Shown piece after piece: positions 1 through 46,512 of a stretch of 46,512 nt of DNA. The DNA is from an uncultured Gammaproteobacteria bacterium (lineage in GTDB: Bacteria > Pseudomonadota > Gammaproteobacteria > SZUA-229), in contig CBDULX010000001.1 in the NCBI GenBank assembly GCA_965368175.1, positions 1 to 46,512 of the forward strand, written 5' to 3'. How positions within the stretch are numbered: the stretch's first letter is position 1; each line of letters begins with the position of its first letter. The notes under the pieces were generated by a model. It worked only from the letters and a program-made list of their open reading frames with translations, searched no databases and had not been told where the DNA came from. A program made the position numbers and the translations under genes.

Positions 1-1757
1 GTCAGTTCAACATCTATGCCGCTTTCCGGGCGCGGTCCTTTGAGTACCACATAGGCAAAAATAGCTTCACCCTTGATGTCATCAGGGCGTCCCACTACGG
101 CGGCTTCTGCCACCCGTTCGTGAGCCACCAGGGCTGATTCCACTTCCATGGTGCCGAGGCGGTGGCCGGACACGTTTAATACGTCATCGATGCGACCCAT
201 GATCCAGAAATATCCATCGGCATCTCTACGGGCGCTGTCACCGGCCAGGTAATACTTGCCGCCAAATTTTGGCCAGTAGGTGTCCAGGTAGCGCTGGTCA
301 TCACCCCAGATGGTGCGCAGCATGGAGGGAAAGGGTTTTTTGATGACCAGAAAGCCACCTTTATTGGCTTCGGTGATGCTATTACCTTCCTCGTCCACCA
401 CATCGGCGTCAATGCCGGGGAGGGGAATGGTGCAGGAACCGGGCTTGGTCGCGACCACTGCCGGAATAGGCGCAATCATATTGGCGCCGGTTTCAGTCTG
501 CCACCAGGTATCAACAATTGGGCAACGGGTTTTACCAATGACTTCGTGATACCAGATCCAGGCTTCCGGGTTGATAGGTTCACCTACTGTGCCCAGCAGA
601 CGGATAGAGGACAGATCATATTTATTAGGGAATTCATCACCCATTTTCATCAGTGCACGAATAGCCGTGGGGGCTGTGTAGAAAATGCTGACCTTGTGGT
701 CCTGGCAGATTTTCCAGAAACGACCAAAGTCCGGTACTGAAGGCGCACCTTCATACATGACGATGGTGCCACCCGCAGCCAGTGGGCCATAGGCCACATA
801 GGTATGACCGGTAATCCAGCCCACATCGGCAGTACACCAGAAGATGTCATTGTCCTGCAGGTCGAATACCCAGAGATTGGTCATGACGGCACCCAGTAAA
901 AAGCCAGCACTGGCGTGTTGTATGCCTTTGGGTTTGCCGGTGGAGCCAGAGGTGTAGAGCAGGAACAGGGGGTGTTCAGATTCAACCCACACCGGTGGGC
1001 AATCTGTGGACTGGCCTTTGACAGCATCGTGCCACCAGATATCACGGCCTTCGGTCATTTTAATATTGTGTTTGGAGCGCTGACAGACAATCACATGTTC
1101 GATGCTGGGGCAGCCATGATCCAGCGCTTTGTCGGTAGCGGCTTTGAGTTCTACTACTTTACCACCGCGATGGCCGCCATCAGCGGTAATGACCATTTTG
1201 GCGCCGGCATCATTGATGCGATCGCGCAGAGATTCAGCAGAGAAGCCTCCAAATACAACGGAGTGAATAGCACCGATACGGGCGCAGGCCTGCATGGCTA
1301 TCAGGGCTTCAGGGATCATCGGCATGTAGATTACCACCCGATCACCCTTTTCAATTCCCTGAGCTTTCAGAGCATTGGCAAACTGGCTGACATCATCGGT
1401 CAGCTGCTGATAACTGATATGACGGGTATCACCCTGTTCGCCTTCAAATATAATGGCGGTTTTATCGGCCCTGGTGGCCAGATGTCGATCAAGGCAATTA
1501 TGGGAAACATTCAGTGTGCCATCGGTAAACCATTTGAAATGAGGTGCGCGGCTATCGTCAAGTGTTTCGGTAAACGGTGTATGCCAGTCAAGCATAGCGC
1601 GGGACTGTTCTGCCCAGAATCCGGTGTAGTCCGTTGACGCCTGATGGTGAAGGGCATCAAAGTCGGCTTTCTTAATGCGCGCCTTGCTGCTGAATTCAGT
1701 GGATGGCTCAAACAAACGATCTTCTATTAAACCGGATTCAATATTATTGCTCGACAT
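1..1757 (-). CDS. acs: acetyl-CoA synthetase (AMP-forming), partial; the C-terminal end lies left of the window
   Basis: Absent from the ORF track because it is open at position 1. My translation of the minus strand from ATG at 1757-1755 gives [22 protein letters not shown]... with no stop down to position 1. It contains the acyl-adenylate motif [13 protein letters not shown] (rc of ~925-975) and DTWWQTETG (rc of ~485-520). Track ORFs 176-475, 310-549 and 915-1637 are off-frame or antisense shadows. Confidence 0.9.
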
Positions 1758-1831
1758 GCCCCTCTCCGATAACTCTTGATTGTTCTAAAGACCCAAGCAT
1801 ACCGGCTGCTTGAGAGTGACGCAATATGGTT

Positions 1832-1964
1832 AGGGACCTCTTGTTAACTTGTCATTTCGACCAGAGGGAGAAATCTTTCTTTTAATAACTGCATAAATAT
1901 CAAGCATTTAAGATCCCTCCCTATCAGTCGGGATGACAAAACGACACTTAATCAGAGGTTCCTT
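1832..1964. mobile_element. MITE-like palindromic element, short copy (family with ~17-bp terminal inverted repeats, consensus AAGGAACCTCTGATTAA)
   Basis: Left end AGGGACCTCTTGTTAA (1832-1847) and right end TTAATCAGAGGTTCCTT (1948-1964) are inverted copies. The interior pairs GTCATTTCGAC/GTCGGGATGAC and GGGAGAAATCT/AGATCCCTCC form nested stems. It is colinear with the longer copy at 7044-7272. The right end overlaps the gluQ stop codon (1963-1965). Confidence 0.6.
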
Positions 1965-2871
1965 AGCTGTCGTCAAGAATCGTTGCCTGGGATGGAATCC
2001 TGCTGAGTGACCAGTTATTTTTGGCCCATTGCCAGAATTCATTAAGACTGGCCTGCTCAAGTTCCTCAGGTGGCTGCTGATTAAGGAATTTCATTGCTTT
2101 CAGCAGTGTGTTTACCGTGTGGCCGGTATCGACCGCTGGTGCGTGAGTCTGTTTGCTTAGCTTGTCACCCTGAGGATTTACCGCTAACGGCAGATGGGCA
2201 TATTGGGTGCTCGGGTAACCCAGGCACTGTTGCAGGTAAATCTGGCGCGGAGTCGATTCCAGTAAGTCATATCCACGCACGATGTGGGTAATGCCTTGCC
2301 AGGCATCATCCACCACCACGGCCAGCTGATATGCGAACAGGCCATCCCGACGACGGATAATGAAATCCCCCAGACTGGTGTGGGGGTTATGGCCAGAAAC
2401 GCCCATAATGGCGTCGCTAAATTCGATATGGCGGTTAGCTGTGCGCAGGCGGACAGCATGGTCATGGTGTTCAGAGTGATTGCTATTCTGGCAGGTGCCG
2501 GGATAAATAATACCTAAAGGGCCGTGTTCGGCCTGCTCTTTAATTTGACTGCGACTGCAGATGCAGCGATAGATTAATTCCTGTTCTTGCAGCTGATCAA
2601 GGGCGTCCTGATAGGCCTGTTTGCGCTGAGTCTGATAAATTACCTCGCCCTGCCATTCAAAGCCATAGGCTTCCAGAGTGTGGAGGATATCGGTATCCGC
2701 ATGCCTGACGTTGCGCAATTCATCGATATCTTCCATACGAACCAGCCATTCCCCCTGCTGGTTCTGGGCTTCCAGATAACTGGCCAGTGCAGCAATCAGA
2801 GAGCCAAAATGCAATGGACCGGTAGGTGAGGGGGCAAAACGTCCCCGATAGAGGGATTTTTGATCAGGCAT
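1963..2871 (-). CDS. gluQ: glutamyl-Q tRNA(Asp) synthetase (GluRS catalytic-domain paralogue)
   Basis: 302 aa. N-terminus RGRFAPSPTGPLHFGSL is the class-I aaRS HIGH region of GluRS-like enzymes. Its size matches the anticodon-domain-less GluQRS. It sits directly downstream of dksA, as in the E. coli dksA-gluQ (yadB) pair. Confidence 0.9.
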   Translation of the reverse strand: MPDQKSLYRGRFAPSPTGPLHFGSLIAALASYLEAQNQQGEWLVRMEDIDELRNVRHADTDILHTLEAYGFEWQGEVIYQTQRKQAYQDALDQLQEQELIYRCICSRSQIKEQAEHGPLGIIYPGTCQNSNHSEHHDHAVRLRTANRHIEFSDAIMGVSGHNPHTSLGDFIIRRRDGLFAYQLAVVVDDAWQGITHIVRGYDLLESTPRQIYLQQCLGYPSTQYAHLPLAVNPQGDKLSKQTHAPAVDTGHTVNTLLKAMKFLNQQPPEELEQASLNEFWQWAKNNWSLSRIPSQATILDDS

Positions 2872-2880
2872 TAATTACTC

Positions 2881-2901
2881 GAACCGGGCTGAGCCCGGTT
2901 C
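2881..2901 (-). terminator. perfect 9-bp stem / 3-nt loop hairpin between dksA stop and gluQ start (possible attenuator or partial terminator)
   Basis: GAACCGGGC-TGA-GCCCGGTTC occupies 2881-2901 and ends 9 nt before the gluQ ATG (2871). No U-tract follows it on the minus strand. Confidence 0.45.
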
Positions 2902-2918
2902 TAAAGCAATGTGGCAGC

Positions 2919-3353
2919 TTATTTGCCTTTGATCTGTTTTTCCTTGATCTCATCAAGGCTTTTGCAATCGATACATTGGGTGGCTGTGGGACGAGCTTCA
3001 AGGCGGCGAATGCCGATTTCCACACCACAGGTTTCACAATAACCATAATCTCCGCTATCGAGCATATCCAGCGACTCATCAATTTTCTTGATCAGTTTAC
3101 GCTCACGGTCGCGGGTACGTAATTCCAGGCTGAATTCTTCTTCCTGGGAAGCACGGTCGGCCGGATCGGGGAAATTAGCGGCATCGTCTTTCATATGATC
3201 CACAGTGCGGTCAACTTCCTGCATCAGCTCTTTTTTCCAGCCTTCAAGGATGCTTCTGAAGTGGCCAACCTGCTGTTCATTCATGTATTCTTCGCCCTTT
3301 TTTTCAATATAAGGGGTAAAGCCGTGTAATTTTTGTGCCGAAGTATCAGGCAT
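2919..3353 (-). CDS. dksA: RNA polymerase-binding transcription factor DksA
   Basis: 144 aa. Acidic coiled-coil region plus a C-terminal C4 zinc finger, CETCGVEIGIRRLEARPTATQCIDCK. Size and position upstream of gluQ are typical. Confidence 0.95.
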   Translation of the reverse strand: MPDTSAQKLHGFTPYIEKKGEEYMNEQQVGHFRSILEGWKKELMQEVDRTVDHMKDDAANFPDPADRASQEEEFSLELRTRDRERKLIKKIDESLDMLDSGDYGYCETCGVEIGIRRLEARPTATQCIDCKSLDEIKEKQIKGK

Positions 3354-3641
3354 CGAAATCTCCGATATTTGTAGTCTCTGTATTCGCGACGCGATTTAAT
3401 ACCAAGAATTGCATCATTTAGCAACCAATTATAGTAAACAAGGTTGTTTTTCCCAGTAAGAAAAACGTCTAAAAAAGTGAAATAAATTAAGGAAATCAGC
3501 AATTAAACACATTATATTTAAAATACAAAAAAAAGCACATTATAATTAACCATAATAAAAACAATAAAATAGAGAAGCTATACAGCCTGGTTCTGATTTT
3601 CAGGCCTGGTTGCGAAGGCTCTCTGATTACCTTAGAAATAA

Positions 3642-3993
3642 TATCTTGATACAAATATCAATATTGTCATTCACACTGCCTCTGGAAGGTTTGCTCCTGA
3701 TGACGTTAAACACATACTTGATGAATTAATTCACCACCCCGATTTCAAAAAAAGACACGAATGAGGTCTGGGATTTTCGTCAAGTCCCTGATATTAACTT
3801 CACGGCTGCAGAATTGAGGGAGATTGTAGTTCATAGGGAGGTCTATCTGGCCCATCGTTCGCCGGGTTATAACCTGGCGATGGTGAGCGACGATGATTTG
3901 ATCTTTGGTCTGGCCAGGATGTTTATGGCTTACTGTGAACATTTGCCGATTAAAATCACCATCTTACGCACACTAGAAGCTGCCATGGAGTAG
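3642..3993 (+). pseudogene. possible remnant of a small unidentified ORF, broken by a frameshift in an A7 run and lacking a start codon
   Basis: One frame reads ...NINIVIHTASGRFAPDDVKHILDELIHHPDFKK and stops at 3762-3764. The next frame continues protein-like as DTNEVWDFRQVPDINFTAAELREIVVHREVYLAHRSPGYNLAMVSDDDLIFGLARMFMAY...EAAME* to 3993. The switch coincides with AAAAAAA at 3747-3753. No ATG follows the upstream stop at 3639-3641. Confidence 0.3.
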
Positions 3994-4004
3994 TTTCAGA
4001 AGGA

Positions 4005-5444
4005 TTAGTCAGGATCCCTGGGCTTTTTTTCTACTCGAGTAATCAGTGTGCCCTTAGCCAGCCGCAGCTGAATCTGTTCCCCCGGTTTAACCTGTCGGCT
4101 ATCTGTGATGGTTTCACCACTGCTTTTGCTGGCGATGGCATAGCCACGGCCCAGGGTTTCCAGCGGGCTGACGGCATTCAGGGTGCGTGAGAGGCTGGCC
4201 AGCAACTGGTGTTTGTTATGAAGAGTAGTTTTTTGCGTTATTAGCAGTCGTTTTTGCAACCCGTTCAGAATCTGCTGTTCTCTATATATTTTGAGCTCCG
4301 GTGAACAGGCCATCAATCGATTAAGCTGATGAAGCTGCAGGTGCTGCTGGAGTTTAATATTATAGAACCAGCTGGTTTTCAGTCGTTGTTCCAGCTCATC
4401 CAGCCTTTGAGACTGCTGCTGCAGGTAACTGGTGGGGTGTTGCTGCTGTAAGCGTTTTTCCAGCCAGCCAAGTTGCTGCAGTTGAGCTTTGATACGATTG
4501 AGCATCAGTTGCTGTAAGCGCTGCCGACAGGCATAAAAGCTCTGCAGGTAAAGGTTCTGGTCCGGACTGATCAATTCGGCTGCAGCAGAGGGTGTGGGTG
4601 CTCTGACGTCGGCCACAAAGTCGGCAATGGTGAAATCAATTTCATGGCCTACGCCACAGATTACGGGGATATCGCAATCAGTAATGGCATGGGCCACCAT
4701 TTCCTCATTGAAGGGCCACAGATCCTCCAGTGAGCCACCGCCGCGGACCAGCAGCAACACATCACAGTCTTTGCGTTGTGAAGCACGGTGTAATTGCGCA
4801 ACAATTTGTGGCGCCGCCGCATCCCCCTGTACGGCTACCGGGTAAATTAAAACTGGAATGGCGGGAAAGCGTCGCTGTAGCACACTTAATACATCACGGA
4901 TCGCGGCACCGGTGGTTGAGGTGATGACACCTATGCGTTTCGGGAGCTTGGGCAGAGGTTTTTTTCTGTCTTCGTCAAATAAACCCTGTTCGGCCAGCTG
5001 GGCTTTTAGTCGTTCGAATTCCCGCTGCAAAGCACCATTGCCGGCTTCTTCCATGTGCTCCACTAGTAACTGGAAATTGCCTCGTGCCTCATAGAGGCTG
5101 ACTCTGGCCCGCAGCAGTACCTGCTGGCCATTTTCTGGTTTGAACCGCAAAAACTGGTTACGCCCTTTGAACATAGCGCAGCTGACCTGTGCTTTAGCAT
5201 CTTTCAGGGTGAAGTACATATGGCCGGATGAGGGTTGCGACAGGTTGGATAATTCACCTTCTACCCAGAGCAGTGGGAACTCGGACTCCAGCAGGCTGCG
5301 CACGGTAAAATTTAGCTCAGATACGCTGTGGATGGTACGTTGGGGTTGCAGATCGGTGCTGTTAGTCATGGGCCATGATGATAGATTTTTAGCGAGCTGA
5401 GCACCAGTGCTTTCTGACATTAACCGAGCTGGGCCAGGATTCAC
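4005..5444 (-). CDS. xseA: exodeoxyribonuclease VII large subunit
   Basis: 479 aa. The OB-fold N-terminus VSELNFTVRSLLESEFPLLWVEGELSNLSQPSSGHMYFTLKDA resembles E. coli XseA. It is divergent from guaB, as in E. coli. The GTG start at 5444 has AAGGGA upstream; internal ATGs at 5420 or 5369 remain possible starts. Confidence 0.9.
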   Translation of the reverse strand: MNPGPARLMSESTGAQLAKNLSSWPMTNSTDLQPQRTIHSVSELNFTVRSLLESEFPLLWVEGELSNLSQPSSGHMYFTLKDAKAQVSCAMFKGRNQFLRFKPENGQQVLLRARVSLYEARGNFQLLVEHMEEAGNGALQREFERLKAQLAEQGLFDEDRKKPLPKLPKRIGVITSTTGAAIRDVLSVLQRRFPAIPVLIYPVAVQGDAAAPQIVAQLHRASQRKDCDVLLLVRGGGSLEDLWPFNEEMVAHAITDCDIPVICGVGHEIDFTIADFVADVRAPTPSAAAELISPDQNLYLQSFYACRQRLQQLMLNRIKAQLQQLGWLEKRLQQQHPTSYLQQQSQRLDELEQRLKTSWFYNIKLQQHLQLHQLNRLMACSPELKIYREQQILNGLQKRLLITQKTTLHNKHQLLASLSRTLNAVSPLETLGRGYAIASKSSGETITDSRQVKPGEQIQLRLAKGTLITRVEKKPRDPD

Positions 5445-5475
5445 GATTTCCCTTTAGAATCCGCATTTTATGAGC

Positions 5476-5505
5476 TTGTCATAGATCAGTCGAATCTTAT
5501 ATAAT
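5476..5505 (+). promoter_or_regulatory. candidate sigma-70 promoter for guaBA
   Basis: TTGTCA (5476-5481), an 18-nt spacer, then TATAAT (5500-5505). It lies 33 nt upstream of the guaB ATG, which is preceded by AGGAG (5528-5532). Confidence 0.4.
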
Positions 5506-5537
5506 TGTACGATTTACCAGACCAAACAGGAGCCGTT

Positions 5538-6995
5538 ATGCGAATATCTCAGGAAGCACTCACTTTTGATGATGTGTTGTTGATTCCCGCCCATTCTACG
5601 GTCCTGCCTAACGAGGTAAGTCTGGGTACTCAGCTTACTCGTGAAATTAGATTGAATATTCCGCTGATTTCGGCGGCCATGGATACGGTGACCGAGGCCC
5701 GACTGGCCATTGCCTTAGCTCAGGCGGGTGGTATGGGTATTATTCATAAGAACATGAATGCTGAGGAACAGGCGCATCAGGTCTCTATGGTTAAAAAATA
5801 CGAAGCCGGGGTGATCAGCGAGCCCATTACTGTGCCTTCTAACACTACAGTTAGCGAAGTGCTCAAATTAACCCAGGAAAACAGCATTTCAGGTGTTCCA
5901 GTGGTGGATGGTGAGGATCTGGTGGGTATAGTTACCGCCCGCGACCTGCGTTTTGAAACCGGTATGGATAAACCGATAACCGAAATCATGACCCCCAAGG
6001 AAAAGCTGGTGACGGTTAAAGAAGGTGCCGACAGGGAAGAAGTGCTGGGTTTGCTGCACAAACACCGCATCGAAAAGGTGCTGGTGGTGAACGACCAGTT
6101 TCAGTTACGCGGCATGATTACTGTTAAAGATATTCAGAAATCCGATGATTTTCCTAATGCCTGTAAAGATGGACATGGTCGCCTGCGGGTGGGTGCTGCG
6201 GTGGGCACCGGTGCCGATGCGGAAGAACGGGTGACTGCGCTGGTGGGTGCCGGTGTTGATGTGATCATTGTGGATACCGCTCATGGTCATTCACAGGGTG
6301 TGCTGGACCGGGTGGCCTGGGTCAAGAGGCATTTCCCACAGGTTCAGGTAATTGGCGGTAATATTGCCACAGCCCAGGCCGCGAAAGACCTGGTCAAGGC
6401 TGGCGCCGATGCAGTTAAAGTGGGTATAGGCCCCGGGTCTATTTGCACTACCCGTATTGTAGCCGGAGTGGGTGTGCCACAGATATCGGCAGTCGCTAAC
6501 GTCGCCAAGGCGCTGGAAGGCACCGGTATCCCTCTGATTGCCGATGGTGGCGTACGTTATTCCGGTGATGTGGCCAAGGCTCTGGCAGCCGGTGCCTATT
6601 GCATTATGATTGGTGGCCTGTTTGCGGGCACTGAAGAAGCGCCCGGTGAAGTGGAGCTGTTCCAGGGGCGTTCATACAAGTCCTATCGCGGTATGGGGTC
6701 TATTGGTGCCATGGAAAAAGGCTCCAGTGATCGATATTTTCAGGATAAAAATGCCGGGGCGGAAAAGCTGGTGCCGGAAGGTATCGAAGGTCGTGTGCCT
6801 TACAAGGGGCCAATGAGTACTATTATCTACCAGCTGCTGGGAGGGATTCGTGCCAGTATGGGGTATGTAGGCTGTGCCAACCTGGATGAAATGCGAACCA
6901 AACCTGAGTTTGTACGGATTTCCAGTGCCGGTATCCAGGAGTCACATGTGCACGATGTGACCATCACCAAAGAAGCACCGAATTACCGTACTTAA
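5538..6995 (+). CDS. guaB: IMP dehydrogenase
   Basis: [17 protein letters not shown] is the canonical IMPDH N-terminus. It has a CBS-pair insert and the catalytic loop [11 protein letters not shown]. The track start at 5505 is a TTG extension; the ATG at 5538 has a good SD. Confidence 0.95.
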
Positions 6996-7003
6996 ATAAA
7001 TTA

Positions 7004-7321
7004 TTGCCACAGAGTCACGGAGAACACAGAGTTTTTAATATTTAGGGAACCTTTGATTAATTTGTCATTTCGACCAAAGGGACGAGCCCATGGATGGGCG
7101 AAGGTAGAACAATCATGGAGCTATTGTCGAGAAATCTTGCTGTTGATAGCTGTATAAATATCAAGCATTTAAGATCCCTCGGCAACTGCTCCTGCGTTGC
7201 CCTACTACTTACATCCGTGTAAGCATCCATTTAAGTCGGGATGACATATTATGAATTAATCAGAGGTTCCTTAGATCTCTGTGTACCCAATGGGCATAAA
7301 CTCTCTGAGACTCTGTGGCAA
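7004..7321. repeat. REP-like palindromic unit (TTGCCACAGAG family) whose loop carries a nested MITE-like element
   Basis: Left arm TTGCCACAGAGTCACGGAGAACACAGAG (7004-7031). Right arm CTCTGTGTACCC...CTCTGAGACTCTGTGGCAA (ends 7321). The same arms sit back-to-back at 8938-9013. Confidence 0.6.
7044..7272. mobile_element. MITE-like element, long copy (same family as 1832-1964)
   Basis: Ends are AGGGAACCTTTGATTAA (7044-7060) and TTAATCAGAGGTTCCTT (7256-7272). The interior matches the 1832-1964 copy except for two extra blocks (~7082-7130 and ~7181-7234). Confidence 0.6.
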
Positions 7322-7350
7322 ATTAATCCAACAATATTGCAGCCATATCT

Positions 7351-8931
7351 ATGACTACTCAAAACATTCATGCCGATCGTATCCTTATTCTGGATTTTGG
7401 TTCTCAGTATACTCAGTTGATTGCGCGTCGCATCCGTGAAGCGGGTGTGTATTGTGAGCTTTATGGCTGGGATATGGATGTTGAGGTGCTTAAGGCGTTT
7501 AAACCTTCAGGCATTATCCTCTCCGGTGGCCCGGAGACGGTGACAGAAGAAGAATCGCCCGTTGCGCCGGCTATCGTATTTGAGCTGGGAGTACCGGTGC
7601 TGGGTATTTGCTACGGAATGCAGACCATGGCCGAACAGCTGGGTGGTAAGGTAGAGAGTGCCGATCACCATGAATATGGCTACGCACAGGTGCGCGCTCG
7701 TGGGCACACCCGGTTGCTGAAGGACATCGAAGACCACACCACCGAAGACGGTTATGGCCTGCTGGATGTGTGGATGTCTCACGGCGATCGTGTGGTGGAT
7801 ATGCCTGAGGGTTTCAAGCTCATGGCATCGACCGATTCTGCACCCATCGCGGGTATGGCCAATGAGGAAAAAGATTTTTACGGTGTGCAGTTTCACCCGG
7901 AAGTTACCCATACTCGACAGGGTTTGCGTATTATCCAGCGTTTTGTTCATGACATCTGTGGTTGCGGTAATTTGTGGACCGCCGACAACATTATCGATGA
8001 TTCTATCGAAACTATTCGCAAACAGGTGAGTAAAGAAGAAGTATTGCTGGGCCTGTCCGGAGGCGTCGATTCATCGGTCGTTGCCGCGCTATTGCACAAG
8101 GCCATTGGTGATCAACTGACCTGTGTATTTGTAGATAATGGCTTATTGCGCTATGGCGAAGGTGATCAGGTGATGGCGACCTTCGCCGAGCATATGGGTG
8201 TTAAGGTAATTCGGGTGGATGCCGAGCAACGATTCCTCGATGCGCTCAAGGGTGAAATTGACCCCGAGAAGAAACGCAAAATTATTGGCAATCTGTTTGT
8301 TGATATTTTTGAGGAACAGGCCAGTAAACTGGACAATGCAAAGTGGCTGGCCCAGGGTACGATTTATCCCGATGTGATTGAGTCTGCCGGTGCTAAAACC
8401 GGCAAGGCGCATCTAATCAAGTCCCACCATAATGTAGGTGGCCTGCCGGATTACATGAAACTGAACCTCTGTGAACCATTACGAGAATTGTTCAAAGATG
8501 AAGTACGCAAGCTGGGAGTGGAATTGGGCCTGCCTTATGACATGGTGTATCGCCACCCTTTTCCTGGCCCGGGTCTGGGTGTGCGCATTCTTGGTGAAGT
8601 TAAAAAAGAATACGCCGATATTTTACGTCTGGCCGACCATGTTTTTATAGAAGAGCTGCACAAGCATGAACTGTACGATAAGGTTTCCCAGGCCTTCACT
8701 GTATTCCTGCCTGTGAAATCAGTGGGCGTGACCGGTGACGGTCGCCGTTATCAGTATGTCGTAGCCCTGCGTGCCGTTGAAACCATCGATTTCATGACCG
8801 CCCGCTGGGCCCACTTGCCGTACGATTTTCTGGATCATGTATCACGCCGAATTGTGAATGAAGTGAACGGAATTTCCCGTGTGGTGTACGACATCACCGG
8901 CAAACCCCCGGGCACGATTGAGTGGGAATAA
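7351..8931 (+). CDS. guaA: GMP synthase (glutamine-hydrolysing)
   Basis: 526 aa. GATase domain (GICYGMQ), ATP-PPase P-loop SGGVDSSV, and the canonical C-terminus KPPGTIEWE*. Confidence 0.97.
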
Positions 8932-8937
8932 ATAATC

Positions 8938-9013
8938 TTGCCACAGAGACACAGAGGTCACTGAGGTTTTTATAATTTAATAATTTCTCTGGGTTCTCCG
9001 TGACTCTGTGGCG
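8938..9013. repeat. REP-like hairpin (TTGCCACAGAG family), probable guaA terminator
   Basis: TTGCCACAGAGACACAGAGGTCACTGAGG, an AT-rich loop, then CTCTGGGTTCTCCGTGACTCTGTGGCG. An identical copy lies at 16067-16142. Confidence 0.7.
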
Positions 9014-9028
9014 TGTTAATAATCAACA

Positions 9029-9103
9029 ATGGAAAATAACGACCAACACTGGATGCAGCAGGCCCTGGAACTGGCTGCCAGGGCTGAAGCCGAAGGCGAG
9101 GTT
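9029..9103 (+). pseudogene. 5' stub of tadA (first 25 codons) left at the island's left junction
   Basis: MENNDQHWMQQALELAARAEAEGEV is identical in protein to the start of intact tadA at 16158. Homology stops at 9103. Confidence 0.9.
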
Positions 9104-9419
9104 TCTCGAAATTTTCATAACCAATCAAGTTCTTGAATTCGCCTTCAATTAAATAGCCCTGCATCGATCGAGCAGAGTTTCAAAGGGTTCGATGTCGTCG
9201 AGAAACGAACCGTCGTCGACCACGTGCTGATGGAAATAGACCTGTACAGGCTAAAAAGCAGAATTATATGCAAGTGCCACCCAACCTCCTTCACTGTATT
9301 ATTGAGGATAAAAACAAGTCAACCGGATATATACCTGTAGATGAAAGTTTTGTTTTATAACGAGATCAATCCTGTCAGAATCCCCGGGCTTAAGAAAATG
9401 AAAATCTATATGGAAACGG

Positions 9420-12116
9420 ATGAGTTCTTTTGACTTAGGCCTGCTACCCTCAGGACATCTGCACGGCTTCCCAGTAACAGCGGATGGCGCTGCAGGTAAA
9501 GAGGCTCATATTGCCACCATCGGCAAGGCATTTGCACGTAGCGTGGGGGAAGGTTTGTTCACCCTTGCGGCCAGCAAAAACGGTACAGCTCTCTCCCCAG
9601 CATTGCAATATTGGCGCAATTTTGCCTGCAAATATCTGAGTGAACGCTGCCAGCTGACATCAGCAGATCCGCAGCGGCCTGATCTTCTCGAGCCGCTCAC
9701 AGATGCAGAAACCATGCCTCTGCTCATGAGTGTGCCACCCATGCGCGGAGCCGAGTATCTCTCTGCTGCGGTGCTGCAGGATATCCGCTCCTTGCTGGAT
9801 AGCTGGGTCTGTGAACAGATACAGGCTGTCGGCGGACTTGATGTTCTCCTAGCCAGGAGAGCGCCGCAATGGCATCAGGTGGGACGGGTCTGTTTTCATC
9901 TGGCGGAAAATAAAAGTGATCCGGATTACCCTTTTGCCTTCATGGCAACCTATGTTCCCGAACTTTCAGCGCAGGGACATATTCGCCATCAACCTCTCAG
10001 CCGCGCCTTACAGGAATATGCGGGTGCTAAAAACAAAAAGGCATTAATCCGCCTGCTTTCGCCTGTTCAACTCGCCGCCGAGTCCAGCGCAGTGGTTAAC
10101 GAGCTGGTTGATAGCGGCGACATCTATCATCCGTTGGCCTGGACACCCGGAGAGGCGTATGAGTTTCTCAAAGAAACACCGCTGTACGAGCAGAGTGGTG
10201 TTATCGTCCGGTTACCCAATTGGTGGAAAAAACGTAGCAGACCACGTGTCAGTATCACTATTGGTGGGAGTGCGCAAAAGAATTTCAATGCCGATGCTTT
10301 GCTGGATTTCAAAATGAGTATCGCCCTGGGCGATGAATCCCTCAGCAAAGCCGAGCTCAAGAAACTGATGGCGGAGGATAATGGTCTCGCTTTTATTAAG
10401 GGCCAGTGGGTTGAGGTGAATCAGGAGAAACTGATTGAAGCCATGGCTCACTGGAAAAAGGTGGAGTCTGAAATGGCGAGTGATGGGCTCACGTTTGCAC
10501 AGGGGATGCGCCTGCTGGCCGGAGCACCCGCCGATCTACGGGAGGATGTCCAGGAAGAGAGCAGAGAGTGGTCTTTTATTCAACCGGGGAAATGGCTGGC
10601 TTCACAGCTAGAGGTGTTGCGCTCACCGGCTCAAGTGAAGACCGTCAATCCGGGTAAAGCACTCAAAGCGACTCTTCGGCCCTATCAACAGGAGGGTGTG
10701 AACTGGCTGTGGTTACTCTCTCAGTTGGGATTAGGTGCCTGTCTGGCGGATGATATGGGGTTGGGGAAAACTATGCAGGTCATCTCGCTGCTGCTGGTTG
10801 TAAAAAAGATAGAAAAGCAAAACACGAGAAAACCCTCCCTGCTGGTGCTTCCTGCATCTCTTCTCGCCAACTGGCAAGTGGAACTGGAGCGTTTTGCCCC
10901 CTCACTGCGCTGCCTGTTTTTGCACAGCTCCCGGCTGAGCAAAAAAACGATGAATGGGTTGGCGGATGAAAGTGCCGTCCTGAAGAATATCGATCTGGTG
11001 TTGACCACTTATGGCACACTGATGCGTCAAAATTGGCTACAGGAGCAGCAGTGGCGACTGCTGGTACTGGATGAGGCCCAGGCGATCAAGAATCCGGCCG
11101 CCAGGCAGAGCAAAGCGGTCAAGAAACTCAATGCCGCATCCCGTATTACACTGACCGGTACGCCAGTGGAGAACCATTTATCGGATCTCTGGTCCCTGTT
11201 TGACTTTCTGAACCCCGGTTTGCTTGGAACCGCTAATCGGTTCAAAGGGTTTGTGAAATCACTCTCTGCGCGGGAGAGTGATCAATATGCACCATTACGC
11301 AATCTGGTGAATCCCTATATCCTGCGCCGTCTTAAAACCGACCGCTCAATCATCAGCGACCTGCCGGAGAAGACCGAAGTGTCCTCATACTGTGGTTTGA
11401 GTAAAGTCCAGGCGGCACAATATCAGCAGGCCGTTACAGAACTTGCAAAAGCCATTGAAAATCAGGATGGCATGAAACGGCGCGGTCTGGTGCTATCCTA
11501 CCTGTTACGCTTCAAACAGATTTGTAATCACCCGTCGCAACTGCTGGGTGATGATGTGTATGATCCGCAACAGAGTGGCAAATTTCGGCGTCTGGCCGAG
11601 CTTTGTGAAGAGATAGCCGAGCGCCAGGAGAAGCTTTTGGTCTTTACCCAGTTCCGTGAAATAATCGCTCCGTTGGCAAGCTTTCTGGCGCAACAATTTG
11701 GCCAGCCAGGCCTGGTGTTACACGGAGGTACTCCGGTCAAGCAACGGCAAAAACGGGTTGAGCAGTTCCAGGATGAAGAAGGGCCACCATTTTTTATTCT
11801 CTCCCTCAAGGCGGGAGGAACCGGCCTTAACCTGACACAGGCATCCCATGTAATCCATTTTGATCGTTGGTGGAACCCGGCTGTGGAAAACCAGGCCACA
11901 GACCGAGCCTTTCGCATCGGCCAGAAAAAAAACGTGCTGGTGCATAAATTTATCTGTCAGGGAACAGTAGAAGAGAAGATAGACGTCTTGATCAATGAGA
12001 AAACGGCTCTCGCCAATGATCTATTGGAAGGTGGTGCCAATACACTGCTGACAGAGATGGATAACGAGGCATTACTTAATCTGGTTTCACTCGACATTGA
12101 GAAGACACAAGTCTGA
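9420..12116 (+). CDS. SNF2/SWI2-family DEAD-like ATPase with a long bacterial-type N-terminal domain
   Basis: 898 aa. All helicase motifs are intact: I LADDMGLGKT, II DEAQAIKN, III LTGTPVEN, IV VFTQF, V LKAGGTGLNLT, VI HFDRWWNPAVENQATDRAFRIGQ. The ~430-aa N-terminal region (RVCFHLAE...PFAFMATY) resembles, from memory, the domain seen in SNF2 proteins partnered with SWIM proteins. Confidence 0.9.
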   Translation: MSSFDLGLLPSGHLHGFPVTADGAAGKEAHIATIGKAFARSVGEGLFTLAASKNGTALSPALQYWRNFACKYLSERCQLTSADPQRPDLLEPLTDAETMPLLMSVPPMRGAEYLSAAVLQDIRSLLDSWVCEQIQAVGGLDVLLARRAPQWHQVGRVCFHLAENKSDPDYPFAFMATYVPELSAQGHIRHQPLSRALQEYAGAKNKKALIRLLSPVQLAAESSAVVNELVDSGDIYHPLAWTPGEAYEFLKETPLYEQSGVIVRLPNWWKKRSRPRVSITIGGSAQKNFNADALLDFKMSIALGDESLSKAELKKLMAEDNGLAFIKGQWVEVNQEKLIEAMAHWKKVESEMASDGLTFAQGMRLLAGAPADLREDVQEESREWSFIQPGKWLASQLEVLRSPAQVKTVNPGKALKATLRPYQQEGVNWLWLLSQLGLGACLADDMGLGKTMQVISLLLVVKKIEKQNTRKPSLLVLPASLLANWQVELERFAPSLRCLFLHSSRLSKKTMNGLADESAVLKNIDLVLTTYGTLMRQNWLQEQQWRLLVLDEAQAIKNPAARQSKAVKKLNAASRITLTGTPVENHLSDLWSLFDFLNPGLLGTANRFKGFVKSLSARESDQYAPLRNLVNPYILRRLKTDRSIISDLPEKTEVSSYCGLSKVQAAQYQQAVTELAKAIENQDGMKRRGLVLSYLLRFKQICNHPSQLLGDDVYDPQQSGKFRRLAELCEEIAERQEKLLVFTQFREIIAPLASFLAQQFGQPGLVLHGGTPVKQRQKRVEQFQDEEGPPFFILSLKAGGTGLNLTQASHVIHFDRWWNPAVENQATDRAFRIGQKKNVLVHKFICQGTVEEKIDVLINEKTALANDLLEGGANTLLTEMDNEALLNLVSLDIEKTQV

Positions 12117-12137
12117 TAGAGAAGGGGGATAAATAAA

Positions 12138-13172
12138 ATGCATTATGGTGGATGGCCTCCATATGTGTCGGTCGCACAACGACGCGCCAGGGCAGCCAAA
12201 GGCATGAAAAAGCTGGGCAAGAAGGGCCTGGAGATTGAACCCATAGAGATTCAGGGACGTAAGATCGCTCGCACATTCTGGGGTGAGGCCTGGTGCAATC
12301 ATCTGGAAAAATTTAGCGATTATGAGAATCGCCTACCGCGGGGTCGAACCTATGTACGTAACGGTTCAGTGTGTCATCTTGCCATTTCAAAGGGAAAAAT
12401 CGAAGCCATTGTCAGTGGTTCGGAACTCTACAGAATCAACATTAATATCACCCCTCTGTCCATAAAGAATTGGAAAAACGTGCGCAAACAGTGTGCCGGA
12501 CAAATCGGTTCCATGCTGGAACTGTTGCAGGGGCGTTTTTCTGATAATGTAATGGAGATCGTAACCGATCAAAACAATGGGCTGTTTCCCAGGCCTGACG
12601 AAATAAAACTCGCCTGTGATTGTCCCGACTGGGCCGAAATGTGCAAACATATTGCCGCCGTCTTGTACGGTGTTGGTGCCAGGCTGGATCACCGGCCTGA
12701 ACTACTTTTTCTGCTGCGGAATGTTGATCATGAAGCGCTGATTGCAGCGGAGCTGGATATACAGTCAGCAACATCCAGAAAAGGGAAACGGCGGCGGCTG
12801 GCGGTAGCTGATCTTTCCTATGTGTTTGGTGTGGAGTTGGAAGAGTCCGTCAAACCCGGTCACAAAAATAGTACAGTCAGCAAAAAAACGGCCAGGAAGA
12901 GAAGTAAGAAGAAGACAGTTAAAAAGAAGATTGCCCTAAAGACGAAGAAAAAAGCATTTACACCGACAGCAACGGCAGTCACCAGGCTACGTAAGCGATT
13001 TGGGATGAACGCATCTCAGTTTGCAAAGTTGGTTGGTGTGAGTCCGCAGACGGTAAATAGCTGGGAAAACGGCAGTGGTAAGCTCAATCTCCGCCAACGT
13101 ACCACAGATGCGCTTACCCAGGCGGCTGAACTTACGCCGGAGCAGGCCATGAGAAAGTTAAAACGTAGCTGA
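12138..13172 (+). CDS. SWIM zinc-finger protein with a lysine-rich linker and a C-terminal XRE-type helix-turn-helix
   Basis: 344 aa. SWIM signature CDCPDWAEMCKH (CxCxnCxH). The N-terminal FWGEAWCNHLE...RLPRGRTYVRNGSV is typical of bacterial SWIM proteins. The linker is KKTARKRSKKKTVKKKIALKTKKK. The C-terminal LRKRFGMNASQFAKLVGVSPQTVNSWENGSGK is a classic XRE HTH. It starts 21 nt after the SNF2 stop, with a GGGGGA SD. Confidence 0.85.
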   Translation: MHYGGWPPYVSVAQRRARAAKGMKKLGKKGLEIEPIEIQGRKIARTFWGEAWCNHLEKFSDYENRLPRGRTYVRNGSVCHLAISKGKIEAIVSGSELYRININITPLSIKNWKNVRKQCAGQIGSMLELLQGRFSDNVMEIVTDQNNGLFPRPDEIKLACDCPDWAEMCKHIAAVLYGVGARLDHRPELLFLLRNVDHEALIAAELDIQSATSRKGKRRRLAVADLSYVFGVELEESVKPGHKNSTVSKKTARKRSKKKTVKKKIALKTKKKAFTPTATAVTRLRKRFGMNASQFAKLVGVSPQTVNSWENGSGKLNLRQRTTDALTQAAELTPEQAMRKLKRS

Positions 13173-13175
13173 ATT

Positions 13176-13248
13176 GTAGTAGCCCCGACTTGACCTGACC
13201 GTTACCGGTTTTGCGGAAGCGACTGTCCGGTCAAGTCGGGACTACTAC
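13176..13248 (+). terminator. long stem-loop just after the SWIM-HTH gene (20-bp stem, 33-nt loop)
   Basis: GTAGTAGCCCCGACTTGACC (13176-13195) pairs with GGTCAAGTCGGGACTACTAC (13229-13248) with one mismatch. It begins 4 nt after the stop codon. There is no U-tract, so it may be a structural or recombination site rather than a simple terminator. Confidence 0.45.
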
Positions 13249-13308
13249 ACATGAGTTTGTTACACATAATGTGATTTGTGAGGGTTGAGGCGAGGACTGG
13301 CTTCACCA

Positions 13309-13494
13309 CCACCCAGGTGGATTATCTCTGCCCGAAGGGGGTTGGTTTGAGGGTGGTCGATTTTATGTGAAGAGGGCCAAGGTCGCGAATGAACAATGAC
13401 AATGGTATTTTTCATGGTATTGACACTTGCGACCACCGTAAAACCCGCGCCACTACTGGCTTTTTGCGGCTTATTTACAATCGAATGGGAGTAG
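13309..13494 (+). repeat. internal island junction: a copy of the island right-arm sequence followed by a decayed guaA 3'-end
   Basis: 13309-13410 aligns at roughly three-quarters identity with 15826-15924 plus 15987-16004. This includes an exact 18-mer ACAATGACAATGGTATTT (13393-13410 = 15987-16004). Downstream, 13477-13494 reads ACA ATC GAA TGG GAG TAG = TIEWE*, the conserved GuaA C-terminus. Confidence 0.6.
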
Positions 13495-13755
13495 GGTTTT
13501 TTAATAAATTATTGTTTATTAAATGAAAAATGCTATGACTGAGAGTTTAAATCAAATGGTCAACGAGTTGGCACTTTGTCCTAGGACAAATCGTGCTGGA
13601 ACCCTGGATTTTATTAGGTGTAACAGCAGGAAACGTCAAGTAAGTGAGTTACCAATTGTCGAACTCAAGGTGCTGGGCGGGTAAGCCGCGACTGGATACA
13701 GCATTTATACTTCTATACATAAAAAAGGACAGTATATTGGTCATAAATAGCCCTT

Positions 13756-13850
13756 GTGACTGTTTTCGTGGTCATTCCGCTTGACATTTGTTTAAGGAAT
13801 GGCTATTAATATAGCCATAAAATAATTTAGTGACTGTTTTCGTGGTCATT
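13756..13850 (+). promoter_or_regulatory. hipBA promoter/operator region
   Basis: TTGACA (13781-13786), a 17-nt spacer, then TATTAA (13804-13809). It is flanked by two identical 21-bp repeats GTGACTGTTTTCGTGGTCATT (13756-13776 and 13830-13850). The -10 lies inside the dyad GGCTAT-taat-ATAGCC (13801-13816). Confidence 0.6.
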
Positions 13851-13864
13851 GTCAGGTGGGCCAG

Positions 13865-14197
13865 ATGGTGAAGGACAGAACATATTCGCGATATACGCGT
13901 GAGGCTGCGGCCTTGCTGGCCAAGCAGGTCCAGCTCGGACGCAAGCAGCATAAGTGGACCGAGCGTGAGCTTGCGGACCGGGCCGGCATCTCGCGGGCGA
14001 CGCTCCAGAAGATCGAAAAGGGTGACCTGAGCGTGGCCATCGGGCTTGTGTTCGAGGTGGCGGCCCTGGTGGGTGTGACCTTGTTCGATGAGGAGCGCAC
14101 CGCGCTTGCCGCTCACCTTGCCCGCACCGGTGACAAACTGGCCTTGTTACCGAGCGCCGTACGCAAGCGCAGAAAGACGGTGCATGATGATTTCTGA
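13865..14197 (+). CDS. hipB: XRE-family HTH antitoxin HipB
   Basis: HTH WTERELADRAGISRATLQKIEKGD. The stop overlaps the hipA start by 14 nt. The ATG at 13865 is preceded by AGGTGG (13854-13859). The track start at 13856 is an in-frame GTG. Confidence 0.85.
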   Translation: MVKDRTYSRYTREAAALLAKQVQLGRKQHKWTERELADRAGISRATLQKIEKGDLSVAIGLVFEVAALVGVTLFDEERTALAAHLARTGDKLALLPSAVRKRRKTVHDDF

Positions 14198-15488
14198 GGG
14201 ATCCTACAGCGAGGCCTTTGTCTGGGTGTGGTTGCCTGGTGAAGCTCAACCGATCGTGGCAGGCAGGCTGGCTGCCGAAGGCGATCAACTGATCTTCAAT
14301 TACGGTAAGAGCTATTTGGCTCGTGATAATGCCATTGCGCTCTATCATCCCGAGTTGCCCTTACAGGCCGGGCTTATTCCATTGCTTCCGGGTCTAAGCA
14401 TGCCTGCCTGCATCCGCGATGCCTCGCCGGATGCCTGGGGGCGGCGTATTATCATCAATAAAAAGTTCGGCCTGAAAGGCGCGAAGGCTGATGCAGGCCA
14501 GCTTGATGAGTTGACCTATTTGCTGGAGTCCGGCTCGGACCGTATCGGGGCTCTGGATTTTCAGCGTTCTGCCACCCACTATGTTCCGCGCGGATCGGTG
14601 AATGCTTCTCTAGATGAACTCGTGCAAGCCGCCGAGTTCATTGAGAAAGGCCTGCCGCTGAGTCCGGAGCTCGATCATGCTTTGCAACACGGTACTTCGC
14701 TCGGTGGTGCGCGGCCCAAGGCGCAGCTTGAAGACGGTGACAAGAAGTATATCGCGAAGTTTTCTTCGACGACTGATCTTTATAGCGTTGTAAAGGCTGA
14801 GTTCATCGCTATGCGCCTGGCGTCACAGGCCGGGCTTAACGTTGCGAGTGTGTCGCTGACCAGATCTTTGCACAAAGACGTTCTACTGATCGAGCGCTTT
14901 GACCGCGTGCATACCGGGGCCGGGTGGCAGCGCAAGATGATGGTCTCGGCGCTCACCATGTTCGTGCTCGATGAAATGATGGCGCGCTATGCCAGCTATG
15001 AAGACCTCGCTGAAATTATCCGTCACCGCTTTACTGATGCACCCGCCACGCTGCGGGAGCTCTACTCTAGGCTCGTCTTCAACATCCTCTGCGGCAATAC
15101 CGACGATCATGCTCGCAATCATGCCGCATTCTGGGATGGAGAAATACTTACGTTGACCCCAGCTTATGATATCTGTCCGCAAGGGCGTACAGGCAATGAA
15201 GCCTCGCAGGCCATGCTGATCGCCGGTAACAACCGAATGAGCTGCATATCCTCTTGCCTGGAGGCGGCGGCACAGTTTCTTTTGCCGCGCGCGGCGGCAA
15301 TCGATATCATCGAAAGCCAGCTCACCAGCATCATTGATCACTGGGATGCGATCTGCGATGAAGCGTCGCTCAGCGCTACCGATCGTGGGTTTCTCTGGGG
15401 GCGCCAATTCCTGAACCCCTATGCCTTTGATAACCTCAATGGCGATGCTACACACCTGAAGGCGCTTGCTGATAAGGCGAGCTTTTAG
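14184..15488 (+). CDS. hipA: type II toxin HipA-family serine/threonine kinase
   Basis: 434 aa from the ATG at 14184. HipA motifs are SLGGARPKA and the catalytic loop NTDDHARNHA. The N-terminal coupling-domain-like region is VWLPGEAQPIVAGRL. The track start at 14088 is an upstream extension overlapping hipB. Confidence 0.9.
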   Translation: MMISEGSYSEAFVWVWLPGEAQPIVAGRLAAEGDQLIFNYGKSYLARDNAIALYHPELPLQAGLIPLLPGLSMPACIRDASPDAWGRRIIINKKFGLKGAKADAGQLDELTYLLESGSDRIGALDFQRSATHYVPRGSVNASLDELVQAAEFIEKGLPLSPELDHALQHGTSLGGARPKAQLEDGDKKYIAKFSSTTDLYSVVKAEFIAMRLASQAGLNVASVSLTRSLHKDVLLIERFDRVHTGAGWQRKMMVSALTMFVLDEMMARYASYEDLAEIIRHRFTDAPATLRELYSRLVFNILCGNTDDHARNHAAFWDGEILTLTPAYDICPQGRTGNEASQAMLIAGNNRMSCISSCLEAAAQFLLPRAAAIDIIESQLTSIIDHWDAICDEASLSATDRGFLWGRQFLNPYAFDNLNGDATHLKALADKASF

Positions 15489-15825
15489 ATTTTGCTCATG
15501 GCTTGTGGGCATCAGCCGAAGCGGACGCTGCATAGGTGGTTTTTGTGGAGTTTCGGTTGATTCTTACCGCTCTTATCGAATCGGGGTAAAACCCAATTTT
15601 CCGGGCACATATGATAAAGGTCCTGGACTTTTCTGGATTCCTGGTTATAGCCTTTTCAATAAGTACTCAGTCATTGGACAGATCATGTCGTAACCCTGGA
15701 CTTTATTAAAAGAGAACCTCCGCTCATGATTACATGAATGTTAGCATTGCTTAGGGAGCTTGGAGGAAGACCGACACGAGCATTTGCAAGCGTTGTAAAT
15801 CTCGATACCGGTATGCTATATACTT

Positions 15826-16000
15826 CCACCCTGGCGGATTGAATCTCTACCCGAAGGGGATCGATTTGATAGGCGTTATCGGCTCGATATGATGAGGGCC
15901 AACGTCGTGAGTGGACAATGACAACAAGAAATTCCAATTTTAGTTGTTTGGTCATATAGCTAATTAACGTACTATATATCAATAACACAATGACAATGGT
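15826..16000 (+). repeat. right arm of the island (homologous to 13309-13410), interrupted by a short insertion
   Basis: See the alignment with 13309-13410. ACAATGACAA occurs at 15915-15924 and again at 15987-15996, bracketing 62 nt that are absent from the internal copy. Confidence 0.55.
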
Positions 16001-16060
16001 ATTTCCCGTGTGGTGTACGACATCACCGGCAAACCCCCGGGCACCATCGAGTGGGAATAA
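16001..16060 (+). pseudogene. 3' stub of guaA (last 19 codons + stop)
   Basis: Same amino-acid sequence as the end of intact guaA, with two synonymous differences (ACC/ACG, ATC/ATT). No upstream guaA sequence precedes it. Confidence 0.9.
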
Positions 16061-16232
16061 ATAATCTTGCCACAGAGACACAGAGGTCACTGAGGTTTTT
16101 ATAATTTAATAATTTCTCTGGGTTCTCCGTGACTCTGTGGCGTGTTAATAATCAACAATGGAAAATAACGACCAACACTGGATGCAGCAGGCCCTTGAGC
16201 TGGCTGCCAGGGCTGAAGCCGAGGGCGAAGTC
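16001..16232 (+). repeat. right copy of the 232-bp direct repeat (guaA 3' stub + spacer + start of intact tadA)
   Basis: Matches 8872-9103. The guaA stub at 16001-16060 encodes ...[19 protein letters not shown]. Confidence 0.95.
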
Positions 16233-16619
16233 CCGGTGGGTGCTGTCATCGTCAAAGATAATCAGCTTATTGCTGAAGGCTGGAACCATCCCATCCGGTC
16301 TAATGATCCTTCCGCCCATGCAGAAATGATGGCCATGCGTGCGGCAGGGCAAATTTTAAACAATTATCGATTAATGGATACCACACTGTATGTCACCCTT
16401 GAACCCTGTGCCATGTGTGTTGGGGCTATGGTTCATGCACGTATCAAGCGGCTGGTTTTTGGTGCCTATGATCCTAAAACAGGCGCTGCGGGTAGTGCCC
16501 TGGCGCTGATTCAGTCTGATGTACATAATCACAGAATTGAGGTTACAGCAGGTGTGATGGAGGCTGAGTGTCGGGACAGTTTGCAGGCATTTTTCAGGAA
16601 CAGGCGTAAAAAACAGTAA
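16158..16619 (+). CDS. tadA: tRNA-specific adenosine deaminase
   Basis: 153 aa. Deaminase zinc motifs HAEMMA and PCAMCVGA. Confidence 0.93.
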   Translation: MENNDQHWMQQALELAARAEAEGEVPVGAVIVKDNQLIAEGWNHPIRSNDPSAHAEMMAMRAAGQILNNYRLMDTTLYVTLEPCAMCVGAMVHARIKRLVFGAYDPKTGAAGSALALIQSDVHNHRIEVTAGVMEAECRDSLQAFFRNRRKKQ

Positions 16620-16628
16620 TTTTACAGC

Positions 16629-17417
16629 TCAGACTTTACTGGACAGGTTTACGATTTGCTTATTGCTAGAGGCAATGGTCCTTGCCATATCTTTTATTAG
16701 CTTCTCAGCGGTTGCAGGCCGGGTACAGAGCAGGTTGTGAAAGCGTTCGCTGGGTACAACCAGCACGGTGCAATGAGAGGCTGCCATCACACTGGCGGTT
16801 CTTAAAGTGCCTGTTAGAGCAGCAATGGCGCCAAATATTTCATCCGGTTTGATGGCACCAACAATGGTGCTGCCAACCTTAACTTCAGCTGAACCGGTGA
16901 TTAGTGTGTACACTTCGTTATCGCTATCGCCCTCGGTGATAATGGTATCCCCTTTGTTGTACTGACGGATTTCCGGGTGAAACTCAATGTCCTTCTGGAT
17001 ATGATCACTGAGTAAATTCTGATAACCCATGATCAGGTTCATTAAATACTTATTCCAGGTTTCTGTCCGTGTTTCATCATTGCGTATATGTTCTAATAAC
17101 TGAGGCCCATCATATTCATCAACTACAAGAGCAAAGTCAGTTTGGTAACGACTGGGTTTATCGAGGAGTAAACCATCAGCGCCGACCAGGTCTCCCGCTT
17201 CATGGTTAAAAGTGAGGTTGTCATGACAGGTTTCTTTCAGTATTCCATCCTGGATAAAGTACACAGATTGAGTGCTGGCAAGATCGATTTCAGTTTCTGA
17301 GGGTAATTGCAGCTTCCGTGTTTTTACCGGAGCCTGATCCAGAAAGCAATGGATTAGTGCCTGGTTGTCTTCCCAAAGTATTCCATGTTTGTCAAAGCCG
17401 GATATATTGGTAAACAT
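16629..17417 (-). CDS. cyclic-nucleotide-binding domain protein
   Basis: 262 aa. The C-terminal half has the cNMP-binding beta-barrel pattern GDTIITEGDSDNEVYTLITGSAEVKV...IFGAIAALTGTLRTASVMA. The N-terminal half looks like a degenerate second copy. Confidence 0.7.
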   Translation of the reverse strand: MFTNISGFDKHGILWEDNQALIHCFLDQAPVKTRKLQLPSETEIDLASTQSVYFIQDGILKETCHDNLTFNHEAGDLVGADGLLLDKPSRYQTDFALVVDEYDGPQLLEHIRNDETRTETWNKYLMNLIMGYQNLLSDHIQKDIEFHPEIRQYNKGDTIITEGDSDNEVYTLITGSAEVKVGSTIVGAIKPDEIFGAIAALTGTLRTASVMAASHCTVLVVPSERFHNLLCTRPATAEKLIKDMARTIASSNKQIVNLSSKV

Positions 17418-17620
17418 AAGGACCTTTTCGGATTAAAGTTTTTTAAGAATTGCCTGGGAGCATCAGATACTTGACCTGAGGCTCCCTTGTACTGATAGTA
17501 TGTAAAGCATCAATCCTGTGTATGAGACTGTTTTTTCGATCCTACAGTAAATTTATGAGTAGATTTGTGAATCAGTCAATATTGATATAATTTACAGTCC
17601 TGATTTTTATCGATACGATT

Positions 17621-18409
17621 ATGGCAAAAACGACTATTGATACCTGGGATGCTTATTTTTGCAGGCGTTCTGCCCTGTTTGAGTCGGTTCATGAAGTCTC
17701 GGGTGAATTTAGTACCTGTAAGGATTGGCCAACGCTAGAATTTATTAATCAACAATTTGAGCATAGACAGCATGGAATTCGGGCTGTGCCGCAGGCTGGG
17801 GTAGCCACCTGCTTTGAAGAACAATATGAACCGAGAATTTACCTGAAAGCGGAGTTGCAGACACGTAGTAACAACTGGCACGACTTTTTTAATGCCCTGG
17901 TGTGGTTGCAATTCAGCAATACCAAACAGGAACTGAATCGACTGCATTACTATGAGGCTTTACAAAGGGATGAAAAAAGTAACAGGAGCAAGATAGAAAA
18001 CGCCATTACTTTGTTTGATGAATGCGGCTGCATAATTGTCAGTTCTGATCCCGGACTGCTGGATATGATCCGTAATCATCAATGGTATGAACTGTTTGTG
18101 GAACGGCGTGAATCATTCTTCCACGATATTCAGTGCTATATATTTGGGCATGCAATATTTGAAAAGGCATTAAATCCCTATATTGGTATGACCTGTCAGG
18201 CTATATTGATTCATTCTGAGGAGTTGTTAATTGGCTCATTGGGTGATATCGATCAACAGCTTGCGCAACTCTGGTATCGGGGTGATATTCATAAGCCTGC
18301 GGATCTTTCCCCTTTTCCAGTCTTAGGGGTGCCAGGCTGGTATGAAGGAGAACAGTCTGAGGAGTTTTATCACAATGCCGATTATTTTCGTCCCATGCAT
18401 AAAAAATAA
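17621..18409 (+). CDS. hypothetical protein, DUF3025-like
   Basis: 262 aa. WHDFFNALVWLQF and FGHAIFEKALNPYIGMT resemble my recollection of the DUF3025 family. Not verifiable without a search. Confidence 0.55.
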   Translation: MAKTTIDTWDAYFCRRSALFESVHEVSGEFSTCKDWPTLEFINQQFEHRQHGIRAVPQAGVATCFEEQYEPRIYLKAELQTRSNNWHDFFNALVWLQFSNTKQELNRLHYYEALQRDEKSNRSKIENAITLFDECGCIIVSSDPGLLDMIRNHQWYELFVERRESFFHDIQCYIFGHAIFEKALNPYIGMTCQAILIHSEELLIGSLGDIDQQLAQLWYRGDIHKPADLSPFPVLGVPGWYEGEQSEEFYHNADYFRPMHKK

Positions 18410-18490
18410 GACCCAGAGTAGTGGTAGCGGCAAGATTGATTCACCCGTCAAGTAGAATTATGCTTACTGATAAATATACAGAGCAGCTCA

Positions 18491-19252
18491 ATGATTAAAG
18501 GCGTTCTTCTTGATTTATCCGGTGTACTCTACGAGGGAGATCATGCCCTGCCTGGGGCGGTGGATGCCCTGTATCGACTGAAGCAAAATTTTCCATTGGC
18601 CTATGTCACCAATACCAGCCGCAAACCTCGACACACTATACATAGCCTGATGCAAAGCATGGGCTTCGATATTGAAATAGAAGATATTTTTACCGCGGCC
18701 ACGGCTAGCCATCAATATATTCAAGCTCATCAATTAAGCCCCCATTTATTAATTCATCCTGCATTGCAAGAGGAATTTTCAGATATAAACAGTGATCAGC
18801 CCAATGCCGTGTTGTTGGGTGATGCTGCCGAGTATTTTACTTTTGACAAACTGAATCAGGCCTTCAGAGTGTTGATGCAGGACGAGTCGGTGCCTTTGAT
18901 TGCCATGGGTTACAACCGTTATTTTAAGGACACCGATGGCCTGAGCCTGGATCTGGGCGCTTTTACCTCATGCCTGGAGTTTGCCAGTGCCAGGCAGGCG
19001 ATTATTGTCGGTAAACCTTCTAAGGACTTTTATCTACAGGCTGTGGCCCATCTTGGAGCTACGCCTGAACAGACCCTGATGGTGGGTGATGATGTGTATT
19101 CTGATGTAAAAGGAGCCATGGATGCTGGATTACAGGCATGCCTGGTGAAAACGGGTAAATATCGTGAGGCTGATGAATTTAAAATTGATCAGCAACCTGA
19201 TCGACTGTGTAACAATTTTAGTGATCTGGTGGACGATTTATTAGGTCATTAA
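18491..19252 (+). CDS. HAD-superfamily (subfamily IIA-like) phosphatase
   Basis: 253 aa. HAD motifs LLDLSGVLY (I), YVTNTS (II), VGKPS (III) and MVGDDVYSDV (IV). Confidence 0.8.
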   Translation: MIKGVLLDLSGVLYEGDHALPGAVDALYRLKQNFPLAYVTNTSRKPRHTIHSLMQSMGFDIEIEDIFTAATASHQYIQAHQLSPHLLIHPALQEEFSDINSDQPNAVLLGDAAEYFTFDKLNQAFRVLMQDESVPLIAMGYNRYFKDTDGLSLDLGAFTSCLEFASARQAIIVGKPSKDFYLQAVAHLGATPEQTLMVGDDVYSDVKGAMDAGLQACLVKTGKYREADEFKIDQQPDRLCNNFSDLVDDLLGH

Positions 19253-19283
19253 CCACAAATCAAACTTTCAACAGCGAATAAAA

Positions 19284-19357
19284 TCTGCCACTGAGCCGCA
19301 GTGTGCTTGATCAGAGGTTCCTTGTGTTTCTCTGTGTACTTTGCGGCCCTGTGGCAA
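19284..19357. repeat. degenerate REP-like unit enclosing a solo MITE end
   Basis: CTGCCACTGAGCCGCAGTG, then TTGATCAGAGGTTCCTT (19307-19323), then CTCTGTGTACTTTGCGGCCCTGTGGCAA (19330-19357). This is the same right-end composite as at 7256-7321. Confidence 0.5.
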
Positions 19358-19404
19358 ATATTTTTAAATGTTTATTTTTGATTAAACCTCATTCCTGCTG
19401 GATA

Positions 19405-19638
19405 CTATCCATTATGTGAGCCATCACAGAAGGGCAGATTACCGGTTTTGCCACATCCGCAGACATATATCTGGTCGTCACTTTCGGCTGTGTAGGCAAA
19501 GGGAGTTTTGTCAGTCGTTTTGTGAGAGCCATCACAGTAAGGAGGTGTCTGGGTTTGCCCGCATTGACAGATATACACACTTTCTCCCGCTTTAACATCT
19601 ACGGCATAGGGCTGGCCCTGTTCATATAATTTCATCAC
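19405..19638 (-). CDS. CDGSH iron-sulfur domain protein (two CDGSH motifs)
   Basis: 77 aa. CQCGQTQTPPYCDGSH and CGCGKTGNLPFCDGSH. Confidence 0.88.
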   Translation of the reverse strand: MMKLYEQGQPYAVDVKAGESVYICQCGQTQTPPYCDGSHKTTDKTPFAYTAESDDQIYVCGCGKTGNLPFCDGSHNG

Positions 19639-19668
19639 TTTCTCCAGTTTATGTTATTGGTTATTGCC

Positions 19669-19728
19669 AGGCAGCCTCTGATCAGGTCCTAATTGCTTTT
19701 TGCGGGCTAATAAAAGCGTCCAGATTTT
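19669..19728. repeat. fragment of a MITE-like element (left end only), related to 37046-37102
   Basis: AGGCAGCCTCTGATCAGGTCCTAATTGCTTTTTGCGGGCTAATAAAAGCGTCCAGATTTT aligns with AAGGAACCACTGATCAAGTCGTGATTGTTTTATGCAGGTTAAAAGCGTCCAGATTTT. Confidence 0.5.
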
Positions 19729-19747
19729 CTCCGGCTAAAATTGGTAT

Positions 19748-20728
19748 TTAGAAGCGCTCGCGATCATGGCTTGCATCGAACTCCAGTTTTGGTCCCAGTG
19801 GGACGATCTGGGTCGGGTTAATTGTTGTATGGCTGAAATAATAATGTCGTTTTATATAATCAAAATCGATGGTTTCAGAAATGCCGGGTTGCTGGTAAAG
19901 CTCTTTAAGATAATTCCAGAGGTTTGGGTAATCAACAATTCGTTTCAGGTTGCATTTGAAATGTCCAACATATACGGCATCGAATCGAACCAGAGTGGTA
20001 AATAAACGCCAGTCCGCTTCCGTGATGGTTTTCCCGGTCAAATAGCGTTGTTGTGACAATATCGATTCGATCTGGTCCAGCGTATTAAATAAATTCAGGA
20101 AAGCTTTTTCATAGGCCGCCTGGGATGTGGCAAAACCACATCGATAAACACCATTATTGATATTTTCATATACCAGCTCATTGATCTGGTCGATATCAGC
20201 TCTACGCTCAGCCGGATAATAATCTGTGTTGACGTCAGTATATTGCTGAAAGGCTGAATTCAGCATGCGAATGATCTCTGAGGATTCATTATTAACGATG
20301 GTTTTCCTGTGTTTATCCCAGAGAACAGGCACGGTGATCTGTCCGGTATATTCATTATCGGCCAGGGTGTACAGTTGATGCACGTATTTAAAGTCATAAA
20401 GATGATCATGGTAGGGAGATTGCTCATCGTTAGAAAAAATCCAGCCCTGTTCCATCATGTCCGGTTCAACTACGGACAGACCTATAATAGATTCCAGTTT
20501 TTTCAACTTTCTAAAAATGACTGTGCGATGTGCCCAGGGGCAGGCATGAGATATATAGAGGTGATAACGATCCGCTTCTGCTGCAAATCCTGATTCGCCG
20601 CCTGGCCCGGCCGAGCCATCAGGAGTTATCCAGCTGCGAAAAGTGGATTCCATACGCTTGAAGTCGCCATCTTCAATTTCTTTTTCCAGCCAGTTCTGTT
20701 GCAACTGGCCTTTAATCATCATAGCCAT
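19748..20728 (-). CDS. Xi-class glutathione transferase / glutathionyl-hydroquinone reductase (YqjG/ECM4-like)
   Basis: 326 aa. Has the active-site CPWAHRT motif and a size typical of this family. Confidence 0.85.
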   Translation of the reverse strand: MAMMIKGQLQQNWLEKEIEDGDFKRMESTFRSWITPDGSAGPGGESGFAAEADRYHLYISHACPWAHRTVIFRKLKKLESIIGLSVVEPDMMEQGWIFSNDEQSPYHDHLYDFKYVHQLYTLADNEYTGQITVPVLWDKHRKTIVNNESSEIIRMLNSAFQQYTDVNTDYYPAERRADIDQINELVYENINNGVYRCGFATSQAAYEKAFLNLFNTLDQIESILSQQRYLTGKTITEADWRLFTTLVRFDAVYVGHFKCNLKRIVDYPNLWNYLKELYQQPGISETIDFDYIKRHYYFSHTTINPTQIVPLGPKLEFDASHDRERF

Positions 20729-20955
20729 ATCTGAGGTTTCCTGTTACCAGTTATCTATAAGCCGGTAAGTTTTCGTGGAGCAATTGTAGTAATTAAATTG
20801 CCAGTAAGATAGACAGGTTCAGCCCAGTTTAATCTGTAGTTTGTATTATGGATGAATTATGAGGATAAAAAAGCGCAATTATTTGATGTGTATTATCGAA
20901 TGATCAGAGGCCCCAGGATGTGTTGCTGGAAATTTTATGAGGTTAATTGTCAGGG

Positions 20956-22716
20956 TCAGCTATAAAGTGGATGATTTCTTTCAGGTTTTCCATAGTAAAA
21001 ACCCTGTCCCAGGTTGATGCCAATATCTTTTAATATGGCTTCTGTTACCGGGTTTTCCACATATTCGGCCAGGGTGGTGATGCCTAGTGATGATGCTGTA
21101 TCCTGTATACCCTGAACAATGGCCCGCACTTTAGGTTCCATGACTCTCTGGATTAGTGCACCATCAATTTTTAAAAAATCGATGGGCAGGTCAGCTAAAT
21201 ACTGGAAAGATGAGTAACCACTGCCAAAATCATCGAGTGCCAGACGGAAGCCGAAATCGGTAAAAGGGGTTAATAGTTCTATGGCAGTATCGATATCACT
21301 CAGTAACTCTCGCTCGGTGATTTCAATCACCATGGGCTTTAACGCACCAATTTCATTTTCGCATTGAGAACACTTGTTGAATGCGGATTCAATAATTTCT
21401 TCAACCAGATCTCGGTGACAGAGCAAGTCAGCCGAAATATTAACAAAATGATCAATGCGATGGCTGCCGGTCTTTATACCGGTGACACAATGAGAAAATG
21501 CCTGTAATAATATGGTTTTATCGATTCGATGTAATAGCTGTAACTGGTGTGCAGAGTCGATAAAATCTTTGGCGGGTACCATTTCACCGGTCGGCATTTT
21601 TAGTTGGGCAAGTACTTCTTCAGCGACGATTTTACCGGTCTGTAAATCCACAATTGGCTGGAATGCAGGAACAATGCGGCCTTCACATAATGCGGAATCC
21701 AGCATGCTCCCGACATTATAGATATGCTGATGTACCTTGTTGATACTGATAACGCGATCGCGGCCGCCACGTTTTGCCTGGTAAAGGGCCGTATCTGCCG
21801 CAACTACCAGTTTGTCGGAGCAATCGGCGTCTCCTGGAAAGCTCGCAACACCAAAGCTGGCGGAAATATCCAGAGACATCTGACCTGCCTGGATCGGTCT
21901 GGAGCTAATATTCTTTCGTATACGTTCTGCAATTTGTATCGCTTCACAGTGTGGCGTATCTGGTATGACGCAAATAAACTCTTCACCACCCCAGCGGCCA
22001 AAGTAATCTTCATTACGTAATGTCTGGAAGGCCGTATCGGATACGAACTTAAGTGCATTGTCCCCTTCGACGTGACCGAGTCGGTCATTTACCAGTTTGA
22101 ATCGATCAACATCAAACAGAATAATTGATAATGTGCTTTGCCTGCGTTTACTACGTGCAATTTCTTTATCTAGAATTTCCTGAATGCCTCTACGATTCAT
22201 AGCGCCAGTAAGCATGTCGTGGCTGGCCAGATGTGACAGCTTATTCAGTAAGGCATTTTGTTGCAGGGTTTTATTAGCAAGGTGGGTGAAACTGCGGAAA
22301 AAATCGGTGCCAATATAATTAAAAAAGTCGGCCATATCGGAATACAGTAACACCATACCTGCATTCTTTTTATTCTGTACACCAATGGGTAATACTACCA
22401 GTGACATATAGTCATTATGACTGTAATTACTGGAGTCGATCTGTAAGTTACAGGTTACAGGTGTCCAGCTTTTGCTTGCTGCCTGTATTGCTTCCTGAGC
22501 TACTGAGGATGTTATGGCTGGCTGTTGAGGTTCAGCAAAAAGGAAGCTTGCATCTCGGATGTAATGGCTGGATTTAATTAAACGGTCACAAATAATTTTG
22601 AGGACGGTTTGTGCATCAGGTGAATTTGGAATAAACACTGAAGCATCAAGCAAGGCATGATTAAGTAGATACCTTTCATTTTCGAAATCAATTTCACCGT
22701 TTATGGTCTTTAACAT
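20956..22716 (-). CDS. GGDEF-EAL dual-domain c-di-GMP signalling protein with an N-terminal sensory (GAF-like) region
   Basis: 586 aa. RNED-x5-GGEEF (I-site plus active site). EAL-domain motifs FQPIVDL...EEVLAQL, EITE, DDFGSGYSS and KIDG. Confidence 0.88.
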   Translation of the reverse strand: MLKTINGEIDFENERYLLNHALLDASVFIPNSPDAQTVLKIICDRLIKSSHYIRDASFLFAEPQQPAITSSVAQEAIQAASKSWTPVTCNLQIDSSNYSHNDYMSLVVLPIGVQNKKNAGMVLLYSDMADFFNYIGTDFFRSFTHLANKTLQQNALLNKLSHLASHDMLTGAMNRRGIQEILDKEIARSKRRQSTLSIILFDVDRFKLVNDRLGHVEGDNALKFVSDTAFQTLRNEDYFGRWGGEEFICVIPDTPHCEAIQIAERIRKNISSRPIQAGQMSLDISASFGVASFPGDADCSDKLVVAADTALYQAKRGGRDRVISINKVHQHIYNVGSMLDSALCEGRIVPAFQPIVDLQTGKIVAEEVLAQLKMPTGEMVPAKDFIDSAHQLQLLHRIDKTILLQAFSHCVTGIKTGSHRIDHFVNISADLLCHRDLVEEIIESAFNKCSQCENEIGALKPMVIEITERELLSDIDTAIELLTPFTDFGFRLALDDFGSGYSSFQYLADLPIDFLKIDGALIQRVMEPKVRAIVQGIQDTASSLGITTLAEYVENPVTEAILKDIGINLGQGFYYGKPERNHPLYS

Positions 22717-23054
22717 TAAATATACCTATAAGTGCGGCGAATATTGGTTGTCATTTTTGCGCCCAGTATTGAGTGGGTGTTTCATTCATAATACACATGG
22801 GGGGGCGGATGGGGAATACGGAAGATGATTGAATAATGTGCGTTAGTTCAGGAAATCGAGAATTAATGTAAGCGTGATTTCAATCATCAGTATCTGGATT
22901 ATTTTGGGTTCTGTAATTCACTTAATTCAAGATTCAGAGCATGAACAGAAATCAGTATTTCCTGTAGTGAATAGCCTAATGACGCAAACATCAGTAGTAG
23001 ACTTAAGCCAAATATAATCTTGCCAGGTAATCATGAGTGCAGGATTTCAGAAAC

Positions 23055-24065
23055 TTATTGCTGGTATTCAGCCAGTATTTTCTGGTAACTGGAGTAACGC
23101 CCGGGGCTAATTTTGTGATCTTTCAGTGCCATCTGTATGGCGCAGCCGGGTTCAGTGTCATGGGCGCAATTTGAAAACTTGCATTGCCCAATATACGGTC
23201 TCAATTCTTTAAAACCGACTAATATGTCAACTGCTGATATATTCCACAGGCCAAAATCCCTGACACCGGGTGAATCGATGAGTTTTCCACCACAGGGTAA
23301 GTTGTACAGGGTGGAGCTGGTGGTGGTATGAGTGCCTTCACCACTGGCTTCAGATAACTCACCAACCCTTAAGTCCAGTTCTGGAAGCAGGTGATTGATG
23401 ATGGATGATTTCCCAACTCCTGACAGGCCGACAAAAATGCTGGTTCTGGTTTCAAGCCGGCTCATTAGTTCCTTGAATCCGGCATCGGTGACATTGCTGG
23501 ATTTAATTACCGGGTATCCAATGTTGCTGTACTCTAAAATAACCTGATCTATCAGGCCCTGAGTTTGTTCGTCCATAAGATCAATTTTATTGAGCAGAAT
23601 GATCGGGTCGGCAGGCAGGTTTTCGGCAGCCACCAGGTACCGATCAATTAAATAGGGATTGGGTTCGGGTTTAACCGAGGAAACGATGATGATCTGATCG
23701 ATATTGGCGGCCATTGGTTTTAACTTGCCGCCAAAGCCAGGCTTTTGCAGTAAAGACTGCCTGGGTTCGATCGCTACTACCACACCTTCCTGATTCTGAC
23801 TCGGCTGCCAGATGACTCGATCACCACAGACTATAGATCCGAGGTTTTGTCGAGCATAACAACGGACTATATTATTGTTCTCATCCTCTATAATCAGTGA
23901 CTGACCAAAATTGGTGATGACCTGACCTGATTGTTCCAGCCCCAGGCCCTGACTGGTGAGTGACTGTTCTTTATCGCTGGCATTCTGGCTGGCTCTGTGA
24001 CGTCGTTGCTGCTGGATATTATCTATCCTGCGTTTCTGCTGTTCACTGATTCGGCGTTTTGCCAT
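23055..24065 (-). CDS. rsgA: ribosome small-subunit-dependent GTPase A
   Basis: 336 aa. Circularly permuted GTPase motifs NKIDL then GLSGVGKSS, and a C-terminal zinc knuckle CKFSNCAHDTEPGC. It is divergent from orn, as in E. coli. Confidence 0.93.
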   Translation of the reverse strand: MAKRRISEQQKRRIDNIQQQRRHRASQNASDKEQSLTSQGLGLEQSGQVITNFGQSLIIEDENNNIVRCYARQNLGSIVCGDRVIWQPSQNQEGVVVAIEPRQSLLQKPGFGGKLKPMAANIDQIIIVSSVKPEPNPYLIDRYLVAAENLPADPIILLNKIDLMDEQTQGLIDQVILEYSNIGYPVIKSSNVTDAGFKELMSRLETRTSIFVGLSGVGKSSIINHLLPELDLRVGELSEASGEGTHTTTSSTLYNLPCGGKLIDSPGVRDFGLWNISAVDILVGFKELRPYIGQCKFSNCAHDTEPGCAIQMALKDHKISPGRYSSYQKILAEYQQ

Positions 24066-24072
24066 ATTTTAA

Positions 24073-24357
24073 TTAGAATTTGTAAAATTTGTTATTCAGG
24101 TATTCAACCACCGAGTTAGTTTCAGAGACTGTCCAGTCTGCCTTGGCCGGTCCTTTCATGCAGTTGTTAACCTGGCTGGAAAGAGACTCAAGGCTTTTGA
24201 CTCGGCGATCCTGGCGACTGTATACGCTGGTGTCATGACAGTTCACGCATTTTTCATCGTGAAGTTTCTTACCAGTTTGCATAACTGGGTCTTCGTAACC
24301 AGCCGCTGTATTTGAAAGTGCGACACCTAACAGAATAAAGAAAATATTTTTTTTCAC
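24073..24357 (-). CDS. small secreted protein with a single CxxCH haem-binding motif (putative c-type cytochrome)
   Basis: 94 aa. Signal peptide MKKNIFFILLGVALSNTAAG and a CVNCH motif. Confidence 0.5.
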   Translation of the reverse strand: MKKNIFFILLGVALSNTAAGYEDPVMQTGKKLHDEKCVNCHDTSVYSRQDRRVKSLESLSSQVNNCMKGPAKADWTVSETNSVVEYLNNKFYKF

Positions 24358-24372
24358 TGGTTTTCTCCGTTA

Positions 24373-25611
24373 TCAAAGTCTGGCCAGATGGGCGATGCGT
24401 ACTGGCGCCGGGGGATGACTGTCATAAAATGCTGAGTATAAAGGATCCGGGGTCAGGGTGCTGGCATTTTCCTTATACATATTGACCAGGGCCTGGATCA
24501 GGTTATTGGCATTGGTCTGTTCTGCGGCAAATGCATCGGCTTCAAACTCATTTTTACGTGATAGCATGCTAAATATCGGACTCAGGGTAAAGGTGAATAT
24601 CGGCACTACAAGTGCAAACAGCAATAAAGCCATATAGGTGGATGGGCTGGAAACCCCCAGTGCCTGGTAGAACCAGTCGTTTTTCATCAGCCAGGATAAC
24701 AGCCACAGACCAAGCAGGCTCAATGTGAAACTCAAAATCATACTTTTTATAATATGTTTTCGTTTGAAATGTCCCAGTTCATGAGCCAGCACCGCTTCCA
24801 GCTCATCATTGCTGAGGGATTCCAGCAGGGTATCAAAGAACACAATCCGTTTGTTTTTACCAAAGCCAGAAAAGTAGGCATTGCCATGGCTGGAACGACG
24901 TGAGCCGTCGATAACAAATATGCCATTGCTGTTGAATCCGCAGCGTTGTAATAACTGATTAATCCGTTGCAGGGTTTCACCTTCTTCCAGCGGTTTAAAC
25001 TTGTTGAAGATAGGGGCAATCCAGGTGGGATAGGCCCAGGCCAGAAACAGACTGAAACCGGTCCATACCAGCCAGGTATATACCCACCATAAATTTCCAG
25101 TCTGTTCCATGAGCCATAACACGACCCAGATTAAAGGGACCCCAATAGCCAGGGTTAGTGCCAGCCCCTTAAATAGATCGATGACGAAGGTTTTTACGGT
25201 GGTGCGATTGAAACCGAATTTTTCTTCAATCACGAAGGTGCTGTATATGGAAAAGGGTAAATCCAGTGCTGAGCCAATCAGCATCAGGCTGAGTATGACC
25301 GCGATGCCCGTGGTTATGGATGTCAGTTCCATGCCACGCCAGCTTTGATCCAGTAGTTCCAGTCCTCCACCAAAGGTCCAGATCAACAACAGCGCAGCAT
25401 CATACAGCATGGGCCAGCGACCGAAGCGGACTTTACTACTGGTATAATCGGCGGCTTTCTGATGCTCTTCCAGGCTTATTTTACTGCTGAAAGCTTCGGG
25501 TACTTCTGCTCGGTGTGCTTTTACGTGACTGAGATGGCGATAAGCCAGCCAGAGTTTGATAAGCAGTGATAAAGCAAAAAAAGCCAGGAATATTAGCCCA
25601 AAGCTGTGCAT
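24373..25611 (-). CDS. M48-family (Ste24/HtpX-like) integral membrane zinc metalloprotease
   Basis: 412 aa. Multiple hydrophobic segments, HELGHFKRKH (HExxH), and a downstream EFEAD. Confidence 0.88.
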   Translation of the reverse strand: MHSFGLIFLAFFALSLLIKLWLAYRHLSHVKAHRAEVPEAFSSKISLEEHQKAADYTSSKVRFGRWPMLYDAALLLIWTFGGGLELLDQSWRGMELTSITTGIAVILSLMLIGSALDLPFSIYSTFVIEEKFGFNRTTVKTFVIDLFKGLALTLAIGVPLIWVVLWLMEQTGNLWWVYTWLVWTGFSLFLAWAYPTWIAPIFNKFKPLEEGETLQRINQLLQRCGFNSNGIFVIDGSRRSSHGNAYFSGFGKNKRIVFFDTLLESLSNDELEAVLAHELGHFKRKHIIKSMILSFTLSLLGLWLLSWLMKNDWFYQALGVSSPSTYMALLLFALVVPIFTFTLSPIFSMLSRKNEFEADAFAAEQTNANNLIQALVNMYKENASTLTPDPLYSAFYDSHPPAPVRIAHLARL

Positions 25612-25726
25612 AGGATTCTCTCATAAATTAGACGTGGGGGTAATTATCGCTTTTCTGTTAAAAATGTTCTACTGTGTCTGATTCTATACATACCCCACAA
25701 AAAATACACACACTGCTGGAGAGAGA

Positions 25727-26275
25727 ATGGCTCAAGTTGATAATGAAAACCTGATCTGGATTGACCTGGAAATGACCGGTCTGGAACCGCAGAAAGATGT
25801 GATAATTGAAATCGCCACCATCGTTACCGATAAAAACCTGAATATTATTGCTGAAGGACCGGTGATTGCCATTCACCAGAGTGATGAGATCCTCAACGGA
25901 ATGGATGAATGGTGTACCAGCCAGCATGGCAAATCAGGTTTAACCCAGCGAGTGAAAGACAGTAAATTCACTGAAGCCGATGCGGAAAAAAAGACGATTG
26001 CTTTCCTGGAGCAGTATGTACCTAAAGGCAAATCACCGATGTGTGGCAACAGCATCTGTCAGGATCGTCGATTTATGGCCAATTACATGCTGGAGCTGGA
26101 AGAATTCTTCCATTATCGCAACCTGGATGTCAGCACCATCAAAGAACTGGCTGCACGCTGGGCACCCGAAGTGTATAAAGGCTTTAACAAGGAGTCGGCC
26201 CACCTGGCCATGGAAGACATCAAGGATTCAATCGCCGAACTGGTGTATTACCGTGAGCATGCGCTTAAAATCTAA
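25727..26275 (+). CDS. orn: oligoribonuclease
   Basis: 182 aa. DEDDh exonuclease motifs [18 protein letters not shown] and [10 protein letters not shown]. Confidence 0.95.
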
Positions 26276-26287
26276 AAAAGAAAGTTG

Positions 26288-26345
26288 ATGGTTAATCGTT
26301 GGTTGTTTATGGTTAAAACCATCAACCACAAACCATTAACAACGA
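26288..26345. terminator. AT-rich hairpin repeat (ATGGTTAA family) between convergent orn and the rhodanese gene
   Basis: ATGGTTAATCGTTGGTTGTTTATGGTTAAAACCATCAACCACAAACCATTAACAACGA. The stem is centred on TTTATGGTT-AA-AACCATCAA. A related copy lies at 44069-44123. Confidence 0.45.
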
Positions 26346-26348
26346 GGT

Positions 26349-27164
26349 CTAAGCCTCGATTGGCGTATCCGGTCGATTACCCCATTCCGACCAGGAACCT
26401 GGGTAGCCTCTGACCCGTTCATAACCCAGGTGTTTTAGCATTACATAAGACAATGCCGAGCGATGGTGAGTCTGGCAGTAGACAATGATTTCCTTGTCCG
26501 GGGTGAAACCCATTCCTGTAAGTGTGGCTTTCAACTTGTCAGCCGGCAGCAGTCTGTAATTTCTAGATCGATCCATGGCGTCGGTCCATTCATAACGGAT
26601 AGCGCCGGGTATGTGGCCGCCACGTTCGGCATATTTTCTGGTGCCATCAAATTCCTGCTGACTGCGGGCATCCAGTAACACAATATCCCTGTTTTCCAGG
26701 TTTTTCAGTATGTAATCGGTATCGGCCACAACATTCATATTTCGGTAACTGGCGGTGAAACTCTGATGAGTTGTATGCGTGGGTTCCGCTTCAAGAGGGT
26801 GGCCCTCATTGGCCCAGCTGATCAGGCCGCCGTTTAGTAACGAAGTGTTCAGGTGACCCATGGCATGCAGGGTCCAGATCAGGCGGGCAGCCTTGCCACC
26901 TCCCTCCTCATCATAAGCAACTACATGGGTGTTTTCGGATAATCCAAGGCTTCCCAGTATATGGCTGATGCGTTCAACATCGGGCAACAGGCCCATGGTG
27001 GGCTGGCTGATGGCAGTGATGTAGGTGTAGTCCAGAAATACCGCACCGGGTATATGAGCCTGCAAATACTGGGAATGTTTTGTGAGATCGATGATCAGCA
27101 GACTGTCGTCACTCAGATGTTGTTCGAGTTCATCGGGTTCGATGATTAATGCAAATTCTGCCAT
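26349..27164 (-). CDS. two-domain rhodanese sulfurtransferase
   Basis: 271 aa. Tandem rhodanese architecture, with the active-site loop CQTHHRS in the C-terminal domain. Confidence 0.8.
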   Translation of the reverse strand: MAEFALIIEPDELEQHLSDDSLLIIDLTKHSQYLQAHIPGAVFLDYTYITAISQPTMGLLPDVERISHILGSLGLSENTHVVAYDEEGGGKAARLIWTLHAMGHLNTSLLNGGLISWANEGHPLEAEPTHTTHQSFTASYRNMNVVADTDYILKNLENRDIVLLDARSQQEFDGTRKYAERGGHIPGAIRYEWTDAMDRSRNYRLLPADKLKATLTGMGFTPDKEIIVYCQTHHRSALSYVMLKHLGYERVRGYPGSWSEWGNRPDTPIEA

Positions 27165-27179
27165 GAGTATTCCTGGTAT

Positions 27180-28808
27180 TCATTCAATTAAATCCGGCTG
27201 CAACACGGTGTTAACAGGCGGCCTGGAGTTGTCTGTATCCGGATAATCCAAAGTGTAATGTAAGCCTCGACTCTCCTTTCTTTGCATGGCGCAGCGGATA
27301 ATCAGATCAGCTACCATTGCTAGATTACGAAGTTCGATCAGATCACTGGTGATTCGAAAATTGCCATAGTACTCATCAATTTCAGACAACAACAGATTAA
27401 CCCTGCGTTTTGCTCGTTGCAGTCGTTTGTCGGTTCTGACGATACCAACATAATCCCACATGAAGCGGCGCAACTCATCCCAGTTATGGGACACTACCAC
27501 TTCTTCGTCTGAGTCGGTGACTCGGCTTTCATCCCAGTCGTTGATCTGTTCCCATTGTGCCGGTAAGGCCATTTTCTGGTTAATATCTTTGGCTGCAGAC
27601 TGTGCAAATACCAGGCATTCCAGCAGCGAGTTGCTGGCCATACGATTAGCACCATGCAGGCCGGTAAAAGATGTTTCGCCAATGGCGTAAAGCTTATCTA
27701 TATTGGTGCGACCATTTAAGTCGGTGACCAGGCCGCCGCAGGTGTAATGGGCGGCAGGTACGACCGGAGCCGGCTGTTTAGTGATGTCTATGCCAAACTC
27801 CAGGCACTGAGCATATACGGTCGGGAAGTGGGATCGGATAAAGGCTGCCGGCTTGTGGCTAATATCCAGATACATGCAATCCGCACCCAGTCGTTTCATT
27901 TCATGGTCAATGGCGCGGGCCACAATGTCACGGGGTGCCAGCTCGGCTCGTTTGTCGAATCGGTCCATGAATCTTTTGCCATTGGGCAGTTTCAACAGGC
28001 CGCCCTCACCACGCATGGCTTCGGTGAGCAGGAATGATTTGGCTTCCGGGTGAAACAGGCAGGTGGGATGGAACTGCATGAATTCCATATTCGCCACATT
28101 ACAGCCAGCTCGCCAGCCCATTGCTATACCATCTCCGGTGGATCCATCAGGGTTGCTGGTATACAGATACACTTTACTGGCACCGCCAGTAGCCAATACA
28201 ACAAACCGGGCCTGGAAGGTTTCCACACGATCTTTCTTTCTGTCCAGTACATAGGCGCCCACGCAGCGATTGTGATCCAGACCCAGCTTATCACCGGTAA
28301 TCAGGTCTATTGCAATGTGATGAGGAAACAGCTCGATATTGGGTGTATGTTGAACGTGGTTGAGTAAGGTGGTTTCCAGGGCCTGGCCGGTAGCATCGGC
28401 AGCGTGGATAACACGGCGGTGGCTATGGCCACCTTCACGGGTCAGGTGAAAATGGCGACTGCCGTTCTGGTGCTGGTCGGTGGTAAAGGGTACACCGAGA
28501 TCCGCCAGCCAGTCGATGATTTCCGGGCCATGTTCGATGGTAAAACGCACTGCCTGTTCGTTACAAAGCCCACCGCCGGCATTCAGGGTGTCGGTAATAT
28601 GGGATTCAAATGAGTCCTCTTTGCGTAATACCGCCGAAATTCCACCCTGGGCGTAATAGGTGCTAGTGGAACTTTCCCGGTCTTTGGCAATCACAGCTAC
28701 TTTGGTGTGGCGTGCCAGAAGCAGCGCCAGGCTCAATCCTGCGGCACCACTGCCAATAATAAGAACATCGTGGCGATATGATTGTCTATTGTCAGTAACT
28801 TTGGACAT
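27180..28808 (-). CDS. nadB: L-aspartate oxidase
   Basis: 542 aa. FAD-binding motif [16 protein letters not shown]. It is flavoprotein-family throughout and divergent from rpoE, as in E. coli. Confidence 0.95.
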
Positions 28809-28970
28809 ATTAAAGGATAGGTCTTTATGTCAGTATATGAATCAGGTATGGTTCTGCCTTTTGTGGACGATATTACACCAGATCGCGCCATTAAAGCGAA
28901 ACGAACTATTGTAGGCCAGGTGAGTCAGAATAAACAGGCAAAGGATGTGCCGTCCGGAGGGCAGCCCCGA

Positions 28971-29552
28971 ATGGGCGAGCGTGAAATTGATCAGGCGCTG
29001 GTAGAGCGTGTACAACAAGGGGACAAACGAGCATTTGATATGCTGGTGCTGAAATATCAGCATCGGATTATCAAATTAATTGCTCGTTTTATCCGTAATT
29101 CTGATGATGTACAGGATGTTGCCCAGGAAGCTTTTATCAAGGCTTATCGGGCATTGAAAAACTTTCGTGGCGACAGTGCGTTTTATACCTGGCTCTATCG
29201 AATTGCCATCAATACCGCCAAGAATCACCTGGTGTCGAACAAACGCAAAGTTACTGAGTCCGCGGTGGATGCTGCCGAAGCCGAGCAATATGAAGGTGCC
29301 GACTGGTTGAAAGAATATGCCACCCCTGAGAAGGAGCTTATGGCAAGTGAAATCAATACAGTGGTGCAGAATACTATTTCCGGCTTGCCGGATGACCTCA
29401 AGGAAGCAATTACACTCCGCGAACTGGAGGGTTTGAGTTATGAGGATATCGCCGAGGTAATGGACTGCCCTATAGGTACTGTGCGTTCCCGTATATTCCG
29501 GGCTCGTGAAGCAATTGATAAACAACTCAAGCCGTTGCTGGATTATGCATAA
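28971..29552 (+). CDS. rpoE: ECF sigma factor sigma-E (RpoE/AlgU)
   Basis: 193 aa from MGEREIDQALVERVQQGDKRAFDMLV, which parallels the E. coli RpoE N-terminus. The track start at 28827 adds 48 non-homologous codons. Confidence 0.93.
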   Translation: MGEREIDQALVERVQQGDKRAFDMLVLKYQHRIIKLIARFIRNSDDVQDVAQEAFIKAYRALKNFRGDSAFYTWLYRIAINTAKNHLVSNKRKVTESAVDAAEAEQYEGADWLKEYATPEKELMASEINTVVQNTISGLPDDLKEAITLRELEGLSYEDIAEVMDCPIGTVRSRIFRAREAIDKQLKPLLDYA

Positions 29553-29600
29553 GCTGGAGTCTGAGATGGTTATAGTCTATGGTTTTAATTGAGGTGAGTC

Positions 29601-30218
29601 ATGAAGCATAGAGACGAACAAATATCGGCATTTATGGATGATGCGCTGGATGGTCAGGAACTCAGGGATTTTATGCAGGATTTGAAACGCAGTCCGGTCA
29701 CAGATGCTGAGAAACTTCAGCGCTATCAAATCATACGAGATGTTTTAAAAGATGAACTGGATCCGAGTTCATTCATCGATATTTCTGCGGCTGTACATCG
29801 TGCAATAGAGCAGGATTCTGATTCAGTAACGCAATTGCTGCCAGCTAAATCAGCGTCCACTATTGATTTTTCCGCCTGGTTGCGCCCCCTTTCCGGCCTT
29901 GCCATTGCAGCTTCTGTGGCTATGGTCACTGTGCTGACTGTACGGGTAGTGAGTAATGATTCTACTGAAATAGTGCAGCCACTGGTGGCTGAGTCCCAGA
30001 TCAAACTGCCGGATCAACCTGTCATTCCTGTAAATAATAACCTGTTACAGCATATTCATGTTGTTTCAACTGCGGACCTGGAAAAAGAAAACCTTCTCCG
30101 TGAGCAGCAGTTACGAGAGTACATGATGAATCACTCAGAGTATGCCGGACAAACTACAATTCAGGGTATGATGCCCTATGCACGAGTTGTGAGCTTTAAT
30201 CCACAAGCCAAAAAATAA
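29601..30218 (+). CDS. rseA: anti-sigma-E factor RseA/MucA
   Basis: 205 aa. N-terminal ISAFMDDALDG, one central TM segment (LSGLAIAASVAMVTVLTV), and its position after rpoE. Confidence 0.85.
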   Translation: MKHRDEQISAFMDDALDGQELRDFMQDLKRSPVTDAEKLQRYQIIRDVLKDELDPSSFIDISAAVHRAIEQDSDSVTQLLPAKSASTIDFSAWLRPLSGLAIAASVAMVTVLTVRVVSNDSTEIVQPLVAESQIKLPDQPVIPVNNNLLQHIHVVSTADLEKENLLREQQLREYMMNHSEYAGQTTIQGMMPYARVVSFNPQAKK

Positions 30219-30219
30219 T

Positions 30220-31161
30220 ATGCGGATTTTGATACTGTGTCTGATATTCACTCCTTTTGTCAGTCATGCGGAGGAGGTGGAATCATGGTTGGACAAAATG
30301 AGCCAGGCCATGAAAACCACCAATTTCGAAGGTACCATGATTATTCGCCAGGCAGATCAGTTACAGGCTCTTAATGTGCGCCACGGCATGAATCAGGAAG
30401 GGTTCTGGGAGCGAATGGAGTCGTTGAATGGAGAAGCCCGGGAGATCATTCGTCACAATTCCAAAGTTACGACTATTTTCCCTCAACGTAAGCTGGTGAC
30501 TGTGAGTCATGAATCAGAACCCATGTCATTACACAGTCGTTTGCCCTCCAATATGGAGCTATTCAAAAAACTTTATGCTGTGAAAGCCACAGGATTTGAT
30601 CGGGTAGCCGGCCGTCACGCACGTATTCTGGAGCTGCAGCCGCTGGACAATTTCCGCTATGGCTACAAATTCTGGCTGGAAAAAGAATCCGGTTTATTAC
30701 TGAAATGTGATTTACTGGATGAACAGAAACAGGTTGTAGAGCAGTTGATGTTCAGTGAGCTTAATATCCTGGAACAGCTGCCGGAGAATATTGACAGGAT
30801 TCCCAGTGAAGTGAGCACCTACAAGGTGGTTGATCTTGATATGGGCAAGATCAATCAGGTCAAAAGTTCCTGGGTGGCCAGTCAGTTGCCGCAGGGATTT
30901 TCTATGACGGGTAATAATATCCGTCCCAGTGTTACAGGTAAGGGCATACGTCATCATATAATGTTTAGTGATGGCATGGCTTCGGTCTCAGTATTTATTG
31001 AAAAACATCATCCAGATGAAATTATGCTGAAGGGTGTTTCTCGAATGGGGGCACTGAATGCCTACAGTTTTCATCTCAACGATGATCATATAACGGTGAT
31101 TGGTGAAGTCCCGGTGGCTACGGTTCGCCTCATTGGGCAGTCAATACAGGAACAGCCATGA
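30220..31161 (+). CDS. rseB: sigma-E regulatory protein RseB/MucB
   Basis: 313 aa. Has a signal peptide and the conserved rpoE-rseA-rseB order. Starts 1 nt after the rseA stop codon. Confidence 0.85.
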   Translation: MRILILCLIFTPFVSHAEEVESWLDKMSQAMKTTNFEGTMIIRQADQLQALNVRHGMNQEGFWERMESLNGEAREIIRHNSKVTTIFPQRKLVTVSHESEPMSLHSRLPSNMELFKKLYAVKATGFDRVAGRHARILELQPLDNFRYGYKFWLEKESGLLLKCDLLDEQKQVVEQLMFSELNILEQLPENIDRIPSEVSTYKVVDLDMGKINQVKSSWVASQLPQGFSMTGNNIRPSVTGKGIRHHIMFSDGMASVSVFIEKHHPDEIMLKGVSRMGALNAYSFHLNDDHITVIGEVPVATVRLIGQSIQEQP

Positions 31162-31640
31162 TTGAAGAAACCGCAACAGTGGTAGCTGTGGAAGGGGAAT
31201 ATGCCCTGTTGCAGACCCAGCGTCAGTCTGCTTGCCAGAGCTGTTCTGTAAAAGCCGGTTGTGGTACTTCGGTAGTATCTCAGGTGGTAGGTCAACGCAG
31301 CAGTCAGCTTAAAGTGGAAAATACACTGGATGTGAAAGTAGGAGACGAACTGGTTATTGGATTGCTGGAAAATTCACTGGTCAAGGGCTCCTTACTGATT
31401 TACGCACTGCCAATCCTGTTGATGCTCAGTGCAGGTTTACTGGGTGATTATCTGGCACAAAATTATCACTACAATCGGGATTTACTGGGAGCAGGTTTTG
31501 CCTTGACAGGGTTCATCCTGTCTTTACCTCTGGTCAGATGGGGGATCAATCGTACTGCTTTGAAACAGCAGATGCAGCCTCATATGATCCGCAAAACTCA
31601 CACTCTGACAGGGGCACGTGATACTATGCTGGCACCCTGA
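31158..31640 (+). CDS. rseC: RseC/MucC-family protein
   Basis: 160 aa. N-terminal CQSCSVKAGCG cysteine cluster plus two TM segments. Overlaps the rseB stop by 4 nt. Confidence 0.8.
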   Translation: MIEETATVVAVEGEYALLQTQRQSACQSCSVKAGCGTSVVSQVVGQRSSQLKVENTLDVKVGDELVIGLLENSLVKGSLLIYALPILLMLSAGLLGDYLAQNYHYNRDLLGAGFALTGFILSLPLVRWGINRTALKQQMQPHMIRKTHTLTGARDTMLAP

Positions 31641-31677
31641 GTGTTCAATATTCATATTAAGTAAGTGGGAGCATTTC

Positions 31678-33084
31678 ATGCAGTTTGCTATTTTTCGATG
31701 GTCTGGTTTATTTATTTTTTCAATGCTGCTGGCGTTTGATCTGTCAGCCCGTGAATTACCTGACTTCGTCAAACTGGTTGAAGATAACAGCCCGGCTGTA
31801 GTCAACATAAGCACCACTCACAAAGTTAATGTCAATGGCTACCATCCCTGGGGTAAGCTGGATATTCCTGAAAACTCGCCTTTCGGTGAATTTTTCCGAC
31901 ATTTTTTTGGCGAAGATGGTATGCCTCAACCTGAAGAAGATGCCACTTCACTGGGCTCTGGTTTTATCATGTCTCAGGATGGGTTTGTGATTACCAACCA
32001 TCATGTTATTGAAGGTGCTGATGAGATTATTGTACGCCTCAGTGATAAACGCGAACTTAAAGCCAAACTTATAGGTAGTGACAAATACACTGATATCGCT
32101 TTGTTGAAAATTGATGGTGAGAATCTCCCCGTTGTTGAAATCGGCCGTTCCGATGAAATAAAAGTGGGTGCCTGGGTACTGGCCATAGGTTCACCTTTTG
32201 GTTTTGATCATTCGGTTACTGCCGGTATCGTAAGCGCTAAAGGTCGCAGCCTGCCCAAGGCTAATTATGTCCCTTTTATTCAAACCGATGTGGCGATCAA
32301 TCCAGGTAATTCTGGGGGGCCATTATTCGATCTGGATGGCAAAGTGATTGGTATTAACTCACAGATATACAGCCGCACGGGTGGTTTTATGGGACTGTCA
32401 TTTGCCATTCCCATCGAAGTTGCAATGCGTGTGGTTGATCAGATCAAAGATAAGGGTGAAGTCACCCGGGGCTGGTTGGGTGTGTATATTCAGGAAGTGA
32501 CACCGGAACTGGCTGAATCTTTTGGGCTGGATCGCCCTATGGGTGCTCTGGTTTCCCAGGTTATCGAGAATAGCCCGGCTGAAAAGTATGGCATTAAGGC
32601 CGGTGATGTGATCATCAGCTTCAATGGCAAACCGATTAAAGACTCTGCCAATTTGCCATACATGGTTGGTCAGGTGCCCCTGGGTTCTAAAGCCAAAGTG
32701 AAAGTGCTGAGAGACAAACGCCACAAAACACTGGAAGTGGTGATTGAGCAGTTACCTGAGGATGATGAAAGCAGGCCTTCACCCCATAAACCACAGTCAC
32801 AGGGTAATCGTATAGGAATGGAGATTGCCGAGCTTGGCGATGTGGATCAGAAGAAACTTGGGCACGGCGTGCAGGTGGTCAAGGTGTTCCCCAATACTGA
32901 TGCCTACAAAGCTGGTATTCGAAATGGCGATATTATTCTTGAAATCGATCGTAAAAAAGTCGAAAACCTGAAAGATTTTCGTAAAAAAGTTGCCAATTTG
33001 CCAACAGGAAGTATGATTCCGGTTCTGGTTCATCGGCAAGGTGCTAACAAGTTCCTGGTATTGAAATTATCTGAAGAAAAGTGA
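31678..33084 (+). CDS. periplasmic HtrA-family serine endoprotease (DegP/DegQ/MucD type) with two PDZ domains
   Basis: The start at MQFAIFRWSGLFIFSMLLAF gives a signal peptide. Catalytic triad context is HVIEGA, TDIALLK and GNSGGPL. The track start at 31618 overlaps rseC and is rejected. Confidence 0.9.
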   Translation: MQFAIFRWSGLFIFSMLLAFDLSARELPDFVKLVEDNSPAVVNISTTHKVNVNGYHPWGKLDIPENSPFGEFFRHFFGEDGMPQPEEDATSLGSGFIMSQDGFVITNHHVIEGADEIIVRLSDKRELKAKLIGSDKYTDIALLKIDGENLPVVEIGRSDEIKVGAWVLAIGSPFGFDHSVTAGIVSAKGRSLPKANYVPFIQTDVAINPGNSGGPLFDLDGKVIGINSQIYSRTGGFMGLSFAIPIEVAMRVVDQIKDKGEVTRGWLGVYIQEVTPELAESFGLDRPMGALVSQVIENSPAEKYGIKAGDVIISFNGKPIKDSANLPYMVGQVPLGSKAKVKVLRDKRHKTLEVVIEQLPEDDESRPSPHKPQSQGNRIGMEIAELGDVDQKKLGHGVQVVKVFPNTDAYKAGIRNGDIILEIDRKKVENLKDFRKKVANLPTGSMIPVLVHRQGANKFLVLKLSEEK

Positions 33085-33102
33085 GAGCACCCAGACGATC
33101 TA

Positions 33103-33351
33103 ATGTCGGCCAATTTTACGGTATATGTCCGCTACGGCTGTCATTTGTGTGAAGATCTGTTGCAGCAGTTATCATCCTTGCAACAGCAATACTCTTTTGC
33201 CTATACCCTGGTAGACGTCGATACCGACCCGACACTCCAGGACATCTATGGCCACCTGGTGCCAGTAGTAATCCTGGGTGAAAAGCAAATATGCCATTAT
33301 TTTTTAGATCAGGCTGCCCTGTTGCAGGCTGTGGAAAGTATTAACAATTGA
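33103..33351 (+). CDS. glutaredoxin-like small protein (CxxC)
   Basis: 82 aa. The pattern [13 protein letters not shown] fits the thioredoxin fold. Its stop overlaps the lepA ATG by 1 nt. Confidence 0.6.
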
Positions 33352-35150
33352 TGCAGAATATTCGTAATTTTTCTATTATCGCCCATATAGACCATGGTAA
33401 ATCAACTTTGGCAGACCGTTTTATTCAGGTGTGTGGTGGACTCAGTGCGCGTGAGATGGGGGCACAGGCACAGGTCCTGGATTCTATGGAACTGGAGCGT
33501 GAACGCGGTATTACCATCAAGGCCCAGAGCGTATCACTGGATTACAAAGCCCGGAATGGCGAGACCTACCAGTTAAATTTTATCGATACCCCCGGTCATG
33601 TCGATTTCTCCTATGAAGTTTCCCGTTCCCTGGAGGCCTGTGAAGGTGCTTTGCTGGTGGTGGATGCCTCACAGGGTGTTGAAGCGCAGAGTGTGGCCAA
33701 CTGCTATACCGCCATTGATCTGGGCCTTGAAGTACTGCCGGTCCTGAATAAAATAGATTTACCGGCGGCTGATCCGGGGCGGGTAAAGAAGGAAATTGAA
33801 GATATTATCGGTATTGAAGCCACCCATGCCTGTGAAGTCAGCGCCAAATCTGGTTTAGGTGTTGAGGATTTGTTAGAGCAGCTGGTGACCCATATCCCGG
33901 CACCGCAAGGAGATCCAGACGCGCCTCTGCAGGCATTGATTGTGGATTCCTGGTTTGATCCCTATGTTGGGGTTATTATTCTGGTACGAATTAAAAATGG
34001 CAAGATTCGTAAGGGTAATAAAATGCAGGTCATGTCAACCGGCCGCAGCTATTTTGTGGATCATGTCGGTGTATTTACCCCAAAACGGACAAATACAGAA
34101 GTTCTGTCTGCAGGCCAGGTCGGGTTTATAATTGCCGGCATGAAGGAAATCGATTCTGCCAAGGTGGGGGATACTCTAACTTTGGTTGATCGGCCGACTG
34201 AGAAGGCATTGCCCGGTTTTAAAGAAGTTCAGCCACGGGTATTTGCCGGTATGTTCCCGGTGGAAGCCGATGATTATGATAATTTCCGTGAAGCGCTGGA
34301 TAAACTCACCTTGAACGATTCTGCGCTAAAATACGAACCAGAAACATCCTCAGCACTGGGTTTTGGTTTTCGCATCGGATTTCTGGGTATGTTGCACATG
34401 GAAATTGTGCAGGAGCGGCTGGAACGCGAATACGACTTATCCCTGATTACCACGGCACCTACGGTGGTATATGAATTGCTGACTACCAGAGGTGAGGTAT
34501 TACAGATTCATAACCCGGCGGATTTGCCTGAACCAAATTATATTGAAGAAATTCGCGAGCCGATTATTAACACACATATACTGCTGCCTCAGGAGTATGT
34601 GGGCAATGTTATCAGCCTGTGTGTAGAGAAGCGTGGTGTGCAGCGTAATATGCAATATATGGGCAGCCAGGTGGCGCTGACCTATGATATGCCACTATCA
34701 GAAGTGGTACTGGATTTCTTCGATCGATTGAAATCGGTGAGTCGAGGTTATGCCTCCTTCGATTATGCATTTAAATGTTTCCAGGCGGCAGATCTGGTGA
34801 AAGTGGATATACTCATCAACAGTGAGAAGGTTGATGCTCTGTCGATGATCACTCACAATGAGCAATCACAACGCAGAGGACGTGAAGTGACTGAGAAAAT
34901 GCGTGAACTGATTCCAAGGCAGATGTTTGATATTGCTATCCAGGCAGCTATTGGTCGTCATATTATTTCCCGTACTACAGTCAAGGCCTTACGTAAAAAT
35001 GTGACCGCAAAATGTTATGGTGGTGATGTATCTCGTAAGAAAAAACTGCTGGAAAAACAGAAGGCAGGTAAAAAACGCATGAAACAGTTCGGTAAGGTCG
35101 AAATTCCTCAGGATGCCTTTCTTGCTGTGCTGAAAGTAGACAACAAATAG
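33351..35150 (+). CDS. lepA: translation elongation factor 4
   Basis: [31 protein letters not shown] and NKIDL. 599 aa from the ATG at 33351. Confidence 0.97.
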
Positions 35151-35159
35151 AGAATAATA

Positions 35160-35951
35160 ATGACTTTTGATTTTGCTTTTTTCCTGTTTGCAGGCACAGT
35201 TCTGACCGGCATAATATGGGCGCTGGATAACTGGTTATGGGCACCTAAACGAAACAGCTCCAATCAGTACAGTGCACAATCTGGCACAGCTGCGGGCAGT
35301 GCAAAAGAGCCATTGATTGTCGAATATTCGAAGTCTTTTTTCCCGGTATTGTTAATCGTATTTCTGCTTCGAGGATTTCTGGTAGAGCCCTTCAGAATTC
35401 CATCAGGCTCCATGATACCCAGTTTGTACATAGGTGACTTTATTCTGGTGAATAAATTTTCCTATGGTATACGGCTACCTGTATTAAACAGCAAAATAAT
35501 TGAGATCGATAATCCAGAACGCGGCGATGTAGTAGTGTTTCGTTACCCCCGCGACCCCTCCATCGATTACATCAAACGGGTAATCGGTCTACCGGGTGAC
35601 CACATTGCATATTACAATAAAGTGCTCTATGTAAATGGTAAGCCAGTGAAACGTAAATTCGTTACACGCTATGCTGGGCCAGGTGAAGATCATCGAGCCA
35701 ATGAATACCTTGAAGACCTGCAAGGTATTGAACATAGTATGTTGCTATTACCAGGGCGATCCGGTATTGATGGGGAATGGATAGTACCCGAGGGACATTA
35801 TTTTATGATGGGTGATAATCGAGATAACAGTAATGATAGTCGTTTTTGGGGGGTAGTGCCCGATAAACTGCTGGTTGGTAAAGCGTTCATGATCTGGATG
35901 AACTGGAGTGATGGCATTGCCTGGGAACGTATTGGTAATACAATCAAATAA
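35160..35951 (+). CDS. lepB: signal peptidase I
   Basis: 263 aa. The catalytic Ser box is IPSGSMIPSL, followed by the Lys box YIKRVIGLPGD and then GDNRDNSNDSR. Confidence 0.95.
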   Translation: MTFDFAFFLFAGTVLTGIIWALDNWLWAPKRNSSNQYSAQSGTAAGSAKEPLIVEYSKSFFPVLLIVFLLRGFLVEPFRIPSGSMIPSLYIGDFILVNKFSYGIRLPVLNSKIIEIDNPERGDVVVFRYPRDPSIDYIKRVIGLPGDHIAYYNKVLYVNGKPVKRKFVTRYAGPGEDHRANEYLEDLQGIEHSMLLLPGRSGIDGEWIVPEGHYFMMGDNRDNSNDSRFWGVVPDKLLVGKAFMIWMNWSDGIAWERIGNTIK

Positions 35952-35969
35952 TTAGAGAGAGTGTTTGTA

Positions 35970-36356
35970 ATGATGAAAAAACAAAGCGGACTAACACTTA
36001 TTTCCTGGCTCATTATTATCAGTCTGGCGGGTATTCAGTTAGTGCTTGCTATGCGTATTTTCCCAGTATACCTGAGCTTTTCTACAGTCAAGTCCATCAT
36101 GAATGATGTGCAAACCAAGCAGGAGTTCAGGAGCAAAACACCCAGGGAAATTTTAGGTTATATTCATACAACATTAAATATAAATAGTATTTATGAATTG
36201 CAAAAGAATAAAAATGCTTTTAAATTCAAGAGAACTGGCGATGGTCTACAGTTAAATCTTCATTATGAAGAACGTGGCCCGATTCTCGGTAACCTGGATT
36301 TTGTTGCTACCTTTGAATATCAAATTATAATACCCGGAAGTACTAATTTTAATTAA
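35970..36356 (+). CDS. DUF4845-like small membrane-anchored protein
   Basis: The N-terminal TM anchor is MMKKQSGLTLISWLIIISLAGIQLVLA. The gene is in the conserved position between lepB and rnc. The track GTG start at 35961 is also possible. Confidence 0.6.
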   Translation: MMKKQSGLTLISWLIIISLAGIQLVLAMRIFPVYLSFSTVKSIMNDVQTKQEFRSKTPREILGYIHTTLNINSIYELQKNKNAFKFKRTGDGLQLNLHYEERGPILGNLDFVATFEYQIIIPGSTNFN

Positions 36357-37069
36357 TGAATGCCACAGTTATAGCAAGATTGGTTAAATTGCTTGAGTAT
36401 TCCTTTGAGGATCAACAACTGCTCAGGGAAGCGCTAACACACAGGAGTGCCAGTTCAAAAAATAATGAGCGACTGGAATTCCTGGGTGATAGCATACTGA
36501 ATTTTGTTATTGCGGCGGAGTTATTTCAGCAATACCCCGATTCACCGGAAGGTGACCTGAGCCGATTAAGGGCCAGTCTGGTAAAAAAGGAAGGTCTGGT
36601 ATTGATTGCTCATGATCTAAATCTGGGTGAATACCTCACACTGGGCAGCGGTGAAATGAAAAGTGGCGGTCACCGTCGTGATTCCATTCAGGCTGATGCC
36701 GTGGAGGCTATTTTTGGCGCGGTTTTTCTGGATGCCGGGTTTGACACTTGCCGGCAACTGATTCTCAGGCTTTATCAACAGCAACTGGATAATGCGCCGG
36801 ATCCGGCTACCCTTAAAGATCCCAAAACTCGTTTACAGGAACTGTTACAGGGGCGTAAATTATCTATACCGAACTACGAGGTTCTGGATGTTAGTGGTAA
36901 GTCTCATCAACAGACATTTCATGTTAACTGCACGATCGATGAGTTATCCCTCGTTACCGAAGCTAAAGCCTCGAGTCGCCGCAAGGCAGAACAGAAATCT
37001 GCTCTTAAGGCCATTGAAGAACTGGAAGCAATGTTCAATAAGTCAAAGGAACCACTGATCAAGTCGTGA
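36356..37069 (+). CDS. rnc: ribonuclease III
   Basis: 237 aa. RNase III signature NERLEFLGDSIL and a dsRBD at the C-terminus. The last 8 codons (KEPLIKS*) lie inside a MITE-like element. Confidence 0.95.
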   Translation: MNATVIARLVKLLEYSFEDQQLLREALTHRSASSKNNERLEFLGDSILNFVIAAELFQQYPDSPEGDLSRLRASLVKKEGLVLIAHDLNLGEYLTLGSGEMKSGGHRRDSIQADAVEAIFGAVFLDAGFDTCRQLILRLYQQQLDNAPDPATLKDPKTRLQELLQGRKLSIPNYEVLDVSGKSHQQTFHVNCTIDELSLVTEAKASSRRKAEQKSALKAIEELEAMFNKSKEPLIKS

Positions 37070-37201
37070 TTGTTTTATGCAGGTTAAAAGCGTCCAGATT
37101 TTACCGAAGTTCGTTGCAATAGAATAACTATTCCGCCTCACTTCGTGAAAAATCTAATTACTTTTATCGCAAATTCAACCAGACTCAATCAGAGATTCCT
37201 T
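37046..37201. mobile_element. MITE-like element sharing terminal inverted repeats with the 1832/7044 family, inserted at the rnc 3' end
   Basis: Left end AAGGAACCACTGATCAA (37046-37062) and right end TCAATCAGAGATTCCTT (37185-37201) are inverted copies. The internal imperfect hairpin is TAAAAGCGTCCAGATTTTACCGAAGT ... ACTTCGTGAAAAATCTAATTACTTTTA. Confidence 0.6.
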
Positions 37202-37228
37202 AATTCTGCCACCTTATGATGTAAATTT

Positions 37229-38131
37229 ATGAATCAAGATCAGGACTTCAAGTGCGGCTATATCGCCATTATCGGTCGGCCAAATGTGGGTAAGTCCACG
37301 TTGTTAAACCATATTCTGGGTGTGAAGCTGAGCATAACATCCCGTAAGCCGCAAACGACAAGACATCAGATACTGGGTGTAAAAACGACTGAACAGGCCC
37401 AGTTTATCTACGTCGATACTCCGGGCATCCACAGTGGCGGTAAAAAAGCCATTAATCGGTATATGAACAAGGCCGCCAGTTCCGTCATTCATGATGTCGA
37501 CCTGGTGCTGTTCATGGTGCAGGCCCTGAAATGGACCGACGAAGATCAGATGGTACTAAGCAAGCTGGAACATATTGAGATTCCTGTGGTGCTGGTGGTG
37601 AATAAGGTGGATGTGGTCGAGAATAAGGATGATCTGCTGCCATTTTTGCAGCAACTTACTGAAAAATATCAGTTTGAAGCTGTGATTCCGGTGTCTGCTC
37701 AACGGGGACATAATCTGGAGCAGCTGGAACAGACGGTAATGAAGCTGCTTCCAGTAAATCCGCCCTTCTTCGATCCTGAACAACTGACAGATCGCAGTGA
37801 ACGTTTTCTGGTGGCCGAGCTGATAAGGGAGAAGATGGTTCGTGAGCTGGGTAATGAGTTACCTTATCAGACTACGGTTGAAATCGAGCTCTACAAGGAA
37901 AAAGAAAATATTACCGAGATTAATGCAATGATCCTGGTAGAAACCAAGGGCCAGAAAGCAATCATTATCGGCAATAAGGGTATGCGCCTGAAAAGTATCG
38001 GCACCAAGGCCAGGAAAGACATGGAAAAACTGCTGGGTCGGAAGGTGTTCTTACAGCTATGGGTCAAGGTCAAGGCTGGCTGGTCGGACAGTGAGTCAGC
38101 ATTGCGCAGTCTTGGTTATGATGCGGATTAA
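37229..38131 (+). CDS. era: GTPase Era
   Basis: 300 aa. G1 GRPNVGKST, G3 DTPG, G4 NKVD, and a C-terminal KH domain. Confidence 0.96.
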   Translation: MNQDQDFKCGYIAIIGRPNVGKSTLLNHILGVKLSITSRKPQTTRHQILGVKTTEQAQFIYVDTPGIHSGGKKAINRYMNKAASSVIHDVDLVLFMVQALKWTDEDQMVLSKLEHIEIPVVLVVNKVDVVENKDDLLPFLQQLTEKYQFEAVIPVSAQRGHNLEQLEQTVMKLLPVNPPFFDPEQLTDRSERFLVAELIREKMVRELGNELPYQTTVEIELYKEKENITEINAMILVETKGQKAIIIGNKGMRLKSIGTKARKDMEKLLGRKVFLQLWVKVKAGWSDSESALRSLGYDAD

Positions 38132-38146
38132 CCTGGCAACTCAATA

Positions 38147-38854
38147 ATGCGTGTACAGGATCAGCCTGTTTACATACTCCATCAACGACCGTTTCGAGAC
38201 ACCAGTCAGATAGTCGAAGTTTTCTCTCGGGATTATGGTCGATTGTCAGTAGTTAGCCGGGGCAGTCGCAGCCCCAAATCACGTTTAAAAGCCATAATGC
38301 AACCATTTCAGGCTCTGCAGGTGAACTGGAGTGGGCGAGGGGAAATGCCTTCTCTAGGGCAGGTTGAAGCAGCTAATACCAGAATCCCGTTACTGAAATC
38401 CAGAGTTTTGCCCTGTGCGTTTTATATGAACGAGCTGATTATGCGTCTGTTACATAAACACGATGTGCATGAAGATATTTTTGAACTCTACCAGAGAACA
38501 CTCTATGCACTGGCACAGGCTGAAGATCTGGAGCGTGAATTACGGCTATTTGAGAAAAGTTTATTACAGTTTCTGGGTTTTGGATTAAGCCTTGATGTGG
38601 ATTCGGATACAGGAGCGGCAGTACAGAATGACCGAAACTACATTTATTATATTGAGCATGGCCCGGTAGAAGCTGGGAATCATCAGGATAAGGGCCGGCA
38701 CGCATTAAGTATCCGTGGGCACAGCCTGTTATGTTTTCAGGCGGGTGATTTATCTGATAAGACAGTACGCAAGGACGTCAAATCATTAATGCGTTACGTA
38801 CTGGCTTATTATCTCGGTGATAAACCTCTGAAGAGTCGAGAATTGTTCAGATAA
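38147..38854 (+). CDS. recO: DNA repair protein RecO
   Basis: 235 aa. The N-terminus PVYILHQRPFRDTSQIVEVFSRDYGRLSVVSRG is typical of RecO, and the gene sits in the conserved position after era. Confidence 0.9.
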   Translation: MRVQDQPVYILHQRPFRDTSQIVEVFSRDYGRLSVVSRGSRSPKSRLKAIMQPFQALQVNWSGRGEMPSLGQVEAANTRIPLLKSRVLPCAFYMNELIMRLLHKHDVHEDIFELYQRTLYALAQAEDLERELRLFEKSLLQFLGFGLSLDVDSDTGAAVQNDRNYIYYIEHGPVEAGNHQDKGRHALSIRGHSLLCFQAGDLSDKTVRKDVKSLMRYVLAYYLGDKPLKSRELFR

Positions 38855-38909
38855 CTAGTGATAGTTTCGACTTGATCTGGCAGTTACTGATCATTCAGGG
38901 AATTTGTTT

Positions 38910-38974
38910 CCTTGCCACAGAGGCACAGAGCATGCAGAGAACATAATTAAATACTCTGTGCCTCTGTGGCAAGG
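38910..38974. repeat. REP-like hairpin (TTGCCACAGAG family), probable recO terminator
   Basis: Perfect 21-bp stems CCTTGCCACAGAGGCACAGAG (38910-38930) and CTCTGTGCCTCTGTGGCAAGG (38954-38974) with a 23-nt loop. Confidence 0.7.
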
Positions 38975-39106
38975 TTATTTATTTCAATCATTCAAATGCC
39001 TGCTTCAGGGGGCTTTGCGATGTTTATTGTAGAGGTCAATTGCCAGACCAGGTCTAATGATTTTGCTAATGCGTGAGATCAGTTCTGAACTATCACAGGT
39101 AATTCA

Positions 39107-39541
39107 TCAAATCTGGGTACTGGTCAGGTTTGGACCTGAGAAGCTGGTTTTACCATCTGATCCATAGGTGGTTTCATCGCCATTAATGCTGCCTGTGAAA
39201 ATATTAAGCATTTCACGAGCCATCCGGTTGCGGCGGTTCAGAATGCCACCATTCACTTCATTCTGCTGCTGACAGCGCAGGATTTTTTCACGCAATGCCT
39301 GCCAGACCTGGCTTAGACTGGGGTGGGAATGTGCCAGGAAATGAGTGAAGTCTATGCTACCGCTCAGCTGAAGACGCTGCTGATCAAGCTCATCAAGCCT
39401 GGTGACCAAAGACTGTTTCTGTTCAGCCATTGAAACAATGGCTTCATAGTGGTTGTTACACAATGCATCGTGCTCATCGCAGAGACATTGATAGAGTTGA
39501 TCTGAGTTAGTTTCAATATTTTCGAGTAGTGTTTTTATCAT
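39107..39541 (-). CDS. flgN: flagellar export chaperone FlgN
   Basis: 144 aa, helical and Gln/Leu-rich, immediately downstream of flgM. Confidence 0.8.
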   Translation of the reverse strand: MIKTLLENIETNSDQLYQCLCDEHDALCNNHYEAIVSMAEQKQSLVTRLDELDQQRLQLSGSIDFTHFLAHSHPSLSQVWQALREKILRCQQQNEVNGGILNRRNRMAREMLNIFTGSINGDETTYGSDGKTSFSGPNLTSTQI

Positions 39542-39558
39542 GACGATATCCGGAGAGA

Positions 39559-39873
39559 TTATTCGTTAAGGGCTTTTTCCAGGCTGATCAGGTTCTGAGC
39601 AATACGTTCGGGATCCAGTGGGTAATTGCCCCTGGCAATTTCCTGTTTGATGGCCTCAACCTTCTCGGCATCGACCTCCGGCAGGTTTTCCAGCTGTTGC
39701 TGCAAATCTCTTACCTGAAGGCTTTGCTCGGATAAGCTAACCGTGTCTTCAGTCGCTGGTCTGGGGCTGCTGGATTGGGATTCCGAGGATCCCTTATCAC
39801 GTGTTTTGGCGCTACCGTTATTGTTAAGCGCATCGGTAGTAGAGCGATTAATAGGGTTGATTGGACTTGTCAT
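39559..39873 (-). CDS. flgM: anti-sigma-28 factor FlgM
   Basis: 104 aa from the ATG at 39873 (MTSPINPINRS...). It has a Ser-rich disordered N-terminus and a conserved C-terminal helix region, KVEAIKQEIARGNY. The track TTG start at 39900 lies only 5 nt from the -10 of the sigma-28 promoter and is rejected. Confidence 0.85.
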   Translation of the reverse strand: MTSPINPINRSTTDALNNNGSAKTRDKGSSESQSSSPRPATEDTVSLSEQSLQVRDLQQQLENLPEVDAEKVEAIKQEIARGNYPLDPERIAQNLISLEKALNE

Positions 39874-39905
39874 GATATTTACCTGGTCGTTATCTCTCAA
39901 TACTG

Positions 39906-39932
39906 TAATCGGCCATAGCTGGCGAAACTTTA
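39906..39932 (-). promoter_or_regulatory. sigma-28 (FliA) promoter for flgMN
   Basis: The minus strand reads TAAAGTTT (39932-39925), an 11-nt spacer, then GCCGATTA (39913-39906). The consensus is TAAAGTTT-N11-GCCGATAA. Confidence 0.75.
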
Positions 39933-39986
39933 GCTGTTTTTAATAAAAAAAATACAAATTACTTTTCGATCCCTTACCCGGCGGGT

Positions 39987-40703
39987 TCAGGGACCTATCA
40001 TCACAACTCCAGCCTGGGTAACTTTACCCTCTATAATGCGTCTGGAAGACGAGTTTTTGACTCGAATTCGGTCTCCATAAGCACCATCCATCATGGCTTT
40101 TCCATTCATTCTTACGGTTAGCCGACTGGATTCTGACACTAATGCTACCTGTTCGCCTCGTTTTATCAGCAGCGGTGGTTTAACCTGATTTGGGGTGATA
40201 ACCCGGCCCTGTGATAAGCGACGTTTGGTTTGCATACCGAGCAGTTTCGATTTGTCGGTAAAATAGCCATAATTAAGTTGGGCCAGGTTGTGCTCCGCAG
40301 CTACGATATCGCGTTCACGGATGATATGCCCACGGGGCAGTCCATGGGCAGTTTTATAAACACTGGAAAAAATATTGATGGTGGCGGGTACGTATAGAGC
40401 CCATGATTTGGCGCCTTCACATCGAACGCCTACCGTGGTTTTCCCCATAGCCCTGGCACCAGGTGCTAAATAGGTTTCCAGAGGCACTGAGCAGTGCTGC
40501 AGTCTCAGCCGCTTATCCAGGTGGCCGACCTGGATCTGAATATTAGGATGCTGGTGTTTATTGGTGGTGAGCTCCAGAAACTGGATAACTGCGGCAATAA
40601 TAGAACTATGGGGCTGGGAATTCTCGACGGATTCTGCATGACTACCATAGCTGTTGCTCAGGAGGGTTAACAGCAATAGTAGATTGGTAGTCATAGGTTT
40701 CAT
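39987..40703 (-). CDS. flgA: flagellar basal-body P-ring formation chaperone FlgA
   Basis: 238 aa. Has a signal peptide and a C-terminal SAF-like segment, [17 protein letters not shown]. Adjacent to flgM. Confidence 0.85.
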
Positions 40704-42049
40704 GTCGTGCTTACTTCATCCAGTAATTCATTAATGTATCTGAAGAGGTGGGCGCTTTTGTCTTCCAGCTCATCAATTTTTTGACGGGCCTGAACTGATT
40801 GGCCTTTGAGTGATAATTGAGCAATTTCCTTGCCAATTTCATGAACTCTAATATGGTCGGCTTCGATATTTCTGAAAGCATCTAAGTGGCCGAAGAGTTC
40901 TTTGCCCTTTGAGTAGTACCATTTACCCAGTCGGCACTGGGTATGATCTTTGAGTTCGTTTTCGGTCAGGTTTTTACCACCCAGTGCCATAGTGGCAAGA
41001 CGAATTTTCCAGGTAATGTGGTCTGCTTTGGCGGTTTCGAGTAGCAACTGGTCCTGGTTGAGGGAAGCCAGGATATCAAACTGACTTTTGATGGTATTGG
41101 TTAATAACTCTGCATTTGCTGAAATATGATTGATTTCAACATTCTCTTCCTGGATATCCAGGGTGATTTTGTTCAGTTTGTCGGCCATTTCCTTGGATAC
41201 GGCCTGTTGTTCATTGGCGGACACCGAGATTGTATGGATTTTAGCGCTGACGTCGTTAACCACGGAGGTAATGTCACCCAGTGAGATAGCCACCGTTTCC
41301 AGGCCATCGACGGTTTTTTCCAGTCGTGAGTTACTGGAGCTTACCGATTCTGAAACTTCATTCATCAGGGTGTTCATGGTAGTAGTGACATTTTCGATTT
41401 CCAGTGTGGCCTGCTCTGTTTTCGACGCCAGTTGTTTTACTTCATCAGCCACCACAGCAAAACCACGGCCGGCTTCTCCAGCTCGGGCCGCTTCAATGGC
41501 GGCATTCAGGGCTAACAGGTTCGTCTGGTTAGCAATTCCACGGACGGTGGCGGTCAGGTTATTGATCTCTTCAGTAAAGCCTAAAAAGCGCTGCATCTGG
41601 ATGAACATGTTCTTCATGGAATTTTCAAGTAAATCCATATCACCAATCATCGATGAAATAGCGACATTGCCGGATTCGGTTTTCTGGTAGCTCTCATTGG
41701 CCCGGGCAGAAGTTTCCTGGGCAGAATGTGAAATTTCGGAAGAAGTGGATGCCATTTCTTCTGTAGCAGCGGCTATGCTGTGAATGTCACGCTGGATTTC
41801 AGTGGCGGTAGATTGCAGGATCATATTTTTAGTTAATATGGTGTAGGTTTGCTGAAGTGATTGAATTCCATCTTCACCAATATCGGCCAGTTTCGAATAG
41901 AGCTCATCGATATATGCAGTCGCCTCAATCAGGGCAGTGGCTGTAGCAGGGGAGCTTTTTCTTAATATTACCAATTGTTTAAAATCCGCTTCCAGAGCGG
42001 CTTTTAATAATAGAACGACATTTTTGGTCAATAACAGCGGAGAACTCAT
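40700..42049 (-). CDS. soluble methyl-accepting chemotaxis protein with a C-terminal CZB (chemoreceptor zinc-binding) domain
   Basis: 449 aa with no hydrophobic TM segment. The MCP signalling hairpin is [31 protein letters not shown]. The C-terminal CZB pattern is HITWK...CRLGKWYY...HIRVH. Its stop overlaps the flgA ATG (ATGA). Confidence 0.85.
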
Positions 42050-42232
42050 TTTAATCTCATTATTTTTCTATTAACAGGCACTGGCTAAACAATGGTTTTG
42101 GGCTAGTATCATGTATAAGTTGCTGATTAAATGCCCTCAGGCACAGGTTTTCTATTTGAATTATAGTTGAACATTTGAATATGCAACTTAATATACGAAT
42201 TTGTTGGCGAATATAGATATATCTGGAGCTAA

Positions 42233-43198
42233 ATGATGGCCGGTGTTCTTGATAATGTTGATTTACGTACCCAGCTGGCTGGGCATAACCGGTTAGAACT
42301 ATTATTGTTCAGATTATCAGGCAAGCAACTCTACGGCATTAATGTATTTAAAGTGCAGGAAGTGATTCGTTGTCCACACTTGACCAGCATGCCTAAATCC
42401 AATCCAAAAGTCGTTGGGGTGGCTCATTTAAGAAAACGGACCATTCCTGTTATGGATCTTGGGATGGCGATTAGTAAGCGTCCTGTGGATAATATCAAAG
42501 ACAGTTTTGTTATTGTCACGGAATACAACCGCTATACTCAGGGTTTTCTAGTTAACTCGGTGGATCGAATCACCAATATGAACTGGAAAGATATACTGCC
42601 ACCACCTAAAGGCAGTGGTTCGAATAGTTATCTTACTGCCGTAACTCATCTTGATAATGAGCTGGTGGAAATTATCGATGTCGAAAAAGTGTTTGCAGAT
42701 GTTATGGGTATACCCGAAGAGCTTGATGAAACGGTTCTGGATGAGTCCAGGCATCAGGATAACGAAGAATTACCGAGACATGTTCTGATTGTCGATGACT
42801 CATCGGTGGCACGTAACCAGGTAAAGAGGGTACTGGAAAAAGTTGGCATTGAATGCTCATTGGCCAATGATGGACAGGAAGGGCTGGAGAAACTGCAGCA
42901 AATGATTGAAGATGGAAAACCGATTCACAATACCATAGGTATGGTGATATCAGATATTGAAATGCCCAGAATGGACGGTTATACACTGACTACGGAAATT
43001 CGCAAAAATCCAGATCTGGCAAATCTTTATGTGATGCTGCATACCTCATTGAGTGGTGTTTTCAATAACAATATGGTTGAGAGGGTGGGTGCCAACCATT
43101 TTATTCCAAAATTTAAACCTAATGAGCTGGCGCATACGGTGATAAATATATTAAATAAGCGTGATGCAAGTGAAGGTCTGGATCAGATTTCTGATTAA
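42233..43198 (+). CDS. cheV: chemotaxis coupling protein CheV (CheW-like + receiver domain)
   Basis: 321 aa. An N-terminal CheW-like domain followed by a REC domain (VLIVDDS...ISDIEMPRMDG...K). Confidence 0.9.
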   Translation: MMAGVLDNVDLRTQLAGHNRLELLLFRLSGKQLYGINVFKVQEVIRCPHLTSMPKSNPKVVGVAHLRKRTIPVMDLGMAISKRPVDNIKDSFVIVTEYNRYTQGFLVNSVDRITNMNWKDILPPPKGSGSNSYLTAVTHLDNELVEIIDVEKVFADVMGIPEELDETVLDESRHQDNEELPRHVLIVDDSSVARNQVKRVLEKVGIECSLANDGQEGLEKLQQMIEDGKPIHNTIGMVISDIEMPRMDGYTLTTEIRKNPDLANLYVMLHTSLSGVFNNNMVERVGANHFIPKFKPNELAHTVINILNKRDASEGLDQISD

Positions 43199-43242
43199 TT
43201 GTTCAATAACATGATAAATAAACTGATTCGATGTGAATATTA

Positions 43243-44064
43243 ATGACCAGCCAGTTTACACCCGAAGAATTTGAAAATTTCCGGCAATTTCTTGAACAGG
43301 CTTGTGGTATTGTGCTGGGTGAAAATAAGCATTATCTGGTATCTAGTCGACTTAATCGCATGATGCGCGAAAAAAATATACCAACACTTCAGGAACTGGT
43401 TAATCAATTAAGTCAGTTGCTAAACTCCAGTCTAAAGAATAGTGTAATCGAAGCGATGACTACCAATGAAACACTCTGGTTTCGCGATACCTATCCATTC
43501 GAAGTGTTGTCTAAAACGATTTTTGAAGGCAGCAAGCTGGCGAAAAAAAATAATTTAAAAATCTGGTCGGCAGCCTGTTCTTCAGGGCAGGAGCCTTATT
43601 CTATTAGCATGGTGGCCGACGAATTTATACAGCATAATCCATTTTTCAGGGTTGATATAGTCGCCACCGATATCTCTCCGGCCATTCTGAATGATGCCAA
43701 AGAAGCTAAATATGATGCTCTGGCTCTGGCTCGTGGTTTATCGGAAGAACGCAAGCGACGTTATTTCTCAGCTATAGGTAATTTAAGCCAGGTTAATTCA
43801 GAAATAAGATCAAGAGTAATATTCAAAGAAAACAATTTACTTCAGAGCTATTCCAGTTTAGGTAAATTTGATGTGATTTTCTGTCGTAATGTATTGATTT
43901 ATTTTTCTGCAGAATCCAAGTCCGATATCCTTAATCGAATGGCGAGCTCACTGAATCCGAGGGGATATCTGATGCTCGGCGCGTCAGAGTCTATTTCACA
44001 GTATTGTGATGCCTTCGAAATGGTTCGTGCCAGCACTGGTGTGGTTTACCGACTTAAAAAATAA
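43243..44064 (+). CDS. cheR: chemotaxis protein methyltransferase CheR
   Basis: 273 aa. Has the SAM-binding motif IWSAACSSGQEPYS and the later motif FCRNVLIYF. Confidence 0.93.
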   Translation: MTSQFTPEEFENFRQFLEQACGIVLGENKHYLVSSRLNRMMREKNIPTLQELVNQLSQLLNSSLKNSVIEAMTTNETLWFRDTYPFEVLSKTIFEGSKLAKKNNLKIWSAACSSGQEPYSISMVADEFIQHNPFFRVDIVATDISPAILNDAKEAKYDALALARGLSEERKRRYFSAIGNLSQVNSEIRSRVIFKENNLLQSYSSLGKFDVIFCRNVLIYFSAESKSDILNRMASSLNPRGYLMLGASESISQYCDAFEMVRASTGVVYRLKK

Positions 44065-44068
44065 AAAT

Positions 44069-44123
44069 ATGGTTAATTGTTTATGGTTAAAAAAACCATT
44101 AACTACTAACGATGAACCATTAA
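44069..44123. repeat. AT-rich hairpin repeat (ATGGTTAA family), second copy
   Basis: ATGGTTAATTGTTTATGGTTAAAAAAACCATTAACTACTAACGATGAACCATTAA is related to 26288-26345. Confidence 0.45.
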
Positions 44124-44142
44124 TATTTATTTATTGCCACCA

Positions 44143-44160
44143 GCGGCAAAAAATTGCCGC
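44143..44160 (+). terminator. small hairpin after cheR
   Basis: GCGGCAA-AAAA-TTGCCGC, followed by a moderately T-rich stretch. Confidence 0.35.
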
Positions 44161-44221
44161 TCTAATTCCCTTTATCTAAACCTGATATCCCTAAGCTATT
44201 GAAAAGTCATTGATAATTAAT

Positions 44222-44239
44222 TTGGCATGGGCTTTGCAT
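44222..44239 (+). promoter_or_regulatory. sigma-54 promoter for flgBCDE
   Basis: TGGCAT (44223-44228), 5 nt, then TTGCA (44234-44238). This gives the exact -24 GG / -12 GC spacing, 28 nt upstream of the flgB ATG. Confidence 0.75.
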
Positions 44240-44265
44240 TTCCATTTGCAACGCGGGAGTAAACC

Positions 44266-44658
44266 ATGCCGATTAACTTTGATAAAGCATTTGGAGTTCA
44301 TGATGACGCACTTTTGTTATTTGAGCGTCGAACTCGTTTGCTGGCAGAAAATATAGCCAATGCGGATACTCCGCAATATAAGGCTCGAGATATTGATTTC
44401 GATTCCGCATTAAGTCAGGCAAAAACCGATCAGGTTAAGCTGGCATCAACACAGCCAGGACATATGGCTTTATCCACAGAACCTTATAACGAGTATCTTA
44501 AATTTCGGATCCCGGATCAAAGTTCGGCCGATGGTAATACGGTGGATATACAGAAAGAGCAGGCAGCATTTGCTGAAAATAATATTCGTTATCAGACTAC
44601 CCTGACTATTTTGTCACGTCGTATCAGTGGTCTGGTAAATGCGTTCAAGGGTGAATGA
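44266..44658 (+). CDS. flgB: flagellar basal-body rod protein FlgB
   Basis: 130 aa. Has the rod-protein N-terminal pattern LLAENIANADTPQYKARD. Confidence 0.92.
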   Translation: MPINFDKAFGVHDDALLLFERRTRLLAENIANADTPQYKARDIDFDSALSQAKTDQVKLASTQPGHMALSTEPYNEYLKFRIPDQSSADGNTVDIQKEQAAFAENNIRYQTTLTILSRRISGLVNAFKGE

Positions 44659-44674
44659 GTGAGAGGCATAGATT

Positions 44675-45091
44675 ATGTCAGTGTTTAAAATATTTGATGT
44701 AGCGGGTTCCGGTATGAGTGCACAGATGCTCAGACTGAATACAGTTGCCAGTAATCTGGCCAATGCTGAAACCATGGCCAGTAAGCCAGGTGATGTGTAC
44801 AAGGCGCGTCATCCGGTATTTGAAACGGTTTTGAATGAAGTTGCTGGTGGACAATCCAGCGCAACAGTAAAAGTGTCTGAAATCGTCGAAAGCGATACGC
44901 CGGCAATGCCTCATTATATGCCCGGACATCCACTGGCGAATGAAGAAGGTTATGTGTTTAGCCCTGGTATAAATGCAGTGGAAGAAATGGCGGATATGAT
45001 TTCTGCATCCCGCAGTTATCAGAATAATGTTGAAGTGATGTCGACAGCTCGCGAGTTGTTGTTGAGAACATTACAACTTGGCAGATCATGA
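44675..45091 (+). CDS. flgC: flagellar basal-body rod protein FlgC
   Basis: 138 aa. SGMSAQMLRLNTVASNLANAET and the C-terminal SRSYQNNVEVM. Confidence 0.93.
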   Translation: MSVFKIFDVAGSGMSAQMLRLNTVASNLANAETMASKPGDVYKARHPVFETVLNEVAGGQSSATVKVSEIVESDTPAMPHYMPGHPLANEEGYVFSPGINAVEEMADMISASRSYQNNVEVMSTARELLLRTLQLGRS

Positions 45092-45096
45092 GGTGA

Positions 45097-45771
45097 ATGA
45101 TGGACATTAATCCATACAGCGGTATTTCTGGAATTACTACGTCTTCAGCAGCTAACAGTGCTGAGGACCGTACTGAACTTGGACAGGATGAATTCCTGGA
45201 ACTGATGACGACTCAATTAACTAACCAGGATCCGTTTGAGCCTATGGACAACGGTGAGTTCCTGTCTCAGATCGCTCAGTTTGGCACCGTCAACGGCGTC
45301 AACGAACTGCTGGATTCATTTGAAAATCTGGCAGCCAGTTTACAATCCAGCCAGGCATTACAGGCTTCCAATCTGATCGGTCGTCATGTGCTGGTGGATT
45401 CTGATCAGGGCTATCTGCCACAGGATGGATTTTTATACGGTGCGGCTGAACTGGATGGCAGTGCAGAAAATGTCATCGTTAACATTCACGATACCACCGG
45501 TGCTCTGGTCGGACAGGTGGATCTGGGAAGACAGTCGTCAGGACAGGTTCAGTTTGGCTGGGATGGCACTATGCTGGATGGACTGAAAGCACCGGCGGGG
45601 CGATATCGTATTTCTATAGAAGCCACCAATGGTGACAGTTCAGATTCACTGGCGCCACAGGTACTGGCACAGGTTGTAAGTCTAACTCTGGCAGGTCCAG
45701 GTCAGGAAATGCAGGTTGAACTGTCTAATCTGGGGCAGGTGGATTTCAGTCAGGTTAATCAAATACTTTAA
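45097..45771 (+). CDS. flgD: flagellar hook assembly/capping protein FlgD
   Basis: 224 aa. Contains FLELMTTQLTNQDPFEPMDNGEFLSQIAQF. Confidence 0.92.
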   Translation: MMDINPYSGISGITTSSAANSAEDRTELGQDEFLELMTTQLTNQDPFEPMDNGEFLSQIAQFGTVNGVNELLDSFENLAASLQSSQALQASNLIGRHVLVDSDQGYLPQDGFLYGAAELDGSAENVIVNIHDTTGALVGQVDLGRQSSGQVQFGWDGTMLDGLKAPAGRYRISIEATNGDSSDSLAPQVLAQVVSLTLAGPGQEMQVELSNLGQVDFSQVNQIL

Positions 45772-45794
45772 GCTCAGGTTCGAGGAGATAACAC

Positions 45795-46512
45795 ATGTCA
45801 TTTAATATTGCACTAAGTGGGTTAAACGCAGCATCATCGGATCTGGCGGTAACCAGTAACAATATTGCTAATGTTGGTACTACCGGGTTTAAGGAATCAC
45901 GAGCCGAGTTTGCCGATATTTACGCCGCTTCACCACTGGGTACTACTGCCAATGCAATTGGTGGTGGGGTCGCTCTGTCCAGTGTGTCGCAACAGTTTGG
46001 TCAGGGTAATCTGGAATTTACCGAAAACACGCTGGATATAGCAGTGAGTGGTGATGGCTTTTTCATCATGCGTCAGAACCAGTCCAGCAACGATTTAACC
46101 TTCACCCGTGCCGGCGCCTTTCAGGTCGACCAGAATGGTTTTATAGTGAACAGTGCCGGTCAGTTAATGCAGGTGTTCCCGGTGGATGCCACAGGCGCTA
46201 CCACGACCACCAGTTTAACTGGCACGGTGCCTTTGCAGGTGCCCAATACTCTTGGTCCTCCACAGGCGACCACTACGGTCAAGCTGAATTTAAATTTTCC
46301 CTCAGCCATTTCACCGGCCATAGATGTGAATAATACCTATCCTGCAGCGCCAACTTTTGGTCCAGCACCGTTGGGGACTCTAGACTCCGAGCTGGAAATT
46401 AATCCGGCCAATATCGATCCGTCCACCTATCATCATTCAACCTCAGCTACGGTGTTTGATTCCCAGGGTAATTCTCACATCATGACCATGTATTACGTGA
46501 TGGTGGATGATA
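45795..46512 (+). CDS. flgE: flagellar hook protein FlgE, partial (runs off the right edge)
   Basis: Not in the track because it is open at the window end. My translation from the ATG at 45795 (SD GAGGAG upstream) gives MSFNIALSGLNAASSDLAVTSNNIANVGTTGFKESRAEFADIY..., with no stop to 46512. Confidence 0.9.
   Translation, partial: MSFNIALSGLNAASSDLAVTSNNIANVGTTGFKESRAEFADIYAASPLGTTANAIGGGVALSSVSQQFGQGNLEFTENTLDIAVSGDGFFIMRQNQSSNDLTFTRAGAFQVDQNGFIVNSAGQLMQVFPVDATGATTTTSLTGTVPLQVPNTLGPPQATTTVKLNLNFPSAISPAIDVNNTYPAAPTFGPAPLGTLDSELEINPANIDPSTYHHSTSATVFDSQGNSHIMTMYYVMVDD

Follow-up and report, generated by a model that had tools for sequence, protein, structure and literature searches.

A 7.1-kb integrase-less insert between guaA and tadA that may be a decayed two-cassette array at a GIsul2-type attachment site

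A 7.1-kb insert separates guaA from tadA in the window (i.e. the whole 46.5-kb stretch of DNA that was analysed). With little better than even confidence, we interpret this insert as a decayed, integrase-less array of two cassettes in the guaA 3′-end attachment site of P4-type integrases of the GIsul2/PIME family, built by accretion in trans and overlaid by a Campbell-type layer. The following features were found at its two ends:

7351–8931, + strand: guaA (GMP synthase), whose 3′ end is supplied by the left repeat copy (Pfam GATase and GMP_synt_C).
8866–9103, + strand: left direct-repeat copy with the guaA 3′ end, the spacer and the tadA′ stub (repeat search, alignment, script).
8920–8927, + strand: att core GAGTGGGA of GIsul2-family islands, in the last guaA codons (sequence reading; core published in PMC9376610).
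8940–9012, + strand: REP-like hairpin in the 97-nt spacer (inverted repeat; RNA fold −32.6 kcal/mol, z = −3.6).
9029–9103, + strand: non-functional tadA′ 5′ stub of 25 codons (alignment, sequence reading, script).
15995–16232, + strand: right direct-repeat copy with the guaA′ stub (15995–16060), the spacer and the tadA 5′ end (repeat search, alignment, script).
16049–16056, + strand: second att core GAGTGGGA, in the right repeat (sequence reading; PMC9376610).
16158–16619, + strand: intact tadA (tRNA adenosine deaminase), completed by the right copy (Pfam MafB19-deam / dCMP_cyt_deam_1).

The repeat search paired 8866–9102 with 15995–16231 (97% identity, offset 7129), and alignment with a script gave direct repeats of 238 nt at 96% identity (8866–9103 versus 15995–16232). 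An earlier sequence-only reading had recognized the direct repeats and their offset, but its length of 232 bp placed the left edge 6 nt too far inward. Its observation that guaA is finished by the left copy and tadA by the right copy, with two stubs left over, agrees with Pfam and the alignment. The two copies differ at nine positions rather than the seven counted earlier; all nine are synonymous third positions and none lies in the spacer (8932–9028), as had been noted. The mismatches (left/right) are 8868 AAC/AAT, 8871 GGA/GGT, 8916 ACG/ACC and 8919 ATT/ATC in guaA, and 9067 CTG/CTT, 9070 GAA/GAG, 9094 GAA/GAG, 9100 GAG/GAA and 9103 GTT/GTC in tadA. Only ~24% of random changes in the 141 coding nucleotides would be synonymous, with a probability of ~3e-6 for nine out of nine (script). 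If the mismatches were spread evenly, the probability of none in the spacer would be ~0.009. The spacer is simply very conserved, because L002, the nearest other species, has only 1 nt changed in it despite a divergence of 10–20% in the flanking genes. Inverted-repeat ends related to the REP-like hairpin of the spacer also occur at 7006/7307 and 38914/38958.

Divergence between the copies is ~6%, compared to ~15% from the nearest species. Because of this difference and the exclusively synonymous changes, the stubs appear to be foreign. This supports the view that they evolved as coding sequence in another lineage and were then imported, as had been proposed instead of a local duplication. In the nearest species the guaA–tadA site is indeed empty, with a single copy of the segment; an empty site of the same species, for which a search had likewise been suggested, was not present in the collections searched, and neither was a circular form of the island. 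A tandem duplication of the guaA end and tadA start, followed by insertion of the island at the novel joint and divergence of the copies in place, is compatible with the geometry alone. However, non-functional stubs are expected to gather random changes, in contrast to the pattern observed, and none of the relatives found carried the duplication alone, without an insert. Together with the single copy in L002, the synonymous-only mismatches effectively refute such a local duplication, which we regard as very improbable. Nonsynonymous mismatches, spacer mismatches and bare duplications in relatives, named earlier as signs against import, were looked for and none was found.

The island structure is not an assembly artefact. 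Repeats of this length break short-read assemblies, and both ends of one Logan contig (L085, window 9037–16030) lie within the repeats, from the left to the right copy. Yet independent assemblies of at least three other samples contain this structure: the ENA contigs L082, L083 and L084 span all of it, including both junctions, at 99.87% identity, and an assembly or binning chimera is therefore exceedingly improbable. Furthermore, L086 and L087 map to island sequence immediately past the left repeat, and L001 spans the right junction. In L083, positions 9067 and 9070 of the left copy show the alleles of the right copy, which itself has not changed. This non-reciprocal exchange shows gene conversion between the repeat copies in the population.

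Between the repeats, the island has the following parts:

9104–9247, no strand assigned: unique left-end segment, in which a minus-strand ORF begins (ATG at 9164; sequence reading).
9248–13172, + strand: module 1, with a conserved upstream region, a SNF2/DUF3670 helicase and a SWIM/HTH_3 protein (Pfam).
13175–13249, + strand: terminator-like hairpin 3′ of module 1 (inverted repeat, 28-nt arms, 89% complementary).
13309–13400, + strand: segA, the conserved sequence of an element end, sharing 76% identity with segB (local alignment).
13401–13494, + strand: internal GIsul2-type attR-like unit, c2 (nhmmer, E = 7e-23).
13756–13776 and 13830–13850, + strand: two identical 21-nt repeats in the hipB promoter region (repeat search).
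13856–15488, + strand: module 2, hipB-like HTH and hipA kinase (Pfam HipA_C and Couple_hipA; HTH_3 in the L082–L084 gene calls).
15826–15994, + strand: segB (15826–15924) with a 72-nt extension, the right end of the island (local alignment).

The sequence GAGTGGGA at the guaA 3′ end is the published core of GIsul2 (PMC9376610), and the same attB is used by PIMEs (bioRxiv 10.64898/2026.01.12.698999). Its presence in both repeats fits the island hotspot of GIsul2 type that had been noted earlier for the guaA 3′ end. The c2 unit consists of ATGGTATT-TTTC-ATGGTATT, a hairpin and then TTTACAATCGAATGGGAGTAG; its core, GAATGGGA at 13483–13490, is degenerate. The nhmmer model for c2 was built from related contigs; in plasmid R485 the same model detected the attLR (27773–27868, E = 3e-17) and attR (31065–31151, E = 3e-12) of GIsul2. 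By this measure c2 is homologous to attR and attLR of GIsul2 itself, and it resembles them in its two ATGGTATT sites, a variable hairpin and then TTTACAATCGAGTGGGA. The window contains no P′-arm (c1) unit. Because the P′ arm is missing and the internal core is degenerate, the array may no longer serve an integrase as a substrate.

Divided by c2, the island is a composite of two modules, one with the SNF2 and SWIM/HTH proteins and one with HipBA. In module 1, the helicase (9420–12116) and the SWIM and HTH_3 protein (12138–13172) were identified by Pfam. From 9248 onward, L088–L091 match this module at 85% nt identity, and its homologues in other loci come after a UvrD-like helicase. The segment to its left (9104–9247) had no match in any fetched locus, and the minus-strand ORF crosses the junction with tadA′ 20 codons in; we read this junction (tadA′ to 9104) as a putative illegitimate join. 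Module 2 comprises the hipB-like HTH (13856–14197) and the hipA kinase (14184–15488). A Thiodiazotropha locus (L099) has hipBA at 90% nt identity, also between guaA and tadA and accompanied by the same att unit as the internal unit of the window, while its guaA is only ~70% nt-identical (another genus). The region of the 21-nt repeats (13756–13850) is kept in L099 and L100, and these repeats are predicted to be HipB operators, which we consider probable. SegA and segB align with a score of 79, compared to a maximum of 30 for shuffles. The c2 units of L134 and L157 have a left flank homologous to segB with its extension, and the first 10 nt of the right repeat (AATGGTATTT) are also the start of the internal c2 unit. 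In these two loci, segB, 72 nt and AATGGTATTT run on into an att unit, but in the window into the true guaA 3′ end; the right junction is recombinant.

Searches for a recombinase were negative, and the earlier statement that none lies between the repeats stands. Pfam found no recombinase domain in any island ORF, and the suggested six-frame HMM check for degraded fragments, run on the three non-coding island stretches, gave none at E ≤ 1. In the rest of the 46.5-kb window, Pfam found none in another 20 ORFs (≥120 aa), a scan that left out five long ORFs at 35961–36356 and 43243–45771. There was also none in the L082 gene calls, and a motif scan of the window that took in every six-frame stretch ≥150 aa was negative as well.

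One might suppose that a circle with guaA′-spacer-′tadA integrates and excises by RecA-dependent recombination only, a site-specific recombinase never being involved. The 238 bp at 96% identity with chromosomal attB-type arms on both sides, the missing recombinase and the gene conversion between copies are in line with this supposition. In contrast, it accounts neither for c2, nor for the GAGTGGGA core present in each copy, nor for the position of the right repeat's left edge at a conserved element end (segB, 72 nt and AATGGTATTT) that is joined to att units elsewhere, and it gives no reason why hipBA and this type of att unit should recur together between guaA and tadA of another genus. We consider it distinctly unlikely. 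The first three of these features also led us to abandon the earlier idea of a homology-driven element of unknown kind.

Related loci do contain integrases. The first 21 nt of c2 had >120 exact matches in metagenome contigs, where cassettes with defence or toxin-antitoxin genes are strung from guaA to tadA with the same att arms around each. In these contigs, guaA...GAGTGGGAGTGA is followed by a P′ arm containing ATGGTAT repeats, then the cargo, then a P arm that ends in GAGTGGGAGTGA, and finally the next cassette or tadA. The cargo includes Fic+DUF6880, TOTE, AbiE and AAA_14/DUF4143 by Pfam, and HigBA-like and Gabija-like genes assigned by N-terminal sequence only. The majority of these cassettes are integrase-less defence or toxin-antitoxin units. 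A P4-type integrase was found in three related loci (L198, L148 and L063), two of them among the >120 contigs. Proteins with Phage_integrase and Arm-DNA-bind_3 domains directly adjoin the att arms in L198 and L148, and L063 has an integrase homologue between guaA and tadA. The L198 integrase is 87.6% identical to that of GIsul2.

With GIsul2/PIME islands, which are integrative and mobilizable, the window island shares its attachment site in the last guaA codons. In contrast to them, it has no int, alpA, rep, relaxase, oriT module or P′ arm, it carries a SNF2 pair and HipBA instead of resistance genes, and its outer repeats are 238 bp of chromosomal sequence, compared to ~19 bp in canonical GIsul2 integration. 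A further parallel is CR2-sul2, an integrase-less unit between attLR and attR of GIsul2 that is mobilised in trans by Int in recA- E. coli (PMC9376610), and so are the cis-mobilizable elements (CIMEs) and their site-specific accretion (reviewed in PMC5704250). These likewise lack an integrase, have flanking att sites that belong to a resident integrase family, and are arranged in tandem with other units. The window island differs in that one of its three cores is degenerate and its outer arms mimic attB rather than attL or attR; its mobility is putative.

By analogy with CR2-sul2, a precedent at this very site for the recombinase in trans that had earlier been raised as an option, the array was most likely built by site-specific accretion. 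Both modules would have been inserted successively by an integrase made elsewhere, module 1 closing with segA and the attR-like unit, and module 2 with segB and the right repeat. The 238-bp repeats would be a second layer, in which both outer element-type att arms were swapped for chromosomal attB-region DNA of a sister lineage that is ~6% divergent. Most simply, this would take one Campbell-type crossover between a circular form with captured host DNA and an empty guaA-spacer-tadA site, made either by RecA across the 238-bp homology or by an integrase in trans at the GAGTGGGA core. We infer this order of events and the circular form, and either enzyme might have made the last crossover.

A Campbell-type origin of the repeats, as proposed earlier, remains a good explanation because the duplicated arms on either side consist of chromosomal (attB-type) sequence and gene conversion takes place between the copies in the population; as the whole story it falls short, since c2 splits the island. 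The long attB-type arms are not explained by an integrase, and their origin would take at least two illegitimate joins. They need imported guaA′-spacer-′tadA DNA and homologous recombination, by a Campbell crossover or by two patches. In the latter case, without a circular intermediate, a canonical attL...attR array would have taken up DNA of an empty-site relative twice. The left patch would be anchored by a long stretch of homology in guaA and closed by an illegitimate join between tadA codon 25 and 9104; the right patch would be anchored likewise in spacer-tadA and closed by an illegitimate join at the 10-nt microhomology AATGGTATTT. AttB DNA would thereby have taken the place of both the P′ arm and the inner P arm. 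Homology-facilitated illegitimate recombination, attributed to work by de Vries and Wackernagel in 2002, is reportedly an established route in transformable bacteria. The microhomology exactly at the right junction, the ORF start cut 20 codons in at the left junction, the absence of the expected P′ arm and the foreign stubs with synonymous-only differences all suit two patches. However, this scenario demands two independent rare events, with donor DNA ending by chance 238 bp apart to overlap exactly, whereas a single crossover delivers both stubs at once. We consider two patches rather unlikely.

For the preferred Campbell-type layer, systems with captured host DNA, such as lambda dgal/bio-type aberrant excision products and plasmids with a chromosomal fragment, offer a model: circular DNA with chromosomal homology yields, by one crossover, direct repeats of the whole homologous stretch. 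Unlike in those systems, no circular form, packaging or replication function is evident in the window island. Prophages 21 and e14 in icd of E. coli, known from Hill et al. in 1989 and Campbell et al. in 1992, are said to bring an alternative 3′ gene end with synonymous differences. The window island resembles them in its long copy of the 3′ end of the target gene, silent differences only and a displaced stub. Those prophages, however, encode their own integrase and duplicate the gene end only, whereas here the spacer and the beginning of tadA are duplicated too, each copy being a hybrid in principle. Rather than a new kind of element, the island would be an atypical form of a mobile element whose kind is known, at a site that is already well known.

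The island between guaA and tadA is bounded by direct repeats of 238 nt at an offset of 7129, so that the repeats described in the sequence-only reading are real and slightly longer than first stated. The two genes, identified by Pfam, are each completed by one copy of the repeat:

7351-8931, guaA, completed by the left copy
8866-9103, left copy of the repeat
9029-9103, tadA' stub, within the left copy
15995-16232, right copy of the repeat
15995-16060, guaA' stub, within the right copy
16158-16619, tadA, completed by the right copy

The two copies differ at nine sites, all of them synonymous third-codon positions (four in the last 22 codons of guaA and five in the first 25 codons of tadA), and are identical over the 97-nt spacer. 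The earlier description of these differences as purely synonymous and absent from the spacer was correct, but its count of seven was too low. As a random change in these codons has a chance of about 24% of being silent, the probability that nine out of nine are silent is ~3e-6. Divergence between the copies is ~6%, compared with ~15% to the nearest species. The restriction to synonymous differences supports the claim that the stubs were imported rather than made locally.

The island is not an assembly artefact. Its structure recurs at 99.87% identity in three ENA contigs that stem from other samples (L082-L084). Of the Logan contigs, several cover the island or stop within the repeats, and the right junction is spanned by one further contig (L001). 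Gene conversion between the repeat copies is visible in L083, where the left copy has the right-copy alleles at 9067 and 9070 and the right copy is unchanged. Both copies in L084 show a T>G change at 8978; this may stem from assembly collapse of the identical centre and was therefore left out of the evidence.

The nearest other species in GTDB (L002; GuaA 95% and TadA 89% identical) has an empty site, consisting of guaA, 97 nt and tadA. The spacer of the window (8932-9028) matches that of L002 (7181-7277) at 96 of the 97 positions, whereas the genes on either side differ by 10-20 nucleotides per 100 nt. Because this spacer is nearly identical despite diverged flanks, the lack of differences between the spacers of the two repeat copies is less telling. 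Its conservation could reflect a regulatory element or homogenisation by recombination. Similar conservation between the window and L002 is seen at the ends of the guaB-guaA spacer, and a stretch of ~290 nt within that spacer, lying between two REP- or MITE-like ends, is missing from L002. These ends belong to a small family of inverted repeats with the termini GCCACAGAG...CTCTGTGGC, located at 7006-7018 (minus strand) and 7307-7319 (plus strand), 8940-9012, 16069-16141 and 38914-38970. Exact-protein look-ups of guaA and tadA revealed no empty site in the same species, as every contig returned came from the same population and carried the island. An exact search of JGI metagenomes with the guaA-end and spacer sequence gave no match, and flanking repeats were found in none of the other GTDB genomes in which guaA and tadA lie 1-7 kb apart.

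Pfam identified two modules in the island:

9420-12116, SNF2/DUF3670 helicase (module 1)
12138-13172, protein with SWIM and HTH_3 domains (module 1)
13856-15488, hipB-like HTH gene (HTH_3) upstream of a HipA kinase (HipA_C, 1e-47; Couple_hipA) (module 2)

Module 2 has the layout predicted for a HipBA type II toxin-antitoxin system, in which a kinase with a coupling domain follows an overlapping HTH gene. Recombinase domains were absent from the ORFs of the island, searched with Pfam, and from six-frame translations of its three non-coding stretches, as the sequence-only reading had claimed. The scanned or annotated genes in the flanks likewise include no recombinase (the Pfam scan covered all but five long ORFs at 35961-36356 and 43243-45771), and a scan for recombinase motifs in every long six-frame stretch of the window found none. 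The flanks contain housekeeping genes (xseA, guaB, rsgA, nadB, rpoE-rseABC, degP, lepA, lepB, rnc, era, recO) and flagellar and chemotaxis genes. Furthermore, Pfam matches in the island are confined to SNF2, SWIM/HTH, HTH and HipA, with no repA or repC, oriT, relaxase or trb genes.

Homologues of the SNF2 pair, 75-87% identical, are present in many Gammaproteobacteria, where the pair follows a UvrD-like helicase at unrelated loci near ParE/PhD, DruA and IS21 genes. This helicase (~930 aa) is normally the first gene of a three-gene cassette of which the SNF2 and SWIM/HTH genes are the last two (L092 7177-13745; L095 749-7270). The window retains the upstream region of the cassette (9248-13172) but not the helicase. 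PADLOC detected no complete defence system in the island: the matches of the SNF2 protein are limited to the helicase parts of ZorD, DpdE and DrmD, whose partner genes are absent, and the SWIM/HTH protein has no meaningful match. Rfam and tRNA scans of the island returned only a sub-threshold psRNA2 match. The left-end segment 9104-9247 is unique, without a match in any fetched locus. Two 44-nt direct repeats, 77% identical, bracket hipBA (13573-13616 and 15665-15708), and another copy lies upstream of hipB in L100 (1948-1993), where an IS66 transposase adjoins hipBA; these repeats may mark the boundary of a hipBA cassette.

The middle and right end of the island contain three related features:

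13309-13400, segA, just before the internal unit
13401-13494, internal attR-like unit, AATGGTATTTTTCATGGTATT ... hairpin ... TTTACAATCGAATGGGAGTAG (nhmmer E = 7e-23)
15826-15924, segB, just before the right repeat and 76% identical to segA

The internal unit carries the P-arm att sequence known from GIsul2 attR and attLR (two copies of ATGGTATT, a hairpin, TTTACAAT and the core), with GAATGGGA at the core position. Its start resembles guaA codons 505-508 of the right-repeat copy and its end the last codons of guaA. A plain decayed guaA stub was considered and rejected, because after the first 18 nt it shows no significant likeness to the true guaA end; the sequence is in fact a conserved att unit. 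The 18-mer ACAATGACAATGGTATTT occurs both mid-island and at the right repeat. The 94-nt unit is also present in Candidatus Thiodiazotropha (L099), where it follows a hipBA of 90% identity and again lies between guaA and tadA; there it ends in GAGTGGGAATAG and thereby differs from the guaA end of that genome itself. The right junction of the window island retains only the first 10 nt of the P-arm unit. Each repeat contains one core, 5'-GAGTGGGA-3', at the guaA 3' end (8920-8927 and 16049-16056). A P' arm with ATGGTAT/ATACCAT repeats after the core is absent: the left core is followed by the REP-like spacer and the tadA' stub instead, and the model of the P'-arm unit (c1) matches only a 25-nt motif inside the internal P-arm unit (c2).

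A minus-strand ORF of 135 codons (ORF135; 15683-16090) runs antisense through the guaA' stub and segB; by tblastn, some of its segments show 73-78% conservation in L134 and L157. It was rejected as an element-encoded small protein, with itself as its only homologue and no Pfam or PADLOC match. ORF135 is probably conserved DNA rather than a gene, and we read the conservation of segA and segB as acting at the DNA level.

The att units of the window belong to a family of arrays between guaA and tadA, for which the 21-mer ATGGTATTTTTCATGGTATT gave more than 120 exact matches in metagenome contigs. In the c1 context, guaA ...ATCGAGTGGGAGTGA is followed by a 69-nt AT-rich spacer, ATGGTATT-TTTC-ATGGTATT, GATACCATG plus CATGGTATC, and cargo. 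In the c2 context, cargo is followed by CATGGTATTTTTCATGGTATT, a variable hairpin and TTTACAATCGAGTGGGAGTGA, and then by tadA, more cargo or c1 directly. At internal junctions c2 leads directly into c1, which matches the order predicted for tandem insertion at the terminal codons of guaA (P arm, core, P' arm). The 21-mer itself was discarded as crossover core, since these junctions fit a crossover at GAGTGGGA instead. According to Pfam, applied to a sample of the cargo, the arrays encode Fic+DUF6880, TOTE primase-helicase, AbiE and AAA_14/DUF4143 proteins; N-terminal sequence alone indicated HigBA-like, Gabija-like and type I R-M genes. This cargo is typical of conflict islands.

P4-type integrases are present at the site in at least three loci: directly after guaA and five ATGGTAT sites in L198, directly after a c2 end in L148, and between guaA and tadA in L063. 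The count is a lower bound, because the motif screen of all loci was crude and Pfam covered only the cargo sample. The integrases of L198 and L148 have Phage_integrase and arm-DNA-binding domains (Pfam). An integron-like array was rejected: the window has no intI, the c2 ends are by eye neither complementary nor inverted repeats, and the enzymes found are P4-type. In L212, an integron-type integrase (10636-11463, minus strand, oriented; Phage_integrase + Phage_int_SAM_4, IntI-like C-terminus) lies ~440 nt past the last c2 unit and is a neighbour outside the array. At attL of L198 (60-200, oriented) the guaA stop codon is lost, and the frame continues for ~24 codons into the island. Right of the core, many arrays have GAGTGGGAGTGACCGGCACTGGCTGGCAATG... 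(L115, L125, L170, L175, L099 6129-6160; also the GIsul2 plasmid R485, L221 27861-27900). It resembles terIS of ISCR2 in GIsul2 (PMC9376610), yet no adjacent ISCR2 was seen in the environmental loci, and could represent an att arm instead of a transposon end. In L166 (237-416), a 60-codon guaA' stub (67% identical) precedes c1 and, judged from hit coordinates only, seems detached from any full guaA, so that the window may not be the only place with long guaA stubs at cassette boundaries.

The L198 integrase is 87.6% identical to that of GIsul2 (R485, pAB3 and other plasmids). The annotated region of R485 is a canonical GIsul2 (int, alpA, repA, repC, trbJKL, ars, resG, ISCR2, sul2). Here, the c2 model, which also gave the match at 13401-13494 of the window, matches both the attLR upstream of ISCR2 (E = 3e-17), ending in ACAATCGAGTGGGAGTGACGGGCACTGGC, and the attR (E = 3e-12), and ATACCAT and ATGGTAT sites also occur upstream of int. 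The att site of GIsul2 comprises 19 bp with the core GAGTGGGA at the guaA 3' end; in recA- E. coli, its Int alone suffices to excise and integrate GIsul2 as well as CR2-sul2, a unit without an integrase, and it also recombines attR with attB (PMC9376610). PIMEs share the GIsul2 attB (bioRxiv 10.64898/2026.01.12.698999).

The window island shares with GIsul2 and PIMEs the guaA 3' core and a P-arm att unit, but lacks a P4-type integrase and AlpA of its own, the P' arm, and any mobilisation or replication module. Like CIMEs and CR2-sul2, it has att sites of an established integrase family at its ends but no recombination or transfer genes; the window island contains two intact cores and one internal attR-like unit. 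Movement of such a unit by an integrase in trans has a precedent only in CR2-sul2 (PMC9376610). Given the missing integrase, P' arm and mobilisation genes, we place it, on its sequence features, among att-flanked units of the CIME/CR2-sul2 kind, unusual in that its repeats mimic attB. The island is a decayed, integrase-less member of the GIsul2/PIME att system rather than a new class that works without a recombinase.

Site-specific accretion, in which an integrase acting in trans adds units that lack one, is the best explanation of its modular anatomy, given the internal attR-like unit, the conserved element ends, and a hipBA that recurs with this unit at the identical site in a second genus. 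The 238-bp repeats are not the product of a GIsul2-type integrase. At the right junction, segB, 72 nt and AATGGTATTT are fused to the true guaA 3' end, at a point where L134 and L157 continue as c2. With the left core followed by the spacer and tadA', both outer junctions therefore carry chromosomal (attB-type) DNA, and the restriction to synonymous differences shows its origin in a sister lineage. A circular form carrying guaA'-spacer-'tadA could have met an empty site, where one crossover, either RecA-dependent or at the core, would yield both stubs together. As such a crossover predicts, the repeats extend over the whole region of homology and carry two sets of parental alleles. The main alternative is that two homology-anchored patches formed the repeats; the 10-nt microhomology at the right junction argues for it, as does a minus-strand ORF start (ATG at 9164) that is cut 20 codons in at the left junction. 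The Campbell-type single crossover of the sequence-only reading is still plausible for the last step.

These results are of modest practical value: searches for such arrays can use the 21-mer ATGGTATTTTTCATGGTATT and the core GAGTGGGA as convenient markers. An island that looked like an orphan is linked here to the GIsul2/PIME attachment system, known above all for disseminating sul2 and further resistance genes. The data also suggest that this att site and its arms structure arrays of defence and toxin-antitoxin cassettes without integrases in uncultured bacteria from the environment. Tentatively, and with the odds in our judgement against it, marine and sediment Gammaproteobacteria might harbour a large undescribed population of such cassettes, parasitising GIsul2/PIME-type integrases in integron-like guaA-tadA arrays; the window island would then be a further step, in which the att arms were swapped for a copy of the host attB region and the island could pass into and out of related chromosomes by homologous recombination without an integrase. 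If long attB-type repeats do allow such movement, they would offer a simple escape from integrase dependence.

What the first reader, a model, noticed from the sequence alone, without database searches (positions are those of the whole stretch)
9420..13172. SNF2 ATPase + SWIM zinc-finger/XRE-HTH fusion: a two-gene island cargo module of unknown function (candidate defence or anti-mobile-element system)
Seen in sequence:
- An 898-aa SNF2-family protein has every ATPase motif intact (GLGKT, DEAQ, TGTPVEN, the QATDRAFRIGQ arginine finger) and a ~430-aa non-helicase N-terminal region.
- 21 nt downstream is a 344-aa protein with a SWIM CxCxnCxH finger (CDCPDWAEMCKH).
- That protein also has a strikingly lysine-rich linker (KKTARKRSKKKTVKKKIALKTKKK) and a C-terminal XRE-type HTH (FGMNASQFAKLVGVSPQTVNSWENG).
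- The pair is closed by a 20-bp-stem hairpin. It sits inside a repeat-bounded, recombinase-less island next to a hipBA toxin-antitoxin cassette.

Established knowledge:
- The SWIM finger was named for its occurrence in bacterial SWI2/SNF2 ATPases and MuDR transposases. SNF2-SWIM fusions or neighbouring pairs (for example the B. subtilis ywqA/ywqB type) are widespread.
- To my knowledge they have no demonstrated function.
- SNF2-like ATPases are core parts of several anti-phage systems, such as DISARM DrmD and Zorya ZorD.

Inference: in this accessory context, a DNA-translocating ATPase plus a zinc-finger/HTH partner that could give sequence or structure specificity or autoregulation is a plausible stand-alone nucleic-acid surveillance module. 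The HTH fusion on the SWIM partner is the unusual element. I cannot tell from sequence alone whether the module is a defence system, an island maintenance function or a transcription/repair factor.
Basis: partly seen in the sequence, partly recalled or inferred. Interest (0 to 1): 0.85.

Follow-up and report, generated by a model that had tools for sequence, protein, structure and literature searches.

The report
Widespread SNF2 translocase with SWIM partner
This is an intact two-gene operon for a DNA-translocating SNF2 ATPase and a zinc-finger/DNA-binding partner; it belongs to a very widespread, strongly conserved but still uncharacterised bacterial gene pair, and nothing found here marks it as an unusual or defence-specific system.

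Summary
The 898-aa SNF2 gene (9420-12116) and the 344-aa SWIM/basic-linker/HTH gene (12138-13172) lie 21 nt apart. A strong hairpin closes them. They sit in a 6.9-kb insert bounded by 237-nt direct repeats, next to hipBA.

- **Pair is widespread:** the same pair, full length and adjacent, occurs in all 80 best species loci from at least eight phyla, at 45-80% identity. No third conserved gene and no effector domain was found.
- **HTH fusion is common:** 63 of 73 nearest partners carry it, as do 55 of 137 representatives at 50% identity. The rest carry H1-like basic tails or other small HTHs.
- **Family placement:** the motor is closest to Sulfolobus SSO1653/SsoRad54. The 427-aa N-terminal region models confidently but has no relative in PDB or BFVD.
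- **Context:** neighbours elsewhere are mostly ordinary genes, with sparse TA, Abi and IS genes. The pair also occurs on 126 plasmids.

Best reading (about 0.5): a two-subunit dsDNA translocase or remodeller, tethered to DNA by its partner, that displaces DNA-bound proteins. Defence is not excluded (about 0.2).

This is a new member of a known, uncharacterised kind.

The parts
8866..9102 (.). Left copy of the 237-nt direct repeat: true guaA 3' end, intergenic hairpin, and a duplicated fragment of the tadA 5' end
   Evidence: It is 97% identical to 15995-16231. The centre is identical and the mismatches lie at the outer ends.
9274..9302 (+). Sigma-70-like promoter candidate upstream of the operon
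   Evidence: 9 of 12 match. This is a consensus match only. The number of sites found is not above the shuffle expectation.
9341..9433 (+). 30-codon relic ORF (MKVLFYNEINPVRIPGLKKMKIYMETDEFF*). It is the first ~28 codons of a UvrD-like helicase gene that precedes SNF2 in relatives, and it overlaps the SNF2 start.
   Evidence: L005, L006 and L007 carry the full 946-949-aa helicase at this position.
9420..12116 (+). SNF2-family ATPase, 898 aa, SSO1653-like motor
9420..10700 (+). Family-specific N-terminal region (residues 1-427, including DUF3670 at nt 10125-10514). The AF2 model is confident and has no solved structural relative.
   Evidence: (pLDDT 88.3, pTM 0.79)
10683..11921 (+). SNF2 motor: SNF2-rel_dom (422-706) and Helicase_C (725-834), with motifs I, II, III and VI intact
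12138..13172 (+). Partner protein, 344 aa: SWIM N-terminal module, basic linker, Xre-type HTH
12138..12842 (+). Conserved SWIM module (residues 1-235). The CxCx7CxH motif lies at nt 12615-12650.
   Evidence: (5786 representative clusters)
12882..12953 (+). Lysine-rich (H1-like) linker, with 16 K/R in 30 residues
   Evidence: The length varies among homologues.
12960..13169 (+). C-terminal Xre/HTH_3 domain (residues 275-344)
   Evidence: It is the only confident part of the AF2 model (pLDDT 72-90).
13175..13249 (+). Large hairpin closing the operon
   Evidence: -51.6 kcal/mol, z = -7.9. It is unique in the window.
13856..15488 (+). hipB-hipA toxin-antitoxin cassette. It is a separate cargo of the same insert and is not part of the SNF2 module.
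   Evidence: G+C is 0.57. hipB is 95% identical to a Ca. Thiodiazotropha copy, whereas SNF2 is only 79% identical.
15995..16231 (.). Right copy of the direct repeat: a duplicated guaA 3' fragment, the intergenic hairpin and the true tadA start

Best explanation
The two genes encode the two subunits of a prokaryotic Snf2-type dsDNA translocase or remodeller of the SSO1653 subfamily.

**Proposed mechanism**
- The SNF2 protein supplies the ATP-driven motor, plus a family-specific 420-aa N-terminal adaptor or regulatory region that contains DUF3670.
- The partner's conserved SWIM module docks onto that N-terminal region.
- The partner's lysine-rich, H1-like linker and terminal HTH hold on to duplex DNA, largely without sequence specificity.
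- With one subunit anchored, ATP hydrolysis pumps DNA past the complex. This generates torsion or loops and displaces or repositions DNA-bound proteins such as stalled or post-termination RNA polymerase, nucleoid proteins or recombinase filaments.
- The module is therefore a non-essential, horizontally mobile genome-maintenance or transcription accessory, not an immune system.

**Shown**
- Domain content and intact motifs.
- Strict pairing of the two genes and very strong conservation.
- The interchangeable DNA-binding tail.
- A natural fusion of the two modules.

**Inferred**
- Physical complex formation.
- DNA anchoring by the partner.
- The identity of the displaced substrate.
For: **Motor**
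- The best solved relative is the Sulfolobus SSO1653 core (1Z63; E 7.7e-127 over residues 415-893).
- All ATPase motifs are intact.

**Obligate pairing**
- A full-length SNF2 homologue lies upstream of the partner in all 80 best loci. It is directly adjacent in 78 of them.
- The SNF2 and SWIM genes are the only gene families shared among the loci: 73 members each, with the next largest cluster having 4.

**Rosetta-stone fusion**
- In a Wolbachia WO region, the partner's SWIM module (34% identity, E 4e-25) is fused N-terminally to a DUF3670 + SNF2 protein.

**Tail behaves as a generic DNA tether**
- 116 of 136 diverse partners have at least 9 K/R in a 30-aa window after the SWIM module.
- The terminal domain is swapped among Xre HTH (55 of 137), excisionase/MerR-like HTH, winged helix or none. 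It is sometimes repeated 2-4 times.
- No conserved operator or SOS box lies upstream of SNF2 in 64 loci.

**Housekeeping-like conservation and no effector**
- The pair is 45-80% identical over its full length across Gammaproteobacteria, Desulfobacterota, Planctomycetota, Verrucomicrobiota, Cyanobacteria, Spirochaetota, Acidobacteriota and others.
- No nuclease, protease, TIR or PLD domain is present.
- Neighbour genes are mostly ordinary.

**Relatives with functional hints**
- B. subtilis YwqA co-purifies with RNA polymerase, and its loss aggravates PcrA depletion (PMC7385302; PMC10804225).
- A pneumococcal Snf2 protein represses pilus genes (citation in PMC8465756).
Against: - No experiment exists for this subfamily. 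Complex formation and DNA anchoring are inferences.
- The AF2 model of the partner's SWIM module was poor (pLDDT 48), and no multimer prediction could be run.
- The local context is accessory: a repeat-bounded insert shared with a hipBA cassette.
- The pair is on 126 plasmids, often among IS elements.
- A few neighbours elsewhere are Abi, TA, Fic or DRT genes.
- SNF2 motors do serve in Zorya, DISARM, Dpd and BREX.
- The HTH could still be a sequence-specific regulator whose operator co-evolves and so escapes a cross-species motif search.
- The pair decays in tubeworm endosymbionts, so it is dispensable.
Confidence: 0.5

Rival explanations
1. It is an effector-less anti-phage or anti-plasmid system. 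The SWIM/HTH subunit senses foreign DNA or a phage protein. The SNF2 translocase then strips replication or transcription complexes from the invader, or recruits host nucleases.
For: - The island context beside hipBA.
- The pair occurs on 126 plasmids, 56 of them conjugative.
- The motor resembles ZorD, DpdE, DrmD and BrxH models.
- There is a weak hit of partner residues 64-105 to the candidate PDC-S62 (E 9e-7).
- Some neighbours in other genomes are AbiE, AbiL, DRT, Fic or PIN genes.
- A UvrD-like helicase, with weak GajB-like hits, is fused into the operon in L005-L007.
Against: - All defence-model hits cover only the generic motor and lie far below the curated cutoffs: ZorD 327 against 1500, DrmD 98 against 950, DpdE 56 against 500.
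- No ZorABC, Drm or Dpd partner genes are present, and there is no nuclease or other effector.
- Conservation is unusually high for an immune gene, at 45-80% across phyla.
- Most neighbours are ordinary genes.
- No paper in the held library links SWIM proteins to phage defence.
Confidence: 0.2
2. It is a function of mobile elements themselves. The remodeller would help plasmids or islands establish, replicate or be expressed in a new host, for example by clearing host silencing proteins such as H-NS-like NAPs from incoming DNA.
For: - The pair is present on large conjugative plasmids of Bradyrhizobium, Streptomyces, Cupriavidus, Nostoc and Aeromonas.
- A fused version lies in a Wolbachia WO region.
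- RecD2 lies next to the pair on a Bradyrhizobium plasmid.
- The pair lies in an insert with the signature of Campbell-type integration.
Against: - Only 0.17% of plasmid records and one phage record carry it.
- In most of the 80 species loci the flanks are chromosomal housekeeping or metabolic genes. Transposases lie within two genes in only a few loci.
- No linkage to conjugation, partition or replication genes was seen.
Confidence: 0.12
3. The partner is mainly a sequence-specific Xre-type repressor or activator. It targets the SNF2 ATPase to particular promoters, giving ATP-dependent gene regulation as reported for the pneumococcal Snf2 and pilus genes. This includes autoregulation of its own operon.
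For: - The HTH_3 domain is bona fide and well conserved.
- It resembles the MqsA, HigA and HipB antitoxin HTHs.
- There is precedent for a pneumococcal Snf2 repressor.
Against: - The HTH is replaced by unrelated small domains, or is absent, in about 60% of representative partners, while the SWIM module and basic tail persist.
- There is no conserved palindrome upstream of SNF2 in 64 loci, and no inverted repeat in 9050-9450 apart from a 10-nt palindrome.
Confidence: 0.13
4. In this genome the module is a decaying remnant, left after loss of the upstream helicase gene, and no longer does anything.
For: - The 30-codon relic of the UvrD-like helicase gene lies at 9341-9433.
- SNF2 is internally deleted in two tubeworm endosymbionts.
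Against: - Both ORFs are full length, with every catalytic and zinc-binding residue intact.
- Most loci never had the helicase gene, and the helicase also occurs alone.
- Four independent assemblies keep the pair intact.
Confidence: 0.05

Closest known systems
Sulfolobus solfataricus SSO1653 / SsoRad54 (PDB 1Z63, 1Z6A), the founding member of the SSO1653 subfamily of Snf2 proteins
   Same: It is the best solved-structure match to the motor (E 7.7e-127, residues 415-893). It is a prokaryotic Snf2 with a long non-motor N-terminus. Its biochemistry (dsDNA-dependent ATPase, topology change) is the most likely activity here.
   Different: It is archaeal, and its reported partner is RadA. No SWIM/HTH partner has been described for it, and homology of the N-terminal regions was not tested here.
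Bacillus subtilis YwqA (SWIM-containing Snf2, described as a RapA-like RNAP interactor)
   Same: It is a bacterial Snf2 of the non-RapA group associated with a SWIM finger. It is poorly characterised, interacts with RNA polymerase, and its loss aggravates PcrA depletion.
   Different: From my memory, not tested here: in YwqA the SWIM finger is in the same polypeptide and the accessory domain is PF08455 rather than DUF3670. YwqA has no HTH partner.
NCBIfam NF058637 SCO1167/SCO6262 family helicase (Streptomyces)
   Same: It is the best NCBIfam match. The alignment covers DUF3670 plus the motor (residues 207-891, 580 bits). Streptomyces plasmids also carry the pair.
   Different: The score is half the curated cutoff of 1200. 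The first 200 residues do not align. No function is known for this family either.
E. coli RapA/HepA
   Same: It is a bacterial Swi2/Snf2 ATPase with an autoinhibitory N-terminal domain, and it releases RNA polymerase from DNA. It is a plausible functional analogue.
   Different: It scores 72 bits against a cutoff of 576, so this protein is not a member. RapA works as a single polypeptide and lacks DUF3670 and SWIM.
Defence-system SNF2 proteins: Zorya ZorD (8QY7), DISARM DrmD, Dpd DpdE, BREX BrxH
   Same: They share a homologous motor domain.
   Different: The similarity is confined to the motor. The N-termini differ, ZorD's nuclease domain is absent, none of the obligatory partner genes is present, and all curated cutoffs are missed.
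Eukaryotic ISWI/Chd1-type remodellers and Mot1
   Same: The motors are about 245 bits similar. Their logic is the model proposed here: a Snf2 motor plus a separate DNA-binding module that anchors on flanking DNA while the motor moves DNA or evicts a bound protein.
   Different: Their substrates are nucleosomes or TBP. Their DNA-binding modules (HAND-SANT-SLIDE) are unrelated and lie in the same polypeptide.

Membership tests
Snf2 family, SSO1653 subfamily | An Snf2-type bipartite motor with motifs I-VI, most similar to SSO1653 rather than to RapA or eukaryotic subfamilies | tested here: met
   Pfam SNF2-rel_dom 1.6e-67 and Helicase_C 6e-22. The motifs are located. The best PDB sequence hit is 1Z63 at E 7.7e-127, against 1e-72 for ISWI. 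RapA scores 72 against a cutoff of 576. No phylogeny was built.
DUF3670 (PF12419) SNF2-associated domain | A Pfam match above the gathering score, located N-terminal to the motor | tested here: met
   120.6 bits against 27.6, residues 236-365
SWIM zinc finger (PF04434) | A CxCxnCxH signature and a Pfam match above the gathering score | tested here: inconclusive
   The score is 18.8 bits against a gathering score of 19.6. The signature C160-x-C162-x6-C169-x-H171 is present and invariant in 24 homologues. Homologous partners score above the cutoff: 25.1 in the WO fusion and 22.4 in Bradyrhizobium.
Xre-type HTH (PF01381 HTH_3) | A Pfam match above the gathering score | tested here: met
   33.7 bits against 23, residues 283-318. 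AF2 gives a confident helical domain at 275-344.
Zorya (ZorD) | A ZorD-level score, a C-terminal or N-terminal nuclease domain, and adjacent zorA/zorB/zorC genes | tested here: not met
   NCBIfam anti-phage_ZorD scores 327 against a cutoff of 1500. The PADLOC hits cover the motor only. The neighbours are guaA and hipBA.
DISARM (DrmD) | A DrmD-level score with drmA, drmB and a methylase or drmE nearby | tested here: not met
   Scores are 98 against 950 and 68 against 610. No such genes are in the window region.
Dpd (DpdE) | A DpdE-level score within a dpdA-K 7-deazaguanine cluster | tested here: not met
   NCBIfam DpdE scores 56 against 500. No dpd genes are adjacent.
RapA/HepA | A RapA equivalog score | tested here: not met
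   72 against 576
SCO1167/SCO6262 family helicase (NF058637) | An equivalog score of at least 1200 | tested here: not met
   580 bits, aligning residues 207-891 only. It is the closest named family, but this protein is not a member.
Type II toxin-antitoxin pair (HTH antitoxin plus toxin) | A small HTH antitoxin adjacent to a small toxin, with autoregulatory operators | tested here: not met
   The HTH resembles MqsA and HipB only at domain level, below the cutoffs. The partner gene is an 898-aa ATPase. No operator-like repeats lie upstream.
Genomic island / integrative element | Flanking direct repeats at a conserved target, an integrase, and an empty site in relatives | tested here: inconclusive
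   The direct repeats are present. No integrase is present. No empty site was seen: four assemblies of the same population all carry the insert.

The most novel reading that the evidence does not exclude
The SNF2 + SWIM/H1-like-tail/HTH pair is a true bacterial 'chromatin remodeller'. The partner would ride on the nucleoid through its histone-H1-like tail, and the motor would evict or slide nucleoid-associated proteins or polymerases. Alternatively, it is a new effector-less class of anti-mobile-element immunity that works purely by ATP-driven eviction of replication or transcription machinery from foreign DNA. Either would give a function to one of the most widespread uncharacterised prokaryotic Snf2 families, whose N-terminal region has no known fold relative.
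Probability: 0.15. Interest if true: 0.8.

Novelty: new member of a known kind. Interest (0 to 1): 0.38.

Why it matters
**Open question**
- Prokaryotic Snf2 proteins of the SSO1653 group occur in a large share of microbial genomes (PMC2677860). Their cellular role has stayed open for about 20 years.
- The SWIM-partner association has been known since the SWIM domain was defined (from my memory), but it has not been explained.

**What this window adds**
- It gives a compact, intact, natively promoted example of about 3.9 kb. The insert has clean boundaries and is easy to clone.

**What the survey adds**
- The partner has a constant architecture: SWIM module, H1-like basic tail, and an interchangeable DNA-binding domain.
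- A natural fusion of the two modules exists.
- The motor's N-terminal region gives a confident model with no fold relative in the PDB or BFVD.

**Scope**
- These points sharpen a testable model: a DNA-anchored translocase.
- They do not reveal a new kind of system. The finding as stated (unusual HTH fusion, likely defence) is largely ordinary.

Tried and rejected
**Structure**
- An AF2 model of the whole partner from a 24-sequence alignment was poor (pLDDT 48).
- Foldseek of the confident SNF2 N-terminal model found nothing in the PDB (best E 0.97) or in BFVD (best E 0.08).

**Regulatory signals**
- A search for an operator for the HTH found no SOS box and no shared palindrome or 8-mer in 64 upstream regions. 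The apparent ATCAATCC motif came from homologous coding sequence.
- Only a 10-nt palindrome lies in 9050-9450.
- The Rfam scan of 8800-16300 gave only a sub-threshold psRNA2 hit over the hairpin (21.5 against 65 bits).

**Fusions**
- An apparent SNF2-SWIM fusion in L025 was an ORF-calling artefact in a high-GC genome, since a stop codon is present.
- P0079 looks like a deletion or assembly chimera. Both were rejected as fusion evidence.

**Three-gene system hypothesis (UvrD-like helicase + SNF2 + SWIM)**
- The helicase is linked to the pair only in L005-L007, plus the relic in the window.
- It also occurs without the pair (L088, L089). It was rejected as a core component.

**Empty site and other collections**
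- Exact-protein look-ups for guaA and tadA found only the same population, which carries the insert.
- No DNA match was found in 5,426 E. coli genomes.

**Literature**
- Searches for SWIM+SNF2, DUF3670, helZ/Rv2101/Rv2102, SCO1167 and sll1366 found no functional study.
- Basset et al. 2017 could not be opened.

Full report
**1. The observation**

ORF listing confirms an 898-aa ORF at 9420-12116 and a 344-aa ORF at 12138-13172. Both are on the + strand and lie 21 nt apart.

Pfam places these domains on the first protein:
- DUF3670 at residues 236-365
- SNF2-rel_dom at 422-706
- Helicase_C at 725-834

On the second protein, Pfam places HTH_3 at 283-318. A SWIM match at 154-177 falls 0.8 bit under the gathering score.

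The SWIM Cys/His ligands are invariant in 24 homologues.

The closing hairpin is real. It has 28-nt arms, folds at -51.6 kcal/mol, and scores z = -7.9 against shuffles. It lacks a U-tract and is unique in the window.

The 'repeat-bounded island' is also real.
- A 237-nt segment is present at 8866-9102 and again at 15995-16231, at 97% identity. It contains the guaA 3' end, the intergenic hairpin and the first 74 nt of tadA.
- The centre of the repeat is identical and the mismatches sit at the outer ends. That is the pattern left by Campbell-type integration of a circle carrying a slightly diverged copy of the guaA-tadA junction.
- No recombinase ORF lies inside.
- hipB/hipA occupy 13856-15488.

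**2. How common the pair is**

The best are 71-83% identical over the full length and come from Ca. Thiodiazotropha, Sedimenticola and other sulfur-oxidising Gammaproteobacteria.

The 80 best loci span Gammaproteobacteria, a betaproteobacterial MAG, Desulfobacterota, Planctomycetota, Verrucomicrobiota, Cyanobacteria, Melainabacteria, Spirochaetota, Acidobacteriota and others.

In every one of these loci a homologue of the whole 898-aa SNF2 protein lies upstream of the partner, at 50-80% identity and usually over residues 1-898. It is directly adjacent in 78 loci. In two Geobacter loci it is separated by 1.7 and 5.9 kb.

Clustering of all flanking ORFs shows that these two genes are the only shared families. 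Each has 73 members, and the next cluster has 4. This is an autonomous, obligate two-gene unit.

An exhaustive HMMER search with the SWIM module (residues 1-235) finds 5,786 clusters at 50% identity. Of these, 1,052 score at E <= 1e-30.

**3. The HTH fusion is the rule, not the exception**

A profile of the C-terminal domain detects the HTH in 63 of 73 partners from the nearest loci, counting the window. It also detects it in 55 of 137 full-length representatives at 50% identity.

The others keep the SWIM module. Their tails are of three kinds:
- K/R/A/P-rich, histone-H1-like or AlgP-like repeats
- a different small DNA-binding domain, such as an excisionase/MerR-like 'GVPRSTFQNWL' HTH or a winged helix
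- several tandem copies of linker plus HTH

A strongly basic stretch follows the SWIM module in 116 of 136 representatives. The median is 11 K/R per 30 residues, and the window has 16.

The constant features are therefore the SWIM module plus a basic disordered tail. The terminal DNA-binding domain is interchangeable. This argues that the tail supplies generic DNA affinity rather than recognition of one conserved operator.

Consistent with this, no SOS box, palindrome or shared word was found upstream of SNF2 in 64 loci. The window's own upstream region has no operator-like repeats.

**4. What the SNF2 protein is**

By sequence, its motor is closest to the Sulfolobus SSO1653 catalytic core (1Z63; E 7.7e-127). 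Next come a 1,080-aa bacterial helicase (8QY7, which I believe is ZorD) at 2.8e-78, then eukaryotic ISWI, SNF2H and INO80.

[quoted passage not shown] The SSO1653 subfamily and the RapA group are the two prokaryotic Snf2 groups (PMC2677860).

Curated models reject membership of every named family:

| Family | Score (bits) | Cutoff (bits) |
|---|---|---|
| SCO1167/SCO6262 | 580 | 1200 |
| pilus-regulating Snf2 | 332 | 1100 |
| ZorD | 327 | 1500 |
| DrmD | 98 | 950 |
| RapA | 72 | 576 |
| DpdE | 56 | 500 |

The PADLOC hits to ZorD, DpdE and DrmD cover only residues ~400-890, which is the motor.

The first 427 residues gave a confident AF2 model from a 62-sequence alignment (pLDDT 88.3, pTM 0.79). 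That model has no significant Foldseek match in the PDB (best E 0.97, TM < 0.13) or in BFVD. The N-terminal region is conserved (38% mean column identity, many invariant aromatic and Gly/Pro positions) but structurally unassigned.

**5. Evidence that the two proteins work as one machine**

Adjacency is effectively 100% in the sampled loci. In addition, a Wolbachia WO-region gene encodes one polypeptide carrying three elements:
- the partner's SWIM module at residues 6-173 (34% identity, E 4e-25; Pfam SWIM 25 bits)
- DUF3670 at 541-672
- the SNF2 domain from residue 713

This is a Rosetta-stone fusion.

Two apparent fusions in my own data were rejected as artefacts.

**6. Context: defence island or not**

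I scanned 150 ORFs lying within two genes of the pair in 55 loci.
- The commonest Pfam families were sulfatase, histidine-kinase domains, HAMP and MFS, at 2-3 members each. Fic (3), AbiEii (2), PIN (2) and transposase/integrase domains (2 each) also occurred.
- PADLOC models hit sparsely: PDC-S04 3; a DpdF-like helicase, PsyrT and SoFic 2 each; AbiE, AbiL and DRT 1 each.
- This is at most a mild accessory flavour. It is not the dense defence neighbourhood typical of immune systems. I could not compute a matched control.

The pair is mobile.
- tblastn finds it on 126 of 72,556 plasmids. Of these, 56 are conjugative, and Bradyrhizobium and Streptomyces predominate. It often lies among IS elements.
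- Only one phage record has it.

In the window, the pair's G+C (0.52 and 0.49) equals that of guaA and tadA (0.50), while hipBA is 0.57. hipB is 95% identical to a Ca. Thiodiazotropha copy, while SNF2 and its partner are 78-79% identical and tadA is 56%. hipBA is therefore the recently moving cargo, and the SNF2 pair looks older.

Three further metagenome contigs carry the identical arrangement guaB-guaA-SNF2-SWIM-hipBA-tadA at 99.85% identity. No empty site was found.

**7. An unexpected detail at the 5' end**

The 80 nt before the SNF2 start encode MKVLFYNEINPVRIPGLKKMKIYMETDEFF* (9341-9433). This is the beginning of a 946-949-aa UvrD-like SF1 helicase with an ankyrin segment. In L005, L006 and L007 that helicase sits directly upstream of SNF2 and overlaps its start.

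The junction falls at the microhomology GGATGA(T/G)TTC. The window lineage therefore deleted about 2.8 kb of helicase gene, and it kept the promoter, the start and translational coupling.

The helicase is not a general component.
- It is absent from the other loci.
- It occurs without the pair in two metagenome contigs.
- It has no named family, only weak GajB/Rep/PcrA-level similarity.

**8. Mechanism**

I commit to the following model at about 50% confidence.
- The SWIM module binds the DUF3670-containing N-terminal region of the ATPase.
- The basic tail and HTH anchor the complex on duplex DNA.
- The motor then translocates DNA relative to that anchor. This creates torsion or loops and removes DNA-bound proteins.

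Functional analogues are RapA (RNAP release), Mot1 (TBP eviction) and ISWI/Chd1 (a DNA-binding domain anchoring on flanking DNA).

The most likely substrates are stalled or post-termination RNA polymerase, or recombinase/NAP complexes. The reasons are these:
- B. subtilis YwqA is reported to interact with RNAP, and its loss aggravates PcrA depletion.
- SsoRad54 stimulates RadA.
- A pneumococcal Snf2 represses pilus genes.

What is shown: architecture, intact motifs, obligate pairing, the fusion, the variable tether, and strong purifying conservation. What is inferred: the complex, the anchoring and the substrate.

The rivals are rated as follows:

| Rival | Confidence |
|---|---|
| Effector-less defence | 0.20 |
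| Sequence-specific regulator | 0.13 |
| Mobile-element establishment function | 0.12 |
| Decaying remnant | 0.05 |

**9. Verdict**

The finding is accurately observed but over-interpreted. It is a new member of a known, very widespread and still uncharacterised kind: an SSO1653-type Snf2 with a SWIM partner.
- The HTH fusion is common.
- The defence reading is neither supported nor excluded.

Interest is moderate. The family's function is a real, long-standing gap, and this survey sharpens a testable model. The window itself adds no surprise beyond a convenient, compact example and a helicase-deletion scar.

Noticed in passing
window 9341-9433: A 30-codon ORF overlapping the SNF2 start is the 5' relic of a 946-949-aa UvrD-like (SF1, ankyrin-containing) helicase gene. 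That gene lies directly upstream of SNF2 in L005, L006 and L007. A deletion of about 2.8 kb at a GGATGA(T/G)TTC microhomology removed it here. The helicase also occurs without the SNF2 pair (L088, L089).
   Followed up: partly
window 8866-9102 and 15995-16231: The 237-nt direct repeats are identical in the centre and differ only near their outer ends (7 mismatches). This is the signature of single-crossover (Campbell) integration of a circle carrying a diverged guaA-tadA junction. No integrase is present. Three more assemblies of the same population (L084-L086, 99.85% identical) all carry the insert.
   Followed up: partly
window 13856-15488; L001 8603-10235: hipB is 94.7% identical to a copy in Ca. 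Thiodiazotropha (L001). In L001, hipBA and tadA also lie within 7 kb of the SNF2-SWIM pair but are inverted, and hipA appears split. hipBA has G+C of 0.57 against 0.50 for the neighbouring genes, so it looks like the recently transferred cargo.
   Followed up: partly
window 13756-13776 and 13830-13850: An exact 21-nt direct repeat, GTGACTGTTTTCGTGGTCATT, occurs twice with 74-nt spacing just upstream of hipB. These are probably HipB operator sites.
   Followed up: no
L020 8347-9983; L071 7383-7984: In two Lamellibrachia tubeworm endosymbionts the SNF2 gene has large internal deletions (residues ~336-770 and ~103-796 lost). In L071 the partner is truncated as well. The pair decays in host-restricted symbionts.
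   Followed up: no
P0004 (500 aa), P0354 (582 aa): Some partner proteins carry three or four tandem copies of the basic-linker-plus-HTH unit after a single SWIM module.
   Followed up: no
window 13316-13402 vs 15835-15924: A stretch of about 90 nt downstream of the SWIM gene is ~80% identical to one downstream of hipA. A further 44-nt match (13573-13616 vs 15665-15708) lies in a different order. These may be remnants of a shared element or of cassette ends.
   Followed up: no
L082 3620-5821 (Bradyrhizobium plasmid p26S5a): A bona fide RecD2 helicase (882 bits against a cutoff of 500) lies just upstream of the SNF2-SWIM pair on a conjugative plasmid. It is a second, unrelated SF1 helicase found next to the pair.
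   Followed up: no

Follow-up and report, generated by a model that had tools for sequence, protein, structure and literature searches.

A seam inside a guaA–tadA island, probably the right end of an integrase-less element of the GIsul2 family

How did a sequence that resembles the 3' end of guaA come to lie inside a genomic island that is itself inserted beside guaA? The window analyzed here is a stretch of 46,512 nucleotides from a 3.1-Mb assembly (G000), and it contains the whole of such an island. An earlier note on this DNA had taken the internal site to be a decayed host guaA end, part of a fossil attR-like junction between two elements stacked at guaA. We compared the site with a relative from the same genus (G001), with further relatives in the same bacterial family (G011, G018, G019, and G022), and with a family-wide survey set of 97 genomes from 19 genera.

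We identified the genes of the island from the ORF list and Pfam, found repeats with a repeat search, and computed a GC profile. All of the genes, repeat copies, cores, arms, and units described in the window are on the + strand. guaA (GMP synthase; 7351-8931 in the ORF list) is intact, is 95% identical to guaA from G001, and has an exact copy of the sequence GAGTGGGA, or core, in its last codons (8920-8927). The island is flanked by a 237-nt direct repeat (family D1, 97% identity between copies). The left copy (8866-9102) comprises the last 66 nt of guaA, a spacer with a hairpin, and the first ~74 nt of tadA, which remain as a stub. The right copy (15995-16231) comprises a guaA 3' stub with another exact core (16049-16056), the spacer, and the start of an intact tadA (Pfam). 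There are seven differences between the copies, every one at a third codon position. In G001, guaA, the spacer, and tadA are contiguous, and because this is the empty site, the 6.9-kb block and the duplication in the window represent an insertion.

The island itself (9103-15994) lies between the repeat copies and carries four genes, which encode an SNF2 ATPase (9420-12116), a protein with SWIM and HTH domains (12138-13172), HipB (13856-14197), and HipA (14088-15488). Pfam identified no recombinase gene within it. The cargo of module A (9103-13308) includes the first two genes and a long hairpin (13175-13249; inverted repeat I1, 28-nt arms, 89% complementary) that begins directly after the stop codon of the SWIM-HTH gene. 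The only match in an Rfam scan of 8700-16400 was psRNA2 for this hairpin, but at 21.5 bits against a cut-off of 65, it was below threshold and we rejected it. Module B (13495-15825) consists of a spacer and then the hipBA cargo, as delimited by Pfam, the GC profile, and repeat family D3; only the hipBA cargo is GC-rich. Imperfect direct repeats of ~46 nt (77%, family D3) bracket hipBA at 13573-13616 and 15665-15708. The similarity of module B to other hipBA operons is confined to about 13735-15490 and so ends inside these repeats, which means that hipBA may have been inserted into module B at a later time.

The internal site lies between the two modules. Its first part had been judged by eye to be about three-quarters identical, over 13309-13410, to the sequence at the right end of the island. 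BLASTN of 13250-13520 against 15780-16070 bears this out: 13309-13402 pairs with 15826-15924 (75/99 identities, 5 gap positions, E 3e-17). We refer to this repeat as the arm, and within the 3.1-Mb assembly it is restricted to these two places. The reported 18-mer ACAATGACAATGGTATTT is also present exactly, at 13393-13410 and 15987-16004. At the right end, the 18-mer continues, as had been claimed, into the 66-nt guaA 3' stub that starts the 237-nt repeat. At the internal site, the 84 nt after the 18-mer instead read ..TTVKPAPLLAFCGLFTIEWE followed by a stop (TAG at 13492-13494).

This stretch, which ends in TIEWE, had been said to echo the end of GuaA. It has three collinear blocks in common with guaA 3' ends (AAYGGWATTT; GAC..CACCGGCAAACCC; and ACNATYGAGTGGGA). 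Chained local alignment gave z = 5.7 against the guaA end of G000 itself, 7.1 against that of G001, and 6.1 against that of G011, and the score was reached by none of 3000 shuffles and by only 2 of 5000 random genomic 72-mers. The resemblance to guaA 3' ends is statistically real.

The echo is not, however, that of a host guaA end that decayed in place through an insertion and frame damage. When we searched 13290-13500 against the relatives, the part at 13402-13494 matched 21 places in G018, five in G019, and five in G022. A sequence model built from five copies (R1) and run on the fetched loci found 26 full-length copies, each 93-99 nt. The copy in the window (13397-13495) scores 99.4 bits with R1 and shares 82-83% identity with copies from G018 and G019; the 24 nt that appear as extra relative to guaA are also in its closest copies. 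We therefore treat the site as one member of a conserved ~98-nt unit, which is present in 15 of the 97 family genomes and in 7 of the 19 genera. These matches suggest that the window unit falls inside a unit family that spans genera. A distant host of higher GC content had been proposed as the source, but the window unit has a GC content of 45% and its nearest relatives (82-83%) are in the same bacterial family.

The geometry of the unit is fixed: a 5' block TGAACATGGTATTTTTCATGGTATT, a variable center, and a 3' block TTTACAATCGAGTGGGAGTGA (in longer form, GGCTYRTTTACAATCGAGTGGGAGTGA). In the window, two ATGGTAT motifs (13402-13408 and 13414-13420) face the same direction, directly repeated at a distance of 12 nt. 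They are followed by the guaA-like center and by a degenerate core, GAATGGGA, at 13483-13490, which equals GAGTGGGA at 7 of 8 positions. Among the other 24 full units, the core is GAGTGGGA in 21 and GAGAGGGA or GAGCGGGG in the remainder. In G018, G019, G011, and G022, copies lie downstream of guaA and on the same strand as guaA, and this is also the situation of the window unit. In these relatives, similar sequence follows the guaA stop and each unit's ..GAGTGGGAGTGA. In this downstream arm, the ATGGTAT motif recurs: twice in direct orientation, once inverted, and once more direct. The DNA between units consists of single operons, such as ParE/Phd pairs, DUF4143 ATPases, a TOTE conflict system, a Fic gene beside a Wadjet system, and hipBA pairs. 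In G018, at least 19 co-oriented units extend over more than 200 kb downstream of guaA (G018:C4:393845-398807 and G018:C10:15471-218661). The cargo that they delimit includes ParE/Phd pairs, DUF4143 ATPases, a TOTE system, and a hipBA pair. This array is integron-like but has GIsul2-type sites, and there is no integrase nearby.

The likeness to GIsul2 gives the unit a probable role. GIsul2 has three 19-bp att sites (attL, attLR, and attR) that share GAGTGGGA at the guaA 3' end; its integrase alone is enough for integration; and CR2-sul2, which has no integrase, was excised and was integrated between attLR and attR (PMC9376610). When a G018 unit was compared to plasmids by BLAST, we found a near-consensus unit about 200 nt upstream of sul2 in the Klebsiella plasmid NZ_CP023488. 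It has both conserved blocks and ends in ..TTTACAATAGAGTGGG, and it is the attR flank of GIsul2/CR2-sul2. This plasmid unit (6090-6130 of the fetched stretch) is cut within the core (..GAGTGGG / TATCGGAGACGAAGAAG.., with the slash at the cut) and continues into sequence from ahead of the GIsul2 int start, which looks like a deletion derivative that fused attR to the int leader.

The exact 19-mer ATGGTATTTTTCATGGTAT is found in at least 120 stretches of many Proteobacteria. We checked its position relative to guaA in 10 named genomes, and in 7 of them it is co-oriented with guaA and follows it at a distance of 73 nt to 22 kb. Advenella has a complete GIsul2 at guaA, together with repA/C, trbL, rcr2, and sul2. 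The Advenella integrase has 435 amino acids and the domains PF00589, Arm-DNA-bind_3, and Phage_int_M. The attL arm of this island contains ATGGTAT / ATACCAT motifs and starts with TTCCRCGTCTGGCAC.., like the arm that follows the G018 guaA. In Stenotrophomonas koreensis and Halioxenophilus, integrase-less IS91/CR-type units lie directly at guaA and have the ~98-nt unit at their end. Among the family relatives, G019:C16 has the unit, the core, and the P' arm, and then an int of GIsul2 type that begins there but is partial (67-87% identical; residues 19-216 only). In G000, we found no homolog of the GIsul2 integrase at E <= 1e-30. Tyrosine recombinases were counted by PF00589, which has just two matches in G000, with scores alongside the two top (XerC/XerD-level) matches of each relative. 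The unit plus P' arm had no match in complete E. coli genomes.

Given this kinship, we think it likely that 13309-13495, which comprises arm, P arm, and core, is the right end of a GIsul2-family element that has no integrase, and that it is fossilized between two stacked modules, A (SNF2/SWIM, 9103-13495) and B (hipBA, 13495-16060). By analogy with GIsul2, the internal site would be a seam between modules, comparable to attLR. The earlier idea of an attR-like junction thus holds in that the site is of att type, with an arm and then a guaA-end-like sequence, and fails in that the guaA part is a unit carried by the element rather than a decayed host end. The unit had also been assigned to module B as its attachment site; by analogy with CR2-sul2, the P arm and core would instead be the right end of module A. 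Each module closes with its own element end: arm and unit at 13309-13495, and arm and guaA-type end at 15826-16060. Because an att-type junction separates two individually bounded modules, the stacking of two elements at the guaA end is the best reading. The seam itself looks like an inactive scar, because its core is mutated to GAATGGGA, there is no integrase in the genome, and no P' arm with ATGGTAT motifs follows it (we recognized none in module B).

A simpler alternative is that there was never a second element: the right end of a single element (arm and guaA stub) was copied internally, and the inner copy decayed. That the two arms are paralogs, that the modules were never found separately, and that module B is missing a typical left arm would all fit such a local duplication. 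However, the inner site matches the neighboring guaA stub only in three short blocks, while its identity to the units of other genera (82-83%) is full-length and includes the 24 extra nucleotides, which argues for an imported member of the unit family and not for a decayed local copy. The arm, too, adjoins unrelated cargo in another genome. It occurs twice in G019 (G019:C7:4048-4165 and G019:C21:66795-66912), where it is 81-84% identical to the right-hand window arm (15826-15994) over 118 nt, and one of these copies adjoins a Wadjet system. Overall, we saw the arm four times (two in the window and two in G019), with different cargo each time. It is, on this comparison, a conserved end of the element that is not specific to any cargo. 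We consider local duplication unlikely, and we retain the reading of two stacked elements.

The G019 copies also show which of the two window arms is complete. The right-end arm of module B (15826-15994) includes 62 nt (15925-15986) that the right-end arm of module A (13309-13396) is missing and that could be taken for an insertion at the right end. Both G019 copies retain the 62 nt (alignments A6 and A10), so the right arm is the complete form and the internal copy is a deleted form. By this alignment, the 62 nt are ancestral and the internal arm lost them between two ACAATGACAA repeats. At G019:C21, the arm (with its 62 nt) and the unit are followed directly by tadA, which makes this copy the positional equivalent of the right end of the window island. 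This arrangement shows that guaA and tadA are an ancestral pair that was split by these islands. On the other side of the G019:C21 junction is an alpha-carboxysome operon (RuBisCO large and small subunits, CsoS2, CsoSCA, and shell proteins; 10300-17900 of the fetched locus). Since the operon adjoins the terminal arm-unit-tadA junction, it may belong to the guaA-tadA island region of G019 or border on it.

Are the modules independent elements? Genomes with only module A or only module B at guaA had been expected if two elements were stacked, and we found none among the 97 family genomes and 80 metagenome hipBA loci. The SWIM partner in module A has no homolog in the other 96 family genomes. Among the closest hipBA operons, the one at G022:C206 (77% match) has no unit or arm within ±1.5 kb, and neither do 80 metagenome hipBA loci (61-83% matches) in flanks of up to 6 kb. 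hipBA is found between units only as distant pairs (34%), in G018 and G022. The stacking claim therefore stands as to the separate boundaries of the modules, and the separate existence of the modules was not seen.

The proposed history rests on homology to GIsul2. Strand exchange at the 19-bp core that includes GAGTGGGA would be carried out by a tyrosine integrase of the P4 type whose N-terminal domain binds arm sites, and the ATGGTAT repeats found ~70-90 nt to each side of the core probably serve as those arm-type sites. Like CR2-sul2, elements without an integrase would be moved in trans. Repeated insertion at one core would stack elements downstream of guaA and would leave one P-arm-plus-core unit at each seam. 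Modules A and B were probably stacked in an earlier host. Both would then have arrived as one circle that carried a captured copy of the 237-nt guaA-tadA junction from a close relative, and the circle would have integrated at the core or by homologous recombination.

The outer junctions are where this scheme needs extra events (capture of host flank or RecA-dependent integration), because both depart from the canonical form. Module A is separated from the guaA core, on the left, by 171 nt of native spacer and tadA; at the other end, the arm passes through AATGGTATTT into authentic guaA sequence, and there is no unit. If the circle had captured a copy of the guaA-tadA junction, then both the flanking 237-nt repeat and the odd junctions would be explained. 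The left junction has a possible pseudo-core in tadA, in which GGTGGGTG resembles AGTGGGAG, but it is misaligned with the break point. The first bases of module A (9103-9130, TCGAAATTTTCATAACCAAT) resemble the post-core sequences of G022 and G011 (CAGAAATTTATAACCTAT and GGAATTTATAACATAT, respectively), a hint that the left end of module A may be a remnant P' arm joined to tadA at codon ~25. The right junction led us to consider a crossover at the 5' block AATGGTATT. We rejected this because it would join guaA out of frame to the unit and because it contradicts the published core; we keep it solely as a possible route for the capture of guaA sequence into the arm.

We weighed two other explanations. 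First, 13402-13494 could encode a 30-residue hydrophobic peptide (MVFFMVL...FTIEWE), such as a small membrane toxin, and the repeats would then be a gene family. In 17 of 25 full units (alignment A4), a frame of 30 codons runs unbroken from ATG to stop in spite of the variable center. But the frame is broken in a GIsul2-like subtype (six units, with stops at codon 12 or 16), the center has no conserved residues other than the guaA-like KP, and reading the sequence ahead of the ATG reveals no evident ribosome-binding site. The open frame could also be explained as a vestige of the guaA frame combined with strict spacing between the arm-type sites and the core. We regard a small gene as very unlikely.

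Second, and hardly credible, the unit could be the attC site of a chromosomal integron and the arrays of the relatives could be IntI-driven: the cassettes of roughly 1-4 kb, the toxin-antitoxin cargo, the ~100-nt repeats with conserved ends and variable centers, and the integron integrase (TIGR02249, 433-462 bits) encoded by all four array-bearing relatives are as expected, but single strands fold no better than shuffled sequences (z of -0.9 to +0.5 for eight strands), RNAalifold gives no consensus structure for the units, the unit ends are not inverted repeats and show no RYYYAAC / GTTRRRY boxes on reading, the units are homologous to the attR flank of GIsul2, and IntI is absent from G000. 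The intI genes are on other contigs, far from the arrays, and the G018 intI contig has no unit; for this reason we also rejected the relatives' integron integrases as the responsible enzyme. Their loci are G018:C8:575650-576657, the end of G011:C60, G019:C44, and G022:C62, and three of the four are at contig ends.

The reading as a GIsul2-family element end can be extended, more tentatively, to the relatives. It may be that the unit serves as a functional recombination site for an integron-like cassette platform, located at guaA, in uncultured Gammaproteobacteria of the sulfur-oxidizing type, in which a GIsul2-family integrase acting in trans would stack and shuffle integrase-less toxin-antitoxin and defense cassettes. 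The window island would then be a small dead offshoot that was moved as a block by way of its captured 237 nt of host flank.

What had been an anonymous decayed guaA end in an environmental genome is now tied to an experimentally characterized recombination system. In uncultured Gammaproteobacteria, toxin-antitoxin and defense modules are bounded by the same att architecture with which sul2 spreads among clinical bacteria. For annotation, the gain is that the guaA-tadA island can be described as a composite of two probable integrase-less modules with what looks like an inactive scar between them. The site itself is an ordinary case of a known process (GIsul2-type att), and the cassette arrays of the relatives are the more interesting lead.

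In tandem island arrays at tRNA and tmRNA genes, integrase-mediated accretion at one site leaves co-oriented copies of the gene's 3' end between islands. The window is similar in that one chromosomal site would have been used repeatedly, but its repeats are not displaced functional gene ends: they are borne by the element and exceed the matching part of guaA by ~27 nt. Integron cassettes offer another parallel, since G018 has long arrays, all in one orientation, in which the units delimit cassettes of a single operon each and toxin-antitoxin genes are common. Unlike attC sites, however, the units have no hairpin-forming structure, R/L boxes, or adjacent intI, and the recombinase would be a P4-like integrase that acts on double-stranded core sites. 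A further parallel is the guaA island of Aeromonas caviae, in whose attR core there are two CR2-sul2 units, according to the account of Shi et al. 2019 given in PMC9376610. As summarized there, this island also has tandem integrase-less units at guaA, each of which recreated the att core; the integrase-bearing island persists in A. caviae, whereas the window has scars only.

The closest system is GIsul2/CR2-sul2 itself, from which the window differs in several respects. Its cargo is SNF2/SWIM and hipBA instead of resistance genes; G000 has no int, alpA, rep, or transfer genes anywhere in the genome; the internal core is mutated; the unit is preceded by an extra arm of ~100-160 nt, seen only in the window and G019; and the island is bounded on the outside by a 237-nt duplication of host origin rather than by a 19-bp repeat. 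The likenesses concern the recombination sites. The target is the last codons of guaA, which carry the core GAGTGGGA; the P arm is homologous to the near-consensus unit upstream of sul2; the start of the P' arm after the core, TTCCRCGTCTGGCAC.., is common to G018 and the Advenella GIsul2; and, in both systems, an internal att site divides two sub-elements, one of which has no integrase and would be moved in trans.
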